Origin: Vicinamibacteria bacterium
Lineage (GTDB): Bacteria; Acidobacteriota; Vicinamibacteria; Marinacidobacterales; Marinacidobacteraceae
Length of the DNA: 64,000 bases
Assembly: GCA_965199715.1 (NCBI GenBank)
Contig: OZ241322.1
Location: forward strand, 704,001 to 768,000
Direction: 5' to 3'
A program made the position numbers and the translations under genes. Positions 1 to 64,000 of the stretch are shown piece by piece. Every line of letters starts with the position of its first letter. The first letter of the stretch is position 1. Under the pieces are notes generated by a model. It was not told the DNA's origin and ran no database searches. It worked only from the letters and a program-made list of their open reading frames with translations.

Positions 1-261
1 ATGGTGGTCGTGAAGCACGGCGGCGACGGCGCGGAGATCCTCGGCGAGCCGGGCAGCCGCGTGGCCGCCCCCGCCCCGATCCTCGGCTCCCGCGACACGA
101 CCGGAGCCGGCGACGCGTTCGCCGCCGGATTCCTCGCCCAGCGGTTCGCCGGCGGCGACGTGCGCCAGCAGTTGCTCCACGGCAACGCGCTCGGAGCCGC
201 GTGCGTCCAGATCCTCGGCGGCCTCCCGGAGCGGCCGTGGAACGCCAAGCGGAAGCCGTGA
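1..261 (+). CDS. PfkB family carbohydrate kinase, C-terminal part (probably begins before the window)
   Basis: PfkB signature DTTGAGDAFAAGFL and VVVKHGGDGA motif. Confidence 0.85.
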   Translation: MVVVKHGGDGAEILGEPGSRVAAPAPILGSRDTTGAGDAFAAGFLAQRFAGGDVRQQLLHGNALGAACVQILGGLPERPWNAKRKP

Positions 262-1622
262 GGGTCGCGCTGCTGGGAGGCGGAGGCTTCCGCGCGCCGC
301 TGCTGGCGCGGGCGCTCGGGTCCGCCGGCCCCGGAGTCGAGGAGCTGTGGCTTCACGACCCCGATCCGGCGCGGCTCGCCGCAGCGGCCGAGGTCGCCCG
401 TGCGCTGGCCCCCGGCCTCCGGATCGAGCAGACCGGCGAAGCCGCCGAGGCGATCCGGGGCGCCCGCTTCGTGATCGCTGCGATCCGGGTCGGCGGCCAG
501 GGGGCGCGCGCGGCTGACGAGCGGCGGCTCCTCGAGGCCGGCGCACTCGGCCAGGAGACCGTCGGCGCGGGCGGCGCGGCGCTGCTGATGCGGAATCTCC
601 CGGCGATGCTGGAGCTGGCGGCCGCGGTGGAGCGCGAGGCGCCGGACGCGCTCCTCGTCAATTACACGAATCCGGCCGGCCTCGTGACCGAAGCCGTGCT
701 GAAGGAGGTCGGGATCCGCGCGGTCGGGATCTGCGACACCCCGGCGGAACTGGCCGACCGGGTCGCCCGGCTGCTCCATCTGGACCTCGAGCGGATGACG
801 TTCTCGTGGTCGGGGATCAACCACTGCGGCTACCTCACGGAAATGCACGAGGAGGAACGCCCGGCGCGCGCCGACTTCCTGCACGCCGGCGTCCCCGACC
901 CGTGGGCGCTTCCCCCCGAGAATCGGCTCGCCGATCTCTTCCGCGATCCCGACCGCCTCCGCCGCGCGCACTCCGGCGGGCTCTTCGAGCCGGAGGAAAT
1001 GGCCGGAGCGATCCCGTCGGAGTACTGCTTCCTGCACCTGCGGCCCGGCCTCGCCGCGTCGCGCGCCCGGGTAGCCGGAACGACCCGGGGCGAGGCCATC
1101 CAGGAATTCGAGAAGCCGTTCTTCGAGGCGCCCCCCGGCGAGCGGGTCCGCCGCTACGAGGCGGCACTGCGAAATCGGGAGGACTCCTACTTCCGGATCG
1201 AGAGCGAGGGGGACGCCGCGCCCCGCAGCGACCGGATCGGAAGCACGGAAGCCACCGGGTACGACCGGATCGGCCTTTCGGTGATCCGGGCCGTGCTCGA
1301 ACGACCGGCGCGGATCGTCGTGAACGCGCGCAACTGGACCGCGCTCGGCGGCCCCGCCGTGCCCGAACTCGCGACGGACGACGTGGCGGAGTGCCCCGCG
1401 GTCGTCGGCTCGGACGAAGCCGGGCGCGCCATGATCCAGCCCCTGCCCCAACCCCCGCTCCCCGCGGATAAGGGCCGGCTCCTGCGCCGGGTCCGCGCCG
1501 CCGAGCGCGGCTTCCTCGAGGCGGCGCTGCGCCGCGACGTCGCGCTCGCCCAGGATGCGGTGCGCGAGCATCCCGCGGGCGGCCCCGAGGCCGCGGCGGT
1601 CTTGCCCTCGCTGTGCCTGTGA
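258..1622 (+). CDS. Glycoside hydrolase family 4 (6-phospho-beta-glucosidase-like)
   Basis: GTG at 258 overlaps the upstream TGA; NAD-binding LLGGGGFR, GQETVGAGG, NYTNPAG, GICD and GINH motifs. Confidence 0.9.
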   Translation: MRVALLGGGGFRAPLLARALGSAGPGVEELWLHDPDPARLAAAAEVARALAPGLRIEQTGEAAEAIRGARFVIAAIRVGGQGARAADERRLLEAGALGQETVGAGGAALLMRNLPAMLELAAAVEREAPDALLVNYTNPAGLVTEAVLKEVGIRAVGICDTPAELADRVARLLHLDLERMTFSWSGINHCGYLTEMHEEERPARADFLHAGVPDPWALPPENRLADLFRDPDRLRRAHSGGLFEPEEMAGAIPSEYCFLHLRPGLAASRARVAGTTRGEAIQEFEKPFFEAPPGERVRRYEAALRNREDSYFRIESEGDAAPRSDRIGSTEATGYDRIGLSVIRAVLERPARIVVNARNWTALGGPAVPELATDDVAECPAVVGSDEAGRAMIQPLPQPPLPADKGRLLRRVRAAERGFLEAALRRDVALAQDAVREHPAGGPEAAAVLPSLCL

Positions 1623-1979
1623 CCGCCCCCGACCTCTCCCGGATCACCGGCTTCATCTGGAACTTCGCCGACGACGTGCTCCGGGACGTCTACGTCCGGG
1701 GCAAGTACCGGGACGTCATCCTGCCGATGACGGTGCTGCGTCGCCTCGACGCCGTGCTCGAAGGCACGAGGCAGGCCGTGCTCGACGCCGGGGCCGCGCT
1801 CGACCGGGCGGGAATCGTGGAGCAGGACGCGGCGCGGCGCAGCGCCGCCGGGCGCGACTTCTACGACGTCTCCCGGTTCAGCATGCGGGACCTCCGCGGC
1901 CGCGCCACCAAGCAGCGGCCCGAGGCGGACTTCCGAATGTGGCTCGACGGCTTCTCGCCCGACGTCCAGGACATCTCTA
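1619..1979 (+). pseudogene. Type I R-M HsdM N-terminal fragment
   Basis: FIWNFADDVLRDVYVRGKYRDVILPMTVLRRLDAVLE...YDVSRF...WLDGFSPDVQDI is a typical HsdM N-terminus; similarity stops after about 120 codons and no catalytic domain follows. Confidence 0.8.
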
Positions 1980-1997
1980 CTCCGCGGCGTCGCCCTG

Positions 1998-2669
1998 ATG
2001 CGGAGAATCCGCGACGACCTCAACCGGAAGTGCGAAGAGATAGGCACGGAGAAGTTCGACGAATGGATGGACTCCCGGCCCTATCGAAATCCCCGCTTCG
2101 CGAGGGTCGCGGCGCGGCGCCAGGAAACTGAGGACGGGAACGGAGCGAACGCCCGCTCGCTGACGCGTCCTACAGCTCAAGCCCGCCGCCGAGCTGCTGT
2201 TCCGGCGCCGCGACCACCGCGGACCTACGTGGACACGACGATGTTCGGCGGTCTGGACGACTGGCGCTTCGACGTTCCGACCTCGGAGTTGTTCAGGGCG
2301 TTTCGCGAGGGCCGGGCGATTCTCGTGATTTCCCGACTCACGCTCGGGGAGCTGGAAGCGGAGCCGGAACGCGTGCGCACGCTCTCGGAAGCCGTGCCCG
2401 AAGCGAACATGGAAGTGCTCGCCGCCTCGGCCGGGGCCGAGGCGCTGGCCGACGCATACATCGAGACCGGGCTCATGGAGCCGCGCAGCCGCAGCGATGC
2501 GCTCCACATCGCTCTTGCGAGCGCGGCGGGCGTGGACCCGCTTTCGAGATGGGATTTCACGCACATGACGTGGTCGGGGCGTCTGGATGCGTTCAACCGA
2601 GTGAATCGGCGGTTCGGGCATTCCGACATCCTGATCACCGATCCCGCGCACCGTAGCTGTGTCGTCTGA
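1998..2669 (+). CDS. PIN-domain (VapC-like) protein with an N-terminal antitoxin-like segment in the same frame
   Basis: YVDTT, ISRLTLGEL, DALHIALA and WDFTH PIN motifs from about 2220 onward. Confidence 0.75.
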   Translation: MRRIRDDLNRKCEEIGTEKFDEWMDSRPYRNPRFARVAARRQETEDGNGANARSLTRPTAQARRRAAVPAPRPPRTYVDTTMFGGLDDWRFDVPTSELFRAFREGRAILVISRLTLGELEAEPERVRTLSEAVPEANMEVLAASAGAEALADAYIETGLMEPRSRSDALHIALASAAGVDPLSRWDFTHMTWSGRLDAFNRVNRRFGHSDILITDPAHRSCVV

Positions 2670-2704
2670 AGGACGCCGCGAAGACGCTCCAAGGCATTCC
2701 CCTG

Positions 2705-3007
2705 ATGCGACGCCTGCGCGATCGGTTCAACGCCCGAATCGTGGACATGACCCCCGAGGAGCGCGTCGCCTGGATCCACTCCCTTCGGCACGGCGACCCT
2801 CGGTTCGCCCGACTTGCGGCGATGGCGCGTGACCCGGAGGACGCCCGGCGCGAAGCCGCTCGGCGACGACGAGCGGAGGGGCGAATCTTCCGACGGCGGG
2901 AGAAGCGACTGACGGGAGCGGGAGAAAGATCCCCGCGACCAGAGTTCTGGAACTCCGCCCGGCTCGAACGCGAGGCCCGACCGGAAGCGCACGGTATCTT
3001 TCCTTGA
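2705..3007 (+). CDS. Small putative antitoxin downstream of the PIN gene
   Basis: MRRLRDRFNARIVDMTPEERVAWI resembles small PIN-associated partners and is paralogous to the N-terminus of ORF 1998. Confidence 0.55.
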   Translation: MRRLRDRFNARIVDMTPEERVAWIHSLRHGDPRFARLAAMARDPEDARREAARRRRAEGRIFRRREKRLTGAGERSPRPEFWNSARLEREARPEAHGIFP

Positions 3008-3009
3008 CG

Positions 3010-4425
3010 ATGCTCCTCCGGCTCGCCCCTCTCCTGATCGGCGGACTGCTCGCCGCTCCGCTCGCCTCGGCCCAGCCGTTTCCCGATCCGGGCGATCCGT
3101 TCGCCGAGGATCCCTTCGGCGACCGGTTCGGTGCGCCCGATCCGCGCCAGGTGGAGTCGCTCGTGCGCACCGCGCTCTTCGGGCGGCGGGGGCCGGCCCG
3201 CACCCGCGCGCTGGGGGCTCTGATCGAGCGCGACCGGAACGACGTGGTGCCCGCGTTCATCGCGACGCTGCGGGTGCTTCCCGACGAGGACGGCCAGTTG
3301 CTGCGCACGCTCCGGCGCCTCGCCCGCGCCGACATCGGGCGCGACTGGAAGGCGTGGACCGAGTGGCAGGAGGAGCACGACGAGATCCGCCCGTACCGCG
3401 GCTTCGACGCGCTCAAGAGCGACATCCTCGCCGGGATCGACCCGGCGTTCCGCGATTTCGTGCATCGCGGGGTCAAGCACGAGATCCGCATCGAGGAGAT
3501 CGTTTGGGGCGGAGTCAAGAAGGACGGCATCCCGGCGCTCACGAATCCGCCCCGCATCCCGGCGGAGGAAGCCGACTACCTCACGCCCGGCGAACTGGTC
3601 TTCGGCGTGGAGATCGCGGGCGACGCGCGGGCCTATCCGCTGCGCATCCTCGACTGGCACGAGATGTTCAACGACGTGATCGGCGGCGTGCCGGTGTCGC
3701 TCGCCTACTGCACCCTGTGCGGGTCCGGCATCCTCTTCGACGGCCGCGTCCCGGGGCGGCGCAAGCCGTTCGTCTTCGGCTCGTCGGGGCTGCTCTACCG
3801 GTCCAACAAGCTGATGTACGACACCGAGACCGAGTCGCTGTGGAACCAGTTCACCGGCCGCCCGGTGGTCGGCGCACTCACCGGATCGGACATCCGGCTC
3901 AAGATGCTGCCCGTCGTGATCGCGAGCTGGGCGGACTGGAAAGCGGACCACCCGGACACCACGGTCCTGAGTCTTGACACCGGCTACGAGCGCGACTATC
4001 GGCCGGGCCAGCCTTACGGCTCCTACTTCGCGAGCCCCGAGCTGATGTTCCCGGTCGTGGTGCGCGACCGCCGTCTCGACCCGAAGGACCGCATCTTCGT
4101 CCTGCGCGAGGGCGAGGACGAGATGGCGTGGGCGGTCTCGCTGTTCACGGCGAGCCCGGTGCTCCACGATCGGGTAGGCGCGCTGCCGGTCGTCCTCGTC
4201 GGCGCGCCCGAGACCGAGACGGTGCGGGCCTTCCATTCGGGCGGGCGGACGTTCCGGCCCGGCGATGATCCGAAGACGCTCCTGACCGACGAGGGCGCCT
4301 GGACCGTCGGCGAGGACGCGCTTACCGGACCCGGCGGCGAGACGCTCGCCCGGCTCCCCGGACACGTCGCCTACTGGTTCGCCTGGCAGAGCTACATGGG
4401 CGACCGCCCGGCGCGGGTCGAATAG
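3010..4425 (+). CDS. DUF3179 domain-containing exported protein
   Basis: Signal peptide; GGVKKDGIPAL, RAYPLRILDWHE, YCTLCGSG, GLLYRSNKLMYD and SLWNQFTG motifs. Confidence 0.85.
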   Translation: MLLRLAPLLIGGLLAAPLASAQPFPDPGDPFAEDPFGDRFGAPDPRQVESLVRTALFGRRGPARTRALGALIERDRNDVVPAFIATLRVLPDEDGQLLRTLRRLARADIGRDWKAWTEWQEEHDEIRPYRGFDALKSDILAGIDPAFRDFVHRGVKHEIRIEEIVWGGVKKDGIPALTNPPRIPAEEADYLTPGELVFGVEIAGDARAYPLRILDWHEMFNDVIGGVPVSLAYCTLCGSGILFDGRVPGRRKPFVFGSSGLLYRSNKLMYDTETESLWNQFTGRPVVGALTGSDIRLKMLPVVIASWADWKADHPDTTVLSLDTGYERDYRPGQPYGSYFASPELMFPVVVRDRRLDPKDRIFVLREGEDEMAWAVSLFTASPVLHDRVGALPVVLVGAPETETVRAFHSGGRTFRPGDDPKTLLTDEGAWTVGEDALTGPGGETLARLPGHVAYWFAWQSYMGDRPARVE

Positions 4426-4435
4426 CGCCGGTCCC

Positions 4436-5776
4436 ATGAGTCAGACGGGACCGGACGCCGCCCTCGAGCGGCGGATGGGCCTGCTGGGGGCCACCGCCAC
4501 CAACATCATCGGGATGGTCGGGATCGGCCCGTTCCTGACGATTCCGCTGATGGTCGCCGCGATGGGCGGCCCCCACATCGTCTGGGCGTGGCTCCTCGGG
4601 GCCGTGCTCTCGCTCGCCGACGGACTCGTGTACGCCCAGCTCGGCGCTGCGCTCCCGGGCAGCGGCGGCCCCTACCTCTACTTGCGGGAGGCGTTCCGGC
4701 CCTTCGGGCTGGGACGGCTCATGGCTTTCCTGTTCCTCTTCCACATCCTGCTCGTCGCCCCGCTCTCGCTCGCCGGCGGCGCGGTCGGGTTCGCCGACTA
4801 CCTCGGCTACTACCTGCCCGAGATGGGGCGGACGCCGCACGACCTGGCCGCCGCCTCGGTGTGCCTTCTCGTCGGGTTCCTGCTGTACCGGAACATCGAC
4901 TCGGTCGAGCGGCTCACGAAGGCCATGCTGGCGCTCGTGCTGGCCACCACCGGCTGGGTCATCGTCGCCGGCCTGATGCACGGCTCCGGGCTTCCTGCGC
5001 TCGCGCCGCCCGACGGCTGGGGCCCCGGTTTCTGGACCAGCCTCGGCGCGACCGCCGTGATCGCCATGTACAGCTTCGGCGGGTACAACCAGGTCTGCAA
5101 CATCGCAGGGGAGGTCCGCGACCCGGCGCGCAACATCCCGCGCTCGATCCTGCTCTCGATCGCCGTCGTGGGCGCGATCTACGTAGCCATGACCACGGTC
5201 ATGCTGAGCGCGATCCCGTGGAAGGAGGCGGAGCGGAGCAACACGCTGGCGTCCACCTTCATCGCCCGCACCGTGTCCGATCCCGGCCTCGGGGCCATGG
5301 CCGGCTCGGTCGTCACCGCGATGATCCTCACGGTCGCGATCGCGTCGGTGTTCGCGTTCGCGCTCGGTTACTCCCGGATGCCGTGGGCGGCGGCCCGGGA
5401 CGGCCAGTTCTTCGCCGTCTTCGGGAAGCTGCATCCGACGCGGCGCTTCCCGCACGTTTCGCTGATCGTCCTGATCGCAGCCTCGATCCCCTTTTGTTTC
5501 TTCACGTTGGGCCAGCTCGTGAACTGGCTCATGCAGGTGCAGATCCTGCTCCGGTTCGCGTGGCAGTGCGTCGCAGTCATCCTGCTGGCGCGCTACCGGA
5601 AGGACATCGACCAGCCGTTCCGGATGTGGCTCCACCCCCTGCCCGCGCTCGTCTCGCTCGGCCTGTGGATCGCGCTCTTCCTCACCGGACCGACGAGCGG
5701 AGTCTGGTTCTCGCTCGGATTCCTCGCGCTGGGATGCATCGTGTATCTCGGATTCCGGGCCACTCGCGAGGCCTGA
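4436..5776 (+). CDS. APC family amino acid permease
   Basis: About 12 hydrophobic segments; MVGIGPF, PGSGGPYLYL and AGEVRDPARNIPR motifs. Confidence 0.88.
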   Translation: MSQTGPDAALERRMGLLGATATNIIGMVGIGPFLTIPLMVAAMGGPHIVWAWLLGAVLSLADGLVYAQLGAALPGSGGPYLYLREAFRPFGLGRLMAFLFLFHILLVAPLSLAGGAVGFADYLGYYLPEMGRTPHDLAAASVCLLVGFLLYRNIDSVERLTKAMLALVLATTGWVIVAGLMHGSGLPALAPPDGWGPGFWTSLGATAVIAMYSFGGYNQVCNIAGEVRDPARNIPRSILLSIAVVGAIYVAMTTVMLSAIPWKEAERSNTLASTFIARTVSDPGLGAMAGSVVTAMILTVAIASVFAFALGYSRMPWAAARDGQFFAVFGKLHPTRRFPHVSLIVLIAASIPFCFFTLGQLVNWLMQVQILLRFAWQCVAVILLARYRKDIDQPFRMWLHPLPALVSLGLWIALFLTGPTSGVWFSLGFLALGCIVYLGFRATREA

Positions 5777-6864
5777 TGGATCTCGACGCGCTGCGGCGCG
5801 AGCTCGCCGAGGTGGACCGGCAAATCCTCGACGCCTGGGCCCGGCGCGACGCGATCACGACGGCGATCGGCCGCGCCAAGCAGGCGGCGGGCCGGCCCAT
5901 CCACGATCCCGGCCAGGAGCGGCAGGTGCTGGACCGCGCCCGCGCCCACGCCCGGGAACGGGGCCTCGCTCCCGACATCGCGGCGGACGTGCTGCGCCTG
6001 CTCATGCGCTCGTCCCTCGGCCGGCAGGAAGACCATCGCGTGCGCAGTCAGTGGCTCGGGGACGACCGGCCCGCGCTCGTCATCGGGGGCGGCGGGCGGA
6101 TGGGACGCTGGTTCTGCCGCTTCCTCGGCGCGCAGGGATACCGCGTCACCGCGGCCGATCCGGCCGACGCGCCGATCGGGATCCCGCGGGTGGAGGACTG
6201 GCGCGCGACCCGCGACGAGTTCGCGCTCACGGTGGTCGCGACCCCCATCGCCGCCACCGGGAAGACGCTCGAGGATCTCGCCGCGCGGCGCCGCTCGGGC
6301 CTGATCTTCGACATCGGCTCGGTCAAGGCGCCGCTCGCGAAGGGGCACGATGCGCTCGCCCGCGCCGGGCGCCACGCCGCCTCGGTGCACCCGATGTTCG
6401 GCCCGGACGCCCACGTGCTCCACGGCTGCCACGTCCTCGTCATGGACGTCGGCGACGAGGCGGCGCGGGAGGAGGCCGCCCGCGTCTTCGACGGCACCAC
6501 CGCGGAGGTCCTGCGCATCCCGCTCGCGGACCACGACCCGCTCATGTCCTACGTGCTCGGGCTGTCCCACGCCCTCAACCTCGCGTTCCTCCGGGCGCTC
6601 TCGAGAAGCGGCGAGCAGGCCCCCGCCCTCGCCCGGATCTCGAGCGTGACGTTCAACCGCCAGCTCGGCGTGGCGGCGGCGGTGGCCGGCGAGAACCCGC
6701 GCCTCTACTACGAGATCCAGCACGCGAACCCCCACGGCGACCGCGCCCTCGCCGGCCTCCTCGAGGCGGTGACCCGGCTTCGGGAGGCCGCCGCCGGGGA
6801 CGAGGCGGCGTTCGTCCGGATCATGGAGGAGGGGCTCGAGTACCTGAGCCGCCGCCCCGCCTAG
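5776..6864 (+). CDS. tyrA: Bifunctional chorismate mutase / prephenate dehydrogenase
   Basis: ATG at 5776 overlaps the upstream stop; LRRELAEVDRQI chorismate mutase domain; GGGGRMG, DIGSVK and HPMFGP dehydrogenase motifs. Confidence 0.88.
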   Translation: MDLDALRRELAEVDRQILDAWARRDAITTAIGRAKQAAGRPIHDPGQERQVLDRARAHARERGLAPDIAADVLRLLMRSSLGRQEDHRVRSQWLGDDRPALVIGGGGRMGRWFCRFLGAQGYRVTAADPADAPIGIPRVEDWRATRDEFALTVVATPIAATGKTLEDLAARRRSGLIFDIGSVKAPLAKGHDALARAGRHAASVHPMFGPDAHVLHGCHVLVMDVGDEAAREEAARVFDGTTAEVLRIPLADHDPLMSYVLGLSHALNLAFLRALSRSGEQAPALARISSVTFNRQLGVAAAVAGENPRLYYEIQHANPHGDRALAGLLEAVTRLREAAAGDEAAFVRIMEEGLEYLSRRPA

Positions 6865-8171
6865 GCCCGGAACCGGCGCACCAGCGGAGCCGCCCAGAAG
6901 TAGAGCGCGAAGAGGTCGAGACCCCGCGAGAGCACGGTCGCCCAGCTCGCCGCGAGCACGCCGATGACGGCGATCGGCTCGGAAATGAGCGCGTACATGA
7001 GCCCGGCGACCGCGACGGTCTCGAGAATCCCCGCCCACGTGATCGCGTCCGTCTTGCCGCTCCAGACCATGAGCGCCCGGCAGAACGCGAGAAGCACCGA
7101 GAGCATCGGCATGAGCACGACGATCTGGAGCGCCGGGATCGAGAGCGCGGTCAGATCGGGAGTGAGGCCGGCCACCGACTCGAACCAGACGCCGGCGAGC
7201 GGGGTCGCGGCGATGAGCGCCTGCAACAGGGTGGCCCCGACCCCCAGCCACACCGCGAAGCGGAGGAGAATCCGGTAGCGCTCGCGGGTTCCGTCCAGCA
7301 GCGCGATGGCCACCTCCTGGAACGAGAGCCCCATGCTCCGGAACACGAAGGAGAGCGCGGCCACGACCGGATAGGACGCGAGCGACTCGAGCGCGAGGCG
7401 CGAGTGGCTCAGGAACAGGTTGATGAGAGGGTGGATGCCGAGCGCGATCACCGAGCTCACGAGCAGCGGCAGGTAGAACCGCAGGAACCGGGGCAGCGTG
7501 AGCGGCTCGCCGCTCGCGGGCTTCTTCATCACGCTGCGGATGCAGTCGGCGACCATCACCCGGGTGACCACCGCCTCCAGGACGACGGCGACCGAAAGCG
7601 CCGCCGCGCCGACCAGCGCGCCGGGCAGCGGCCCGCGGAAGAGCGCCGCCGCCGTCACCGCCATGCCGCCGAGCCGGATCACGGTCCCGTAGGCCACGCG
7701 GCGGGTGTGGCCGTGACTGATCATCACGCCTTGGTAGAAGCGGCGGTAGCCGATGGCCGCGGGCCACGGGAGCAGCATGAGCAACGCGAGGCGGCTCAGC
7801 TCGGACACCTCGGGTTCCACGTCCATGAGGATCGCCGTCGTCATCGGGTACAGCGGCGTGAGCACCCACAGGAGCGCCAGCGCGGTGAGGAACGCGTTCA
7901 GCCCGAGCCCGTAGCGCCGCAGACGGAGGAAGGCGTCCCGATCCCGGCAGAGCGCCGTCGAGGCGCTCAGCATCATGATGATCGGCGCCTCGAGCATGAG
8001 CGCGAACGCGAAGGCCACGCCGTACGCCGCGAGGTTCACGGTGGCGTCGGGGAGCCGGGCCACGATGCCGGCGACCAGCAGGCCCTCCATCGACATCATG
8101 AACCACGTCGCGCCCATGGGCGCCCAGAGCCGGAAGACCCGGCCCATGGTCAGCGGCTCGCCCGGCGTCAC
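6861..8171 (-). CDS. MATE/MOP-like multi-pass membrane protein
   Basis: About 12 TM segments in two pseudo-repeated halves, both starting GEPLT. Confidence 0.65.
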   Translation of the reverse strand: MTPGEPLTMGRVFRLWAPMGATWFMMSMEGLLVAGIVARLPDATVNLAAYGVAFAFALMLEAPIIMMLSASTALCRDRDAFLRLRRYGLGLNAFLTALALLWVLTPLYPMTTAILMDVEPEVSELSRLALLMLLPWPAAIGYRRFYQGVMISHGHTRRVAYGTVIRLGGMAVTAAALFRGPLPGALVGAAALSVAVVLEAVVTRVMVADCIRSVMKKPASGEPLTLPRFLRFYLPLLVSSVIALGIHPLINLFLSHSRLALESLASYPVVAALSFVFRSMGLSFQEVAIALLDGTRERYRILLRFAVWLGVGATLLQALIAATPLAGVWFESVAGLTPDLTALSIPALQIVVLMPMLSVLLAFCRALMVWSGKTDAITWAGILETVAVAGLMYALISEPIAVIGVLAASWATVLSRGLDLFALYFWAAPLVRRFRA

Positions 8172-9310
8172 GCCCGGACCCCCTCAAGATCGAACTCGCG
8201 CGCGAGGCCGTCGGCCAACTGGAGCCCGGCGCGCGTCGGCAGGACCCGGGGCGGCTCCAGCCGGACGAGGCCCCGATCTTCCCAGTCGGCGATCCGCTCC
8301 CGGTTCGCGGCGGCGACCTCCTCGGGGAAGCCGCCCAGATCCAGTCCGTCCACGGTGCGAAGGCCGAGGAGGACCTCCTCCAGCGCCGCCTGCCGCGGCG
8401 TGAGCGACTCGCCCCCCGCGTCGGGGGGGACGCCGCGCCCGAGCGCGTCCTCCCACGCGCCGACGCCGCGGTGGTTCCACGTCCGCCGCGCCTCGGCGGG
8501 AGCGAACGAATGCGCCGACGGGCCAACGCCGGTGTAGGGGGCGCGCTGCCAGTACTTCTGGTTGTGCGGGGACCGGCGCCCCGGCTCGCGGGCGAAGTTG
8601 CTGACTTCGTAGGCGAGGAAGCCCTCGCCCTCGAGCGTCTCGTGCACCAGCGGGAAGAACGCCTCGTCCGCCGGCGTCTCGCCCTTGCGCGCGAAGGGCG
8701 TGCCCGGCTCGATCGTCAGCTCGTAGGCCGACAGGTGGGTCACGCCGACAAGCGCCGCCGCCTCGCGCAGCTCCCGGACGAGGCCGGCCGCGGTCTGCCC
8801 GCGGGTCCCGTAAATCACGTCGAGCGAGATCCACGGGGTTCCGGCGGCGGCCAGCCGCTCCACGGCGATCCGGACGTCGGCGGTCCGGTGCCGCCGTCCC
8901 AGAAACCGCAGCCGCTCGTCGTCGAGCGCCTGCGCCCCGAGGCTGACTCCAAGGATCCCGGCCTCGACCCACGCTTCGGCGAGCGTCGGGTCATGAACGA
9001 GATCCTCGGGATTCGCCTCGACGGTGCGGAACGCGCCGGGCCGGACGTGCCCCGCGTCCTCGGCCGCCTCGATCCACTCGGCGAGCATCCCGGAGGGCGC
9101 GAGCGAGGGAGTCCCGCCGCCGAAGTAGAGCGTGTCGGCGCCGGCCGGCGGACGCAGCGCGAACTCGTCGAGCAGCGCCCGGCCGAAGCGTTCGAGGCGG
9201 GCGTGCGGATCCCGGCCCGCCCGGGTCACCGCAAAGTCGCAGTAGGGGCAGATCCGGTCGCAGAAGGGGACGTGGACGTAGAAACCCGGAAGCAGCCCCG
9301 CTCCCGTCAC
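8168..9310 (-). CDS. hemW: Radical SAM heme chaperone / coproporphyrinogen III oxidase family
   Basis: YVHVPFCDRICPYCDF (CxxxCxxC), YFGGGTPS, YEVSNFA and HNQKYW motifs; directly downstream of lepA. Confidence 0.9.
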   Translation of the reverse strand: MTGAGLLPGFYVHVPFCDRICPYCDFAVTRAGRDPHARLERFGRALLDEFALRPPAGADTLYFGGGTPSLAPSGMLAEWIEAAEDAGHVRPGAFRTVEANPEDLVHDPTLAEAWVEAGILGVSLGAQALDDERLRFLGRRHRTADVRIAVERLAAAGTPWISLDVIYGTRGQTAAGLVRELREAAALVGVTHLSAYELTIEPGTPFARKGETPADEAFFPLVHETLEGEGFLAYEVSNFAREPGRRSPHNQKYWQRAPYTGVGPSAHSFAPAEARRTWNHRGVGAWEDALGRGVPPDAGGESLTPRQAALEEVLLGLRTVDGLDLGGFPEEVAAANRERIADWEDRGLVRLEPPRVLPTRAGLQLADGLAREFDLEGVRA

Positions 9311-11136
9311 GCGGTGGGGCTCGACTTCAGCACTTCCACGAACGCCGACTGCGGGATCTGGACGTTCCCCACCTGCTTCATCCGCCGCTTGCCTTCCTTC
9401 TGGCGCTCGAGCAGCTTGCGCTTGCGGCTCACGTCGCCGCCATAGCACTTGGCGGTGACGTCCTTGCGCAGGGCGCGGATGTTGGTGCGGGCGATGATCT
9501 TCCCGCCGATGGCCCCCTGGATCGCGATCTTGAAGTTGTGCATCGGGATCACTTCGGCGAGCCGCTCGCAGTAGCGCAGCGCCCGGGGGCGCGCCTTCTC
9601 GACGTGGACGAGCTGCGAGAGCGCGTCCACCCGCTCCTGGTTCACGAGGATGTCCACCTTGACCAGTTCGGTCGGGCGGTAGTCGAGCAGCTCGTAGTCG
9701 TAGCTGCCGTACCCCCGCGACACCGTCTTCAGCCGGTCGTGGAAGTCGAACAGCACTTCCGCGAGCGGAAGCTCGGCGACGATCTCGATGCGCCGGCTGG
9801 AGCGGTAGTGCATCCGCGTGGCCCCGGCGCGGCGCTCGCCGAGGAGCTCCATGATCGCGCCGACGGCGCGCTCGGGGGCCAGCACGTTGGCCCGGATCCA
9901 CGGCTCCTCGGCGCCGCGTATCTGCGCCGGGTCGGGGTAGAGCGCCGGGTTCTCGACCTCGTGGACCGCGCCGTCGCCGGTCGTGATCCGGTAGCGGACG
10001 CTCGGCGCCGAGATGAGCAGCGAGAGTCCGTGCTCGCGCTGGAGGCGCTCCTGGACCACGTCGAGATGCAGGAGGCCGAGGAACCCGCAGCGGAACCCGA
10101 AGCCGAGCGCGTTCGAAGAATCGCGTTCGTACACGAGCGCCGGGTCGTTCAGCGCGAGGCGATCGAGGCCCGACTCCAGCTCGCTGTAGTCGTCGGTGGA
10201 GATCGGGTAGAGCGAGCTGAACACCACCGGCTTCGCCTCGCGGTAGCCGGGCAGCGACTCCGGCGCCGCGCGGTCGGCGTCCGTCACGGTGTCGCCGATC
10301 GCGATGTCGCGGATGTTGCGGATGCCGCAGATCGCGTACCCCACCGCCCCCGAGCGAAGCTCGGCGATCCGTTTCCGCCGTAGGCGGATGAGCCCGACCT
10401 CCTCGACGGCGTATTCCTTCGCCGAGTGCATCAGGCGCACGCGAGAGCCGGGACGAATGGTTCCGTCCACGACCCGCAGCAGCAGCACGACCCCGCGGTA
10501 GGCGTCGTAGGAGGCGTCGAAGATGAGCGCCCGCAGCGGCGCGTCGGGATCGCCGCCCGGCGGCGGGAAGCGCTCGACGACCGCCTCGAGCACGTCGTCC
10601 ACCCCGTCCCCGCGCTTCGCCGACGCGAGGACCGCGCCGAAGGGGTCCAGCCCCAGCTCGTCGTCGATCTCCTCGCGCACGCGCTCCGGGTCCGCCGCGG
10701 GGAGGTCGATCTTGTTGATCACCGGCACGAGCGCGAGGTCGTATTCCATGGCCACGAAGAAGTTGGCCACGGTCTGGGCCTCGACGCCCTGCGAGGCGTC
10801 CACGAGCAGCAGCGCTCCCTCGCAGGACATGAGCGACCGGCGCACCTCGTGGGAGAAGTCCACGTGGCCCGGGGTGTCGATCAGGTTCAGCAGGTACTTC
10901 CGGCCGTCCGCCGCCGTGTGCTGCAGCGTGACGCTGTTCGACTTGATCGTGATGCCGCGCTCGCGCTCCAGTTCCATGGAATCGAGCAACTGGTCGCGGA
11001 ACTCCCGCTCGGCGACCCCGCCGCAACGCTGGATCAGCCGGTCCGCCAGCGTGGACTTGCCATGGTCCACGTGCGCGATGATGCAGAAGTTCCGAATCCG
11101 CTCCCTCGGGAAGGCTTCCGCCGGCGCGGAGGGCAA
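9307..11136 (-). CDS. lepA: Translation elongation factor 4
   Basis: IRNFCIIAHVDHGKSTLAD, CGFLGLLH and KCYGGDVSRKRKLL motifs. Confidence 0.97.
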   Translation of the reverse strand: MPSAPAEAFPRERIRNFCIIAHVDHGKSTLADRLIQRCGGVAEREFRDQLLDSMELERERGITIKSNSVTLQHTAADGRKYLLNLIDTPGHVDFSHEVRRSLMSCEGALLLVDASQGVEAQTVANFFVAMEYDLALVPVINKIDLPAADPERVREEIDDELGLDPFGAVLASAKRGDGVDDVLEAVVERFPPPGGDPDAPLRALIFDASYDAYRGVVLLLRVVDGTIRPGSRVRLMHSAKEYAVEEVGLIRLRRKRIAELRSGAVGYAICGIRNIRDIAIGDTVTDADRAAPESLPGYREAKPVVFSSLYPISTDDYSELESGLDRLALNDPALVYERDSSNALGFGFRCGFLGLLHLDVVQERLQREHGLSLLISAPSVRYRITTGDGAVHEVENPALYPDPAQIRGAEEPWIRANVLAPERAVGAIMELLGERRAGATRMHYRSSRRIEIVAELPLAEVLFDFHDRLKTVSRGYGSYDYELLDYRPTELVKVDILVNQERVDALSQLVHVEKARPRALRYCERLAEVIPMHNFKIAIQGAIGGKIIARTNIRALRKDVTAKCYGGDVSRKRKLLERQKEGKRRMKQVGNVQIPQSAFVEVLKSSPTA

Positions 11137-11137
11137 C

Positions 11138-12910
11138 TCAGGGGCGCGCCGCGGGGACGAGCGTGAACTCGAGCCGCTCGCCGTCCCGCAGCACGACGAC
11201 CCGAATCGGCTCGCCGATGCGGGCGGCCTCGAGGGCGTTCATGTAGTCGTAGATGTTGAGGACCGCCGTCCCGTCGAACTCGACCACGACGTCGCCCTGC
11301 CGCAGGCCGGCCTTCTCGGCGGGACCGCCCGCCATCACCCCGCCGAGCAGGAGTCCCTCGACCTCGGTGGCGTACTCCGGAATCGTGCCCGTATAGACCC
11401 GCGCTGCGGCCCGGGAGGGCGCTTCCTCGGCGGTCCGCTCCACCCGGATGAACTCCGGAACCGGATCGGTCGCGGCGACCCGGCGGGCGACGAGACCGGC
11501 GAAGCGGGAGACTCGCGACAGGTCCTCGTAGTTGAGCTTGTCGGCGGTGTCGCTCGGCTTGTGGTAATCCTCGTGGACGCCGGTGAAGAGGTTCAGCGTC
11601 GGAATCCCCGCGCCGTTGAAGGCGGACGAGTCGGTGGGCAGCCACGGGTCGTCGCTCAGCGCCAGATCGAACCCGGCGGGGACGTTCGCCGCCTCGACGA
11701 TTCCCGGCCAGACGGGCGACGACCCCATCGCCTGCACCACGAGGCGGTTCTCGCGCATTCGGCCGACCATGTCGAGGTTCACGTAGGCGGCGACGTCCTC
11801 CGGCTCGAGGACGTTCCGGACGAAGGCGTTCGAACCGAGCAGTCCAGACTCCTCCCCCGACCAGAACGCGACCATCAGCGGCCGCTCCAGAGGGGCGGCG
11901 GCGACCGCCCGCGCCAGCGCGAGCGCCGCAGCGGTTCCCGAGGCGTTGTCGTCCGCGCCCGGATGCACGGCGGCGGGGCCGTGCGGGTCGAGCGAGCCGG
12001 ATCCGCCCATGCCGAGATGGTCGTAGTGCGCTCCGACGACGACCCACGGCGGCGAGAGATCGCCGGACGCGGACGGAAGGAGGCCGGCGACGTTCGCTCC
12101 GGACGAGCGGTTGCGCCGGAGCCGGACGTCCAGCACCGCGGTCCCCGGAAGCGGGAAGGAGCCCGCGGTCGGGTCTCCCCCGTCGAGGTGGTCCTGGATC
12201 TCGCCGACCGAGTAGCCGCTGCCGGCGAAGAGCCGGTCGCCGGCGGCGCCGTCCACCGAGACCGCGGCGATTCCCTGGGTTCCCGGCGCGGCGACGTCGA
12301 ACCCGCCGCTCACGAGGCTGCCGGGATTCGCCGAGCGCGGCCCAGTGAGAATCACGAGGCCGACCGCGCCGAGGTCCCTCGCGGCGGCCGCCTTCGCCCG
12401 GAGGCTCGCGCCCCGGTTCAGCGCGGCTCGCGTCTCGTCGGGGACGTCTTCCGGGAAGTAGCGCAGCGCGACCACCACGTTCCCCTCGACCTCGAGCCCG
12501 GCGAAGCTGTCGTACGCGACCGGAGCGTTTTCCGGGAGCCGGATCCCGTAGCCGGCGAACACGACGCCGCCGCGAACCTCGCCCGACTCCGAGAACGCGA
12601 GCGCCCGCACCTGGTCCGAACCGAAGCGCTGGTGGCCGCCGACCCGGAAGGACGACCCCTCGTCCTCGACGCCGGACACGAACTCGAAGGGAACCGCGAG
12701 GTCGCCTCGTCCGGGGACGGGGCGCGCGCCCATGGCCTCCAGCTCGGCGACCAGATACCGCCGCGCCTGCGCCGCGCCCTCGCTGCCGACGGCCCGCCCG
12801 GCGGTCCCGGGGGCGGTCAGCGCGAGCACGTCCGTGCGCACCTCGTCGGGGGTCTGGGCGAAGGCGGCGGAAGCGAGGCCCGCCGCGAGCGGGAGGGTCA
12901 TGGACTTCAT
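11138..12910 (-). CDS. M28 family aminopeptidase with PA and C-terminal PDZ domains
   Basis: GAHYDHLG, GADDNASG, SGEESGLLGS, NLDMVGR and YHKPSD motifs; PDZ-like GGPAEKAGLRQGDVV. Confidence 0.9.
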   Translation of the reverse strand: MKSMTLPLAAGLASAAFAQTPDEVRTDVLALTAPGTAGRAVGSEGAAQARRYLVAELEAMGARPVPGRGDLAVPFEFVSGVEDEGSSFRVGGHQRFGSDQVRALAFSESGEVRGGVVFAGYGIRLPENAPVAYDSFAGLEVEGNVVVALRYFPEDVPDETRAALNRGASLRAKAAAARDLGAVGLVILTGPRSANPGSLVSGGFDVAAPGTQGIAAVSVDGAAGDRLFAGSGYSVGEIQDHLDGGDPTAGSFPLPGTAVLDVRLRRNRSSGANVAGLLPSASGDLSPPWVVVGAHYDHLGMGGSGSLDPHGPAAVHPGADDNASGTAAALALARAVAAAPLERPLMVAFWSGEESGLLGSNAFVRNVLEPEDVAAYVNLDMVGRMRENRLVVQAMGSSPVWPGIVEAANVPAGFDLALSDDPWLPTDSSAFNGAGIPTLNLFTGVHEDYHKPSDTADKLNYEDLSRVSRFAGLVARRVAATDPVPEFIRVERTAEEAPSRAAARVYTGTIPEYATEVEGLLLGGVMAGGPAEKAGLRQGDVVVEFDGTAVLNIYDYMNALEAARIGEPIRVVVLRDGERLEFTLVPAARP

Positions 12911-14025
12911 CGGGCCGGGGCCTCCGCGAGGGCGGCGAGGGCGGCCTCGTGGTTCCAGTCGGCGAGGTAAATCTGGCCCCCGTCGCCGCCGCCGTGCCGG
13001 GTGGAAGTCCACGAGAGGCCATCGCCGTTGGGCGTGGGCACCGGCAGTCCGTCGAACCCGTCCGTGGTCGTGATCCGCACCGGCTCCTTCGTCCCCTCGA
13101 CGTCCACGACGAACACCTCGAAATTCGAGAAGCCGTGCTTGTTCGAGGCGAAGAGCACGTACTCGCCGGACGGATGGACGTACGGCGCCCAGCTCATGGA
13201 TCCGAAGTCGGTCAGCTTGCGCTGGTCGCTCCCGTCGGCGGCCATGCTCCAGATGTCGGCGGTGAGGCCGTCCTCCGAGAACCGCCGCCAGATGATCCGG
13301 GAGCCGTCGGGGAAGTAGAACGGGCCGCCGTCGTACCCCGGAACGTGGGTCAGCCGCTCCTTCGCGCTCCCGTCGGCGCGCATCCGCCAGATTTCTCCGA
13401 AATAGGCCGGGTCGATTTCGGCGAGGCGCCGCTCTCGGTCGGTGAGTCCCGGCGCGAACTGCTCGCGCAGCGAGGTGAAGACGATCCACTCCCCATCCGG
13501 CGAATAGCTGGCCTCGGCGTCGTAGCCCACGGCGTCGGTGAGGCGCACGAGCTCGCCCGTGTCCCGTCGCTCGACGAACACGTCCATCGAAGCGTCGTAG
13601 TCCCACTCGTAGCGCCGCTCCCGGCCGCTCTCCCGGAACTCGATCTCCTCGCGCTGCAGTTCCTCGGCGCGCGGATCCTCGTGGGTGGAGCCGAACAGGA
13701 TGTCGCCGCTGGCCGGGTTGACGAACGCGCAGGTGGTCTTCCCGATTCCCGGCGACACCCGCCGGACGTCGCCGGTCACGAGCGACAGCAGGTAGATCTG
13801 GTAGAACGGGTTTCCCGGCTCCCGCTCCGACTGGAAGACCATCTGGGTCCCGTCGGCGGAGAAATACCCCTCCCCGGCGCGTCGCCCCTCGACCGTGAGC
13901 CGGCGGATCCGGTCCAGAAAGCGGGACTCGTCCGGCTCTTCGGCGAGCGCGGGCGGCTCCGCTGCGAAAAGAAGCAGGAGTGCGATAAGCACGCGGCCGG
14001 GGTACCGCCGCGACGACTGGATCAT
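12907..14025 (-). CDS. TolB-like PD40 beta-propeller protein
   Basis: Repeated YFSADG / YSPDG / FPDG / HPSG PD40 units; signal-like N-terminus. Confidence 0.85.
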   Translation of the reverse strand: MIQSSRRYPGRVLIALLLLFAAEPPALAEEPDESRFLDRIRRLTVEGRRAGEGYFSADGTQMVFQSEREPGNPFYQIYLLSLVTGDVRRVSPGIGKTTCAFVNPASGDILFGSTHEDPRAEELQREEIEFRESGRERRYEWDYDASMDVFVERRDTGELVRLTDAVGYDAEASYSPDGEWIVFTSLREQFAPGLTDRERRLAEIDPAYFGEIWRMRADGSAKERLTHVPGYDGGPFYFPDGSRIIWRRFSEDGLTADIWSMAADGSDQRKLTDFGSMSWAPYVHPSGEYVLFASNKHGFSNFEVFVVDVEGTKEPVRITTTDGFDGLPVPTPNGDGLSWTSTRHGGGDGGQIYLADWNHEAALAALAEAPAR

Positions 14026-14089
14026 GGAGCGAGGGGGTGCGGACCGGCCGAACGAGAGCCGGATTCTACACCGGCGCCCCCGCCCCCGA

Positions 14090-15397
14090 TCAGCGCTCGC
14101 GCGCCGGGCGCGCCCGGTACTTCTCGTAGAGATCCTGGTGGCGGTTGTCGAGCGGAACGGGAACGCCGTCGATGAACACGTGGCGCACGCCGGTCCGGAT
14201 CTCGAGCGGGTCGCCGTCCACGAGGATCAGGTTCGCCACCTTCCCCTCCTCGATCGTCCCGAAATCCTCGTCGAGACCGAACAGTCGCGCCGGCGTCACG
14301 GTGATCGCCCGGATCGCCTCGTCCCGGGGGAGTCCGTAGCCGACCGCGTGGCCCGCCTCGTACGGCAGCAGGCGCGAGTTCGCGGAACCGAACGTCGCGA
14401 ACGCCACGGTCACGCCGGCGGCGTGGAGTTCGCCGGGGGTCGTGAACGGGCGGTCGTACGGCGCGTCCTCCCCGGACGGCAGCCGCTGGGTCGGGCCGAG
14501 AATCACCGGGACGCCCTTGTCCGCGAGCAGCTCCTTCACTTCCCACGCGCCGTTCCCGCCGAGCAGGATCATCCGCACCCGCTGCTCCTCGGCGAACGCC
14601 ACCGCCTCGCGAATCTCGCGGGCCCGGTGGGCGACGACGAGGAACGGCATGTCCCCGTCGAGCACGGGACCGAGCGCCTCGAGCCGCAGGTCGCGCCGCG
14701 CGGTTCCGGCCTCGACCTCGGCGGCGTGACGGCGCGCCGCCGCCAGCACGTCGGCGAGTTCGGCGACCGCCTTGCGGTACGCCTCGTCGGCCTCGCGGAA
14801 GGGCCGCCGCTCCACTTGGAACGTCTGCATGTTGAAGGAGCGGGTGTTTCGGTCGGGCCACACGAGGACCATTCCGGCCGACGGCTGGATCCCCATCTCC
14901 TCGACCGTCCACCCGTCGAGGTTCACGATGGAGGCCTGGCCGGTGATCCCCGCGCCGCCGCGCCCGCCGATTCCTCCGGGAGCCACGACGGCGTGGGTGA
15001 TCCCGTTCGCCCGCGCGACCGGGAGATGCTCGCTCGCCGGGTGGACCGCGGTCGCGACCCGAAGGTGCGGGTTCATCTCGCCGAGCTCGGTCGTGTCCAC
15101 GGTGGCCGCGATCGCGCCGATCTCGGTGAGGCCGAGCTGGCTCACCGAATCCATCATGCCGGGATAGACGTGAAGGCCGGTCGCGTCGAGCCGCTCGGCG
15201 ACCTCCGGCGCGGCGACGTCCCCGATGGCGACGATCCGACCGTCGCGGATGAGCACCGAGGCGTCCTCGAGCGGCGCCTCGCCCTCGACCAGCGTATGGA
15301 CCGTGGCCCCGGTGATGAGCCAGCCGCCCTCCTCCTGGGCCGCCGCCGGAGCCGCCAGCAGGACCGCCGCGAGCGCGACCATGGCGCGTCCGGTCAT
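14090..15397 (-). CDS. Exported amidohydrolase family protein lacking the HxH metal motif
   Basis: Signal peptide; YPGMMDSVSQLGL in place of PGxIDxHxH; C-terminal GTIEEGKVANL. Confidence 0.8.
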   Translation of the reverse strand: MTGRAMVALAAVLLAAPAAAQEEGGWLITGATVHTLVEGEAPLEDASVLIRDGRIVAIGDVAAPEVAERLDATGLHVYPGMMDSVSQLGLTEIGAIAATVDTTELGEMNPHLRVATAVHPASEHLPVARANGITHAVVAPGGIGGRGGAGITGQASIVNLDGWTVEEMGIQPSAGMVLVWPDRNTRSFNMQTFQVERRPFREADEAYRKAVAELADVLAAARRHAAEVEAGTARRDLRLEALGPVLDGDMPFLVVAHRAREIREAVAFAEEQRVRMILLGGNGAWEVKELLADKGVPVILGPTQRLPSGEDAPYDRPFTTPGELHAAGVTVAFATFGSANSRLLPYEAGHAVGYGLPRDEAIRAITVTPARLFGLDEDFGTIEEGKVANLILVDGDPLEIRTGVRHVFIDGVPVPLDNRHQDLYEKYRARPARER

Positions 15398-16698
15398 CGC
15401 CCTTCTCCCTTCGGCGCCGCGAGGCGCTCCTCGAGCTCCGCCCGCTCCCGAATCATCGCGTCGCGCATCGCCGCGTCCTTTTCCATGCTGAAGGCGATCT
15501 CGCCGTCGAGAATCGTGAACTGGTTCACCGCATAGACGCTCAGCGGGTGGCGGTCGAAGATGGCGAGATCCGCGTCCTTGCCGACCTCGATGGAGCCGAC
15601 CCGGTCGTCGATCCCAAGCTGGATCGCGGGGTTGATGGTGATCGTCGCGAGCGCCTGCTCCTCGGTCATCCCGCCCCACTTGACCGCCTTGGCCGCCTCC
15701 TGGTTCAGGTGCCGCGCCTCTTCGGCGCTGTCCGAGTTGATCGAGACGAGGACGCCGCGCTCGGCCATGAGCGCGGCGTTGTGCGGGATCGCGTCGTAGG
15801 CCTCGACCTTGTACGCCCACCAGTCGGAGAAGGTGGAGGCTCCGGCGCCGTGCTCGGCGATCTCGTCGGCGACCTTGTAGCCCTCGAGCACGTGCTGGAG
15901 GGTGGCGATCCGGACCCCGAACTCCTCGGCGACCCGCAGGAGCTGGAGGATCTCGTCCTGCCGGTAACAGTGGGCGTGGACCAGCCGCTCGCCCTCGAGA
16001 ACCTCGACCAGCGGCTCGAGCGTCAGGTTCCGCGCCGGCGGAAGCGCGCGCTCGCCCCGGGCGACCGCCTCCTCGTATGCGCTCAGACGTTCCCGATAGG
16101 CCTCGGCGTCGAGGAACGCCCGGCGGATCACGTCCACGACTCCCATGCGGGTCGCCGGATAGCGCCGCTCGACGCCCGGCGGCGTGCCGCGCGCGCGTTT
16201 CGGGTTCTCGCCGAGCGCGAACTTGATCCCCGGCGGCGCGCCGTCGAACACGAGCTCAGCGGCGGCGGCGCCCCAGCGGTGCTTGATGATGACGTTCAGC
16301 CCGCCGATCGGGTTCGCGCTGCCGTGGAGGACGTTCGAGGTCGTGACTCCGCCCGCGAGCTCGCGGTAGATGTTCACGTCGTAGGGATCCACGACGTCGC
16401 CGGTTCCGGTCATCGACGAGACCGAGACGCTGCCCTCGTTGATGGACTCCGCCGCGATGTGGGAGTGCGCGTCGATGATCCCCGGGATCACGAACATCCC
16501 CGATGCGTCGAGAATCTCCGCGCCGTCGGGACGCGACACGGTCGGGCCGACCTCGGCGATCCTCCCGTCCCGGATGAGGACCGCTCCCGGCGAGATGGTC
16601 TCGCCGATCCCGGTGAGGACCGTGCCTCCCTCCACGACGAGCTCCTGCGCCCCGGCCGGAAGCGCGGCCAGTAGCGCGAGCAGCAGTCCGATCCTCAT
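15394..16698 (-). CDS. Exported metal-dependent amidohydrolase
   Basis: PGIIDAHSH, KFALGENPK, HAHCY, INSDS and GSIEVGKDADL motifs. Confidence 0.88.
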   Translation of the reverse strand: MRIGLLLALLAALPAGAQELVVEGGTVLTGIGETISPGAVLIRDGRIAEVGPTVSRPDGAEILDASGMFVIPGIIDAHSHIAAESINEGSVSVSSMTGTGDVVDPYDVNIYRELAGGVTTSNVLHGSANPIGGLNVIIKHRWGAAAAELVFDGAPPGIKFALGENPKRARGTPPGVERRYPATRMGVVDVIRRAFLDAEAYRERLSAYEEAVARGERALPPARNLTLEPLVEVLEGERLVHAHCYRQDEILQLLRVAEEFGVRIATLQHVLEGYKVADEIAEHGAGASTFSDWWAYKVEAYDAIPHNAALMAERGVLVSINSDSAEEARHLNQEAAKAVKWGGMTEEQALATITINPAIQLGIDDRVGSIEVGKDADLAIFDRHPLSVYAVNQFTILDGEIAFSMEKDAAMRDAMIRERAELEERLAAPKGEGR

Positions 16699-17978
16699 GG
16701 CGCGTCCTCCGAGTCGGCGGGGGGACGGTGGAGCACTCCGTCCACGAAGACGGCCTCGATCATCACGTCCTCCTCGAAAAGGCCCCGGTCGGCGACCACC
16801 GCGTTGGCGATCCTCCCCGGGACGAGCGCGCCGACCCGGTCGTCGACGCCAAAAATCCGCGCCGGGCCGAGCGTGAGCGCGGTCAGCGCCGCCTCCGGGT
16901 CGAGCCCCCGCTCCACCGCGACCCGCACCCGGTCGAGGGCGTCCTCGCCGCCGCCGTAGAACGCGAAGGGCGCGCCCGCCGCATGGAGCGCCGTCGGGCC
17001 CGCCGGGGCGCGGTCGCGCCGCCGGAGCTCGCGCAGCGGCGTGACCGCCTCGGGGTCGGCGTCGCTGTCGGCTTCCGGCCAGTCCAGGTCGACGAGGACG
17101 GGCACTCCGCGCTCCGCGAGGAAACCGGCCGCCGACTCGGCCTCGTGGCCGCCGTAGAGCACCGGGCGGAGGCCCAGCTCGGCGGCGAGGCGCGCCATCC
17201 GGCGCATCTCCTTGTCGAGGTTCGCGGGAAGCAGGACGACCTGGTCTCCCGCGGCGGCCGGGCCGAGCGGACCGAGCGTCGGGTCGTAGCGCGGGCGAGC
17301 GAGCCCCGACGGATCCTCCCGGTAGAGCCGCCAGACCTCGCCGTAGTGCCCGACGTCGAGGAAGAGCTGCCGGACGTAGGCGATCACGCCCATGATCGCG
17401 CCGGGAAACGACCGATTGCGCTGGGTCTCGAGGCGGATCATGAGCGCGGCCTCGCCGGCGAGCACGAGGTCGCGCGGGTCCTCGCCGGCGAGGTTCAGCC
17501 ATGCGGCGTGACCCGACACGATCCCGCCGTTCGGAACGGACACCGCCGACGTGAATCCGGCGTTCCGGAGTCCGGCGATGCGGTCGTCGTCGACGTCGAG
17601 CAGATCGGCCGCGCGGCGGTCCGACCACGTCGCGGGGCGGTCGCCGGGGCCCCGCGACGGACCGCTCGCGGGAGCCTCGTCCGCATGGAGGCCGAGGTCG
17701 CCGAGCGCGTCCACGAGGCCGGGATACACGTGCTTCCCGCCGGCGTCGAGGATCGCCGCGCCGGGCGGGATGGACGCTTCGGGGCCGACGCCGACGATGA
17801 GTCCGTCGCGTATCACGAGCGAAGCGTCCTCGAGCACGGTCCCGTCGCCGACGTGGACCGTCCCGCCCACGATCGCGTGGGTGCCCGGCCCCCGGTCGGC
17901 CACCTGCCGGGACGAGAGCTGCGCGGACGCCGGAGCCGCGACCAGCAGCGCGAGCGGAAGCCACAGGCCTCTTTGCAT
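16695..17978 (-). CDS. Exported amidohydrolase family protein lacking the HxH metal motif
   Basis: Signal peptide; YPGLVDALGDLGL; C-terminal GALVPGRIANAVV. Confidence 0.8.
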   Translation of the reverse strand: MQRGLWLPLALLVAAPASAQLSSRQVADRGPGTHAIVGGTVHVGDGTVLEDASLVIRDGLIVGVGPEASIPPGAAILDAGGKHVYPGLVDALGDLGLHADEAPASGPSRGPGDRPATWSDRRAADLLDVDDDRIAGLRNAGFTSAVSVPNGGIVSGHAAWLNLAGEDPRDLVLAGEAALMIRLETQRNRSFPGAIMGVIAYVRQLFLDVGHYGEVWRLYREDPSGLARPRYDPTLGPLGPAAAGDQVVLLPANLDKEMRRMARLAAELGLRPVLYGGHEAESAAGFLAERGVPVLVDLDWPEADSDADPEAVTPLRELRRRDRAPAGPTALHAAGAPFAFYGGGEDALDRVRVAVERGLDPEAALTALTLGPARIFGVDDRVGALVPGRIANAVVADRGLFEEDVMIEAVFVDGVLHRPPADSEDAP

Positions 17979-18023
17979 GCCGGCAGTCTGTCCGAGCCGG
18001 GCGCGTCGGTCAAACTGACGCGG

Positions 18024-19615
18024 ATGCGGGGAGCGGCGGGCCTCATCCTCCTCCTCGCGGCCGGATGCGGAGACGGCTTCGTCCCCGACGGCGCGTGCGC
18101 CTCCTGCCACGCCCAGCAGCACGACGAGTGGTCGCGGTCGCACCACGCGCTCGCCATGCAGGAGGCCACGGAAGCCACGGTTCTCGGCGACTTCGACGAG
18201 GCCCCGTTCCTTCGCCGGGACGGGCGGTTCCTGGTGCGCGCCGACGGGAGAGAGCACGAGGTTCGTTACGCGTTCGGCGTGGAGCCGCTCCAGCAGTACC
18301 TGTTGGAGGCGCCCGACGGCCGCTTGCAGGCCTTCGGGACCGCGTGGGACACGGAAAGGGAGGAGTGGTTCGAGATCTACCCCGGCGAGACGTTCCGCCC
18401 GGGCGACTCCTTCCACTGGACCGGCTGGCGGCAGAACGCCGAGATCGGGTGCATCGAGTGCCACGTCACCGGCTTCCGGATGACGCCGGACGCCGAATGG
18501 AGCGCCCCGAACGTGGGCTGTCAGGCCTGCCACGGTCCGGCGGCCGATCACGTCGCCGATCCCGGCCCCCTCCCCCCGACTTCGGTCGAGACCTGCGCTC
18601 CGTGCCACTCGCTGCGCCGCCCGCTGCTCCCGGACCCCGCCCAAGCGGCCTTCGCCGACGCCTTCGAGCTGGAGCCGCTCGTTCCCGGCGCGTACTTTCC
18701 GGACGGGCAGATTCTCGGCGAGGTCTTCGAGTACGGCTCGTTCGTCCAGAGCCGCATGTACCGGGAGGGAGTGCGCTGCATCGATTGCCACCCGCCGCAC
18801 GGCCTCGGCGAGCGCCTCGTCGGAAACGCGCTCTGCGAGCAGTGCCACCACCCGGACGCCCCGCTCGACCGGTTCCCGACGCTCCGGGCGAAGGACTACG
18901 ACGCGCCCGCGCACCACTTCCACGAGGACGCGCGCTGCGTGGACTGCCACATGACCGAGCGGACCTACATGCAGGTGGACGGGCGGCGCGACCACAGCTT
19001 CCGCATCCCTCGCCCCGACGTCTCCGCGAAGGTCGGAAGCCCGGACGCCTGCACAAGCTGCCACGCGGACCAGAGCCAGGCGTGGGCGGCGGAGCGGATC
19101 GTCGAGTGGTACGGACCCGACCGGGAGCCGCACTTCGGCGAGGCGCTTGCGTCGGGCGGTCCCGAGGCGCTCCGGGCGCTCGCCCGGGACTCCGGCCAGC
19201 CGGAGATCGTCCGGGCGACCGCGGAACGGCTTCTCGGACGGCCCGGTCGCCCCGGAGTGGCGCGGCCGGGCTCGCCCGAAGGCCCCTTCAACCAGGGCGC
19301 GTTCCACGCCGCGTCCGGCGACCTCGAGCGGGCGGCCCGTGACTACCGCGACGCGCTCGCGATCGATCCCGGGTTCCTGCCGGCGAGCCTGAACCTCGCG
19401 GTCCTCCTCGACCGGATCGGAGAGACGGCCGGGGCCGAGAGCGTTCTCCGCGGCGCGCTCCGATTCCATCCCGACTCCGGCGACGTCCACTTCTCGCTCG
19501 CGCTCGCGCTGGCCGCGACCGGGCGGCGGGACGAAGCCCGGTCGCATCTCGACCGGGCGGCGGAGCTCCTTCCGGACGACCCCCGCGTCCGGCGCAACCG
19601 GGCGCTCCTCGGGCG

Positions 19616-19619
<4 letters not shown>
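18024..19619 (+). CDS. Multiheme c-type cytochrome (8 CxxCH) with C-terminal TPR repeats, probable lipoprotein
   Basis: CASCH, CIECH, CQACH, CAPCH, CIDCH, CEQCH, CVDCH, CTSCH; LAAGC lipobox-like motif; TPR-like tail. Confidence 0.85.
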
Positions 19620-20555
<936 letters not shown>

Positions 20556-20575
<20 letters not shown>

Positions 20576-22955
20576 CGGCGCCGTGGTTCGCCCGGAGCCG
20601 CTTCAAGAGCGCGCGCCGGACCTTGGCGATGTCTTTGTCTCCCAGGGTGCGATTCGGGGCCTGGTACTGGACCGAGACGCCCAGCGAACGCTTGCCGCCG
20701 TCGAGCGGCCAGTCGTCGAAGATCCGCGCCGAGGCCACGAGCGGGTGGCTGCGGATCTCGCGGGCGATCTCGCCGGCGCGGACGCCGGGCTCGATCACGA
20801 GGGCGAAGTCCTCGAGCGCCGCGGGATGGCGCGACACGGGCTCGGCGGCGACCGGGCCGGCGAGGTCGGGACGCGCTCGCAGCAGCTCGGTCAGGTTCGC
20901 CTCCCAGTGGAACGCGGCGGCCACGAGGCCGAACTTCTCCGCGATGTCGGGATGGACCTGCCCGAGCGTCGCCACGCGGACCTTGCCGGTTCGCACCGAA
21001 GCGACGCGTCCCGGCACCCAGCCGAAGCCCTCCGCCGGCGCCCAGTCGGCGTCCACGCCGAGGCCGTCGAAGAGGCGTTCGAGCGCCGCCTTGGCGTCGA
21101 AGAAATCCATGTCCTCGCCGGGGCCGCCCCAGCGATCGAGCCGGACTCCGGCGACGAGTCCGGCGGCGATCTCCACCTCGCGGGGGCCGCCCGCGCCGCG
21201 CGGCGCCCAGACGCGGGAGACCTCGAAGAAACGGATCGACCGCGCTCCGAGGTCGAGGTTCCTGGCGGCCGCCCGGAAGAGGCCGGGGCCGAGCGACAGC
21301 CGCAGGCAGTCGCGCCCGGCGTTCAGCGGATTGCGCACCCGGTATGGGGCGTTCCGCTCCAGTTCGCCTTCGGGCGGCGCCGCCGCGAGGTCGTCCTGCG
21401 AGACGAGCGAGTATGTCTGGACCTCGCGCAGTCCGGCGGCGGCGAGGAGATCCCGCGTCCGCTCCCGGAGCGCCCGGGCCGGAAGCGGCGGCGGGCGCGG
21501 GATCGAGCCGATGAGCGGCTCGGCCGGGAGGTCGTCGTACCCCGTGACCCGGGCCACCTCCTCGACGAGGTCGTCCGGGAACCGCACGTCGCGCCGCCAC
21601 GGCGGGACGCCCACGTCGAGTTCCTCGCCCTCGTCCCTCACGTCGAACCCGAGCCCGGCGAGCGCCCCCTCGACGATCGCCCGGGGCGGGTCGAGACCGA
21701 GAACCTGCGGGACCCGCGACCGGCGGAGACGGACGCGCACCGGCGCCGACGGCTCGGGGTACGCGTCCACGAGCCCCGAAGCCACCCGGCCGCCGGCGTG
21801 CTCCTCCAGCAGGCGGCGGACCCGGGCGGACGCGATGGGCGCCATCTCCGGGGCCAGCCCCCACGCGAACCGCCGGGCGGCGTCCGACATGAGGTCGAAG
21901 GCGCGGGCCGTGCGGCGGACGTTCGCCGGGTGGAAATTCGCGACCTCGAGCAACACGTTGCGGGTGGAGTCGGTGATCTCGCTGTCGAGCCCGCCCATGA
22001 CCCCGGCCAGCGCGATCGAGCCGTTCCGGTCGGCGATCACCAGTCGTTCCGGATCCAGCCGCCGCTCCGCTCCGTCGAGGGTGACGAGCCGCTCGCCCGC
22101 CTCCGCCCGCCGGACGATCGCGTGGCGGTCGCGCACCGCGTCGGCGTCGAAGGCGTGGACCGGCTGCCCGGTCTCGAGCATCACGTAGTTGGTGACGTCC
22201 ACGAGGTTGTTGATGGGCCGCATCCCGGCGGCGGCGAGCCGCTCCGCCATCCAGGAGGGCGACGGCCCGAGCGTCACGTCCTCGATGAGCGCGAGCGTGA
22301 ACCGCCGGCAGAGATCGGGCGCGAGGATCTCAGCCGACGCCCGCCCCTCGACCGGCTCGCCCGCCGCCCGGACCTCGCCGGAAGGCGGCCGCAGCGACGC
22401 GCCGGTGAGCGCGGCGACTTCCCGGGCCACGCCGAGGACGGACAGCGCGTCGGCGCGGTTCGGGGTCAGGTCGAAGACCAGCACCCGGTCGCCGAGCACG
22501 TCGGCGAGCGGCGTTCCCGGAGCGCGGTCGGTGTCAAGCGCGAGGATGCCCTCGTGCTCGCCGGAGAGTCCAAGCTCGGCTTCCGAACAGACCATGCCGC
22601 CGGAGACGACGCCCCGGATGCGGGATTTCTTGAGCTTCCTTGGCTGGCCGGTGCGCGGATCGGCGAGCACCGCGCCCTCGCCGGCGAAGGCGATCGTCTG
22701 GCCCTCGGCCACGTTGGACGCCCCGCAAACCACGGTCTGCTCGCCGCCCCGCTCCACGGTCACGAGGCGCAGCCGATCGGCGTTCGGGTGCGGCTGGACC
22801 TTCAGCACCCGGCCCACGACGACGCCGTTCCATTCGGCGCCGACGCGCTCGATGGCGGTGACCTCGAGGCCGGCGAAGGTGAGGCGGCGAGCGAGGGCCT
22901 CCACGTCGTCCGGGAGATCCACGAGCTCCGAGAGCCAGCCGAGCGGGACGCGCAT
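20556..22955 (-). CDS. pheT: Phenylalanine--tRNA ligase beta subunit
   Basis: MRVPLGWL start, HPNADRL, TPNRADALS, DLVEEVAR, and a ferredoxin-fold anticodon-binding C-terminus. Confidence 0.95.
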
Positions 22956-22956
22956 C

Positions 22957-23946
22957 TCAGAACTGGGTGAGGAACCGCAGGTCGTTCTCGTAGAAGCGGC
23001 GGATGTCGCGGATCCCGTGCCGCAGCATCGCGATGCGCTCCACGCCGAGCCCGGCGGCGAACCCGGTGAAGACATCGGGGTCGTACCCCATGTTCGCGAG
23101 GATTTCGGGGTGGACCATGCCCGCTCCGAGGATCTCGATCCAGCCGTCGGGGCTGCTGATGGAGACCTCCACGCCCGGCTCCACGAATGGGAAGTAGTCG
23201 CAGCGGAAGCGGATCTCCCGCTCGCCGAAGAGCCGTCGCACGAACTGGTAGAGCGTCCCCTTGAGGTGTGCGAGGGTGAGGCCCCGGTCCACCGCGAGGA
23301 CCTCGGTCTGGGTGATCATCCACTCGTGGGTGGCGTCGGTCGCCTCGTTCCGGTAGGTGCGCCCGGGGGCGATCACCCGGACCGGCGGACCCCGCCGCTC
23401 CATGAAGCGGATCTGGTTCGGCGAGGTGTGGGTGCGCAGCAGCAGCGGCGCCTCCCCCTCCCCGGTCTCCAGATAGAACGTGTCCATGGAGTCCCGCGCC
23501 GGGTGGTCGGCGGGAATGCGCAGCGCGTCGAAGTTGTAGTACTCGGTCTCGACCTCGGGCCCCTCGACCACGTGGAAGCCCATGCCGGCGAAGGCGTCCA
23601 CGATCGCCCGCTCGGTCAGCGTGATCGGGTGGAGCCCGCCCTCGGGGAACGGGCGGCCCGGCAGGCTCACGTCGAGCGCGGCGAGCCGCTCGGTGCGGGC
23701 CGCCTTGAGGGCGTCGGCGCGCTCCTTGTGCGCCGTCTGGAGCGCGACCTTGAAGCCGTTCAGCCGCTGGCCCGCGCCGGCGCGCTCCTCACGGGGAAGG
23801 CGTCCCAGCGCGCGCAGGCTCTCGATGAGCCGCGACTTGCGGCCGAGGTGCGCGATCCGCCAGTCCTCGACCGCGGCCTCGTCGCTGAGCCCGGCCAGTT
23901 CGGCCACGGCCCGGCTGACTTCGGCTTCGGAGAGCGGATCGGGCAT
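22957..23946 (-). CDS. pheS: Phenylalanine--tRNA ligase alpha subunit
   Basis: HPARDSMDTFY, LLRTHTS, YFPFVEP and GLGVERIAML motifs. Confidence 0.97.
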   Translation of the reverse strand: MPDPLSEAEVSRAVAELAGLSDEAAVEDWRIAHLGRKSRLIESLRALGRLPREERAGAGQRLNGFKVALQTAHKERADALKAARTERLAALDVSLPGRPFPEGGLHPITLTERAIVDAFAGMGFHVVEGPEVETEYYNFDALRIPADHPARDSMDTFYLETGEGEAPLLLRTHTSPNQIRFMERRGPPVRVIAPGRTYRNEATDATHEWMITQTEVLAVDRGLTLAHLKGTLYQFVRRLFGEREIRFRCDYFPFVEPGVEVSISSPDGWIEILGAGMVHPEILANMGYDPDVFTGFAAGLGVERIAMLRHGIRDIRRFYENDLRFLTQF

Positions 23947-23989
23947 GGGCCGGGGCGCGGAGTATAGGGCGCGATAAGTTGGGGTCTGG

Positions 23990-25132
23990 ATGCCCCGATT
24001 CCGCTACCCGACGTCCCTGATCGCCGATGCCGAAGGGGAGTACGCCCGTGCGGTCCGTGAGTTCGCGACCGCGGAAATCGCGCCGGAGAGCCGCGAGATG
24101 GAGCGGGCGGGACGCATCCCGGAGTCCATGATCGCCCGTCTGACCGACTTCGGGATCTTCGGCGTGACCGTCCCTGAATCGTTCGGCGGCGCGGGGTTCG
24201 ATTTCTTCCACCTCGTGCTCACCGTGGAGGAGCTCGCCCGCGCCGACGCCTCGGTTGCGCTCCTTGCCGACGTCCACGGCACGCTCGTGGTGAAGGCACT
24301 ACAGCAGTTCGGGACCCAAGCTCAGCGGGACGAGTTCCTCCCGCAGCTCGCCGGGGGGCGGATCGGCGCGTTCTCGCTCTCGGAGGCCGAGTCCGGCAGC
24401 GACGCCTTCGCGCTTCGGGCCACCGCGAGGGCGGCGGATGGCGGCTTCGTCCTGAACGGGGCCAAGTCATGGGTCTCCGGGGGCCGGGAGGCCGGGGTCT
24501 TCCTCGTCTTTGCCCGCGCCCCCGAGGGCGTGAGCGGGTTCCTCGTGGACATCGAGACGGCCGGGCTGCGGCTGGGGCCGCCCGAGGACAAGGTCGGACT
24601 GCGGGCGTCCTCGACCGTGCCGCTCTACCTCGACGACTGCTTCGTCCCGGCCAGCCGGGTTCTCGGTCGTCCGGGTCAGGGCCGCCGCATCGCGCTCGCG
24701 CTGTTGAACGAGGGCCGCATCGGAATCGCGGCCCAACTGGTCGGGATCGGACAGGCGGCGCTTGATCTGGCGCTTGCGCACGCCGTGGAGCGCCGGGCGT
24801 TCGGCCGGCCCATCTTCGGTTTTCAGGGGGTCTCGTTCGCGCTCGCCGACGCCGCCACCCGGCTCGAGAGCGCCCGGGTGCTGACGTGGAACGCGGCGCG
24901 GCTCGTGGACGAGGGCGGGAACCCGCATCGGGCGGCGGCGATGGCGAAGCTGACGGCGCAGCGCATGGCCGAGTGGGTCACGTCGCTCGCGGTGGAGGTG
25001 CTCGGCGGCGTCGGCTACACGACCGCGTCGCTCGCCGAAAAGCTCTGGCGGGACGCGAAGGCGGGGACGATCTACGAAGGCACGGCGAACATGCAGCTCA
25101 TGACCATCGCCCACACGCTGCGGCGCGGCTGA
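23990..25132 (+). CDS. Acyl-CoA dehydrogenase
   Basis: FSLSEAESGSD, LNGAKSWV, RAFGRPI and IYEGTANMQ motifs. Confidence 0.92.
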   Translation: MPRFRYPTSLIADAEGEYARAVREFATAEIAPESREMERAGRIPESMIARLTDFGIFGVTVPESFGGAGFDFFHLVLTVEELARADASVALLADVHGTLVVKALQQFGTQAQRDEFLPQLAGGRIGAFSLSEAESGSDAFALRATARAADGGFVLNGAKSWVSGGREAGVFLVFARAPEGVSGFLVDIETAGLRLGPPEDKVGLRASSTVPLYLDDCFVPASRVLGRPGQGRRIALALLNEGRIGIAAQLVGIGQAALDLALAHAVERRAFGRPIFGFQGVSFALADAATRLESARVLTWNAARLVDEGGNPHRAAAMAKLTAQRMAEWVTSLAVEVLGGVGYTTASLAEKLWRDAKAGTIYEGTANMQLMTIAHTLRRG

Positions 25133-25135
25133 GGG

Positions 25136-26572
25136 TCAGGCCGGCCAGAGGCGGCGGGCGGTCTCGCGGATTCGGTCCCAAGCTCCGAGGACATGCTCCT
25201 CGCGAGTGTTCGTCTGGGCCACCACCATCCGAAGCGCGATCCCGCGGGCCGTCTTGGTGTGGGTCAGGTAGAGAGCGCCGGAGCGGTTCAGCTCCTCGAC
25301 CAGCGCGAGGTTCCGCGCATCGGAGTCGTCCGTCCGGTAGCGGAACGTCACGTGGTTGAGGGGAGCGGGGGCCACGATCTCGAAGTCGTCCGCCGCCTCG
25401 ACCAGCTCGCGGAAGCGCTGGCCCAGCCGGATGTGCTCGCGGATGTGGTGGCGGAGCCCCTCCGCGCCGTAGTGCCGCAGCACCATCCACAGCTTGAGCG
25501 CCCGGAACCGGCGACCGAGCGGAATGTGCCAGTCGCGGTAATCCCAGACTTCGCCCGCCTCCGAGGCCCGATTCCGAAGGTACTCGGGGGTGACCGAGAG
25601 GGTCTCGGTGATTGCGCTCCGATCAGCGACGAAGAACGCGTCGCAGTCGAAGTTGGTGAACATCCACTTGTGCGGGTTGAAGCACCACGAGTCGGCCAAC
25701 TCGACCCCGTCCTGAAAGTGCCGGTGCTCGGGACACAGGAACGCGGCGCCGGACATCGCCGCGTCCACGTGCACCCAGACGCCGTGCTCGCGGGCGATTG
25801 GCGCGAGCCGCCGCAACGGATCGAAGGCTCCGGTCGAGGTCGTGCCGAGCGTCACCAGCAGGAAGCACGGCTTCCGGCCGGCGGCGACATCCTCCCGAAC
25901 GAGCTTTGCGAAGGCGTCCGCCCGAGCGGCCCCGGTCCACGGATCGACCGGGATGTCGCGCAGGAAGTCGCTGCCGAGGCCCGCGATCCGCACGCCCTTC
26001 AGCAGCGACGAGTGAGATTCCTGCGAGCCGTAGGCGGCGAGCGGCTCGCGAACGCCAAGGCGGTTGGCCGAGTATCCGGTCGCCCGCTCCCGCGCCGCGA
26101 GAAGCGCCGTGAGGGTCGAGGACGATGCGGTGTCCTGAATCACGCCGCCGCCCGTGCCGTCGGAGCGGAAGGCGGCCGGCAAACCGAGGAGATCGACCAG
26201 CCAGTCGAGGACATGGGTCTCCAGCTCGGTGCAGGCCGGGCTCGTCGCCCAGAGCATGCCCTGCACTCCGAGGCCGGCGGAGACCAGCTCGCCGAGAACC
26301 GACGGGCCGGAGTTGTTCGACGGGAAATAGGCGTAGAAGTTCGGGGACTGCCAGTGCGTGATTCCCGGCATCACGACGCGGTCAAGGTCGGCGAGCACCG
26401 CATCGAACGGCTCGCCCCGCTCCGGCGCGTTCGCCGGCAGCCGCGAGCGAATCTCCCCCGGAGCCACCTCGGAGCGGACCGGAAATCGCTCGACCTCGCG
26501 CCAGTACCGGGCGATCCAGTCCAGCGCCGCCCGCCCGTTCCGGACGAACTCCTCCGGCGAGAGGTGGTCCAT
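25136..26572 (-). CDS. PLP-dependent aromatic L-amino acid decarboxylase (DOPA/tryptophan decarboxylase family)
   Basis: PGITHWQSPNFYAYFP, SPACTELE, HVDAA, NPHKW (PLP lysine) and IPLGRRFRALKLW motifs. Confidence 0.9.
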   Translation of the reverse strand: MDHLSPEEFVRNGRAALDWIARYWREVERFPVRSEVAPGEIRSRLPANAPERGEPFDAVLADLDRVVMPGITHWQSPNFYAYFPSNNSGPSVLGELVSAGLGVQGMLWATSPACTELETHVLDWLVDLLGLPAAFRSDGTGGGVIQDTASSSTLTALLAARERATGYSANRLGVREPLAAYGSQESHSSLLKGVRIAGLGSDFLRDIPVDPWTGAARADAFAKLVREDVAAGRKPCFLLVTLGTTSTGAFDPLRRLAPIAREHGVWVHVDAAMSGAAFLCPEHRHFQDGVELADSWCFNPHKWMFTNFDCDAFFVADRSAITETLSVTPEYLRNRASEAGEVWDYRDWHIPLGRRFRALKLWMVLRHYGAEGLRHHIREHIRLGQRFRELVEAADDFEIVAPAPLNHVTFRYRTDDSDARNLALVEELNRSGALYLTHTKTARGIALRMVVAQTNTREEHVLGAWDRIRETARRLWPA

Positions 26573-26580
26573 CCGAACGC

Positions 26581-26910
26581 TCAGCCGCGGGGCAGCTCGT
26601 CGATCCGCGCCGCGAGGATGAAGTCGCTCTCGGTGAGGCCGTTGATCTTGTGGGTCCAGATGGTGACCCCCACCTTGCCCCACGCGACGAGCAGATCAGG
26701 ATGGTGCCCCTCGCTCTCGGCGAGTTCGCCGATCCGGTTGGCGAACCCGAGGGCGCTCATGAAGTCAGGAAACACGAACGTCTTCCCGATGTCGTGGTGG
26801 TCCCGATGCGACCACCCGTCCACTTGAGCGAGGTAGCCCTCGACCTCCGAGGGCGAAAGGGGCGGAACGCCGCCCCGACAAGGAACGCAGTGCTTCTGGG
26901 AGAGGGTCAT
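26581..26910 (-). CDS. phhB: Pterin-4a-carbinolamine dehydratase
   Basis: CVPCRGG, EGHHPDL and THKINGLTESDFILAARID motifs. Confidence 0.9.
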   Translation of the reverse strand: MTLSQKHCVPCRGGVPPLSPSEVEGYLAQVDGWSHRDHHDIGKTFVFPDFMSALGFANRIGELAESEGHHPDLLVAWGKVGVTIWTHKINGLTESDFILAARIDELPRG

Positions 26911-26940
26911 GGTCGGGGAATTATGCGCGTCCGGTGCAGT

Positions 26941-27591
26941 TCAGGCAGCGCGGAGCACGGTCCGGAACGTGACGGACACTCGCCGCTGGCGCGTTCGTCT
27001 CACACCGCCGCGGGGGTCGGTCTTCCGCCCGGCGATCCCGTGGGTCCAGAGCGTGCGCGACAAACCCTGAAGCACGAGCAGCGACCCGACTTCAAGGAGG
27101 GGCTCGATCTTCTCTCTCCGGCTGGGGTCGGCGAGCTGCATCGGCCAGGCGTCCCCCAACGAGATGGTCGCCAGGGACGGTCCAAGGCAGTCCCGGTCCA
27201 CGTGCGGCGAAATCCCCTGATTCTCGACGGACTCGTTGACGATCACTTGGTCCGGCGGCCGATCGAACCATCCACACTCGTGCAGTCGGGCGGCCATGTC
27301 GAAGAGATAGTCGGGCAGCGGCTCGATCCGCATGTCCTCCCGGATGAACCGCGACGAGTAGTCGTATCTCCAGCCATAGTGCTGGACTCGCCGCTTCAGT
27401 TCCGTCGCCCACGGCTGTGCGTCAATGGCCGCAAGGAGATGGCCGCAAGCCTCGCCGCCGAGGAATTCAGGCTCGTAGATCGCCCCAATCCGACGCAGAC
27501 GCTCCCACTCCGTGGCAGGCGGGGCGACGGTGATCCCGCTGCCGAACAGCGGACGGGGCGCGTGGGCCGCGGCGAGAGCGCGATCAGGAAT
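26941..27591 (-). CDS. AlkB-family 2OG-Fe(II) dioxygenase; probable non-canonical ATT start (or lost ATG)
   Basis: The frame stays open upstream of ATG 27333 and encodes KRRVQHYGWRYDY; GISPHVD, HGI and RRVSVTFR motifs; the ATT at 27591 aligns with the ATG at 28977 in the direct repeat. Confidence 0.75.
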   Translation of the reverse strand: MPDRALAAAHAPRPLFGSGITVAPPATEWERLRRIGAIYEPEFLGGEACGHLLAAIDAQPWATELKRRVQHYGWRYDYSSRFIREDMRIEPLPDYLFDMAARLHECGWFDRPPDQVIVNESVENQGISPHVDRDCLGPSLATISLGDAWPMQLADPSRREKIEPLLEVGSLLVLQGLSRTLWTHGIAGRKTDPRGGVRRTRQRRVSVTFRTVLRAA

Positions 27592-27673
27592 CCGGTCGGG
27601 AGAACCTAGCCGCTGACGAGCGCTTCACCGGAAGCGATCCAGCGTGAACATCGGCTCCTTCTCCCGGTCGCCG
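27533..27673. repeat. Diverged 141-bp direct repeat, copy 1
   Basis: Ungapped match to 28919-29059, about 21 mismatches counted by hand (about 85% identity). Confidence 0.9.
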
Positions 27674-27736
27674 GCGGTTGGATCGAGCGGCGCCCACTTG
27701 CACCCACGGGATGGCGGGCTGACGCGGGCTCCACGA

Positions 27737-28249
27737 TCACGTTCCCGGGGGCGGAACCACTTCCTCCACCACATCCGCGGGTATCCCGATCAGGAGCAGC
27801 GGACAGGGGTTCCCGACGCCGCGGCTGACGACGACCCCCACGCTGATCGCTCCATCGGCATGGAGGCGCTGGAAGTTGTCGAGGTCCCGGTCGAAGAAGG
27901 GGTCCTTGTTGTTCCACTCGATCTCCAACGCGAGGCGTGCGAGGTCCGCTTTGCGCACGTGATCGATCTCGTGCGAGGTCGCCGATCGCTGCTTTCCGTC
28001 AATGATCGTCTTGATCTGGAACCGATGCTTTTCCCAGCCGCGGCCCGCAAGGGCCTTCCGAAGCCGCTGCGTGACCTTGGCCTCGCCGCCACCGCCCTGG
28101 ATCAGTTCGGTGTCCGGGATGCGCAGCCCGAGGAGCTCGTCGCACACCTCACAGAGTGCCTCCGGGAAGTCCTGCGCGAGGATCGCGCTCGCATGGTTCT
28201 CGGTGCGTACGTCGAATCCGGCCTGCCTGAGATCGTCCAGATTCTTCAC
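27737..28249 (-). pseudogene. BglII/BstYI-like type II restriction endonuclease, apparently internally deleted
   Basis: GGGGEAKVTQRLR, SHEIDHV and LEIEWNNKDPFFDRDL (ExE catalytic motif); jumps directly from VVVSRG to the terminal VGNPCPLLLIGIP. Confidence 0.7.
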
Positions 28250-28977
28250 CGGGACGCGACCGCCGAGTTGCGCACGTAGGTGGGCCAGTCCGGGCGGTAG
28301 TCGGACGACGCCTGATCGCCCCAAACCGTCCAGTTGGGTCGGACACCGCGACCGAAGAGTTCCAGGTACGGCCCCCAGCTACACGCTTCGATCACGCGGT
28401 ACTGCTCGTCGGGCTTCCGGGAGTGCTCGCGCTTTCGGTTTGCGATCAGGTTCACCTGACTGCGACCCGGCGGAAGGGTCCGGGCGCTCTTGCCGCGAAC
28501 TCCGAAGAGCACGAGCTCGGTGACGTTGCGGAAGCAGAAACCGACGCCCCGCCCGTCGGAGCCTCCGTCCTGCCGGACCTTGTGCCACACGAGATTCGTC
28601 TTGTACTGGAACCCCCATGCGGCCAGCACTTCGAGACCCCAAGGAAGCAGCGCGTTCGGCGCCCAGAGATAGCAGTGCGCGCTGTCCTCAAGGTATCGCT
28701 CAACGGGCAGTCCGGCGATCTCCTCAAGCGTCAACGTTCCGTACCGGGCCAAACGGCGGTGTTCGGGAGCAACCTTCCCGGTCCGGTTGGCGAAACGCCA
28801 CGGCGGATCGGCGAGGATCGTCCCGAACCGGTGGCCGTCAAGAAAGGCGCTCAGGGACTCTGAGGGCGTTGACGCCTCCGGTGTAGGAACGGGCGCGGCC
28901 CTGCGGGACTCCACGGGCATCCCGCTGTCGAACAGCGGACGGGGCGCGTTCGCCGCGGCTAGAGCGCGATCAGGCAT
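28246..28977 (-). CDS. MT-A70 family adenine methyltransferase
   Basis: ILADPPWRF, WGFQYKTNLVWHK, HSRKP and YLELFGR motifs; overlaps the nuclease start (GTGA). Confidence 0.9.
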   Translation of the reverse strand: MPDRALAAANAPRPLFDSGMPVESRRAAPVPTPEASTPSESLSAFLDGHRFGTILADPPWRFANRTGKVAPEHRRLARYGTLTLEEIAGLPVERYLEDSAHCYLWAPNALLPWGLEVLAAWGFQYKTNLVWHKVRQDGGSDGRGVGFCFRNVTELVLFGVRGKSARTLPPGRSQVNLIANRKREHSRKPDEQYRVIEACSWGPYLELFGRGVRPNWTVWGDQASSDYRPDWPTYVRNSAVASR

Positions 28978-29059
28978 CCGTTCCCGAAATCGTACCCGTT
29001 GGCGGACGGTTCACTGCAAGCGATCCAGCGTGAACGTCGGTTCCTTCTCCCGGTCGCCG
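28919..29059. repeat. Diverged 141-bp direct repeat, copy 2
   Basis: Covers the oxidoreductase 3' end, the spacer and the first ~20 codons of the methyltransferase; matches 27533-27673. Confidence 0.9.
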
Positions 29060-30213
29060 AGCGCCATGCCCGCGACCATCTCGCCGAGGGCGGGGCCGAG
29101 CTTGTAGCCATGCCCCGAGCCTCCGCCGACGATCCATGCGTTGTCCGCGCCGGGGTGGGTATCCACGATGAGATCGCCGTCGGCGCTCTGCTCGTATTGG
29201 CAGACGCGGGCTTCAAGGAGCGGCGCGCCGGCCATTCCGGGGAAGCGCATCTCCATGAACGCACGGGCCCCTCTCGCCCCGCCCGCCGAGGGCGTCCGGT
29301 CGCCGGAGGTTGGGTCGAACGGCTCGCCCCGGCGGTCGTCGGCCAGCTTGAAGCCCCGGTAGTCGCTGCCCGGCACGCCGTAGAAGCCGGATCCGCTCAT
29401 GATCCACGTGGGCAGCACGAGGTCGGTCAGTTCGCGTCGGCCCGGCGGCGTGCCGAAGTAGAAGACCTCCTGCCGCGTTGGCCGCACGAGCGGAGCGTCG
29501 AACTCCGGGAAGAGCGCACCGAGCCAAGGCCCGGCGGCGAACACGTAGCGGTCCGCCTCGAGCGAGCTCCCGTCGGAAAGCGTCACCGCGCCCATCCGCC
29601 CGCCGGCGACCGCGCCGGGCGCGACCTCCGCCTGACGGTAGTCGCCGCCTTCAGCGAGGAACGCTTGGAGCACCCGCTGGCAGCCCTGCCGCGCCAGCAG
29701 GTATCCGGCCTCCGGTTCGAAGGAGCAGAAGTCCACGCCTTCCGGATGGATCTGCGGGTAGCGGCGCCGGAGTTCGTCTCGCCCAAACTCCTCGACGGGC
29801 ACGCCCAAGTCCCGTAGGACCTCCGCCGAGTCCCGGATGCGCACCCGGCCCGCCTCGCCACTCATGCGAAGGAGGCCCGTCGGGAAGAAGAGCCGGGTTC
29901 CCCAAGCGGCCTCGCTCTCCCGCCAGAGCGCGAGCGCCCGAACGACCATCTCGGAGTAGAGCCGCTGCCTTCCGTAGCTGGCCCGGATCAACCGGGTCTC
30001 GCCGCCGGAACTCGCCCGTGAGTTGCCCGGCCCCCACGCGTCGAGGAGAGTGACCTCGGCGCCGGAGCGGAGGAGGTGGAGCGCCGTCCACCCACCGAAC
30101 GCCCCCGCGCCGACGACGACCACCCGCGCCCGTGAGAGCCGGAGACCCATGGCCTCTCGCCGGGAAACGCGATCCCCAGCCATCAGCGCGCCTAGAGCGT
30201 CGCTTCCTTCCAC
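29011..30213 (-). CDS. FAD-dependent oxidoreductase, sarcosine oxidase (MSOX/MTOX)-like; exact start uncertain
   Basis: VVVGAGAFG, SSGGETRLIR, CQYE and GGGSGHGYKLGPALGE motifs. Confidence 0.88.
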   Translation of the reverse strand: MEGSDALGALMAGDRVSRREAMGLRLSRARVVVVGAGAFGGWTALHLLRSGAEVTLLDAWGPGNSRASSGGETRLIRASYGRQRLYSEMVVRALALWRESEAAWGTRLFFPTGLLRMSGEAGRVRIRDSAEVLRDLGVPVEEFGRDELRRRYPQIHPEGVDFCSFEPEAGYLLARQGCQRVLQAFLAEGGDYRQAEVAPGAVAGGRMGAVTLSDGSSLEADRYVFAAGPWLGALFPEFDAPLVRPTRQEVFYFGTPPGRRELTDLVLPTWIMSGSGFYGVPGSDYRGFKLADDRRGEPFDPTSGDRTPSAGGARGARAFMEMRFPGMAGAPLLEARVCQYEQSADGDLIVDTHPGADNAWIVGGGSGHGYKLGPALGEMVAGMALGDREKEPTFTLDRLQ

Positions 30214-31652
30214 ATCTTCAATCCTCGCAGGATCGCATCATCCAGCCAATTCGCGAAACGGGGCGCCGCCTGCGCGAGCGGCTCCCCGTAATTCACCATG
30301 AAGATGGAATCCGTGAGCGGGGTCGCCGGTCCGACCTCCCGTTCCCCCTGCTCCGTCTCGAGCCGTTGGAACCAGGATACCGAGCACGCCAGCAGCCCCA
30401 TGAAGCCGCGCCCGAGGCCGTGGAACGAAACGAGGATTTCCGTCTGGTTCGAGTTGCGGAGCACGAGCCGCGCCCACGCCCGGTAGATGCCCGGGTTCGC
30501 GGTGTACTCCAACTCATTCGCAGTTTGGACGATCTGATGGCGGAAGTAGTGGCTTCCGTCCTCGCGGTCCGCCCTGCCATCAGTTGTGTAGCGGCCGTGG
30601 TCCAGCACGCCGGAGAGTTGACTCGTGAGCTCCTCCGCGACTCCCGCCAGACGACTCTCGGCACGATCCCGCAATCCGGCGGCGATGGCGACCGTAGCGT
30701 CCCACTCCGAAAGGGAATCCATCGGCGCCTGCAGCTCGCGCCGGACCGAGGCGATCGCCTCGGAGACGCGATCCGCCTGACGAATGTCATGCGCGATGGC
30801 GTTGGCGCGCCCGAGCTCCCCTCGCTGCAGATCCGAGAAGCAGCGCACCAGAGGCCTCAGGTCGCCGGCGTCCGCAGCCTCCAGCGCACCGATGTACGGC
30901 TCCCGGCCGCGGTCGCGGACGACGAGCGGGAACCACCCCGCCTTCAGGAACACGAGCGTCCCGAGAGCGCGCGCGATCCGGCCGTTCCCGTCCTGGAAGG
31001 GGTGAATCTGGGTGAATCGGTGGTGCAGCCAAGCCGCCTCCACCTCCGGCGCGACGTCGACGTGCGCGTGATGCAGCGCGATCAACCGATCCATCTCGGA
31101 ATCGACCTGCTCCGGCGGGCAGTACTCGTGGACCATGCCGTCCGGGCGCAACGGATTGTTGGGGCGCACCTTGAACGCTCCCCGGCGGAGCGGGATGAGA
31201 ACCTTGTTCCCGAACGGGTCGAAACCGACCGCGGTTTCCTGGCGCCGCGTCATCAAGGCGTGCAGTTCCTTGATGTAGCTCGTGGAGAGGGGTCGATCTC
31301 CCTTGACGAAATCGAACAACTGGTCGATGGCGGCCTGGTGATCCGAGATCATCGCAGCGATCCACTCGGGGTCCGCGCCGGGCCGGTGCGGAATGAGCGC
31401 CGCGTTGATTCCGTGCGCGATGAGCGACTCGGTGACCCCGCGATCGAAGGCGTAGAGCCGCTCGATCAGACCGGTTTCGATGGACCACTCGCGTCGGAGC
31501 CGCTGGTCGAAAGCCCGGTATCCGGCCCGATGCGCGAGCCGGTCTCGCTGTTCGCTCCACAAGCGCGCGAGCGCCGCGAGGCTCTCCGACGCGAGGTCCC
31601 CGGGCGACTCGAGGTCCGTGATCGGGGCCCAGCGATGGCCGATCGGCGCCAT
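30192..31652 (-). CDS. Fic family protein
   Basis: Canonical HPFQDGNGRIAR motif; SIETGLIE inhibitory-helix-like motif. Confidence 0.9.
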   Translation of the reverse strand: MAPIGHRWAPITDLESPGDLASESLAALARLWSEQRDRLAHRAGYRAFDQRLRREWSIETGLIERLYAFDRGVTESLIAHGINAALIPHRPGADPEWIAAMISDHQAAIDQLFDFVKGDRPLSTSYIKELHALMTRRQETAVGFDPFGNKVLIPLRRGAFKVRPNNPLRPDGMVHEYCPPEQVDSEMDRLIALHHAHVDVAPEVEAAWLHHRFTQIHPFQDGNGRIARALGTLVFLKAGWFPLVVRDRGREPYIGALEAADAGDLRPLVRCFSDLQRGELGRANAIAHDIRQADRVSEAIASVRRELQAPMDSLSEWDATVAIAAGLRDRAESRLAGVAEELTSQLSGVLDHGRYTTDGRADREDGSHYFRHQIVQTANELEYTANPGIYRAWARLVLRNSNQTEILVSFHGLGRGFMGLLACSVSWFQRLETEQGEREVGPATPLTDSIFMVNYGEPLAQAAPRFANWLDDAILRGLKMWKEATL

Positions 31653-31672
31653 GGCCGCATCGTACTCCGCGA

Positions 31673-32806
31673 TCAGAGCCGCTGGAGCAGGAGCGCCAGC
31701 AGCGCCGTCCGGCGCGGAAGGTCGTCAAGCCGCACGTGCTCGTGCGCGGCGTGCGCGCCGTCGCCCGCCGGGCCGAGGCCGTCCAGCACCGCAACCCCGA
31801 CCCCGGCGACGATGTTCCCGTCGGAACCGCCGCCGGCCGGCCCTTCGGGGAGATCCCAGTCGAGTTCGCGCGCCGCGGCCCGGGCGACTCCGTAGAGCCG
31901 GGCCACGCCCTCGGTACGCACGAGCGGCGGCCGGTTGACGCCGCCGGTCCAGCGGGTGCGCGCCTCCGGATGCGCCGCCCGCAGCGCCCGCAGCTTCCCA
32001 AGCAGCTCCTCGCCGGCGCCGGGATCGTCCATGCGCACGTCCAGGTCGGCGGCCGCCCGCGCCGGCACCACGTTGGTCCGGCTCCCGCCGCGCACCAGTC
32101 CCACGTTCACGGTCACGCCGCTCGGCGGATCCGAGAGCGCGGCCGCCCGCCCCAGCAGCGGCGCCAGCTCGCAGATCGCGTTGATCCCGTTCTCGGGATC
32201 GAGTCCGGCGTGCGCGGCGCGGCCCTCCACCTCGACGCGCATCATGCCGACGCCGCGCCGGAAGGTCTTCGCGCCCCCGCCGGGCAGCGACGGCTCCATC
32301 ACCAGACACACGCCCGACGCTTGCGCTTCGCGTTCGATGAGGCTGCGGCTGGACACGCTCCCGACCTCTTCGTCCGCGTTCCACACGATCGTGATCGGAC
32401 GCCGCGGCGAAACCCCGAGCGCCTCGAGCGCGCGCAGCGCCCAGATCGTCTGGACGAGCCCCGCCTTCATGTCGAAGACGCCGGGCCCCCGCGCGACCCC
32501 CTCCCCGTCCACGCTCCACGGGATGCGCTCGAGCGTCCCGATCGGCCAGACCGTGTCCAGATGGCCGAGCAGGAGCGCCGGCTTCTCGTCGGAGTCCGCG
32601 CCGGGAAGCCGGGCCACGAGATGGTCGCCCCGGGGAACGTCTCCTTCGGGCGCGACGAACGCGACCGTGCCCTCGGGAAGCTCCCCGGCGGCCATCCGGC
32701 CCATGGCCCGCATGGCCGCCGGATCGTCGCTCGGCGACTCCAGCCGGACGAACCGCTCGAGCGTATCGACGAGCGCCGACCGGCGCGCGGTCAGCCAGTC
32801 GAGGAT
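31673..32806 (-). CDS. M20 family metallopeptidase (carboxypeptidase G2-like); start uncertain
   Basis: GHLDTVW, GPGVFDMKAG, DEEVGS, GGGSDGN and AHAAHE motifs; the conserved LESPSDD lies upstream of the first ATG (32713). Confidence 0.85.
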   Translation of the reverse strand: MLDWLTARRSALVDTLERFVRLESPSDDPAAMRAMGRMAAGELPEGTVAFVAPEGDVPRGDHLVARLPGADSDEKPALLLGHLDTVWPIGTLERIPWSVDGEGVARGPGVFDMKAGLVQTIWALRALEALGVSPRRPITIVWNADEEVGSVSSRSLIEREAQASGVCLVMEPSLPGGGAKTFRRGVGMMRVEVEGRAAHAGLDPENGINAICELAPLLGRAAALSDPPSGVTVNVGLVRGGSRTNVVPARAAADLDVRMDDPGAGEELLGKLRALRAAHPEARTRWTGGVNRPPLVRTEGVARLYGVARAAARELDWDLPEGPAGGGSDGNIVAGVGVAVLDGLGPAGDGAHAAHEHVRLDDLPRRTALLALLLQRL

Positions 32807-32816
32807 CGGGGCGGCG

Positions 32817-34559
32817 CTACTCGACGAGCTGATTCCTTACCTCCCGGAGCACCTCGAGCCGCTGGGCCAGCGCCGGATCCTGGGCTCCGAGCTCGACGGC
32901 CTTCTGGTACTGGGTCCACGCCTCGTCCACGCGGGCGTAGTCGGCCTCGGAGGCCGGGCAGCCGACCTGCGCCGCCTGGAGCCGCTCGCCGAACGCCGCG
33001 TCCTTCAGCCGGCAGGTTCCGTACTGGACCTGCGCGGCGTGGGACCACGCGAGGCCGCGGAACGGCTCGCCCCACGTATCGATCCGTTGAGTGGCCTCCA
33101 TGAAGTGGGTCTCGGCGCCGGGGAAGTTGTTCGACGCGAGATACGCCTGCCCGAGCGCCCAGTGGCCCATGCCGAGGTCCGTCGGATCGCCGTCGGCCGG
33201 ATACGCCGGAAGCGCCGACTCGAGCATCGCGGTCGCCTCCGCGAGATTCTGGTTGACCGCGAGCGCGATGCCGTACTCCACCCGGTACACCGGGTTCTCC
33301 GAGTCGCCGTTCACCGCCTCCTGCGCCGCCATGAGCGCGCCCGCGAGATCCTGCGCCTGCCGTTTCGCCTTGGCGCTCGAGTAGTTCGCGAGCGCGAGGC
33401 CGGCCGTCGCCGACTCCGAGCCCGGGGCGGCGGCGAGCGCCATGTTCATGTGCTCGATCGCCTGGTCGTAGGCCAGCTCGGTAATTGCGAACCGCCCGAG
33501 CGCCTCGTGCGCCATCGCCCGCGACATCGGCGGCGAGTTCGGCAGCGACGCGACCTTCTGGTAGTAGGTCTTGGCCTGCGAGACGTTCTCCTGCGCCTCG
33601 TACACCTGCGCGAAGGCGAGGTTGGCGGCCGGATCGTCCGCGTTCACGGTGATCGCCATGGCGAGGTCGCCGTAGGCCTCCTGCTGGTTGCCCAGCGCGT
33701 TGTTCGCGAGGCCCCGGATTCCATAGGCCGCGGTGAGCTGGTCGTTCCGGCTGAGCGCCTCGGTCGCGGACGCGACGGCGTTCTCGAAGTCGTCGCGGGC
33801 GAAGAAGATCTCGGCGAGGCCCGCGTGCGCCCGGGCGATCTCCGGATCCAGCTCGACGGCGCGGCGGTACGAGGCCTCGGCGGTGTCCCAATCCTCGGCG
33901 GCGGCGGCCGCCTGGCCGAGCGTGGAGTGCGCGAGCGCGCTGTCCGGCGCCATCGAAAGCGCCTGCTCGGCCATCCGCGAGGCGTCCTCGAACCGGCCCT
34001 GCCGCGCCATGCTGGACCCGAGCCCGAGGTAGATCTCGACCGGCGGGTTCGGGTTCAGCTCCAGGACCTTCTCGCCCGCAATGATCGACTTGAGGTCGTT
34101 CTCGAGGCTCGAATACGCGGTCGTGAGCGTGGTCCACGCCTCGAGGATCTCAGCGTCGTCCTCGACGTTCTCGATCGCCCAGCCGTCCACGTCCTCTTCC
34201 TCGGAAGGCGCGTCGGTCATCAGCGCCGCCTCGTAGGCCCCGGCCGCGTTCTCCCACTCCTCGAACCCGGCGTAGATGCGGGCGAGGCGCAGCCGGAGGT
34301 CGCGGCGGTACGGGTGGTCGGTGAGGATGCGCAAGTACCAGCCGCCCGCCTCGCTCCACGCGGCGTTCGCGGCCTCGGCCTCGCCGTCCCGCTCGGCGCG
34401 CTCCGCCTCCTCCTCCTTCTCCTCGGCGAGATCGATCGCCCGATCCACCTCGCGGCGGTTCAGCGGATCCTCGTCCTGCGCGACCGCGAGCGACGCGCCG
34501 AAGCCGAGAACGAGCGCGGCCGCGAGCCAGCGGGCCGCCCGAGAATGCTTCAAAGTCAT
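32817..34559 (-). CDS. Exported tetratricopeptide repeat protein
   Basis: Signal peptide ending AVA-Q; many TPR-like units (e.g. AHSTLGQAA...YRRAVELDP). Confidence 0.85.
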   Translation of the reverse strand: MTLKHSRAARWLAAALVLGFGASLAVAQDEDPLNRREVDRAIDLAEEKEEEAERAERDGEAEAANAAWSEAGGWYLRILTDHPYRRDLRLRLARIYAGFEEWENAAGAYEAALMTDAPSEEEDVDGWAIENVEDDAEILEAWTTLTTAYSSLENDLKSIIAGEKVLELNPNPPVEIYLGLGSSMARQGRFEDASRMAEQALSMAPDSALAHSTLGQAAAAAEDWDTAEASYRRAVELDPEIARAHAGLAEIFFARDDFENAVASATEALSRNDQLTAAYGIRGLANNALGNQQEAYGDLAMAITVNADDPAANLAFAQVYEAQENVSQAKTYYQKVASLPNSPPMSRAMAHEALGRFAITELAYDQAIEHMNMALAAAPGSESATAGLALANYSSAKAKRQAQDLAGALMAAQEAVNGDSENPVYRVEYGIALAVNQNLAEATAMLESALPAYPADGDPTDLGMGHWALGQAYLASNNFPGAETHFMEATQRIDTWGEPFRGLAWSHAAQVQYGTCRLKDAAFGERLQAAQVGCPASEADYARVDEAWTQYQKAVELGAQDPALAQRLEVLREVRNQLVE

Positions 34560-34660
34560 GGGAGTCCTCCACCGCGCGCCTCCTCGCGGAAGCGGACGCG
34601 CCCCCAAAGGATACAGAACCCCGGAGGCGCCCTCCCAACCGCCTAGAATCGCCGCGCCCG

Positions 34661-36148
34661 ATGGACCGCTTCTACCTCACGACCGCCATCGACTACGTGA
34701 ACTCGAGGCCCCACCTCGGCACCGCCTACGAAAAAATCACCGCCGACGTGATCGCCCGCCACAAGCGGAGCCGGGGCGTCGAGACCCGTTTCCTCATGGG
34801 GAACGACGAGCATTCGGCGAACGTCAGGCGGAAGGCGGCGGAACTGGGGCTCGATCCGCTCGCCTACTGCGACCGGATGGAGGACGCCTTCCGCGAGGTC
34901 TGGAGCGGCCTCCAGATCTCGTTCGACGACTTCATCCGGACCACCGAGCCGCGCCACCACGCGGCGGTCCGGAAGCTGCTGACGCGCATCCGCGACGCGG
35001 GGGACATCTTCGAGGGGGTGTACGAGGGCTGGTACTGCGTCTCCTGCGAGTCCTTCAAGCAGGAGAAGGACCTCGTCGAGGGCGAGTGCCCGGTGCACCG
35101 CTCGAAGCCGGACTGGATCCGCGAGAAGAACCACTTCTTCCGGCTCTCGGCCTTCCGCGACCGCCTGATGCGGCTCTACGGGGAGCAGCCCCGCTTCCTC
35201 TCGCCCGAAATCCGGCGCAACGAGATGTGGAACGTGCTCGAGGGCGGCCTCGCCGACCTGTCGGTGAGCCGGCCCGGCTCGGGCTGGGGGATCCCGGTTC
35301 CCTTCGACGCCGACAGCGTCGTCTATGTCTGGTTCGACGCGCTCACGAACTACCTCGCGGCGACCGGCTACGGGACGGACGAGCCGGGCTGGGACGAGCA
35401 CTGGCCGGCGGACGTCCACATCGTCGGCAAGGACATCACCCGGTTCCACGCGGTGATCTGGCCGGCGATGCTCATGTCGGCGGGGCTGGCGCTTCCGCGG
35501 ATGGTCTTCGGCCACGGCTTCGTGAACTTCGAGGGCGAGCGGATGAGCAAGTCGCTCGGGAAGGTCGTGGATCCGCTCGAGGCGGCGGAGCATTTCGGGC
35601 CGGACGCGCTGCGCCTCTTCCTCGTCCGCGAAATCCACTACGGACAGGACGGCGATTTCTCGTGGGACCGCTTCGAGGCGCGCTACGACGCCGACCTCGC
35701 GAACTCGCTCGGCAACCTCGTGAGCCGGATCACGACCATGGCGAAACGGTATCGCGGCGGGCGCCTCGAGCCGTCCGGAAGGTCGGCCCTGCCCGGCCTC
35801 GTCGAGGAAGCGGTCCGCAATCACCTCGCCGCGATGGACGAATTCGCGCTCCACCGGGGGGCCGACGAGGCCTTCCGGATCGTGTCCGCGGTGAACGAGT
35901 TCCTGACCCAGCGCGCCCCGTGGAGGCTGGCGAAGGATCCGGAGGCCGCCGAGGCGCTCGACGAGGCGCTCTACGAGGCCGCCGAGGCGACCCGGGTGGC
36001 CGCGGCGCTGCTCGCCCCGGTCATGCCGGGATCCGCCGCGCGCATCCTCGAGCGGTTCGGGGGCGGCGCGACGACCGGCTTCCGGACCGACCGCGCGCTC
36101 GCGACCTCGGTGGGCGAGCCGCTCTGGCCCCGGCTGAAGTCCCGTTAG
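34661..36148 (+). CDS. metG: Methionine--tRNA ligase (short form without C-terminal tRNA-binding domain)
   Basis: FYLTTAIDYVN, PHLGTAY, YVWFDAL and RMSKSLG motifs. Confidence 0.95.
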   Translation: MDRFYLTTAIDYVNSRPHLGTAYEKITADVIARHKRSRGVETRFLMGNDEHSANVRRKAAELGLDPLAYCDRMEDAFREVWSGLQISFDDFIRTTEPRHHAAVRKLLTRIRDAGDIFEGVYEGWYCVSCESFKQEKDLVEGECPVHRSKPDWIREKNHFFRLSAFRDRLMRLYGEQPRFLSPEIRRNEMWNVLEGGLADLSVSRPGSGWGIPVPFDADSVVYVWFDALTNYLAATGYGTDEPGWDEHWPADVHIVGKDITRFHAVIWPAMLMSAGLALPRMVFGHGFVNFEGERMSKSLGKVVDPLEAAEHFGPDALRLFLVREIHYGQDGDFSWDRFEARYDADLANSLGNLVSRITTMAKRYRGGRLEPSGRSALPGLVEEAVRNHLAAMDEFALHRGADEAFRIVSAVNEFLTQRAPWRLAKDPEAAEALDEALYEAAEATRVAAALLAPVMPGSAARILERFGGGATTGFRTDRALATSVGEPLWPRLKSR

Positions 36149-37002
36149 CGGGACGTGGCCAGCGACTTCTCGAACGCGGCGATCGTGATCGCCGCCCGCC
36201 GGGCCACCAGCGCGTGGCCGTTGGCGACCGTCTCCTCGAGCGGGTCCAGCGGAACCCCGTTGATCGCAAAGAGTCCGGCGTCGCGCCGCTCGCGGGTCCG
36301 GATCGAGCCGGGATCGACCGTGGCCATGATCGCGTCGTAGTGGTAGTCGTCGTGGATCCCCGCCCGCGAGGCCGACTGGACGTCGGGCTCCTGGCGCACG
36401 CCGAGCTCCTTGAGCTGCTCGAAGCTCCACAGGTCTTCCGCGTAGTACTCGGGGACGTGGTGCAGCCGCGTTCCCGGATGCGGCGGATCGGCGTTCCACC
36501 GCTCGGCCACCGCGGCCATGCCCCGCTGGTTGCCGCCGCTGTCCCCGATCAGGAGCACGTCGGCGAAGCCGCTGACCGCGAGGCTGCGGCTCACGTCGTG
36601 GACGACCATCTCGAAGGTCTCGCGGCTCAGGCCGATCGTGCCCGGAAACCGCATGTGGCCCGACGGCGGATCGTGGTCGCCTTCGGGAACCAGCTTGACG
36701 ATCGGCGCGACGAGCGCGTTCCCGAGCCGGCGGGCGATGGCCTCGGTGGTGGCCCGCAGGACGACGTTGTGCTTCCCGGTGACCACGAACGGCCCGTTCT
36801 GCTCGATCCCGCCGGTGGCCACGATCGCGGTCGTGGCGCCGCCGGCGATCCGGTCGCGCACCTCCATCCACGTCAATTCCTCGAGGAACACGCTGTCGTG
36901 GGCCTCGATCGGCCGCTCGGCGTCGAGCGCGTTCCACGGGTGGTCGCCGCCGCCTCCGCAGGCGAGCGGCGCGGCGAGGAGAAGCGGCAGGAACCGGTTC
37001 AT
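36145..37002 (-). CDS. Creatininase family protein, probable lipoprotein
   Basis: EELTWMEV, TGGIEQNGP, GHMRFPGT and GDSGGNQ motifs; PLAC lipobox-like motif. Confidence 0.8.
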   Translation of the reverse strand: MNRFLPLLLAAPLACGGGGDHPWNALDAERPIEAHDSVFLEELTWMEVRDRIAGGATTAIVATGGIEQNGPFVVTGKHNVVLRATTEAIARRLGNALVAPIVKLVPEGDHDPPSGHMRFPGTIGLSRETFEMVVHDVSRSLAVSGFADVLLIGDSGGNQRGMAAVAERWNADPPHPGTRLHHVPEYYAEDLWSFEQLKELGVRQEPDVQSASRAGIHDDYHYDAIMATVDPGSIRTRERRDAGLFAINGVPLDPLEETVANGHALVARRAAITIAAFEKSLATSR

Positions 37003-37040
37003 CCGACCAGTGTCCCGGACGGCGCCCGCCGCCGCAACCG

Positions 37041-38108
37041 TCAATCGGGCGGGAAGGCCGCGACCGGCCCGCGGACGGCGAGGCCGACCCGCTGGCCGGC
37101 CCGGAGCAGGCCCTGCCACGTCTCGGTCGCGGGAACCCGTATCGTCACCTCGGCGCCCGACGGCAGCCGCGCCCCGAGCAACTGGAACGCCCCGTGGAAG
37201 CTCGCCCGGGTCAGGACCGCGACCACCCGGCCCGGGCCCGCGGCGCCCATGAACGGCTCGATCTCGAAGCGGTCCAGCGGGAGCAGCACCCGGACCGGGC
37301 CGGCGGGCGCGGGCGAGGCGAGCTCGATGCGGCCGAACTCGCATGCGGCGGACGCGCCGTCGCTCGTCGCCGGAATCAGGTTCGTCTCGCCGAGAAACCG
37401 CGCCGCCTCGGGGCTGCCCGGGTTGCGGGCCAGCTCCTCGGGCTTCCCCTCCCCGCGCACCCGGCCGTCCAGCAGCAGCGCGACGCGGTCGGCCAGCGAG
37501 AAGGCTTCCTCCCGGTCGTGCGTCACGAGGACCGCCGTGGTTCCGAGCTGGCGCAGCAGCGCGGCCACCTCCTCCCGCACCCCGGCGCGGAGCGCGGCGT
37601 CCAGATTCGAGAACGGCTCGTCGAGAAGGAGGAGCGACGGCCGGGGAGCGAGCGCCCGCGCCAGCGCGACCCGCTGCTGCTCCCCGCCCGAAAGCCGGTC
37701 GGGCCGCCGGTAGGCGACCTCGGAAAGGCCGAGCGACTGGAGCGCGCCCCACGCGCGGGTGAGGCCCGCCGGCCCGGGCACGCCGAACGCGACGTTCCGC
37801 AGCGCGCTCAGGTGCGGGAAGAGCGCGTAGTCCTGGAAGACGATCCCCACGCGGCGCCGCTCCGGCGGAACGAAGACCGTCGGCCCGGTCACCTCCCGCC
37901 CGAACAGCCGGATGGTCCCCGCGTCCGCGGTCTCGAGACCGCAGATCATCCGCAGCAGGGTCGTCTTGCCGCCGCCGCTCGGTCCGAGGAGCGCGGTCAC
38001 GCCCCCCGGCGCGATCGTGAGGTCCAGGTCCGCGACGACGTTCCGGCCGCCGTCCGACGCGAAATTGCGCGAGAGCCGCCGAATCTCGAGGGCGGGAACC
38101 GAGGCCAT
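37041..38108 (-). CDS. Fe3+ ABC transporter ATP-binding protein (FbpC-like)
   Basis: GPSGGGKT, VFQDYALFPHL, LSGGEQQR and LLDEPF motifs. Confidence 0.9.
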   Translation of the reverse strand: MASVPALEIRRLSRNFASDGGRNVVADLDLTIAPGGVTALLGPSGGGKTTLLRMICGLETADAGTIRLFGREVTGPTVFVPPERRRVGIVFQDYALFPHLSALRNVAFGVPGPAGLTRAWGALQSLGLSEVAYRRPDRLSGGEQQRVALARALAPRPSLLLLDEPFSNLDAALRAGVREEVAALLRQLGTTAVLVTHDREEAFSLADRVALLLDGRVRGEGKPEELARNPGSPEAARFLGETNLIPATSDGASAACEFGRIELASPAPAGPVRVLLPLDRFEIEPFMGAAGPGRVVAVLTRASFHGAFQLLGARLPSGAEVTIRVPATETWQGLLRAGQRVGLAVRGPVAAFPPD

Positions 38109-38111
38109 GCC

Positions 38112-39692
38112 TCAGCCCACCCCCGGGCGCATCGGGCGGCCGGGACGGACGACGAACAGCAGCACGCTCGACGCGAGAAGCAGGAGGAGCAGCGAGGCGG
38201 CCGCCGCCCGCGCGAGCTCGACGTTCTCGGCGGCGCTCCACACCGTCGTTGCCAGCGTGCGGAATCCGGTCGGGGCGAGCATCAGGGTCGCGGGAAGCTC
38301 CTTGACGGTGGTCAGGAAGACGAGCGCGAGCGCCGCGAGGAAACCGGGTCGCAGAAGCGGCAGCGTGACCCGCAGGTGGCGGCGGAACCAGCCCGCCCCG
38401 AGCGCCCGCGCGGCGTCGTCGAGGCGCGGGCTGAGCGGAGCCAGCGTGGCCTCCAGCGGCGCGCACGCCTGCGGCAGCGAGTGGATGGCGTACGCGAAGA
38501 CGAGCAGACCGACCGTCTGGTACAGAAACGGGGCGAGCTGCACCGAAAAGTGCACGAGCGCGAGTCCGAGCACGAGACCGGGCAGGCCGAACCCGACGTG
38601 CGCGAGGCCGCGCAGGAGCGAGGACCGGCGGGACGGATATCGCGCCGCGAGGAACGCGACCGGAATCGCGAGCGCCGCGGTCACGACCGCGGCCAGCGCG
38701 GACGCGAGCCCGGTGCGTCCAAGCGCCGGAAGGAGCCCGGCCCCCGCCCCCGAAGGCGCCTGCCGCAGCCAGTAGAGACACACGCCGACCGGCAGCGCGA
38801 GCGCCGGAAGCAGCACCGAGGTCGCGAGCGCGAACGCCGGCCAGCGGAGCCGGCCGAGGCGCGTCGGGCGAGGCCGGCGCGCCCGCGCCGACGCGGTCGC
38901 TGGCGGCCCCGAGCGGAACCGCTCGACCCCGAACAGCAGGAGGAGCGCGACGAGCACCAGCAGGAGCGCGAGCCCCGCGGCGGTGTGGCGGTCGAGCGAG
39001 CCGCGGTACTGGTTGTAGATGGCCCAGGTGAACGTCTCGTACCGCAGCAGCGAGACCGCGCCGAAGTCGCTCAGGGTGTAGAGCGCGGCGAGCAGTCCGC
39101 CCGACCACAGGGGCCCCGCGATGAGCGGCAGCGTGATCTCGCGGAAACGCCGGAGCGCGCCCGCCCCGAGAACCCGCCCGGCGTCGTCCACCGCCTCGTC
39201 CATCACGGCGAGGCGCGCCCGCACCGCGAGAAACGCGTACGGGTAGTTGAGGACGCTCAGCACGAGGAGCGCGCCCGGGAATCCGTAGATCTCGGGAAGC
39301 CGCTCCCAGCCGGTCCACGGCTCGAGCAGCCGCTGGAGCAGGCCCCGCGGCCCGAGCGCGGTCGCGACCGCGAAGGCGGCCACGTAGGACGGCATCGCGA
39401 GCGGCGCCGCGAGCAGCCCGGTGAGCCACCGTCGCCCCGGCAGGTCGGTGCGCTCGGTGAGCCAAGCGAGCGCGAGCCCGAGGCCCGCCGAGGTCGTCGC
39501 CACCGAGGCCGCGAGCAGCGCGGTCCGCCCGGCGACGGCGAGGCTGCGAGGCCGCAGCAGGACCTCGGCGAGCCCGCCGCCGGAGAGCGCCCGCCATGCG
39601 AGGTAGAGCAGCGGCAGCAGGCACGCCGCCGCGACGACGATTCCCGACGCCCGGAGCAGTCGGGACGGCGTCCTCCGCCCCGCCTCGGCCAC
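38112..39692 (-). CDS. Fe3+ ABC transporter permease (FbpB-like)
   Basis: Two EAA-like loops; LSDFGAV and KELPATL motifs. Confidence 0.9.
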   Translation of the reverse strand: MAEAGRRTPSRLLRASGIVVAAACLLPLLYLAWRALSGGGLAEVLLRPRSLAVAGRTALLAASVATTSAGLGLALAWLTERTDLPGRRWLTGLLAAPLAMPSYVAAFAVATALGPRGLLQRLLEPWTGWERLPEIYGFPGALLVLSVLNYPYAFLAVRARLAVMDEAVDDAGRVLGAGALRRFREITLPLIAGPLWSGGLLAALYTLSDFGAVSLLRYETFTWAIYNQYRGSLDRHTAAGLALLLVLVALLLLFGVERFRSGPPATASARARRPRPTRLGRLRWPAFALATSVLLPALALPVGVCLYWLRQAPSGAGAGLLPALGRTGLASALAAVVTAALAIPVAFLAARYPSRRSSLLRGLAHVGFGLPGLVLGLALVHFSVQLAPFLYQTVGLLVFAYAIHSLPQACAPLEATLAPLSPRLDDAARALGAGWFRRHLRVTLPLLRPGFLAALALVFLTTVKELPATLMLAPTGFRTLATTVWSAAENVELARAAAASLLLLLLASSVLLFVVRPGRPMRPGVG

Positions 39693-39700
39693 TCAGCCGG

Positions 39701-40711
39701 TCAGATCGCCCCGACGTCGCGAAGCAGGTCGAGCGTGCCGCGCAGGTCGGCGATGTCGCCGAGCGGAAGGTCCGGCGGATCCAGCGTGGTCAACGGGGTG
39801 ACTCTCGGGTCCGTCGCGATCCCCGGGACGAGCGGATACTCGAACGTCTCGGCGGCGAACCGCGCCTGCGTCTCGTTCGAGAGCAGGAACGCGAGGAACC
39901 GCTCGGCCGCCGCCTGATCGGTCGTAGTGTCCACGACCCCGCCGCCCGAGATGTTGATGAGGCCTCCGGCGCCGCCGCCGCGGGGGGGAACGGTGCGGGC
40001 GGCGAAGGCGTCGCCCTGCTGGACGAGGAAGCGGAACAGGTAGTAGTGGTTCGACAGCGCGAGCTCGACCTCGCCGTCCGCGACCGCCTGGTAGATGGAG
40101 CTGTTGTTCGGGTAGGCGATCGGCTCGTTGGCGAGCATCCCCTCGAGCCACGCCCGGGCCGCGTCCTCGCCCTCGAGCACCCGAAGCGCGGTCACGAACG
40201 CCTGGAAGGAACCGTTCGTGGGCGCCCAGCCGATCCTCCCCTTCCACTTGGGGTCGGTGAGGCCCTCGACCGTCTCCGGCAAGTCCTCCGGAGCGAGCAA
40301 CTCGGTGTTGTACACGAAGACCCGGGCGCGACCGGTGGTGCCCACCCAGCGCCCGCCGGCGTCCTGGAACCGGGCCGGCACCCGTTCCCGAATGGAGGGC
40401 GGGAGCGGCAGCAGTCGCCCCTCTTCGGCGAGTTGACCGAGCGCCCCGGCATCCTGCCCATAATAGATGTCCGCGGGACTCTGGTCGCCTTCCTCCAGAA
40501 TCTGGGCGGCGAGGTCCGCGGTGCCGCCGTAGCGGACCTCGAGCCGGATCCCCGTCTCCTGCTCGAAGGCGACCACGACCGGCCCCACGAGCGACTCGCC
40601 GCGGCCCGAATACACCGTGAGCGTCCGCTCGTCTTCCGGAGCCGCGCACCCGCCGAGGAACGCAAGGGACAGAATCCCCGTCAGAAGGATGCGCGAGGGC
40701 AACTTGAACAT
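39701..40711 (-). CDS. Fe3+ ABC transporter substrate-binding lipoprotein (FbpA/FutA-like)
   Basis: LGGC lipobox; TVYSGR, SPAD, NHYY (iron-binding tyrosines) and EYPL motifs. Confidence 0.9.
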   Translation of the reverse strand: MFKLPSRILLTGILSLAFLGGCAAPEDERTLTVYSGRGESLVGPVVVAFEQETGIRLEVRYGGTADLAAQILEEGDQSPADIYYGQDAGALGQLAEEGRLLPLPPSIRERVPARFQDAGGRWVGTTGRARVFVYNTELLAPEDLPETVEGLTDPKWKGRIGWAPTNGSFQAFVTALRVLEGEDAARAWLEGMLANEPIAYPNNSSIYQAVADGEVELALSNHYYLFRFLVQQGDAFAARTVPPRGGGAGGLINISGGGVVDTTTDQAAAERFLAFLLSNETQARFAAETFEYPLVPGIATDPRVTPLTTLDPPDLPLGDIADLRGTLDLLRDVGAI

Positions 40712-40741
40712 GGATCCGGAACCTCCTCGGAACGCCTTGTT

Positions 40742-40762
40742 TTGAAAACGGATTTCAATATC
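40742..40762. promoter_or_regulatory. Fur-like operator
   Basis: AT-rich dyad TTGAAA-acgga-TTTCAA; minus strand GATATTGAAATCCGTTTTC matches the 19-bp Fur consensus at 13/19; about 30 bp upstream of the iron-binding protein gene. Confidence 0.7.
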
Positions 40763-40800
40763 ATACTATGGAACGCGGCTTGCGTTCGGGACGACGGACC

Positions 40801-41877
40801 ATGACCAACGCCGCGCTGCTTCTCCTCGCGACCCTCGCCCCGCAGATCGAACTCGAGCGGCGCGTCGGCGCCGTCTTCCGGATCGCGAACCCGTCGGTCG
40901 TGAACATCACCGCCCGCAGCCAGGGGTTCAACTGGTTCCAGGGACCGGTCACCCAGGAGGGAACCGGCAGCGGGTTCGTGTTCGACCGCTCGGGACACGT
41001 GGTCACGAACTATCACGTCATCGGCGGCGCCGAGGAGCTGGACGTCTCGTTCGCCGACGGCGAGATCCGCAGCGCGACGCTCGTGGGGGCCGACGCCTCG
41101 AACGACCTCGCGGTGATCCGGGTCGAGGGCGACCCGACCGGCCTCGTCCCGCTCGAGATGGGCGATTCCGAGAGCCTCGAGGTGGGACGGTTCGTCGTGG
41201 CCGTCGGGCATCCCTTCGGGCTGGAGCAGACGCTCACGACCGGCGTGGTGAGCGGCCTCGGGCGGGTCATGGAGAGCCCGGACCAACGCTTCATCGGCGA
41301 GATCATCCAGACCGACGCGGCCATCAACCAGGGGAACTCCGGGGGCCCGCTCCTCGACCTCGACGGGAAGGTGGTCGGCGTGAACAGCGCGATCATCAGC
41401 CCGAGCGGCGCGTCCGCCGGGGTCGGCTTCGCGATCCCCGCCTCCACGGTGAACCGGGTCGTCCCCGAGCTCGTCCGCAACGGGCGCTACTCCCATCCCC
41501 ACCTCGGGGTCTCGTTCGCGGCGATCCGGCCGGCGCTCGCCCGCAGCCTGAATCGGGCCGGCGTGGACGCTCCCGACGACGGCGGCCTGATGATTCGCAG
41601 TCTGGTGCGCGGCGGCCCGGCCGAGGAGGCGGGGCTGCGCGGCGCGGACCGGGTCGGACGGATCGGCCGGTCGCGGTTCCCCTACGGCGGGGACTACGTG
41701 GTCTCGATCGACGGCGTGGAGGTCGCGAGCGAACGCGACCTGATGGTCCTCCTCGAGACCCGCTACCGCGTGGACGACGAGGTGGAGCTCGGCTACTGGC
41801 GGGACGGCGGGGTGCGCACGGCGCGGGTCCGGCTCATGGACCGGGAGGCGATCCGGCGGCGCCCCCGGCGGCGGTAG
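40801..41877 (+). CDS. HtrA/DegS-like S1C serine protease with PDZ domain
   Basis: GTGSGF, VTNYHV, DLAV and TDAAINQGNSGGPL motifs; PDZ GGPAEEAGL. Confidence 0.92.
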   Translation: MTNAALLLLATLAPQIELERRVGAVFRIANPSVVNITARSQGFNWFQGPVTQEGTGSGFVFDRSGHVVTNYHVIGGAEELDVSFADGEIRSATLVGADASNDLAVIRVEGDPTGLVPLEMGDSESLEVGRFVVAVGHPFGLEQTLTTGVVSGLGRVMESPDQRFIGEIIQTDAAINQGNSGGPLLDLDGKVVGVNSAIISPSGASAGVGFAIPASTVNRVVPELVRNGRYSHPHLGVSFAAIRPALARSLNRAGVDAPDDGGLMIRSLVRGGPAEEAGLRGADRVGRIGRSRFPYGGDYVVSIDGVEVASERDLMVLLETRYRVDDEVELGYWRDGGVRTARVRLMDREAIRRRPRRR

Positions 41878-43597
41878 CGGCGGGCCGGAGGAGCAGCGCG
41901 ACCGCGAGACCCGATCCGGCGGCGACGGCCGCGCAGCCGGCGATCCACGGCGCTCCCCAGCCGAACAGCACCGCCGCGGTGCCGAAGAGCGCCGCATAGA
42001 CCATCGCGCAGGCGAGCGGCCAAGCGGCGAAGGCCCGCGCCCAGGCGTCCTTCGCTGGGTAGGCGTGGGGCCACAGCGCCTTCGGCGGGCGGATGCGGCG
42101 GGCGAAGGCGTCGAGCGTCGTCCGGGGTTCGGGCCGGGTGAGCCAGGTGGCCGCGAGCCAGATCGCGGTCGTGGTCGCCACGCCGGCGATCAGGCCGACC
42201 TCGGAGCCGGGAGCGAACCCGAACAGCGGCAGCGCGGCCGCGACGACGAGCGAACCGATCATCGCGGCGACCTCGCTCCAGGCGTTCACGCGCCACCACA
42301 TCCAGCGCAGCAGGAAGAGCGGCCCCGTCCCCGCCCCGATCTGGAGCAGCAGGCCGAAGCCGCCCCGCGCCGTATCCACGGTGAGGGTGAGGATTCCGGC
42401 GGCCGCCATGAGCCCGACGGTCACGACGCGCGCCGCGAGCACCAGCTCGCGCCGCCCGGCGCGCGGGCGCAGGAAGCGCCGGTACACGTCCTCGACGACG
42501 TACGACGCGCCCCAGTTCAGGTGGGTATCCACGGTGGACATGTAGGCCCCGACGAGCGAGGCCGCGGCGAACCCGAGCAGGCCCGGCGGGAGCAGCCGCA
42601 GCATCAGCGGATAGGCGAGGTCGTCGCCGACGAGCTCCGGGTCGAGGCCGGGCAGCGCCGCCTGCAGCGACTCGGCGGTCGGATACACCGCGAGCGACGC
42701 CAGCGCGACGAGCACCCACGGCCACGGCCGCAGCGCGTAGTGGGCCACGGTGAACCAGAGCGTTCCGGCGACCGCGTCGCGCTCGCTGCGCGCCGCCAGC
42801 ATCCGCTGGGCGACGTAGCCGCCGCCTCCTGGCTCCGCGCCCGGGTACCAGACGCTCCACCACTGGAGCGCGACCGGGATGAGGAACAGGACGAGGAACG
42901 CCGACGTGCCCGGCGTCGGCACAAGGTCGAGCCGATCCCCGTAGATCGCCGTGATCCCGGCGAGCCCGCCGACGGCCGGATGGTCGAGGGCCCAGACCGC
43001 GGCGAGGATCGCACCGGCGAGGGACACGAAGAACTGGAGGAGGTCGGTGAGCACGACTCCCCAGAACCCGGAGACGACCGCGTAGGCGGCGGCGAGCGCT
43101 CCCGCGATCAGGACTCCGGTGACCTTCTCCAGCCCGAACAGGACCCCGGCGATCTTGGCCCCCGCGAGCGTCACGGTGGCGATCACTACGCAGTTGAAGA
43201 AGACCCCCAGATACACGGCCCGGAACGCCCGGAGGAACGCCGCCGGCCGCCCCGAGTACCGAATCTCGTAGAAGCCGAGATCGGTCACGAGCCCGCTGCG
43301 GCGCCACAGCGGGGCGAAGACGAAGACAGTGAGCATCCCGGTGATGCAAAACGCCCACCAGGTCCAGTTGGCGGAGACCCCGTTCTGGCGCACCAGCTCG
43401 GCGACGAGGTTCGGCGTGTCGGTGGAGAACGTGGTCGCCACCATCGACGTGCCGAGCGCCCACCACGGGAGCCGCCTTCCGGCGAGGAAGAAGGATTCGC
43501 TGTCCGAGCCCGCCGTCCGGGCCACCGCGAGGCCGATCGCGAGCGCGACGAGGAGATACCCGACGAAGAGGACCCAGTCGATCGGGGCGAACGCCAT
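41834..43597 (-). CDS. Sodium:solute symporter family protein
   Basis: FFLAGRRLPWW, SMVATTF, QRMLAA and AYMST motifs; multiple TM segments. Confidence 0.9.
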   Translation of the reverse strand: MAFAPIDWVLFVGYLLVALAIGLAVARTAGSDSESFFLAGRRLPWWALGTSMVATTFSTDTPNLVAELVRQNGVSANWTWWAFCITGMLTVFVFAPLWRRSGLVTDLGFYEIRYSGRPAAFLRAFRAVYLGVFFNCVVIATVTLAGAKIAGVLFGLEKVTGVLIAGALAAAYAVVSGFWGVVLTDLLQFFVSLAGAILAAVWALDHPAVGGLAGITAIYGDRLDLVPTPGTSAFLVLFLIPVALQWWSVWYPGAEPGGGGYVAQRMLAARSERDAVAGTLWFTVAHYALRPWPWVLVALASLAVYPTAESLQAALPGLDPELVGDDLAYPLMLRLLPPGLLGFAAASLVGAYMSTVDTHLNWGASYVVEDVYRRFLRPRAGRRELVLAARVVTVGLMAAAGILTLTVDTARGGFGLLLQIGAGTGPLFLLRWMWWRVNAWSEVAAMIGSLVVAAALPLFGFAPGSEVGLIAGVATTTAIWLAATWLTRPEPRTTLDAFARRIRPPKALWPHAYPAKDAWARAFAAWPLACAMVYAALFGTAAVLFGWGAPWIAGCAAVAAGSGLAVALLLRPAATAAGGAAGSPPGP

Positions 43598-43642
43598 GGT
43601 CCGGGGTTATAGCCGACGCCGCTCGCTCCTAGACTTCCTGAC

Positions 43643-44497
43643 GTGCGCGTCCTGCTCGTCGCGGCGGTCCTCGCCGCCCCGCCCGCCGAGGAGGGGCTCG
43701 TGCGGATCGGCGGCCAGGCGGCGGCGGAGTCGCTTCTGGAGCAGGTGCTGGAGCGGCGCGCCGTCGTGCGCGAGGCCGAGGGCGGGCTGACGTTCCGCCA
43801 GCTCATCACCACCGAGCGCCTGAACGACGAGGAAGAGGTCACGGCGACCGTGAATCGGCTCTACCGCTACGACCCGGTGGCGGGCCGGCATCTCTGGAAG
43901 CTGCTCGAGCACGACGGCGAACCCATCGCCGGACGCCGGCTGCGGCGGGAGGAGCGCCGCTACCGCAAGGCCGTGACCGCCGCGTTCCGGGAGGCCGAGG
44001 AGGATCGCCGGGCGATCGAGGAGGGCGACCCGGACTACGAGGTCGCTCCCAAGAATGGCATGGACCTCTTCTACAAGATCATCCGCGACGCGATCGAGGA
44101 GCGCATGTTCCTCGGGGATCTCTACTCGGGCGCTACGTTCGAGGGGCACGAGGTCCAGATCGTGCGTTTCCGTCCCGATCCGGCCTACGGAAGGGCGCCG
44201 AACCGCATGATGGGGGTCGTGTCCGGCTGCGAGGGCGAGCTCTGGGTGGACGTCGAGAACCTCCAGGTCGCCCGGCTGGAAGCGGCGCTGACCCGGAACG
44301 TGAACTTCATCGCCGGGCTCTTCGGCCGGCTCCACAAGGGCACGAGCGCGAGCGTCCAGAGCGGATTCACCGGGTCGATGTGGCTTCCGACCCGGGTCAC
44401 GATGACGGTGAACGCGCGGATGTACTTCTTCCGCCGGATCCACCAGCGGGTGCACTACGACTTCCTCGAATTCGCCGAGGCCGAGTCGCCGCAGTGA
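43643..44497 (+). CDS. Exported hypothetical protein (beta-rich, outer-membrane lipoprotein-sorting-like)
   Basis: Signal-like N-terminus; GELWVD...VARLEA and WLPT beta motifs; first gene of an overlapping operon. Confidence 0.55.
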   Translation: MRVLLVAAVLAAPPAEEGLVRIGGQAAAESLLEQVLERRAVVREAEGGLTFRQLITTERLNDEEEVTATVNRLYRYDPVAGRHLWKLLEHDGEPIAGRRLRREERRYRKAVTAAFREAEEDRRAIEEGDPDYEVAPKNGMDLFYKIIRDAIEERMFLGDLYSGATFEGHEVQIVRFRPDPAYGRAPNRMMGVVSGCEGELWVDVENLQVARLEAALTRNVNFIAGLFGRLHKGTSASVQSGFTGSMWLPTRVTMTVNARMYFFRRIHQRVHYDFLEFAEAESPQ

Positions 44498-45225
44498 TCC
44501 TCGAGGGCGTCGAGGGCCTCCCCGAAGTCGAGCCCGGATGCGACCTTCCGGGCCTCGTCCTGGGGACGCTGGACCGCCGCCTCGAGCCCGGCGACGTCGT
44601 CGTGATCTGCCAGAAGGCGGTCTCCAAGGCGGAGGGCCGAATCGTGCGGCTGGACGACGTGAGGCCGGGGGACGAGGCGCGGGATCTCGCCCGGAGGTCC
44701 GGGGCGGACCCCCGCGAGATCGAGGTCGTCTTCGGGGAATCCGCCCGGATGGTCCGGGCGCGCGGCGACGTCCTGATCGCGGAGACGGCCCACGGGTTCG
44801 TCTGCGCGAACGCCGGCGTGGATCGGTCGAACGCGCCCCCGGGAACGCTGTGCCTGCTGCCGCTCGACCCGGACGCCTCGGCGCGCCGGATCGCGGCCCG
44901 GTTCCGGGCGGCCGGCCAGCCCGTCGGAGTCGTCGTCACCGACACCTGGGGCCGGCCGTTTCGCCTCGGCGCGGTGGACGTGGCGATCGGGGTGGCCGGC
45001 CTGCCCGCGCTCCTCGACTACCGGGGCCGGCGCGACGCCGCCGGGCGCGAGCTGCGCTCCACTGCGGTCGCGGTCGCCGACGCGATCGCGGCCGCCGCCG
45101 GACTGCTCATGGGGAAGCTGCGGCGCGTTCCGGTCGTGGTCGCGCGCGGCTGCCCGCTTCCCGACACGCCAGCCGGAAGCGCTCGGGACCTGCTGCGGGA
45201 CCGCCGCAAGGATCTCTTTCGGTGA
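44494..45225 (+). CDS. cofE: Coenzyme F420-0:L-glutamate ligase
   Basis: GLPEVEPG, QKAVSKAEGR, ANAGVDRSN and DTWGRPFR motifs. Confidence 0.9.
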   Translation: MILEGVEGLPEVEPGCDLPGLVLGTLDRRLEPGDVVVICQKAVSKAEGRIVRLDDVRPGDEARDLARRSGADPREIEVVFGESARMVRARGDVLIAETAHGFVCANAGVDRSNAPPGTLCLLPLDPDASARRIAARFRAAGQPVGVVVTDTWGRPFRLGAVDVAIGVAGLPALLDYRGRRDAAGRELRSTAVAVADAIAAAAGLLMGKLRRVPVVVARGCPLPDTPAGSARDLLRDRRKDLFR

Positions 45226-45815
45226 TCGCGATCCTCGGAGGGACCGGCCCCTTCGGCCGGGCGCTCGCGAAGCGGTTCGTCGCCGCCGGGATCGGGACGG
45301 CCGTCGGATCCCGCAGCGCCGAGCGCGCCCGCGCCGTCGGCTTCGGAGCCCGGGGCATGACGAACGCGGACGCCGCGCGGGCGGGAGACCCGGTCTTCCT
45401 CGCCGTGCCGTTCTCGGCGCAGGACGCGCTTCTCGCCGAAGTCGGGCCGCTTCTCGAAGGCAAGCTCGTGATCGCCTGCGGCGTGATCTGGCCGCCCGGC
45501 TCCCGCCCGGAGACGTCCGCCGCCGAGGAGGCCGCCCGGCTGCTCCCGGAGTCCCGCGTCGCCGCCGCGTTCCAGACGGTCGCCGCGGCGGAACTGGCCG
45601 AGGGCGGGGCCGAGGCCGACGCGCTCGTCTTCGCCGATCGCGAGGCCGACCGCGTCGAGGCGGCGCGGATCGCCGCCGCCGCCGGCCTCCGCGCCCTCCC
45701 GGTCGGGCCGCTGCGGCTCGTGCGGGCGGCCGAGGCCTCGCTCGGAATCCTGCTGCGGCTGAACCGATCCGGGATCGCCCGGCGCGCCGGCCTCCGGATC
45801 ACCGGACTGAAATGA
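45222..45815 (+). CDS. npdG: NADPH-dependent F420 reductase
   Basis: ILGGTGPFGRALA, GSRSAERA, FLAVPF and SAAEE...AAAFQTV motifs; follows cofE. Confidence 0.8.
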   Translation: MIAILGGTGPFGRALAKRFVAAGIGTAVGSRSAERARAVGFGARGMTNADAARAGDPVFLAVPFSAQDALLAEVGPLLEGKLVIACGVIWPPGSRPETSAAEEAARLLPESRVAAAFQTVAAAELAEGGAEADALVFADREADRVEAARIAAAAGLRALPVGPLRLVRAAEASLGILLRLNRSGIARRAGLRITGLK

Positions 45816-46813
45816 CGCGCCGCTTCTGGTTGCGGGCGCTCCCGTGCGCCGGCACGGCCGGGGTCCTGTTCCTCGTCTTCCGCCGGGTCCCGCCGGAACG
45901 GCTGCTCGCGGCCTTCGGCGAGGCCGACCCGGTCCGCTTCCTCGTCGGCCTCGTTCCGGTCTCGATCGCCTACGTCGCCCTCGACTCGGGACTGATGGCG
46001 CAGGTGACGCGCCGCTTCCACCCGCCCGGCCTCGACTGGCGCGACGCCCTGCGGATGCGGGCGGTGGACTACCTGGTGACGCTGTGGAACGGACGCGCGT
46101 CGCAGGCGGCGATCGCGGCGTGGCTCGGCCGCCGCCTCCGAATCGCCCCCGAGCCCGACGGCTCGTGGCTCGAGGCCGCGGGCACGATCCTGTTCCTCGA
46201 CGTCTGCCAGCGCAGCCACCTGCTGCTGTGGGGCCTCGTCGGTTCGCTCGCGCTGTGGGGCGCGGCCCCCCGGCAGGTTCCGGTCGCCGCCGCGATCTCG
46301 CTCGCGGGCGTGGGACTCCTGATCGCGTTCCTGCGCGGACGGCTGCGGCGGGTCCGGCTCGGACCGCCGCGCTGGCGGCTGCTGCGCACGCTGCGCTCGG
46401 CCCGGCTCGCCGACTACGGGCGGGCGCTCCTGTGGAAGGCGCCGCTCATCCTGATCGCGGCGACCGGACACCAGATCGCGCTCGAGGCGTTCTCGGTTTC
46501 GATCCCGTGGACCGGCCTGCTCGCCACGCTTCCGATCATCTTCCTCGCCGGCGCGCTGCCGATCACGGTGGCGCGGATCGGCACCGCCCAGGCGGCGTGG
46601 CTCTACTTCCACGGGGAGGCGGCGGCCGCTTCGGCGGGAGGCGAAGCGGGGCTTCTCGGCTACAGCCTCGCCGCCCACCTCACCTTTCTGCTGCTGAACG
46701 CCGCGATCACCGCGCCCGCCCTGCCGGGCGCTTGGTCCTCGCTGCGCCTTGGCGCTGTTGACGGAGCTTCCGGGAGGTCCGTATCATCATCGACGGGATC
46801 CGTGTCGCCGTGA
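45812..46813 (+). CDS. Lysylphosphatidylglycerol-synthase TM-domain / flippase-like membrane protein
   Basis: Multi-TM protein with an LPITVARIGT motif near the C-terminus. Confidence 0.6.
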   Translation: MTRRFWLRALPCAGTAGVLFLVFRRVPPERLLAAFGEADPVRFLVGLVPVSIAYVALDSGLMAQVTRRFHPPGLDWRDALRMRAVDYLVTLWNGRASQAAIAAWLGRRLRIAPEPDGSWLEAAGTILFLDVCQRSHLLLWGLVGSLALWGAAPRQVPVAAAISLAGVGLLIAFLRGRLRRVRLGPPRWRLLRTLRSARLADYGRALLWKAPLILIAATGHQIALEAFSVSIPWTGLLATLPIIFLAGALPITVARIGTAQAAWLYFHGEAAAASAGGEAGLLGYSLAAHLTFLLLNAAITAPALPGAWSSLRLGAVDGASGRSVSSSTGSVSP

Positions 46814-48702
46814 GTAAGAGCCTCCTGTTCCTTGCGTGCGCGCTGGGCGCCGCGACGGCGGCGGCGCAGCCGCAGGATCCGCACGACGAGCGCGATCGTC
46901 GGGCGGACGCCGCGCACCGGGACGCGGCCGCCGGGCTGACCGCCGCCGAGAAGGCCCGCGAGGCCATCCGCGCCGCCGAACGGCTTCCGGAGGGCGCGGC
47001 CGCGAGCTCCGCGCCGTTCGTCGCGCGGACCGTCGTGGACGAGATCCTCGCCGCCCAGTGGGACGAGCGGGGGATCCCGCGCGCGCCCCGGTCCGCCGAC
47101 GAGGTCTTCCTCCGCCGCGCCACGCTCGACGCCACCGGCCTCGTGCCGACCGCCGACGACATCCGCCGGTTCCTCGACGACCCGTCCCCGGACAAGCGGG
47201 AGCGGCTCATCGACGAGCTCGTCGGCACCGAGGAGTTCGCCGAGCAGTGGGCGTGGTTCTTCGGCGACCTGTTCCGGCTGGCGAGCCAGGTGGGGCCGGT
47301 CCAGCACCCGTTCCAGAGCTGGATCAAGGAGTGGCTGGTCACCGACCGCCCCTACGACGAGTTCGTCCAGGACATGCTGACCGGAGTCGCGAAGGCGCAC
47401 GGCAGCGTGCCGTCGCTGACGCTGCTGGCCCGGTCGCACCAGGCCAAGAGCCGGATCGTGATGAGCCCCGACGACTACTCGATCCACAACCGGCTGGACG
47501 CGCTCGACCAGTTCAACGTGGACGTGTCGCGGGCCTTCCTCGGGATCAACACCTCGTGCGTGTCCTGCCACGACGGCGCGGACCACCTCGAGCCGCTGAA
47601 CCAGTGGCTCTCGGAACGCACCCGCGAGGAGTTCTACCGCCAGTCGGCGTTCCTCGGGAACGCCCGGCTCATCACGACGTGGGACGACCGCAGCAAGAAC
47701 GTCGTGGTCGATCTGCTCGTGGACGACCTCGCGAAGGGTTACGACACCGGGGACGACGCGCCGTACCACACTCTCTCCGAGGGGCGCTTCCCCCGGCTCG
47801 AGGGGCTCGCGTGGGAGCCGGCGTTCATGCTCACCGGCGAAACGCCAAGGCCCGGCGAGAATCCCCGCGACGCGTTCGCGCGGATGCTCACGAGCCACCG
47901 CCAGTTCGCCCGCGCCACGGTGAACCTCGTCTGGGGCAAGCTGATGACGGTCGCGTTCGTCGAGCCGTACAACGCCTTCGACCTCGCCCGGATGGACCGC
48001 CTCCCCGAGGGAGAGGAGGACCCGCTTCCGCCGCGCCCGACGAATCCCGAGCTGCTCGAGGCCCTCGCCGAGGAGTTCGAGGCGAGCGGCTACAGCTTCT
48101 GGAGTCTCGTCAAGACCGTCATGAAATCCGAGGCGTACGGTCTTTCGGCCCGCTTCCCCGGCGAGTGGGACGACGACTGGACCGGCTTCTACCCGAGGCG
48201 CTTCGTCCGAGTGCTGACCGGGCCGGAGCTCGTGGACTCGCTCACCCGCGCCACCGGCGCTCCCGCCGAGTTCAACTTCCGCGGGATCAAGGTCAGCCGG
48301 GTCAAGGAGCTCACCACGCCCCGCGATCTCGGCGGGCGGCGGGGAACCGGCGAGGGCGCGGAGATCGACGCGCTGCTCCAGAGCTTCTTCCAGAGCAACC
48401 GGATGACCCCGGCGCCGGTCGGCAACCGCGGGTCCATCCTGCAGGCGCTCCTGATGATGCAGTCGGGCGTGGTCAACCGGCGCGTGACGAGCGAGTCCGG
48501 CACCCGGGTCGCCGAACTCGTGGAAGCCGATATCGACCACGCCGAAGTCGTCGAGGAGCTCTTTCTTGCGACGCTCGGCCGATTTCCCACGGCGGCCGAA
48601 CTGGACCTGGCCCGGGAGACGCTCGGGGCCGAAGTCGCCGAGGGCGCCGAAAACCTCCAGTGGGCGCTTCTCAACTCGCCCGAGTTCCTCCTGAACCACT
48701 GA
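46810..48702 (+). CDS. DUF1549/DUF1553 (PSD1-type) protein
   Basis: FLRRATLDATG, DKRERLIDEL, CVSCHD, NPELLEALA and WALLNSPEFL motifs. Confidence 0.88.
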   Translation: MSKSLLFLACALGAATAAAQPQDPHDERDRRADAAHRDAAAGLTAAEKAREAIRAAERLPEGAAASSAPFVARTVVDEILAAQWDERGIPRAPRSADEVFLRRATLDATGLVPTADDIRRFLDDPSPDKRERLIDELVGTEEFAEQWAWFFGDLFRLASQVGPVQHPFQSWIKEWLVTDRPYDEFVQDMLTGVAKAHGSVPSLTLLARSHQAKSRIVMSPDDYSIHNRLDALDQFNVDVSRAFLGINTSCVSCHDGADHLEPLNQWLSERTREEFYRQSAFLGNARLITTWDDRSKNVVVDLLVDDLAKGYDTGDDAPYHTLSEGRFPRLEGLAWEPAFMLTGETPRPGENPRDAFARMLTSHRQFARATVNLVWGKLMTVAFVEPYNAFDLARMDRLPEGEEDPLPPRPTNPELLEALAEEFEASGYSFWSLVKTVMKSEAYGLSARFPGEWDDDWTGFYPRRFVRVLTGPELVDSLTRATGAPAEFNFRGIKVSRVKELTTPRDLGGRRGTGEGAEIDALLQSFFQSNRMTPAPVGNRGSILQALLMMQSGVVNRRVTSESGTRVAELVEADIDHAEVVEELFLATLGRFPTAAELDLARETLGAEVAEGAENLQWALLNSPEFLLNH

Positions 48703-48703
48703 C

Positions 48704-50110
48704 ATGAAGAAACCCCGGATCGCCGACGCGCTTCCGGCGCGACGCGACGTCCTCCGCTACGGCGGCCTCGCGCTCGCCGGGACGGTCGCGGGCCAGGCGG
48801 TCTGGCCGCTGCGCGCCTACGCGAACGGGGCCGCGACCCCGAGGCGGACGGCGCGGTACTGCATCTTCGTCGAGATGGGCGGCGCGATCAGCCCGATGGA
48901 CACCTGGGACTTCAAGCAGACCCGCTGGACCCCGCCGGATCTGGACATGGTCCAACTGAGCGACGAGGTCTCGCTCTCCCGGACGCTGTTTCCCCAGCTC
49001 GTCCATCGCATGGACGAGGTCGCGCTCGTGCGCTCGATGCGCGCTCCGGAGCTGATCCACTTCAACGGGCAGTACCACACGCAGACCGGGCGAGTGCTGA
49101 ACGTGGCCCTCGCCCGCGAGATCCCGGCGTTCGGGAGCGTGATCGCCGCCGAGCTGGACCGGGAGCGGCGCGAGCGCGACACCTTCCCGACCTACGTCAG
49201 CACCTACCTGACGCGGGCGCGCGCCGGCTCGATCGGCGCCGGGTTCCTGCCGACGCGCTTTTCCGGGCTCGACCTCGACCCGACCACGGTGTTCGACGCG
49301 TTCGGCGGGAACGTGGACGGAAGCCTCAAGGTGCTCGAAGAGCGCTTCCGGCTGCTCGGCCAGCTCGCCGAGATCTCGGCGCCCGAGCGCGCGTCGCTGG
49401 GCCGCCGGGCGTCCGACTACCGCGACTACTACCGGTCGGCCTACGCGCTGCTCACCGACCCCCGCTGGCCGCAGTTGTTCCGGGCGACCGGCGACGACCG
49501 GGAGCGCTACGGCGCGGACGAATTCGGGCTCGGTTGCATCCTCGCCCGCAACCTCATCGAGGCCGACGCCGGCACGCGGTTCATCTACATCTACGACGGC
49601 GACAAGTGGGACCACCACGCCGGCATCTTCGACCGCTCGCGCAAGTGGAACCACTACACGACCTGCCCGAGGCTCGACAAGGGATTCGTGGCGCTGCTCG
49701 ACGACCTCGGCGCGATGCCGGGGACCGAGCCCGGAACCACGGCCCTCGACGAGACGCTGATCGTGGTCACGAGCGAGTTCGGGCGCACGCCCGACATGAA
49801 CCCCGTGCTCGGCCGGGACCACTATCGCGAGGCCTACACGACCATGTACGCCGGCGGCGGGGTCCAAGGAGGGCGGGTGCTCGGCAAGACCAACGAGGAC
49901 GGATCCGAGGTCATCGACCCGGGGTGGAGCCATGACGGCCAGCCGTTCATGGACAACACCGTCGCGACGATCTACTCGGCGCTGGGGATCGACTGGCGCA
50001 AGTCGGTCACCAACACCCCCTCGGGGCGGGAGTACCTGTACGTGGACTCCATCGCGCTGGGCGCCTCCGAGATGATGTTCGACGACGAGATCGCCGGAAT
50101 CTTCAAGTAG
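48704..50110 (+). CDS. DUF1501 domain protein with Tat signal
   Basis: RRDVL Tat-like motif; GGAISPMDTWD, WDHH, EFGRTP and GRDHY motifs. Confidence 0.88.
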   Translation: MKKPRIADALPARRDVLRYGGLALAGTVAGQAVWPLRAYANGAATPRRTARYCIFVEMGGAISPMDTWDFKQTRWTPPDLDMVQLSDEVSLSRTLFPQLVHRMDEVALVRSMRAPELIHFNGQYHTQTGRVLNVALAREIPAFGSVIAAELDRERRERDTFPTYVSTYLTRARAGSIGAGFLPTRFSGLDLDPTTVFDAFGGNVDGSLKVLEERFRLLGQLAEISAPERASLGRRASDYRDYYRSAYALLTDPRWPQLFRATGDDRERYGADEFGLGCILARNLIEADAGTRFIYIYDGDKWDHHAGIFDRSRKWNHYTTCPRLDKGFVALLDDLGAMPGTEPGTTALDETLIVVTSEFGRTPDMNPVLGRDHYREAYTTMYAGGGVQGGRVLGKTNEDGSEVIDPGWSHDGQPFMDNTVATIYSALGIDWRKSVTNTPSGREYLYVDSIALGASEMMFDDEIAGIFK

Positions 50111-50116
50111 CGGTCC

Positions 50117-50920
50117 TTGCTGCTCGCGCTCCTGCTGTTCGGGGCGGGAAGCGCCGCGGAACCGCACTGCACCGACGATCGGACCGAGGACATCTGCTGG
50201 ATCGCGGGCGGCGAGTTCTGGATGGGGCGCACGCACCTGTGGCTCATCGACGAGATCGGCTGGCAGACCCGCGACCGGGTGGACGACCGGCCCGTCCACC
50301 GCGTCCACGTGCCCGGTTTCTGGATGGACCGCGCCGAGGTCACCCAGGAGGCGTACCGCCGGTTCGCGCAGGCCACGGGGCGCGCCGAGCCGTTCCACTG
50401 GCGGCAGGGGTTCCCCGAGGAGGCCGCCCGCCGCCCGGCGTACAACGTGACGTGGGAGGACGCGGCGGCGTACTGCGCGTTCCGCGGCAAGCGCCTTCCC
50501 ACCGAGGCCGAGTGGGAGAAGGCCGCCCGGGGCCAGGTTGACGGGGCGCCGTACCCGTGGGGCCTCGAGTTCGCGCCGGACGACGGGGACGGCCCCCCGG
50601 CGCGAGTGGGTCATCCGCACGGCCCGGCCGACGTCGGCTCGTACCCGGCGAACGGATACGGCCTGTTCGACATGATCGGGAACATCGCCGAGTGGGTGGC
50701 CGACAGATACGATCTCGGCTATTACGCGGTGAGTCCGGTCGAGAGTCCCAAGGGGCCGGCCGAGGCTCCCTACCGGGTGTTCCGCGGCGGAAGCTGGGCG
50801 GACGCCGACGAACGCATCACGTCCGTGTTCTATCGGAACTTCACGAGGCCGGACACGACCATCCACAGCATCGGGTTCCGGTGCGCCATGGACCATCCCG
50901 AAGGGGAGACGACACGATGA
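50117..50920 (+). CDS. FGE-sulfatase (SUMF1/EgtB/PvdO) domain protein
   Basis: RLPTEAEWEKAARG, NGYGLFDMIGNIAEW, RGGSW and IGFRC motifs. Confidence 0.88.
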   Translation: MLLALLLFGAGSAAEPHCTDDRTEDICWIAGGEFWMGRTHLWLIDEIGWQTRDRVDDRPVHRVHVPGFWMDRAEVTQEAYRRFAQATGRAEPFHWRQGFPEEAARRPAYNVTWEDAAAYCAFRGKRLPTEAEWEKAARGQVDGAPYPWGLEFAPDDGDGPPARVGHPHGPADVGSYPANGYGLFDMIGNIAEWVADRYDLGYYAVSPVESPKGPAEAPYRVFRGGSWADADERITSVFYRNFTRPDTTIHSIGFRCAMDHPEGETTR

Positions 50921-51882
50921 GCGAGAACCGCATCGGCCGGCGCCGAGCGATCCAGGGCCTCGCGGCGGGAAGCGCCGCGATCGCCGGCGGCGTCCGCGCC
51001 GCGCAGTCCGCATCGGGCGACATGGGAACCCGCTTCCAGGAGATGCTCGCCGGGCCGGATCCCGTCATCTGTCCGGGGGCCTTCGACGCCATCTCGGCGC
51101 GGCTGATCGTCGAGAACGGCTTCGACGCCGTGCTCATCGGCGGCAGCGCCGGCTCGGCCGCGAACCTCGGCGTGCCCGACTACGGGCTCGCGTCGATCAC
51201 CGAGCTCATCGAGGTCTCGGCGCGGATCGCCGACTCGGTGCCGGTTCCGGTCTTCGCCGACGCGGACGACGGCGGCGGCAGTCCGCTCGCGGTGGCGCGG
51301 GCGACGCGCGGCTTCGAGCGCGCCGGCCTCGCCGCGATGATGATCGAGGATCACGTGCAGGCGAAGCACCTCGGCGAGGGCGGCGTCCTCGTGGACGCTC
51401 CCGGCATGCAGGACCGCGTCCGCGCCGCCGCCGACGCGCGATCCGGCGGCATGATGCTGGTCGCCCGCTGCGACGCGGTCTCCATCGGCCTGAGCGAGGC
51501 GGAAGCCATCGACCGGGGCGCGGCCTACGTGGAAGCCGGCGCGGACCTCCTCTTCTTCGCCGGACTCGCGCCCGAACGCCTCGGCCCGGTCTCGCAGGCG
51601 TGCGGACGCCCCGCCATCGCGAGCGTCCACGACACGCCCATGGAGACGCTGCGGGAGAACGGCGTGCCGCTGGTCCTCTACGCCGGGCAACTGCTGCGGC
51701 TCGCGCTCGGCGCGATGCAGCGCGGGCTCGACGACATCAAGAACGGGGCGACGTGGCCCGGCTACGCCGAGCGGGCCCTTCCCGGCGACGCCTACCAGCG
51801 CCTCATCCGCTCGGGCGAGTGGCGAGACCGCGCCCGCCGCTACAACCTCGTGAACGCCTCGGGCCGCCAGACTAGGGGCTGA
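50917..51882 (+). CDS. Isocitrate lyase/PEP mutase family protein with Tat-like signal
   Basis: PGAFDAISAR, ADADDG, IEDH, ARCDA and AGADLLF motifs; N-terminal GRRRAIQGLAAG. Confidence 0.8.
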   Translation: MSENRIGRRRAIQGLAAGSAAIAGGVRAAQSASGDMGTRFQEMLAGPDPVICPGAFDAISARLIVENGFDAVLIGGSAGSAANLGVPDYGLASITELIEVSARIADSVPVPVFADADDGGGSPLAVARATRGFERAGLAAMMIEDHVQAKHLGEGGVLVDAPGMQDRVRAAADARSGGMMLVARCDAVSIGLSEAEAIDRGAAYVEAGADLLFFAGLAPERLGPVSQACGRPAIASVHDTPMETLRENGVPLVLYAGQLLRLALGAMQRGLDDIKNGATWPGYAERALPGDAYQRLIRSGEWRDRARRYNLVNASGRQTRG

Positions 51883-52095
51883 GTCCGTGGCGACCGCCAC
51901 CCCGCCGGACCAAACTAGTCGCCCCGTGTTCATCCCCGTTCGTCAAAAGGAGAGTTCACGCCCCCAAACACGGAATTCCTGACACGGCCGACAAGCGGGC
52001 GCCGGGAGCCGGAGACTGCTTGGCTCGCCGCCTGGAACCCCCGCTTCCGGCGCGTCGCGGCCTCGGAAAAGCGTGACTTTTTCGACGCCCGAAAC

Positions 52096-52130
52096 TGTGA
52101 GCTTGCCCCGCTTTCGTGGACAGTTGACTA
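52096..52130. mobile_element. Possible isolated IS3-family terminal inverted repeat
   Basis: TG...TGCCCCGCTTTCGTGGACAGTTGA resembles IS3-family ends recalled from memory; no transposase nearby. Confidence 0.3.
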
Positions 52131-52225
52131 TTTTGGATCCGCGGCGTGACGCGAGCTTCGTTCCCGCCGCCGGGCCGTGTTCCCGAGAGCCGGCCCCGCT
52201 GACGCGGACCGCTTCGAGAGCGAGG

Positions 52226-55117
52226 TCACACTCGGCGACGCGGGCGGCCCCGAGACCGGAACCGACCGCCCGGATCGGCGAGGTTGCGTCTCCGCGCCTC
52301 GGCCCGAAGCGCCGCGCCCGCACCCCGCCAGGGGTGCGGCGCGCAGGGCCGAGGCCCGTCGCCCGCTCGTCCCGCGGCTGCGCTCCCGACCCGCTCATGC
52401 CAGACGGTCAGGCGGCCATCGGTCTCGGGGTCCCATGACTCGTCCAAGTCTTCCGGCCGCAGGAGCCACACTTCGCCGCCCTTGGACTTGAGGACGCCAG
52501 CCTCGTCAAGCCCGTCCACGCTCGTGTTCTTCGCCTTGGTGAGAGTCTCGGCGATGCCGTAGTCCCCCCGGTCGAACCCGAACTGCTCGAACCACGCGAG
52601 CGCCCAGCGGGTGTCCGCGTCGAAGTCGCCCTCCTGCTCGGCGAGCACCTCGTCGAGCGTGCGGTTGATCGCGGCGAGCGCCTCCCGAACGGACATGGCG
52701 TTCCCCTCGGCGTCGAGCACCTTCCCGTAACGCGTGTACACGGCCATGCCCGGACCGATGGCCGCCTGCGCCAGATCCACCGGGGCGACGTTGCCCGACT
52801 GGAGCAGCCGAAGGGCCTGCGGAAGCTCGGAACGAAGCTCGGTCAGGAACTCCCGCCGGGTGGCGGCCGGGGCGTCGTCAGGGCGGCGCCGGCAGACCAG
52901 CACGATGGAGGAGGCGAGGGCGGCAATGTTCTTCTTGAGATTACCCGTCAGTTCGGTGCGCATCGGCCACGTACCGGTGATGGCGAATCCAGAGTGGATC
53001 GCAGCATCAAGGAAAATGTCCCAAGCCGTACTGGCCACTCCACCCTCTGCATTCCGCTCAGCTTGTTTGAAAGCGTAGTAAATCGTCACGGGGAAGTCTG
53101 GGTGTGTACGTGCTGAGATCTGTCGGAGTGCCTTCTTCATGCCTGCAAGAAAAAAGGCTTCGGCGGCCTCCCGGCTCCCATGCCGGTATGGAGTCGCCAC
53201 CAACTCCCTAGCTTTCGGCACTGCGAGCGTCGCCATTAGCTCTCCAAATCCCGATTTCAGGGAGCGCCGCAGCCAGACATAGAAGAAATCGGAGAGATCG
53301 GCGTATCCGATGTTGTCGTAATACGGCGGGTCGGTCGAGATCACAACCGTGTCAAGGTCCGGAGTTCCTGCAGCGGCGTCAAACTGACCTGCGAAACCGG
53401 GACGACAGGCGAGCACGGCCACATCCACGACTTTGGTCAGATAATCGACTTGACCTCTGAAGTTCCCGCTGGACGTGCTGAACGGATTGGCCTCGCAATA
53501 GGACCACACCATGGGGAGGGCTTGGCGAGCGAACACCTGTTGCACGTTGCCGGCGCCAGAGTCCCAGAACGTCAGCGTGGAGCTACGGTTGGCTTGGCGG
53601 CCAACTGATAGTCCAAGATACAGGGACGCCGCCTCGGCGTAGGCCGTCGCGCCGAGGCCGCCGTCGCGCAGAGGGCGGTCGTCGTCGGGGAGGCCGGCCG
53701 AGGCGGCGTCATCCCGGATTCGCGCGCGGGCCTCGCCGACGAGGTCCGAGAACGTCGTCAGGGCCACGAGCTGGCGATCAGTGAAGAGGTCGCGCCACTG
53801 AAGCATCCCGTATTCCTGAACCCGAAAACCGAGAGCTCTCTGGGGGAGATCGGTGTCCGGCTCCCACGCCGGCGCCGCGTTGCGGGCTGCCCGTTCCTGC
53901 GCCGTGGTCGGAGTCAAGTACACGCGGCCGCGGTCGCCCTCCGCGACGACCGCGAGGAGGCGCGAACCGAGACGGCCCGCCTTGCCTTCCCCCCGCAGGT
54001 AGTCGAACGGCATCGGCGAACCGGAGATGAGGCATTTGAACGGACTCCCGCTTCCCCCTACCTTGGTCCCGCGCTTGATCCCCCCGTCCGTCGGGGGGCC
54101 GACGCGCACGCGGAACCGATAGTCCCGGCCCTCGACCGCCGGCTCCACCCACGCCTCCTTCCCCTTCTTCGTCGACAGCATGAACGTCGACGCCAGCGGA
54201 ACCTCCACGTCACCGAACGCCGGGTTCGGGCTCCTTACCGTCCGCGCCCACAGCCACGCGATCACCGTCAGCTCCCGCCCCTCGTACGCCTTCAGGTCCG
54301 GACGCTCCCGAACCATCTCCGCCGTGACCTCCACCTTCGGGTACAGACGGCCGATCCGCTTCTCCGCCTCGTCCCGCATCCACTTCCCGTAGTACCGGAC
54401 GTCCTCGGCGAGGCCGGTCGCTCCCGGCCACGCCTTCGCAACCACCGTCTGCTTCGCCCGGGAGTCCGGGTTCACCGGCGGCCTCCCCGCGAACTTCGGC
54501 GGGATCTCGATCATCGCCTTGTTGATGAGCACCGCCACCGGGTTCAGGTCGGAGGCGTGCGCCTCGAGGCCGAGCCGCTGCGCCTCCAGCGGCAGCGCCC
54601 CGCCCCCGGCGAACGGATCGTGGAAGGCCGGGAGCCGGTTGCGGTCGAAGAGCTCGTCCGCCCGGGGGTGGTCCGCGTTCTCGGCGCAGGCCCTTCGCCA
54701 GCTCTCCCGGATCTCCGCCCGCGCCGCCTCCAGCACCGTCTCGTTGGCCGTGTTCTCCCACTTGACCAGGTCCTCGACGATGCGGAACAGCCGCCGGCGC
54801 TCCCGCTCGGCGGCGGCCTCGGCCAGCGCCGTCGGCGTCGCCTCCCGCCCCCGCTTCTTCAACTCCCGCCTCGCGGCCGCCCGCGTGGGGCCGTCCGACA
54901 GCAGCGCGTCCGCGTACTCCGACGGGTCGTCCACCATCTGCGCGAAAATCACCGCGCGGGCCACCGCCAGCGGCTTGCGCGACCACCACAGGTGCAGCGT
55001 CGAGGGGTGGCCGTGGCGGATCGACTTCTCGCGGGCGCCGGCGGCGTTGATCTCGTCGAGCGGCAACGCCACCTCGATCAGCTTGCGGCGATGACGGGGG
55101 GAGTCCGAGGCGGCCAT
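52226..55117 (-). CDS. DUF1156 adenine-specific DNA methyltransferase, copy A (3'-truncated; homology ends at 52400)
   Basis: [25 protein letters not shown] (SAM binding) and TDPPYYD (catalytic); lacks the last ~83 codons present in copy B. Confidence 0.88.
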   Translation of the reverse strand: MAASDSPRHRRKLIEVALPLDEINAAGAREKSIRHGHPSTLHLWWSRKPLAVARAVIFAQMVDDPSEYADALLSDGPTRAAARRELKKRGREATPTALAEAAAERERRRLFRIVEDLVKWENTANETVLEAARAEIRESWRRACAENADHPRADELFDRNRLPAFHDPFAGGGALPLEAQRLGLEAHASDLNPVAVLINKAMIEIPPKFAGRPPVNPDSRAKQTVVAKAWPGATGLAEDVRYYGKWMRDEAEKRIGRLYPKVEVTAEMVRERPDLKAYEGRELTVIAWLWARTVRSPNPAFGDVEVPLASTFMLSTKKGKEAWVEPAVEGRDYRFRVRVGPPTDGGIKRGTKVGGSGSPFKCLISGSPMPFDYLRGEGKAGRLGSRLLAVVAEGDRGRVYLTPTTAQERAARNAAPAWEPDTDLPQRALGFRVQEYGMLQWRDLFTDRQLVALTTFSDLVGEARARIRDDAASAGLPDDDRPLRDGGLGATAYAEAASLYLGLSVGRQANRSSTLTFWDSGAGNVQQVFARQALPMVWSYCEANPFSTSSGNFRGQVDYLTKVVDVAVLACRPGFAGQFDAAAGTPDLDTVVISTDPPYYDNIGYADLSDFFYVWLRRSLKSGFGELMATLAVPKARELVATPYRHGSREAAEAFFLAGMKKALRQISARTHPDFPVTIYYAFKQAERNAEGGVASTAWDIFLDAAIHSGFAITGTWPMRTELTGNLKKNIAALASSIVLVCRRRPDDAPAATRREFLTELRSELPQALRLLQSGNVAPVDLAQAAIGPGMAVYTRYGKVLDAEGNAMSVREALAAINRTLDEVLAEQEGDFDADTRWALAWFEQFGFDRGDYGIAETLTKAKNTSVDGLDEAGVLKSKGGEVWLLRPEDLDESWDPETDGRLTVWHERVGSAAAGRAGDGPRPCAPHPWRGAGAALRAEARRRNLADPGGRFRSRGRPRRRV
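53616..53791. repeat. Inverted repeat block C2, left arm (176 bp)
   Basis: 3 mismatches against the reverse complement of 59713-59888 (hand count). Confidence 0.92.
54081..55090. repeat. Inverted repeat block C1, left arm (pairs with about 58430-59436)
   Basis: Near-identical reverse complement over about 865 bp (54081-54945 vs 58571-59436); more diverged in the first ~140 bp of the genes. Confidence 0.92.
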
Positions 55118-55127
55118 CGCGGCTGGA

Positions 55128-56204
55128 CTACCGGCGGGCCGCCGCGGTCAGGAACACGCGCGCGCCGTCAACCGCCGCGACGAGGCGATCCCCGGGCGCG
55201 AGGCCCGCCGCCGCCACGACGCTCGCGGGCAAGGTCACCTGGTTTCCGGCGCGAAGCCTCGTGACGCGCATCGCCGCCGCCTTTCGCCGATCAAGCGGTC
55301 GGATTGTACGGCCCGCGGTCCGCGAGGGAGCGGTTCCGGCGAGAAGCGCGGACACCGCGCTTCCCACGCGCTCCGCCGCCGCCTCGACCTCCTTGTCGCT
55401 CACGTGCGCGTAGCGCATGGTCATCCGGGGCTGGGCGTGCCCGAGCAGGCGCGAGACGACCGGCAGCGGCACGTCGTTCATGACCGCGTGGCTCGCGAAC
55501 GTGTGGCGGAGGTCGTGGAGGCGAACGTCCGGGATTCCCGCCGTTCGCCTCACCTTCCGCCACAGCGAGAGTTCGGCGGCGCGGGGACGGGTGGGGTCCG
55601 AGAGCGACGGGAACGCGAACTCGCTTCCGGTCCGCGGCTGCCGCGCGAGGATCGACCGCGCCCGGGCGTTCAGGACGACCGTGCGCGGGCCGGTCTTGGC
55701 GTCGGCGAGGCGGAGGGAGTCCTCCCCGACCTCGGACCAGCGCAACCCGACGATCTCGCCCTTCCGGCAGCCGGTCAGCAGGAGCAACCGGATGATCTCG
55801 GCCTGCTGCCGCCCCGAGCCGCGTCCCCGGTGCGCGTCCAGCGCGGCGAAGAGACGCCGGATCTCGTCCCGCGACAGGAAGCGGGTGAGCCTCGGGCGCG
55901 GGTTGGGCCGCACGCCCCGGGTCGGGTTCTTCCCGACGTGGCCGCAGGCGACGGCGTGGTTGAAGATCTGGCGCAGCACGTCGAGCGTCCGGTTCGCGCC
56001 CGCCGGGGCGGTCGCCCCGTAGCGGTCGAACCACCGCAGGACGTCGCGGCGGCGGACGCGGTCCAGCCGCCGCTTCCCGAACGCCGGCAGCAGCTGGGTC
56101 CGCAGCGCGCTGTCCATCCGGACGCGAGTGGAGGGCTTGCAGCGCTCGTAGCACGCCGCTCTCCATTCCGTCTCCACGAAGCGTCCGAACGCGGGCGCGG
56201 TCAA
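55128..56204 (-). CDS. Tyrosine recombinase with C-terminal AbrB/MazE-like domain
   Basis: TGCRKGEI, DAKTG, RLHDLRHTFAS and LLGH...TMRYAH motifs; in-frame tail MRVTRLRAGNQVTLPASVVAAAGLAPGDRL (55128-55271). Confidence 0.9.
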   Translation of the reverse strand: MTAPAFGRFVETEWRAACYERCKPSTRVRMDSALRTQLLPAFGKRRLDRVRRRDVLRWFDRYGATAPAGANRTLDVLRQIFNHAVACGHVGKNPTRGVRPNPRPRLTRFLSRDEIRRLFAALDAHRGRGSGRQQAEIIRLLLLTGCRKGEIVGLRWSEVGEDSLRLADAKTGPRTVVLNARARSILARQPRTGSEFAFPSLSDPTRPRAAELSLWRKVRRTAGIPDVRLHDLRHTFASHAVMNDVPLPVVSRLLGHAQPRMTMRYAHVSDKEVEAAAERVGSAVSALLAGTAPSRTAGRTIRPLDRRKAAAMRVTRLRAGNQVTLPASVVAAAGLAPGDRLVAAVDGARVFLTAAARR

Positions 56205-57082
56205 GACCGCGGGTCGAGCGCGGCTCCGACGGCCTCGGCCGCGTCGCGGATCATCGGGTCGGCGACGTGGGCGTAGCGGAGCGTCGTCGAGGGCTCGAGG
56301 TGCCCCAGCAGCCGCCCGATGGTCAGCAGCGTCTCGCCCCGGCGCAGCGCGAGGCTCGCGAAGCTGTGGCGCAGGTCATGGAGGCGGAGGTCGGGAAGGC
56401 CCGCCTCGTCCCGGACTGCCCGCCAGCAGCGGTAGAGGGTCTCGTCGGCCATCGCGCCGGCGCCGCCCGGAGCGGGGAACGCCCAGTCCGCGGTTCGCGG
56501 CACGGCCTCCAGCAGCGACCGCGCCTCGGAACAAAGCCAGACGGCGCGCGGCCCGACCTTGCCGTCGCGAAGATGCAAGTGCCCTTCCCGGAGCTCCGAC
56601 CAGCGCAGGGTTCGGATCTCGCCCTGCCGGCAGCCGGTCAGCGCCAGCAGGCGAATGACCGCGACCGGAAGCGGCGCGACGTCCCGTGAGCGGTCGAGCG
56701 CCATCCCGAGCCGCCGGAACTCCGCGTCGGTCAGGAACCGGGACCGCCCGCGCTCGCGGAACCGCTTCAGCCCGACGCAGGGGTTGCTGTCCTCCGCGCG
56801 GTGGCCGTAGAGCTCCGCCTGCCGGAGGATCACCGACAGGATGGGAAGCGACCGATTCGCCGCCGCCGGCGTGTCCCGAAGTCCCGCGAACCAGCGCTCG
56901 ACCTCGCCGCGGTCGATGTCGGCGACGGGGCGATCCCGGAACCACGGCAGGATCCGGCAGCGCAGGTACGCCCGGTTCACCTTGGCGGTGCGGGGCTTCC
57001 AGCGGGAGCCGTATCGACGGAAGACCTCCTCGGCGACGGCCTCGAAGAGGGGGCTGCGGGGTCTGGTACGGTTCGCCGGCAT
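56201..57082 (-). CDS. Tyrosine recombinase (no arm-binding domain)
   Basis: TGCRQGEI, DGKVG, RLHDLRHSFAS and LLGH...TLRYAH motifs; ATG at 57082; 4-bp overlap with the next recombinase. Confidence 0.9.
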   Translation of the reverse strand: MPANRTRPRSPLFEAVAEEVFRRYGSRWKPRTAKVNRAYLRCRILPWFRDRPVADIDRGEVERWFAGLRDTPAAANRSLPILSVILRQAELYGHRAEDSNPCVGLKRFRERGRSRFLTDAEFRRLGMALDRSRDVAPLPVAVIRLLALTGCRQGEIRTLRWSELREGHLHLRDGKVGPRAVWLCSEARSLLEAVPRTADWAFPAPGGAGAMADETLYRCWRAVRDEAGLPDLRLHDLRHSFASLALRRGETLLTIGRLLGHLEPSTTLRYAHVADPMIRDAAEAVGAALDPRS

Positions 57083-57251
57083 GAGAGCGGGAGCGATCTT
57101 GCGCCGCACTCCGATGCGGGTTCGGGGGCGCCGCCGTCGGGGCGGACGTCCAAACCGCCGGTGTTGATGCAAGGCGAGGGCGCGGCGGCTCGAAATTCGC
57201 TCACGGGGACACCCCCTGCCGAAGCGGAGTCCAGCCGGGGGACGTCCGCTC

Positions 57252-58394
57252 GTGTCTGAGCTTCGAGCACTTCTCGAACAGATTCGGCGTGGTATTGCGG
57301 ACGACGCCTAACCCAACGAGAGCGCGGTTGGCCACCAAGTCGTAGTTCCGGTGCTGCGCACGCTCGGATGGAACGTGGAGAGCCCGTCCTTCGTGCGCCA
57401 TGAGTTTCTGCTGAGGCTAAAGGACACGACGCGAAGAGTGGATTTGGCGCTTTGCGTATCCGGCGATAACCCACGTTGCATCATAGAGTTGAAAGCAACC
57501 GGGAAAGCGCTGAACGCCGCCCGCGGTCCAAGCGCGGAACATCAAGTGTTCGAGTACGCGTTCTTCGCAGGTGCGCAATTGGCGGTCTTGACGAACGGAG
57601 CCGAATGGCGCCTCTACTCTGCGCAGAGCTTCGGCCGTATTGAGGAGCGGCTCGTATGGGCGGTCAACGTCTCCAATGACTCGCCGGACGTCGTCGCGAG
57701 CGGCTTCGAGCGCTACCTCTCCTTCGCCAATGTCGCGTCTGGAGACGCCGCGGATTTCGCCAGAAGGGATCTGCGGGTGCGGCGTGACCAACAGGAGGCG
57801 AGACAGTCGATTCCGGACGCTTGGGATCAGCTCTGCCACGGCGACGCAAGCGATGTCTTGGTGGATCTCGTGAGGGAGGCGACGTCCGCGCTCGCCCAAG
57901 GCGAGCCCCGACGGGAGGACGTCGTCGCCTTTCTGCACGGGTTGACGCAACGCCCGGCGCGTCGCAAGGTTCGGAAGCCGAAGCCCGAGCCGGGCGCGCC
58001 GCGAGAGCCGCGACCCGAATGCGAGGAGAGGCGTCTCGGAGGCGGTTCAGGTTCGGTCCGTTACTCGCTCTTGGGCGAGGAACGCCGGGCCAAGAACTTC
58101 ACCGATGCGTACGTTGACGCGTTCCGAGCCTTCGCCGGTCGCGATCCGAGTTTCGTGGATCGAGCGGACCCGAGGCTTCGCGGTCGGAAGAACCGCGTCG
58201 TCGCTCGAACGAAGGAGGAGCTGGCGGAGAATTCTCAAATGAGGTCCACGGCCAGGGAGTTGCCCGGAGGTTGGTGGCTGCTGACCAAGATGAGTAGCAA
58301 GCAGAAACAGCGAGTCCTTCGAACGGCGTGCGGGACAGCCGGCATCCCGTTCGACGATCCGGCCGGGTTGAAGATCGGCGACCCGAGCGCTTGA
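57252..58394 (+). pseudogene. HsdR_N-like PD-(D/E)xK nuclease with SeqA-like C-terminal domain; in-frame TAA at 57309-57311
   Basis: Reads VSELRALLEQIRRGIADDA*PNESAVGHQVVVPVLRTLGW; VDLAL...IIELKA, QVFEYA and LTNGAEWRLY motifs. Confidence 0.7.
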
Positions 58395-58429
58395 AGGGGC
58401 GCTTCAAGGGCCGCGCCAGAATCATGGGA

Positions 58430-59436
58430 AGGAAGCTGATCGAGGTCGCCCTCCCGCTCAAGGCGATCAACGAGGCCTCGGCTCGCGAGAAGTCGATCCG
58501 CCACGGCCACCCGTCCACCCTGCATCTCTGGTGGGCGCGGCGGCCGCTCGCCGCCGCGAGGGCGGTGATCTTCGCGCAGATGGTGGACGACCCGTCGGAG
58601 TACGCGGACGCGCTGCTGTCGGACGGCCCCACGCGGGCGGCCGCGAGGCGGGAGTTGAAGAAGCGGGGGCGGGAGGCGACGCCGACGGCCCTCGCCGAGG
58701 TCGCGGCGGAGCGGGAGCGCCAGCGGCTCTTCCGCATCGTCGAGGACCTGGTGAAGTGGGAGAACACGGCCAACGAGAAGGTGCTGGAGGCGGCGCGGGC
58801 GGAGATCCGGGAGAGCTGGCGAAGGGCCTGCGCCGAGAACGCGGACCACCCCCGGGCGGACGAGCTCTTCGACCGCAACCGGCTCCCGGCCTTCCACGAT
58901 CCGTTCGCCGGGGGCGGGGCGCTGCCGCTGGAGGCGCAGCGGCTCGGCCTCGAGGCGCACGCCTCCGACCTGAACCCGGTGGCGGTGCTCATCAACAAGG
59001 CGATGATCGAGATCCCGCCGAAGTTCGCGGGGAGGCCGCCGGTGAACCCGGACTCCCGGGCGAAGCAGACGGTGGTTGCGAAGGCGTGGCCGGGAGCGAC
59101 CGGCCTCGCCGAGGACGTCCGGTACTACGGGAAGTGGATGCGGGACGAGGCGGAGAAGCGGATCGGCCGTCTGTACCCGAAGGTGGAGGTCACGGCGGAG
59201 ATGGCGCGGGAGCGTCCGGACCTGAAGGCGTACGAGGGGCGGGAGCTGACGGTGATCGCGTGGCTGTGGGCGCGGACGGTAAGGAGCCCGAACCCGGCGT
59301 TCGGAGACGTGGAGGTTCCGCTGGCGTCGACGTTCATGCTGTCGACGAAGAAGGGGAAGGAGGCGTGGGTGGAGCCGGCGGTCGAGGGCCGGGGCTACCG
59401 GTTCCGCGTGCGCGTCGGCCCCCCGACGGACGGGGG
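58430..59436. repeat. Inverted repeat block C1, right arm
   Basis: Reverse complement of 54081-55090. Confidence 0.92.
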
Positions 59437-59712
59437 CACGAAGACAGGGACAAAGGTCGCCCGAGGCAGCTTCCGGTGTCTGATGTCGGGAGTTCCCATC
59501 CGGTACGAGTACGTCCGGCACGAGGGCAAGGTCGGGCGGATGGGATCGCGGATGCTCGCGATCGTGGCCGCCGGAGATCGCGAGCGCGTGTACTTCGCCC
59601 GACGCACATACGCGGCCGGCGGAAAGCAGTGCGACCCCGTGGAAGCCTGACTGTGAGATGGGGACATGAAGCATCGGAACTTTGGGTCCCGTCTATGGAC
59701 TGGACGTTCGGG

Positions 59713-59888
59713 GACCTCTTCACTGATCGCCAGCTCGTGGCCCTGACGACGTTCTCGGACCTCGTCGGCGAGGCCCGCGAGCGAATCCGGGATGACGCCG
59801 CCTCGGCCGGCCTCCCCGACGACGACCGCCCGCTGCGCGACGGCGGCCTCGGCGCGACCGCCTACGCCGAGGCGGCGTCCCTGTATCT
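59713..59888. repeat. Inverted repeat block C2, right arm (176 bp)
   Basis: 3 mismatches against the reverse complement of 53616-53791. Confidence 0.92.
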
Positions 59889-61349
59889 CGCGTTCGTGCT
59901 CAGCAAACAGGCTGACCACGGCAATGCGCTGTGTACTTGGGGGCCTTTGGACCAGCGTCATTATCACCTGTTCGGGCGTCAGGCGATCCCCATGGTGTGG
60001 GACTTCGCCGAAACCAATTTCTTCTCCGATTCTGCGGGGAGCGTGACGAGCGGTATCCGTTGGTCGGTCGAGTGTCTCAAGCGTCTTCCCGCACATCTCC
60101 GTGGAGGCGGCGTCGGGCGCGAAGCCCAAACGCAGGGACTGAGCCAGGACAAGGTCGTATCGACCGATCCGCCGTATTACGACAACATCGGCTACGCCGA
60201 TCTCTCGGACTTCTTCTACGTCTGGCTGCGTCGCTCCCTAAAGGGAGTGTTTCCGGATCTATTCTCAACTCTAGCGGTGCCCAAAGCAGCTGAGCTGGTA
60301 GCAACCCCGTATCGCCACGGAGGTCGAGACGTGGCAGAAACATTCTTTGTTGACGGGATGTTTCGGGCGCTTTGTCGGCTAGCTGAACGTACGCACTTGG
60401 GCTTCCCAGTAACCGTCTATTATGCCTTCAAGCAATCAGAAACTAAGAGAGACGAAGGTACTACAAGCACCGGTTGGGAGACGTTCCTGGGTGCCGTCAT
60501 TCGATCTGGCTTCACGGTTACGGGAACATGGCCGATGCGCACCGAGCGGAGCGCTCGGACGACGGCCATTGGCGCCAACGCGCTCGCCTCGTCCATCGTG
60601 CTGGTCTGCCGGCGGCGGCCCGACGACGCTCCGGCCGCGACCCGCCGCGAGTTCCTGACCGAGCTTCGCGCCGAGCTTCCCGGCGCCCTGCGCCTGCTCC
60701 AGTCGGGCAACGTCGCCCCGGTGGACCTGGCGCAGGCCGCCATCGGTCCGGGCATGGCCGTGTACACGCGCCACGGGAAGGTGCTCGACGCGGAAGGAAA
60801 GACCATGACGGTTCGGGAGGCCCTGGCCGCGATCAACCGCACGCTCGACGAGGTGCTCGCCGAGCAGGAGGGGGACTTCGACGCGGACACTCGCTGGGCG
60901 CTCGCGTGGTTCGAGCAGTTCGGGTTCGACAAGGGCGACTTCGGCGAGGCGAACACGCTGGCCAACGCGAAGAACACCAGCGTGGACGGCTTGGACGAGG
61001 CCGGAGTCCTCAAGTCGAAGGGCGGCGAGGTGTGGCTGCTGAGGCCGGAGGATCTGGACGAGTCGTGGGATCCGGAGACGGACCGACGCCTGACCGTCTG
61101 GGAGGCTGTCCACCACCTCGTCCGTCGCCTCGACAAGGACGGCGAGGCGGGCGCCGCGGAGGTCGTCGCCAAGCTCGGCGGTCGTGCGGAAGCGGCCCGC
61201 GAGCTCTGTTACAGCCTCTACACGCTGTGCGAGCGGAAGCAGCGGGCCGCCGAGGCGCGCGCGTACAACCGGCTGGTCCAGAGCTGGCCCGAGATCGCGC
61301 GGCTGTCGGAGTCCGCGAGGCACCGACAGGCGTCCGTTTTCGGAAACGA

Positions 61350-61368
61350 CTGAGCGGGGGCCGCTCAG
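61350..61368 (+). terminator. GC-rich hairpin at the stop codon of DUF1156 copy B
   Basis: CTGAGCGG-ggg-CCGCTCAG perfect 8-bp stem; no U-tract. Confidence 0.3.
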
Positions 61369-61923
61369 CGCGCGGGCCGGACCCCGCCCTCCGGCGGAGC
61401 CCGTACCCCGCACGGAACACATCCGGAATGTTCACTCGTCCGGAAGCGGCGGCAGGGCTTTCCTGACTCGCTTTCGCACATCGTCGAATGCGACGAATCT
61501 CGAGGTCATCGGCTCTCATCCAACGAGATGCGCTCGTTCAAGCGGCGAACAGCCGCGTCCCGATGCGGACCGACGTCCGCTCGCCCGAGTCGCGATCGGT
61601 GCGCATGGCGGCTGTGGACGGACCCGTTCCCGAGCGGCCACAACCTGTCCACATGAACTCGGAATTTCTTCTCCTGCGGCCCGCCATCGGGTTCCGTGGG
61701 AATGCCCAGGAACACCAACGCATGCCTGAGAGCCCGCACTCCGCGCTCAGCCCGCAGAGATTGTCGGCGTTGGGCCAACGCTCGCAGTCGCGAAGCAGTT
61801 CCGCGTCCTCGAAAGTCCACTCGCAGCCCCATCGATCATCCCCCCCCCACGTCGAATCACAGCCATCCCACGGACCGCGGACGACGCGCCGGAAGCATGC
61901 CCGCCGCCGACTTTCTTCGGCCG

Positions 61924-64000
61924 CTACGTCGGGAATCCGGCGAGACCGGCGGCGGACGGCGCCGCCAGTTCGCTGCGGGCCTGATCGTTCAGCCACTCCG
62001 CGCGGCTGCCCGTGACCTCGCGGGTGACGCGCAGGACGTTCTCGATCTGCTCGGCGACCGCGGGCACGTGGGAGATCACGGCCACCATCCGGCCCGCCGC
62101 GACGCTCTGGAGCGCCTCCACCGCGACGTCCACGTTGCCGGCGTCCAGCGACCCGAATCCCTCGTCGAGGAAGAACGACTCGAGCCGGCCGCCGGTGCGC
62201 TCCATCATCTCGACCATCCCGAGCGACAGCGAGAGCGACGCGAGGAATTGCTCGCCGCCCGACAGGCTCGCCGGCGCGCGGGGCGTTCCCGAGTCGGCGT
62301 CGAGGATGCGCCAGGGATCGTCCGGTTCTTCCGGCTCCACGAAGGCGTAGCGGCCCCCGCTGACTTCCTTCAGCTTCTCGGAGGCGTGGATGAGGAGGTT
62401 CCGCGAACGCCGGAGGGTGAGCCACTTGAGGAACTGCCCGCCCTTGAGCGCGTCGGCGAGCCCGGCGAGCGCGTCCCGCTTGCGGGTCACGTCGCGGAGG
62501 AGGTCGAGCAGGCGGCGGACGGGGCCCGCGATCCTTGCGAACCGCTCCTCTTCCTTCCGGGCGGTTCGCTCCTCGTAGCCGGCTTCCCTTGCGCGGGCCT
62601 GCGCCGACGCGACGACTTCGTCTGGACCGCCGCCGCCAAGTTCCCGGAAGCGGGCGCGGGCCGCCGCCTGCTTCGCCCCGGCCCGCTCGGCCAAGCCGGC
62701 GGCGGCGGCGGCGACGGCCGCGCGACCCGACCGGAGCGCCTCGAGTTCCGGCGGTCCGACGGGCTCCAGACCGAGGCGATCGGCGGCCAGCAAGAGGATG
62801 TCCCGGTACTTGCCGCGCTGCGCGTGGATGCGCTTGAGCGGGCCTTCCAGGTCCCGCTGGCGGCGGGCGGCGAGTTCCGCGCGGGCTTCGTCGTTCCGGC
62901 GGCGCTCGCGCACAAGGCGGTCCCTGTCCCGCTGCCGGTCGGCCAGCGTCTCCTTGCGGGCCCGCGCCGCCCGCCAGGCCTCGGCGATGGGTTCGGGCTC
63001 GGGGAGGGGGCGAAACGCCGGGGGAACGCCGTTCAGCGCTCGAGTCAGTTCCGCCTGCGCCCGCGCCGCTCGGTCCCGGCCTCGCTCGGCGGCTCCGTGC
63101 GCGTCGCTGGCCTCACGCTCCAGACCCTCGGCGATGCGCTCGTGCTCGCCGACGCGCTGGCGCGCCTCGTCGAGCGGAACCGGCGCCTCCACCGGACCGA
63201 TCCCCGCAATCTGTTCCCGGTGGGATGCGACGTCCCGGTCGCACTTGGCCGCCTCCCGAACGGCCGCGCGCGCCGCTCGCTCGGCCTCGTCCAGACCGAT
63301 CGCCGGCGGAGCCTCCCAGCCCTCGGGAAGCTCGCTGGCGCAGACCGGGCAGAAATCGCCGGGATGGAGGTCCGCCGCCGCGTGCGCCGCGGACTGGGAC
63401 CGTCGCTTCGCCGCGAGCCGCGCTTCCGCCGTCGCCGCCTCCCGCCGCGCTCGCTCCGCCTCTTCGACGAGCCCCGGTTCTTGGCGCCGCAACGCTGCGA
63501 GTCGCTCGGCGGCTTCCGCCCGGCGCAGCTCATTCTCAAGCGCCGGAAGCGCGCTGACGTGCGCCTGAAGCCGCGCCTCGGCGTCGCTGGCCGCCTGGTC
63601 AAGACGGCTGGTCTCGTCGAGGCGCGCGCGAGCGACGAGGTCCTCGAGTCCTTCGAGGCGGGCGAGCGCGGCCTCGACGTCCGCCTCCCCCGGTCCGTCG
63701 TCCTCGGGAAGCGCGCGAAGCTCGTCGTCCAGGGCCTCGCGCCGGCGTTCGAGTTCTCCGGCGCGTTCGTCAAACGTGCGAGCGCGCTCCTCGAGCGGCG
63801 CGGACTCCGCCTCAAGCGCGTCAAGGTCCACCGCCTCCAGATCGCGGCGGACTGCCGCCGCCAAACCCGCGTCGACGTCCGCCGACTCGAGCGCCGCCTT
63901 CGCGCCGAGCGCCTCCTTCTCGGTCAGGGCGGCCGCCTGGACGCGCTCCGCCGCCGCGCCGAGCGCCTCCCGAAGCGCGACGAGGTGCGCCTCGGGGTTC
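61924..64000 (-). CDS. sbcC: SbcC/Rad50-like SMC ATPase, C-terminal part (starts beyond the window)
   Basis: CPVC zinc hook, coiled coil, LSGGEQF, FFLDEGFGSLD and VISH motifs. Confidence 0.85.
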   Translation of the reverse strand, partial: NPEAHLVALREALGAAAERVQAAALTEKEALGAKAALESADVDAGLAAAVRRDLEAVDLDALEAESAPLEERARTFDERAGELERRREALDDELRALPEDDGPGEADVEAALARLEGLEDLVARARLDETSRLDQAASDAEARLQAHVSALPALENELRRAEAAERLAALRRQEPGLVEEAERARREAATAEARLAAKRRSQSAAHAAADLHPGDFCPVCASELPEGWEAPPAIGLDEAERAARAAVREAAKCDRDVASHREQIAGIGPVEAPVPLDEARQRVGEHERIAEGLEREASDAHGAAERGRDRAARAQAELTRALNGVPPAFRPLPEPEPIAEAWRAARARKETLADRQRDRDRLVRERRRNDEARAELAARRQRDLEGPLKRIHAQRGKYRDILLLAADRLGLEPVGPPELEALRSGRAAVAAAAAGLAERAGAKQAAARARFRELGGGGPDEVVASAQARAREAGYEERTARKEEERFARIAGPVRRLLDLLRDVTRKRDALAGLADALKGGQFLKWLTLRRSRNLLIHASEKLKEVSGGRYAFVEPEEPDDPWRILDADSGTPRAPASLSGGEQFLASLSLSLGMVEMMERTGGRLESFFLDEGFGSLDAGNVDVAVEALQSVAAGRMVAVISHVPAVAEQIENVLRVTREVTGSRAEWLNDQARSELAAPSAAGLAGFPT

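Follow-up and report, generated by a model that had tools for sequence, protein, structure and literature searches.

Head-to-head hmaB genes around two tyrosine recombinase genes: a probable invertible cassette module, atypical and partly decayed in a Vicinamibacteria bacterium

Two methyltransferase genes that face away from each other across a pair of recombinase genes raise the question of whether the locus works as a switch. Such a locus lies in the window, by which we mean the whole stretch of 64,000 nucleotides analyzed here (positions 704,001 to 768,000 of contig OZ241322.1, Vicinamibacteria bacterium); all coordinates refer to it. An outward-facing pair of hmaB (DUF1156) genes, copies A and B, encloses two recombinase genes and a nuclease gene. 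On the gene content, the best explanation would include a module in which hmaB, the gene for an anti-phage DNA adenine methyltransferase of Hma (type-1 BREX-related) systems, has an inverted second copy, with the two recombinase genes between them.

Copy A occupies 52226..55117 on the minus strand and copy B 58424..61353 on the plus strand. The PADLOC HmaB profile matches A with E=0 and 1350 bits over profile positions 7-885 of 967, and Pfam DUF1156 matches it at 6.5e-26. Compared with each other, the copies form a mosaic in the order C1/VR1/C2/VR2/(VR3)/C3, in which conserved blocks alternate with the divergent regions VR1, VR2 and VR3. The inverted repeat C1 (54060-55084 in A, 58433-59457 in B) is 1025 nt long and 95% identical, with 50-nt windows reaching 98-100% in the core between about 54950 and 54100, and the C2 block (53616-53791 in A, 59713-59888 in B) has 98% identity over 176 nt; both are candidate crossover sites. 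C3 (52400-52922 and 60579-61101; 523 nt) is 87% identical, and a weaker middle block containing the DPPY motif (53058-53338 and 60160-60440; 281 nt) is 70% identical. Outside the conserved blocks the identity is 34-68% per 50 nt. The alternation of near-identical C1 and C2 with divergent segments is thus as the preliminary description had it; its single divergent region around the DPPY motif is indeed divergent and encloses the motif, but it consists of two cassettes, VR2 (about 260 nt) and VR3, with the DPPY block between them. The identity of 98-100% in the C1 and C2 blocks implies recent exchange. Blocks match at 98-100% even where the loci compared have recombinase genes with no more than 80% identity, which favors the module reading. 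Host homologous recombination could act on repeats of this length (176-1025 nt) as well.

Within copy A (minus strand), the C1 block (54060..55084) is 100% identical to the contig-2 copy QL over about 1 kb, VR1 (53792..54059, residues ~346-441) is intact, and VR3 and VR2 (52923..53615) are split by the DPPY block, the motif itself being residues 596-599 (nt 53321-53332). The C3 block of A (52400..52922), which runs to residue 907, has 93-100% identity to the contig-2 copies PL and PR. In B (plus strand), VR2 (59889-60147), the DPPY block and VR3 together span 59889..60578, and VR2 is 100% identical to that of QL. The predicted structure of A (pLDDT 92.6) has beta2 at residues 186-190, beta3 at 574-578 and strand 4 with DPPY at 591-599, and these positions place VR1 (346-441) and VR2 (504-590) in, or at the end of, the predicted insert between core strands 2 and 3. 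The corresponding passage of PMC12839542 describes this insert of DUF1156 methyltransferases as the target-recognition insert.

Both recombinases are intact and have complete catalytic-type residues. REC1 (55128..56204, minus strand; Phage_integrase family, E 2.1e-22) ends 10 nt before the start of copy A and has a weak AbrB/MazE-like C-terminal extension; its residues R147, K170, H230, R233, H256 and Y265, which we take to be catalytic, are invariant in seven of seven homologues. REC2 (56201..57172, minus strand; Phage_integrase, E 1.4e-15) overlaps REC1 by 4 nt and is about 44% identical to it. XerC and XerD are paired tyrosine recombinases, and REC1 and REC2 resemble them as tandem paralogues; by analogy, they may form a heteromer in which each subunit serves one half-site. 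Unlike XerC/XerD, however, the pair gives only sub-threshold NCBIfam Xer matches (79 bits against cut-offs of 279-335), and no dif-like site was identified. A scan of synonymous codons across genomes brought out no sharply conserved DNA site. The nuclease-like gene NUC (57351..58394, plus strand) has an HSDR_N-type N-terminus (E 2e-7) and an unassigned C-terminal part, and it occurs also in the further loci P and Q and in L062 and L094. The two Phage_integrase matches and the HSDR_N match confirm the earlier assignment of two tandem tyrosine recombinases and a nuclease gene between the copies. The intergenic region at 57173..57350, placed from gene coordinates, separates the divergent groups REC2-REC1-A and NUC-B and is presumably the promoter region.

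The Hma system, also called the type-1 BREX-related system, consists of the HmaA helicase-nuclease, the HmaB methyltransferase and HmaC, a DUF499 ATPase, according to passages of PMC11232893 and PMC12839542. Copy A is like HmaB in its profile match; unlike an Hma system, the locus has neither HmaA nor HmaC beside it when both are looked for in the window. These helicase and ATPase partners are located on contig 2, where HmaA, an embedded AAA_21+DUF4276 pair and a HEPN-DUF499 HmaC adjoin a sister locus; the embedded pair fits the embedded gene pairs in the part of PMC11232893 that deals with them. Locus P, on contig 2 of the same genome, has an inverted hmaB pair around the same recombinase pair and the same mosaic.

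The preliminary description had proposed a genome search for inverted DUF1156 pairs flanking tyrosine recombinases, and such pairs proved common. We found 72 loci with a REC1 alignment, and the 71 that passed the REC1 filter form the scored set. A head-to-head inverted hmaB pair around the recombinases is present in 34 of these 71 recombinase-related loci, from several phyla, and the recombinase pair always lies between the two 5' ends. One full and one truncated copy make up 26 of the 34 pairs; in 24 of these the shorter copy stops within residues 797-811. HmaA and/or HmaC is inside the fetched locus in 24 of the 34. The layout recurs in many sponge-associated bacteria; all four relatives examined have the inverted pair, the recombinases and the mosaic, and relatives keep HmaA-HmaC, the truncated copy (minus), REC2-REC1 and the full copy (plus) together. 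The mosaic appeared in every within-genome pair tested (5/5: G003, G008, G002, G014 and locus P).

In 12 loci the recombinase pair is directed at the full copy and in 14 at the truncated one, which requires at least 5 orientation changes on a 21-row recombinase tree, against a mean of 7.3 after shuffling; the states are somewhat clustered, as 31-35 of 500 shuffles were as low as the observed 5, and the well-supported branches force only 2 changes. The two ends of a single record (L046 and L047) hold the same locus of about 15 kb with its central ~8 kb inverted relative to the flanks. The orientation argument also draws on contig C2 of the genome studied here, whose opening ~6.5 kb exactly mirror the flank beyond locus P, with differences only from within the 3' part of the methyltransferase onward.

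Cassettes of this locus reassort exactly at its C2 and C3 blocks in other samples, as comparison of the contigs shows. The independent contig P0006 equals A in residues 1-503 except for 2 substitutions (VR1 is 100% identical) and in residues 733-949, including the IS-derived tail, except for 1; its VR2-VR3 is 94% identical to that of PL and 61% identical to that of A, the swap starting at the end of the C2 block near residue 503. A contig from run X8 links VR1 of A (3 differences in 581 nt) through the C2 block to a VR2 that is not that of A. In run X1 the depth is 66 for VR1 of A and only 12.5 for its VR2-3, with flanks at 64-74, and in run X5 the A-specific cassettes have about 0.3 of the flank depth; these values suggest that only a minority of the genomes have the assembled arrangement, or that several arrangements coexist. 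No read or contig shows an inversion at this locus, where the repeats are too long to be phased by Logan contigs (k=31) or 150-nt reads.

The mosaic could also have arisen by concerted evolution, in which hmaB copies trade segments through ordinary gene conversion or homologous recombination, the recognition regions are under diversifying selection, and the recombinases are integrases of a mobile element that invert nothing. This explanation accounts for the finding that identical blocks are common to different loci (W, P and Q), not merely to the partners within one locus. It also accommodates the cassette type of P0006, which is that of another locus (PL), a recombinase tree in which the module crosses phyla, and the integrases near 19.1% of hmaA homologues, which the relevant passage of PMC11232893 reads as signs of mobility. 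Moreover, 23 of the 71 recombinase-pair loci have no hmaB nearby, and several of these share a contig (L073, L083, L085), a pattern that a mobile element would produce. No flanking inverted repeat of at least 40 nt was present in the three hmaB-less loci examined (3/3); the recombinase pair is thus not exclusive to hmaB inversion. Nevertheless, we consider this explanation unlikely; against it stand the recurrent inverted layout with recombinases between the 5' ends, the uniform end of the truncated copy, and an inner segment found in both orientations between conserved flanks, with both states in one record. Gene conversion alone does not flip recombinase genes relative to their flanks, and an invertible module remains the preferred reading.

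The present state of this copy raises a further possibility, namely that it is a dead remnant: a piece of the contig-2 Hma locus that was duplicated or translocated and is now decaying, with no switching or methylation left. The layout and coordinates given earlier for the two outward-facing paralogues stand, but B is broken in VR1 and A lacks its last ~80 codons, and in the assembled state the locus has no intact full-length gene. Copy B is full length with its C-terminus, of which the last 83 codons (61102..61353, plus strand) are conserved in full-length homologues and present only in B; it is nonetheless a pseudogene, whose homologous reading shifts frame twice, near 59596 and near 59700, and meets a TGA at 59667-59669, the frame opened at 58424 ending at a stop at 59648-59650. 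The homology-based genome search also reads B with 2 TGA codons inside, and its N-terminal 408-residue piece is a separate protein in public records (P0126). The decayed VR1 of B (59458..59712, plus strand) is of the allele type of VR1 in QL, which has different indels and many more lesions than the three in B, indicating that part of the cassette set is decaying and not maintained. Copy A is intact in frame over residues 1-907, where its hmaB homology stops (position 52400); an IS-associated repeat of 305 nt (52097..52401) ends the homology and supplies a junk tail, the last 56 codons of the frame (to 52226). A second copy of the repeat (G000:C1:568412-568725) is 96% identical, with A residues 904-963 matching there at 95%, and adjoins an IS3-type transposase gene (HTH_21+rve; L009:2720-3568, minus strand). 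The truncation is not at the usual end of the module near residue 800. Besides this damage, the missing HmaA and HmaC and the low depth of the A cassettes in run X5, the flanking PEP mutase and SbcC-like genes are not neighbors in G001 and G003, which places the locus at a rearrangement point. Against a dead remnant, A is open and homologous over 907 residues; REC1, REC2 and NUC are intact genes whose products match their counterparts at the contig-2 locus with 100% identity; the near-identical C1 and C2 blocks point to recent exchange; and all lesions of B fall within 59590-59715, about 130 nt, while the other ~1650 nt remain in frame. We regard this possibility as improbable, and it concerns the present state of this copy rather than the nature of the module.

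An assembly artefact, in which alleles of two strains were joined or a long-read assembly folded back, is very improbable. In its favor, contig C2 opens with the mirrored ~6.5 kb, and its other end falls within sequence that matches the inner segment of the locus at 100%; this inner segment has a depth of about one copy per genome but is assembled twice. Against it, the locus has unique sequence on both sides and is far from the ends of its 2.35-Mb contig, the differences between A and B form a structured mosaic, individual segments occur in Logan contigs from three studies, and the architecture found in locus P and the four relatives recurs in dozens of assemblies made independently, single-contig chromosomes among them. 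The misassembly of strain alleles envisaged in the preliminary description could alter the placement of individual cassettes, but the module would exist all the same.

Programmed inversion in defence methyltransferases is not a new concept. Passages of Milman et al. 2023 (PMC9881135) describe it in PglX (BREX type 1), with Lacticaseibacillus rhamnosus pglX as an example, in DrmMI (DISARM) and in type IIG methyltransferases; the main-text passages do not name a DUF1156 Hma or type-1 BREX-related methyltransferase. As those passages present the three cases, they share with our locus a defence methyltransferase gene paired with an inverted partial copy, repeats within the coding sequence, an adjacent recombinase gene, exchange of a recognition-determining middle between constant termini, the need for nested inversions to swap an internal part, and one-inversion intermediates without a C-terminus, comparable to copy A. 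The differences, on the same passages, are the DUF1156 methyltransferase, two tandem tyrosine recombinases instead of one, a recognition region that is an insert within the catalytic domain, and a partial copy that is missing its 3' end but has a 5' end and a start codon of its own. This layout puts both 5' ends, with the presumed promoters, within the segment that would invert.

Mycoplasma pulmonis hsd is a type I hsdS shufflon with a tyrosine recombinase. So is pneumococcal SpnD39III/ivr with PsrA, in the parts of PMC4948785 and PMC7096588 that describe it, and the resemblance to such shufflons extends to inverted repeats in specificity-determining coding sequence, recognition modules that recombine variously, a tyrosine recombinase encoded in the locus and an expected switch of methylation specificity. 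In those accounts, however, a separate specificity subunit is shuffled, whereas here it is the methyltransferase itself; silent copies there have no promoters or 5' ends, whereas both copies here have 5' ends; and the present locus has two recombinases. Inversion, shufflons and phase variation are unmentioned in the Hma paper and in both versions of the BREX paper (PMC11232893, PMC12839542).

Taken together, the shufflon reading of the preliminary description gains indirect support from recurrence, both orientations, reassortment and the position of VR1 and VR2, but applies to a copy that is partly decayed and without HmaA and HmaC. Its figure of up to four VR1 by VR2-3 specificities fails here because VR1 of B is dead and the C-terminus is on the side of B only; a single inversion through C2 or C3 would join the intact VR1 of A to that C-terminus. 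Judging from sequence, we conclude that the locus is probably an invertible hmaB cassette module, horizontally spread and conserved, of which this copy is atypical and partly decayed. The recombinases would act on C1, C2, C3 and the DPPY block, the near-identical parts of both coding sequences, and flip the stretch enclosed by two matching blocks. VR1, VR2 and VR3 would thus move between the copy with the C-terminal DNA-binding domains and the copy without them, and the methylation target would change.

A repeat search of the window and a 50-nt sliding comparison of its two hmaB copies, A and B, both agreed with the preliminary description of outward-facing DUF1156 paralogues built of alternating identical and divergent segments. 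Four inverted-repeat pairs jointly align 52400-55084 with 58433-61101: block C1 (1025 nt, 95% identity), block C2 (176 nt, 98%), a weaker middle block, the DPPY block (281 nt, 70%), and block C3 (523 nt, 87%). The sliding comparison gave 98-100% identity across most of block C1 and block C2 and 34-68% between the blocks, where the divergent cassettes VR1, VR2 and VR3 lie. The GC content of the window is 0.64-0.77 per kb, and the identity in the conserved blocks far exceeds chance. The repeats sit within the coding sequences of an hmaB gene and of its inverted partial paralogue.

Copy A is read from 55117 to 52226 on the minus strand and matches the PADLOC HmaB profile (PDLC00660, E=0, 1350 bits) and Pfam DUF1156 (6.5e-26). 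Motif I, DPFAGGG, and the DPPY motif are both present, and A is predicted to be an N6-adenine methyltransferase of the DUF1156 type (HmaB). An assignment of A to the NCBIfam DUF1156_antiphage equivalog was rejected because A scored no more than 112 bits where the cut-off is 1000. The PADLOC profile is covered by A only up to position 885 of 967. Homology between A and B stops at 52400 (A residue 907), and the remainder of the open reading frame of A is read from a 305-nt repeat at 52097-52401. A second copy of this repeat lies in the region L009:2413-3568, beside an IS3-type transposase gene (HTH_21, rve), and a third piece, of 50 nt, was seen at G000:C1:1696819-1696868 on contig C1 of the same genome. 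A thus has 907 homologous residues versus about 990 for the full length in the window; in 24 of 26 related loci the corresponding sizes are about 800 and about 990. The frame of copy B from 58424 terminates at 59650 with the remainder of the gene in another frame, and tblastn with A recovers B in two frames. In a three-frame reading and a five-copy DNA alignment, the homologous path of B makes two frame changes and crosses one TGA. All of these lesions are confined to about 130 nt of VR1, and the rest of B (about 1650 nt), including the conserved C-terminal 83 codons, is open. The homology and the mosaic described earlier for the paralogues A and B are real, but B is a pseudogene and A is cut at residue 907.

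Domain matches also bore out the two tandem tyrosine recombinases and the nuclease gene reported between the copies. REC1 (55128-56204) and REC2 (56201-57172) are both on the minus strand and belong to the Phage_integrase family, and NUC (57351-58394, plus strand) has an HSDR_N nuclease-type N-terminus. Catalytic-type residues were invariant in all seven REC1 homologues compared, and both recombinases are intact with conserved catalytic-type residues. The C-terminus of REC1 (window 55128-55270) forms an extension of about 50 residues with a weak MazE/AbrB-like match (E=0.0013). This extension occurs only in some homologues; REC1 was aligned to residues 341-354 in loci L031, L032, L059 and L099.

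To place the variable regions in the protein, we used a structure model built from 103 sequences, which was confident (pLDDT 92.6, pTM 0.93). An earlier model from 26 close homologues had a pLDDT of 59 and was discarded. In the model, strand 1 (164-167) is followed by motif I, and strand 2 (186-190) is followed by a large alpha+beta insert that extends to about residue 573. Strand 3 (574-578) and strand 4 (591-595) come next, the latter followed by DPPY; the core continues to about residue 753 and gives way to helical C-terminal domains. VR1 (346-441) and VR2 (504-590) are thus predicted to fall within the insert between β2 and β3 or at its end, and VR3 (621-732) spans the second half of the modelled catalytic core, including two lower-confidence loops. 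In the published account, the insert between core strands 2 and 3 of DUF1156 methyltransferases is the target-recognition insert, with HTH-like C-terminal domains after it (PMC12839542). A profile search of PDB sequences gave no hit to a solved homologue, and a fold search gave none at E<=0.001. Family-wide entropy was 2.41 bits for VR1 and 2.33 bits for VR2, modestly above block C1 (1.97) and block C3 (1.60).

The same genome (G000, 2.66 Mb in two contigs) has five DUF1156 matches, and two further loci, P and Q, lie on contig C2. At locus P (6.6-16 kb) a head-to-head pair of copies, PL and PR, each of full length, encloses a REC1-REC2-NUC set 80% identical to that of the window. Downstream of both full-length hmaB copies of locus P lies a gene for a 360-residue protein with GmrSD_C (DUF1524) and Excalibur domains (L007:5568-6647 and 15996-17075), a possible modification-dependent nuclease partner. 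Locus Q occupies the end of contig C2 and comprises HmaA, an embedded AAA_21+DUF4276 pair and a HEPN-DUF499 HmaC. The embedded genes (L008:9328-11039; PADLOC HEC-01 A/B), between hmaA and hmaC, resemble the two-gene insertions described within Halomonas hma operons (PMC11232893). After HmaC of locus Q comes an inverted hmaB copy, QL, which ends at residue ~800 and has a heavily frameshifted VR1; it is followed by REC1, REC2 and NUC, whose proteins are 100% identical to those of the window, and there the contig ends. In a five-way alignment of A, B, PL, PR and QL, block C1 is 95-100% identical across all copies. QL matches A at 100% over the first ~1 kb and B at 100% through block C2 and VR2, and its VR3 differs from both. 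The 3' part of A is 93-100% identical to PL and PR, and only 80-94% to B. By this alignment, segments have clearly been exchanged among the five copies, with breakpoints at the conserved blocks.

Exchange of this kind was also seen outside the assembled genome. P0006, a protein encoded on an independent 18-kb contig, is the same as A in residues 1-503 save for two substitutions and in residues 733-949 save for one; the latter stretch takes in the IS-derived tail by which this genomic site can be recognised. From residue 503 to residue 733 its identity to A drops to about one half; its VR2-VR3 stretch is 94% identical to that of PL, 61% to that of A and 65% to that of B. A Logan contig from run X8 carries VR1-A and block C2, with 3 differences in 581 nt, joined to a VR2 of 259 nt; at 95% likeness this VR2 is neither that of A nor that of B, and a block 89% like the DPPY block of B comes after it. 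In run X1 the depth was 66 for VR1-A, only 12.5 for VR2-3-A and 64-74 for the flanks, and another contig, at depth 47, carries a different VR2 between block C2 and the DPPY block. Raw reads of run X10 contain a VR2 start that is not present in G000. In nature, then, VR1 and VR2-3 are assorted independently of each other, and the breakpoints fall at block C2, the DPPY block and block C3. Homologous recombination, rather than site-specific inversion, could be the source of the same mosaics. The depths fit the assembly poorly: the inner segment between the copies, though assembled twice, had 0.8-1.5 times the depth of the flanks, and the A-specific cassettes had about 0.3 times flank depth in run X5. 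Several forms or strains may therefore co-exist, with the arrangement of the window being one of them.

The ends of contig C2 present two assembly puzzles. Its last ~4.3 kb (L008:15500-19912) are identical to the inner segment of the window at 54100-58338, and the contig stops just short of the expected start of a right-hand hmaB. Since the inner-segment depth in runs X5 and X1 corresponds to about one copy per genome, contigs C1 and C2 may describe alternative neighbours of a single inner segment. At the other end, contig C2:1-7847 is an inverted copy of 14796-22642 (L007), the flank beyond locus P, with no differences over the first 6.5 kb and 165 differences, all past 6500, within the 3' part of the methyltransferase. 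The mirrored flank holds the GmrSD_C+Excalibur gene, a beta-eliminating lyase gene and more. An assembly walk, or fold-back, through an inversion-polymorphic locus would give such a start; the other reading is a real giant perfect inverted repeat. Neither a single-locus nor a two-locus model of the two contigs, based on depth, fitted all figures. Loci of this kind make long-read assemblies break or fold back, which is a practical problem.

We then asked how widely the arrangement recurs. In the order, 25 of 41 genomes (G000 among them) have matches to A, and within the family 21 of 24 do. All four relatives whose loci were fetched have HmaA/HmaC, a truncated inverted hmaB, REC2-REC1 and a full hmaB together, and their pairs share with locus P the mosaic of block C1, VR1, block C2, VR2, (VR3) and block C3. 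Two other members of the family, G011 and G006, have 36 and 17 hmaB matches, many of them half-length and in tandem or close by, which points to cassette arrays far larger than that of the window. A scan by REC1 alignment, with one genome per species, yielded 72 loci; these may contain relatives first found in the order-wide search, whose results were not added to the counts. According to their records the loci span several orders of Acidobacteriota as well as Gemmatimonadota, Binatia, Verrucomicrobiae, Gammaproteobacteria and Alphaproteobacteria. Many of the isolate names resemble sponge metagenome bins, and the runs containing the stretch of the window are labelled sponge metagenome. We scored 71 loci by script and excluded L101, the REC1 of which is only 42% identical, although L101 shows the truncated/full layout when inspected by eye. 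A head-to-head hmaB pair around REC2-REC1, the recurrence that the preliminary description had proposed to look for as inverted DUF1156 pairs around tyrosine recombinases, was present in 34. The left copy was full and the right one truncated in 14 loci, and the reverse held in 12; both copies were full in 2, both were truncated in 2, and contig ends cut the pair in 4. In 24 of the 26 loci with one full and one truncated copy, the truncated copy stops within residues 797-811, and HmaA and/or HmaC lie in the fetched stretch of 24 of the 34 paired loci. By these regularities the module is a conserved unit in which the outer end of the truncated copy is fixed just beyond block C3. A scan of metagenome contigs with REC1 gave five loci, with the module only in L026.

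The recombinase tree mixes Verrucomicrobiae, Binatia, Gemmatimonadota and Pseudomonadota with several acidobacterial orders, which indicates horizontal transfer of the module. The REC pair occurs without hmaB in 23 of the 71 loci, mostly alphaproteobacterial, and flanking inverted repeats of >=40 nt were absent from all three such loci checked; both observations suggest that the pair originated from a mobile element. Pairs with no hmaB within 6 kb, 57-67% identical to that of the window, are found at L073, L083 and L085 (one contig), and at L077, L078 and L080-L093, with several per genome.

Several observations bear on inversion itself. Relative to syntenic flanks (HmaA-HmaC and the truncated and full copies), the REC pair points one way in genome G003 and the opposite way in G008 and in locus Q, and the two orientation states are nearly equal across loci (12 versus 14). 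In a tree of REC1+REC2 from 21 of the 26 loci that pair a full with a truncated copy, orientation needs five changes against a shuffled mean of 7.3, with 31-35 of 500 shuffles equally low, and well-supported branches force at least two changes. This tree omits L046 and L047, which are one locus in two states, and L045, L063 and L068, whose recombinase match fell below the length or identity filter. L046 and L047 form the opening and closing ~19 kb of a single record titled chromosome, which thus contains the same ~15-kb Hma locus twice. Flank order is kept between them and the central ~8 kb is inverted, with a crossover within 1.1-kb arms spanning residues ~440-797; the two versions are 95-98% identical, with numerous small gaps. 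This is most simply read as an untrimmed circular overlap built from reads of both states. Among the Logan contigs and 150-nt reads, which are too short to phase the repeats, none shows the window locus flipped. No strand-changing joint was seen in the raw reads of X10, whose 150-nt length is shorter than the repeats and hence uninformative either way. A synonymous-codon entropy scan of 24 genes of different genomes showed no sharply conserved DNA site. On balance, we consider it probable that the locus is a shufflon module, that is, one with programmed inversion of hmaB cassettes.

In such a shufflon, REC1 and REC2 would invert the DNA between paired conserved blocks. A crossover in block C1 would flip only the recombinase/nuclease segment and change which copy follows which genes; one in block C2 would exchange VR1, one in the DPPY block VR1 and VR2, and one in block C3 all three cassettes. 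A full-length gene would exist only where a copy adjoins the fixed C-terminal codons, with the other copy serving as a store. The assembled state of the window has the dead VR1-B on the full-length side and intact cassettes on the IS-truncated side, so that a single inversion at block C2 or block C3 would restore an intact full-length gene. VR1-B may be either an OFF allele or the product of simple decay.

Neither the SNF2 helicase-nuclease HmaA nor the DUF499 ATPase HmaC was found near the locus of the window. Genome-wide, HmaA has a single full-length match, at C2:294407-297811, and the one DUF499 match (HmaC PDLC00662, E=0) is also on contig C2. The window locus is flanked by a PEP-mutase gene and an SbcC-like gene; the left flank (window 46810-51882) encodes DUF1549/DUF1553 and DUF1501 proteins, an FGE-sulfatase-type enzyme and the PEP mutase. 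In two genomes of the same genus the PEP-mutase and SbcC-like genes are far apart and do not adjoin, so the locus lies at a synteny breakpoint. A more ambitious reading is rather doubtful. The module would be a cartridge for switching specificity, self-contained and horizontally mobile, that has reached sponge symbionts of several phyla and in which a heteromeric recombinase pair switches the methylation target of Hma, dead cassettes such as VR1-B act as OFF alleles for ON/OFF phase variation of defence, and exchange between copies drives large chromosomal rearrangements. If the last part were true, it would account for the ends of contig C2 and for the synteny breakpoint falling in such loci.

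To our knowledge, the Hma methyltransferase is scarcely characterised. A search found 2525 cluster representatives related to A at E<=1e-30; Hma, or type-1 BREX-related, systems are widespread and are reported in 3592 taxa (PMC12839542). Shufflons of hsdS are classical (PMC4948785, PMC7096588), and PMC9881135 describes programmed inversions affecting the methyltransferase genes of BREX, DISARM and type IIG systems, with nested inversions and intermediates that lack the C-terminus. Term searches of the main texts of two Hma papers (PMC11232893 and PMC12839542) found no mention of inversion, and literature searches turned up no paper connecting DUF1156 or Hma with it, in keeping with the earlier statement that no phase-variable switch is known to have been described for a DUF1156-type methyltransferase. 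The module is thus known in kind, as a programmed methyltransferase inversion; its two recombinases, the partial copy that keeps the 5' end and a distribution over several phyla of sponge symbionts stand out. If the shufflon reading is true, Hma joins hsdS, PglX and DrmMI as defence modules that vary their self-mark, and alleles that differ only in defined cassettes would offer a natural handle for mapping the DNA-reading part of a DUF1156 enzyme. It would also suggest that one defence-diversifying cartridge is common to sponge symbionts across phyla, which matters for gene flow and phage pressure in the microbiomes of sponges.
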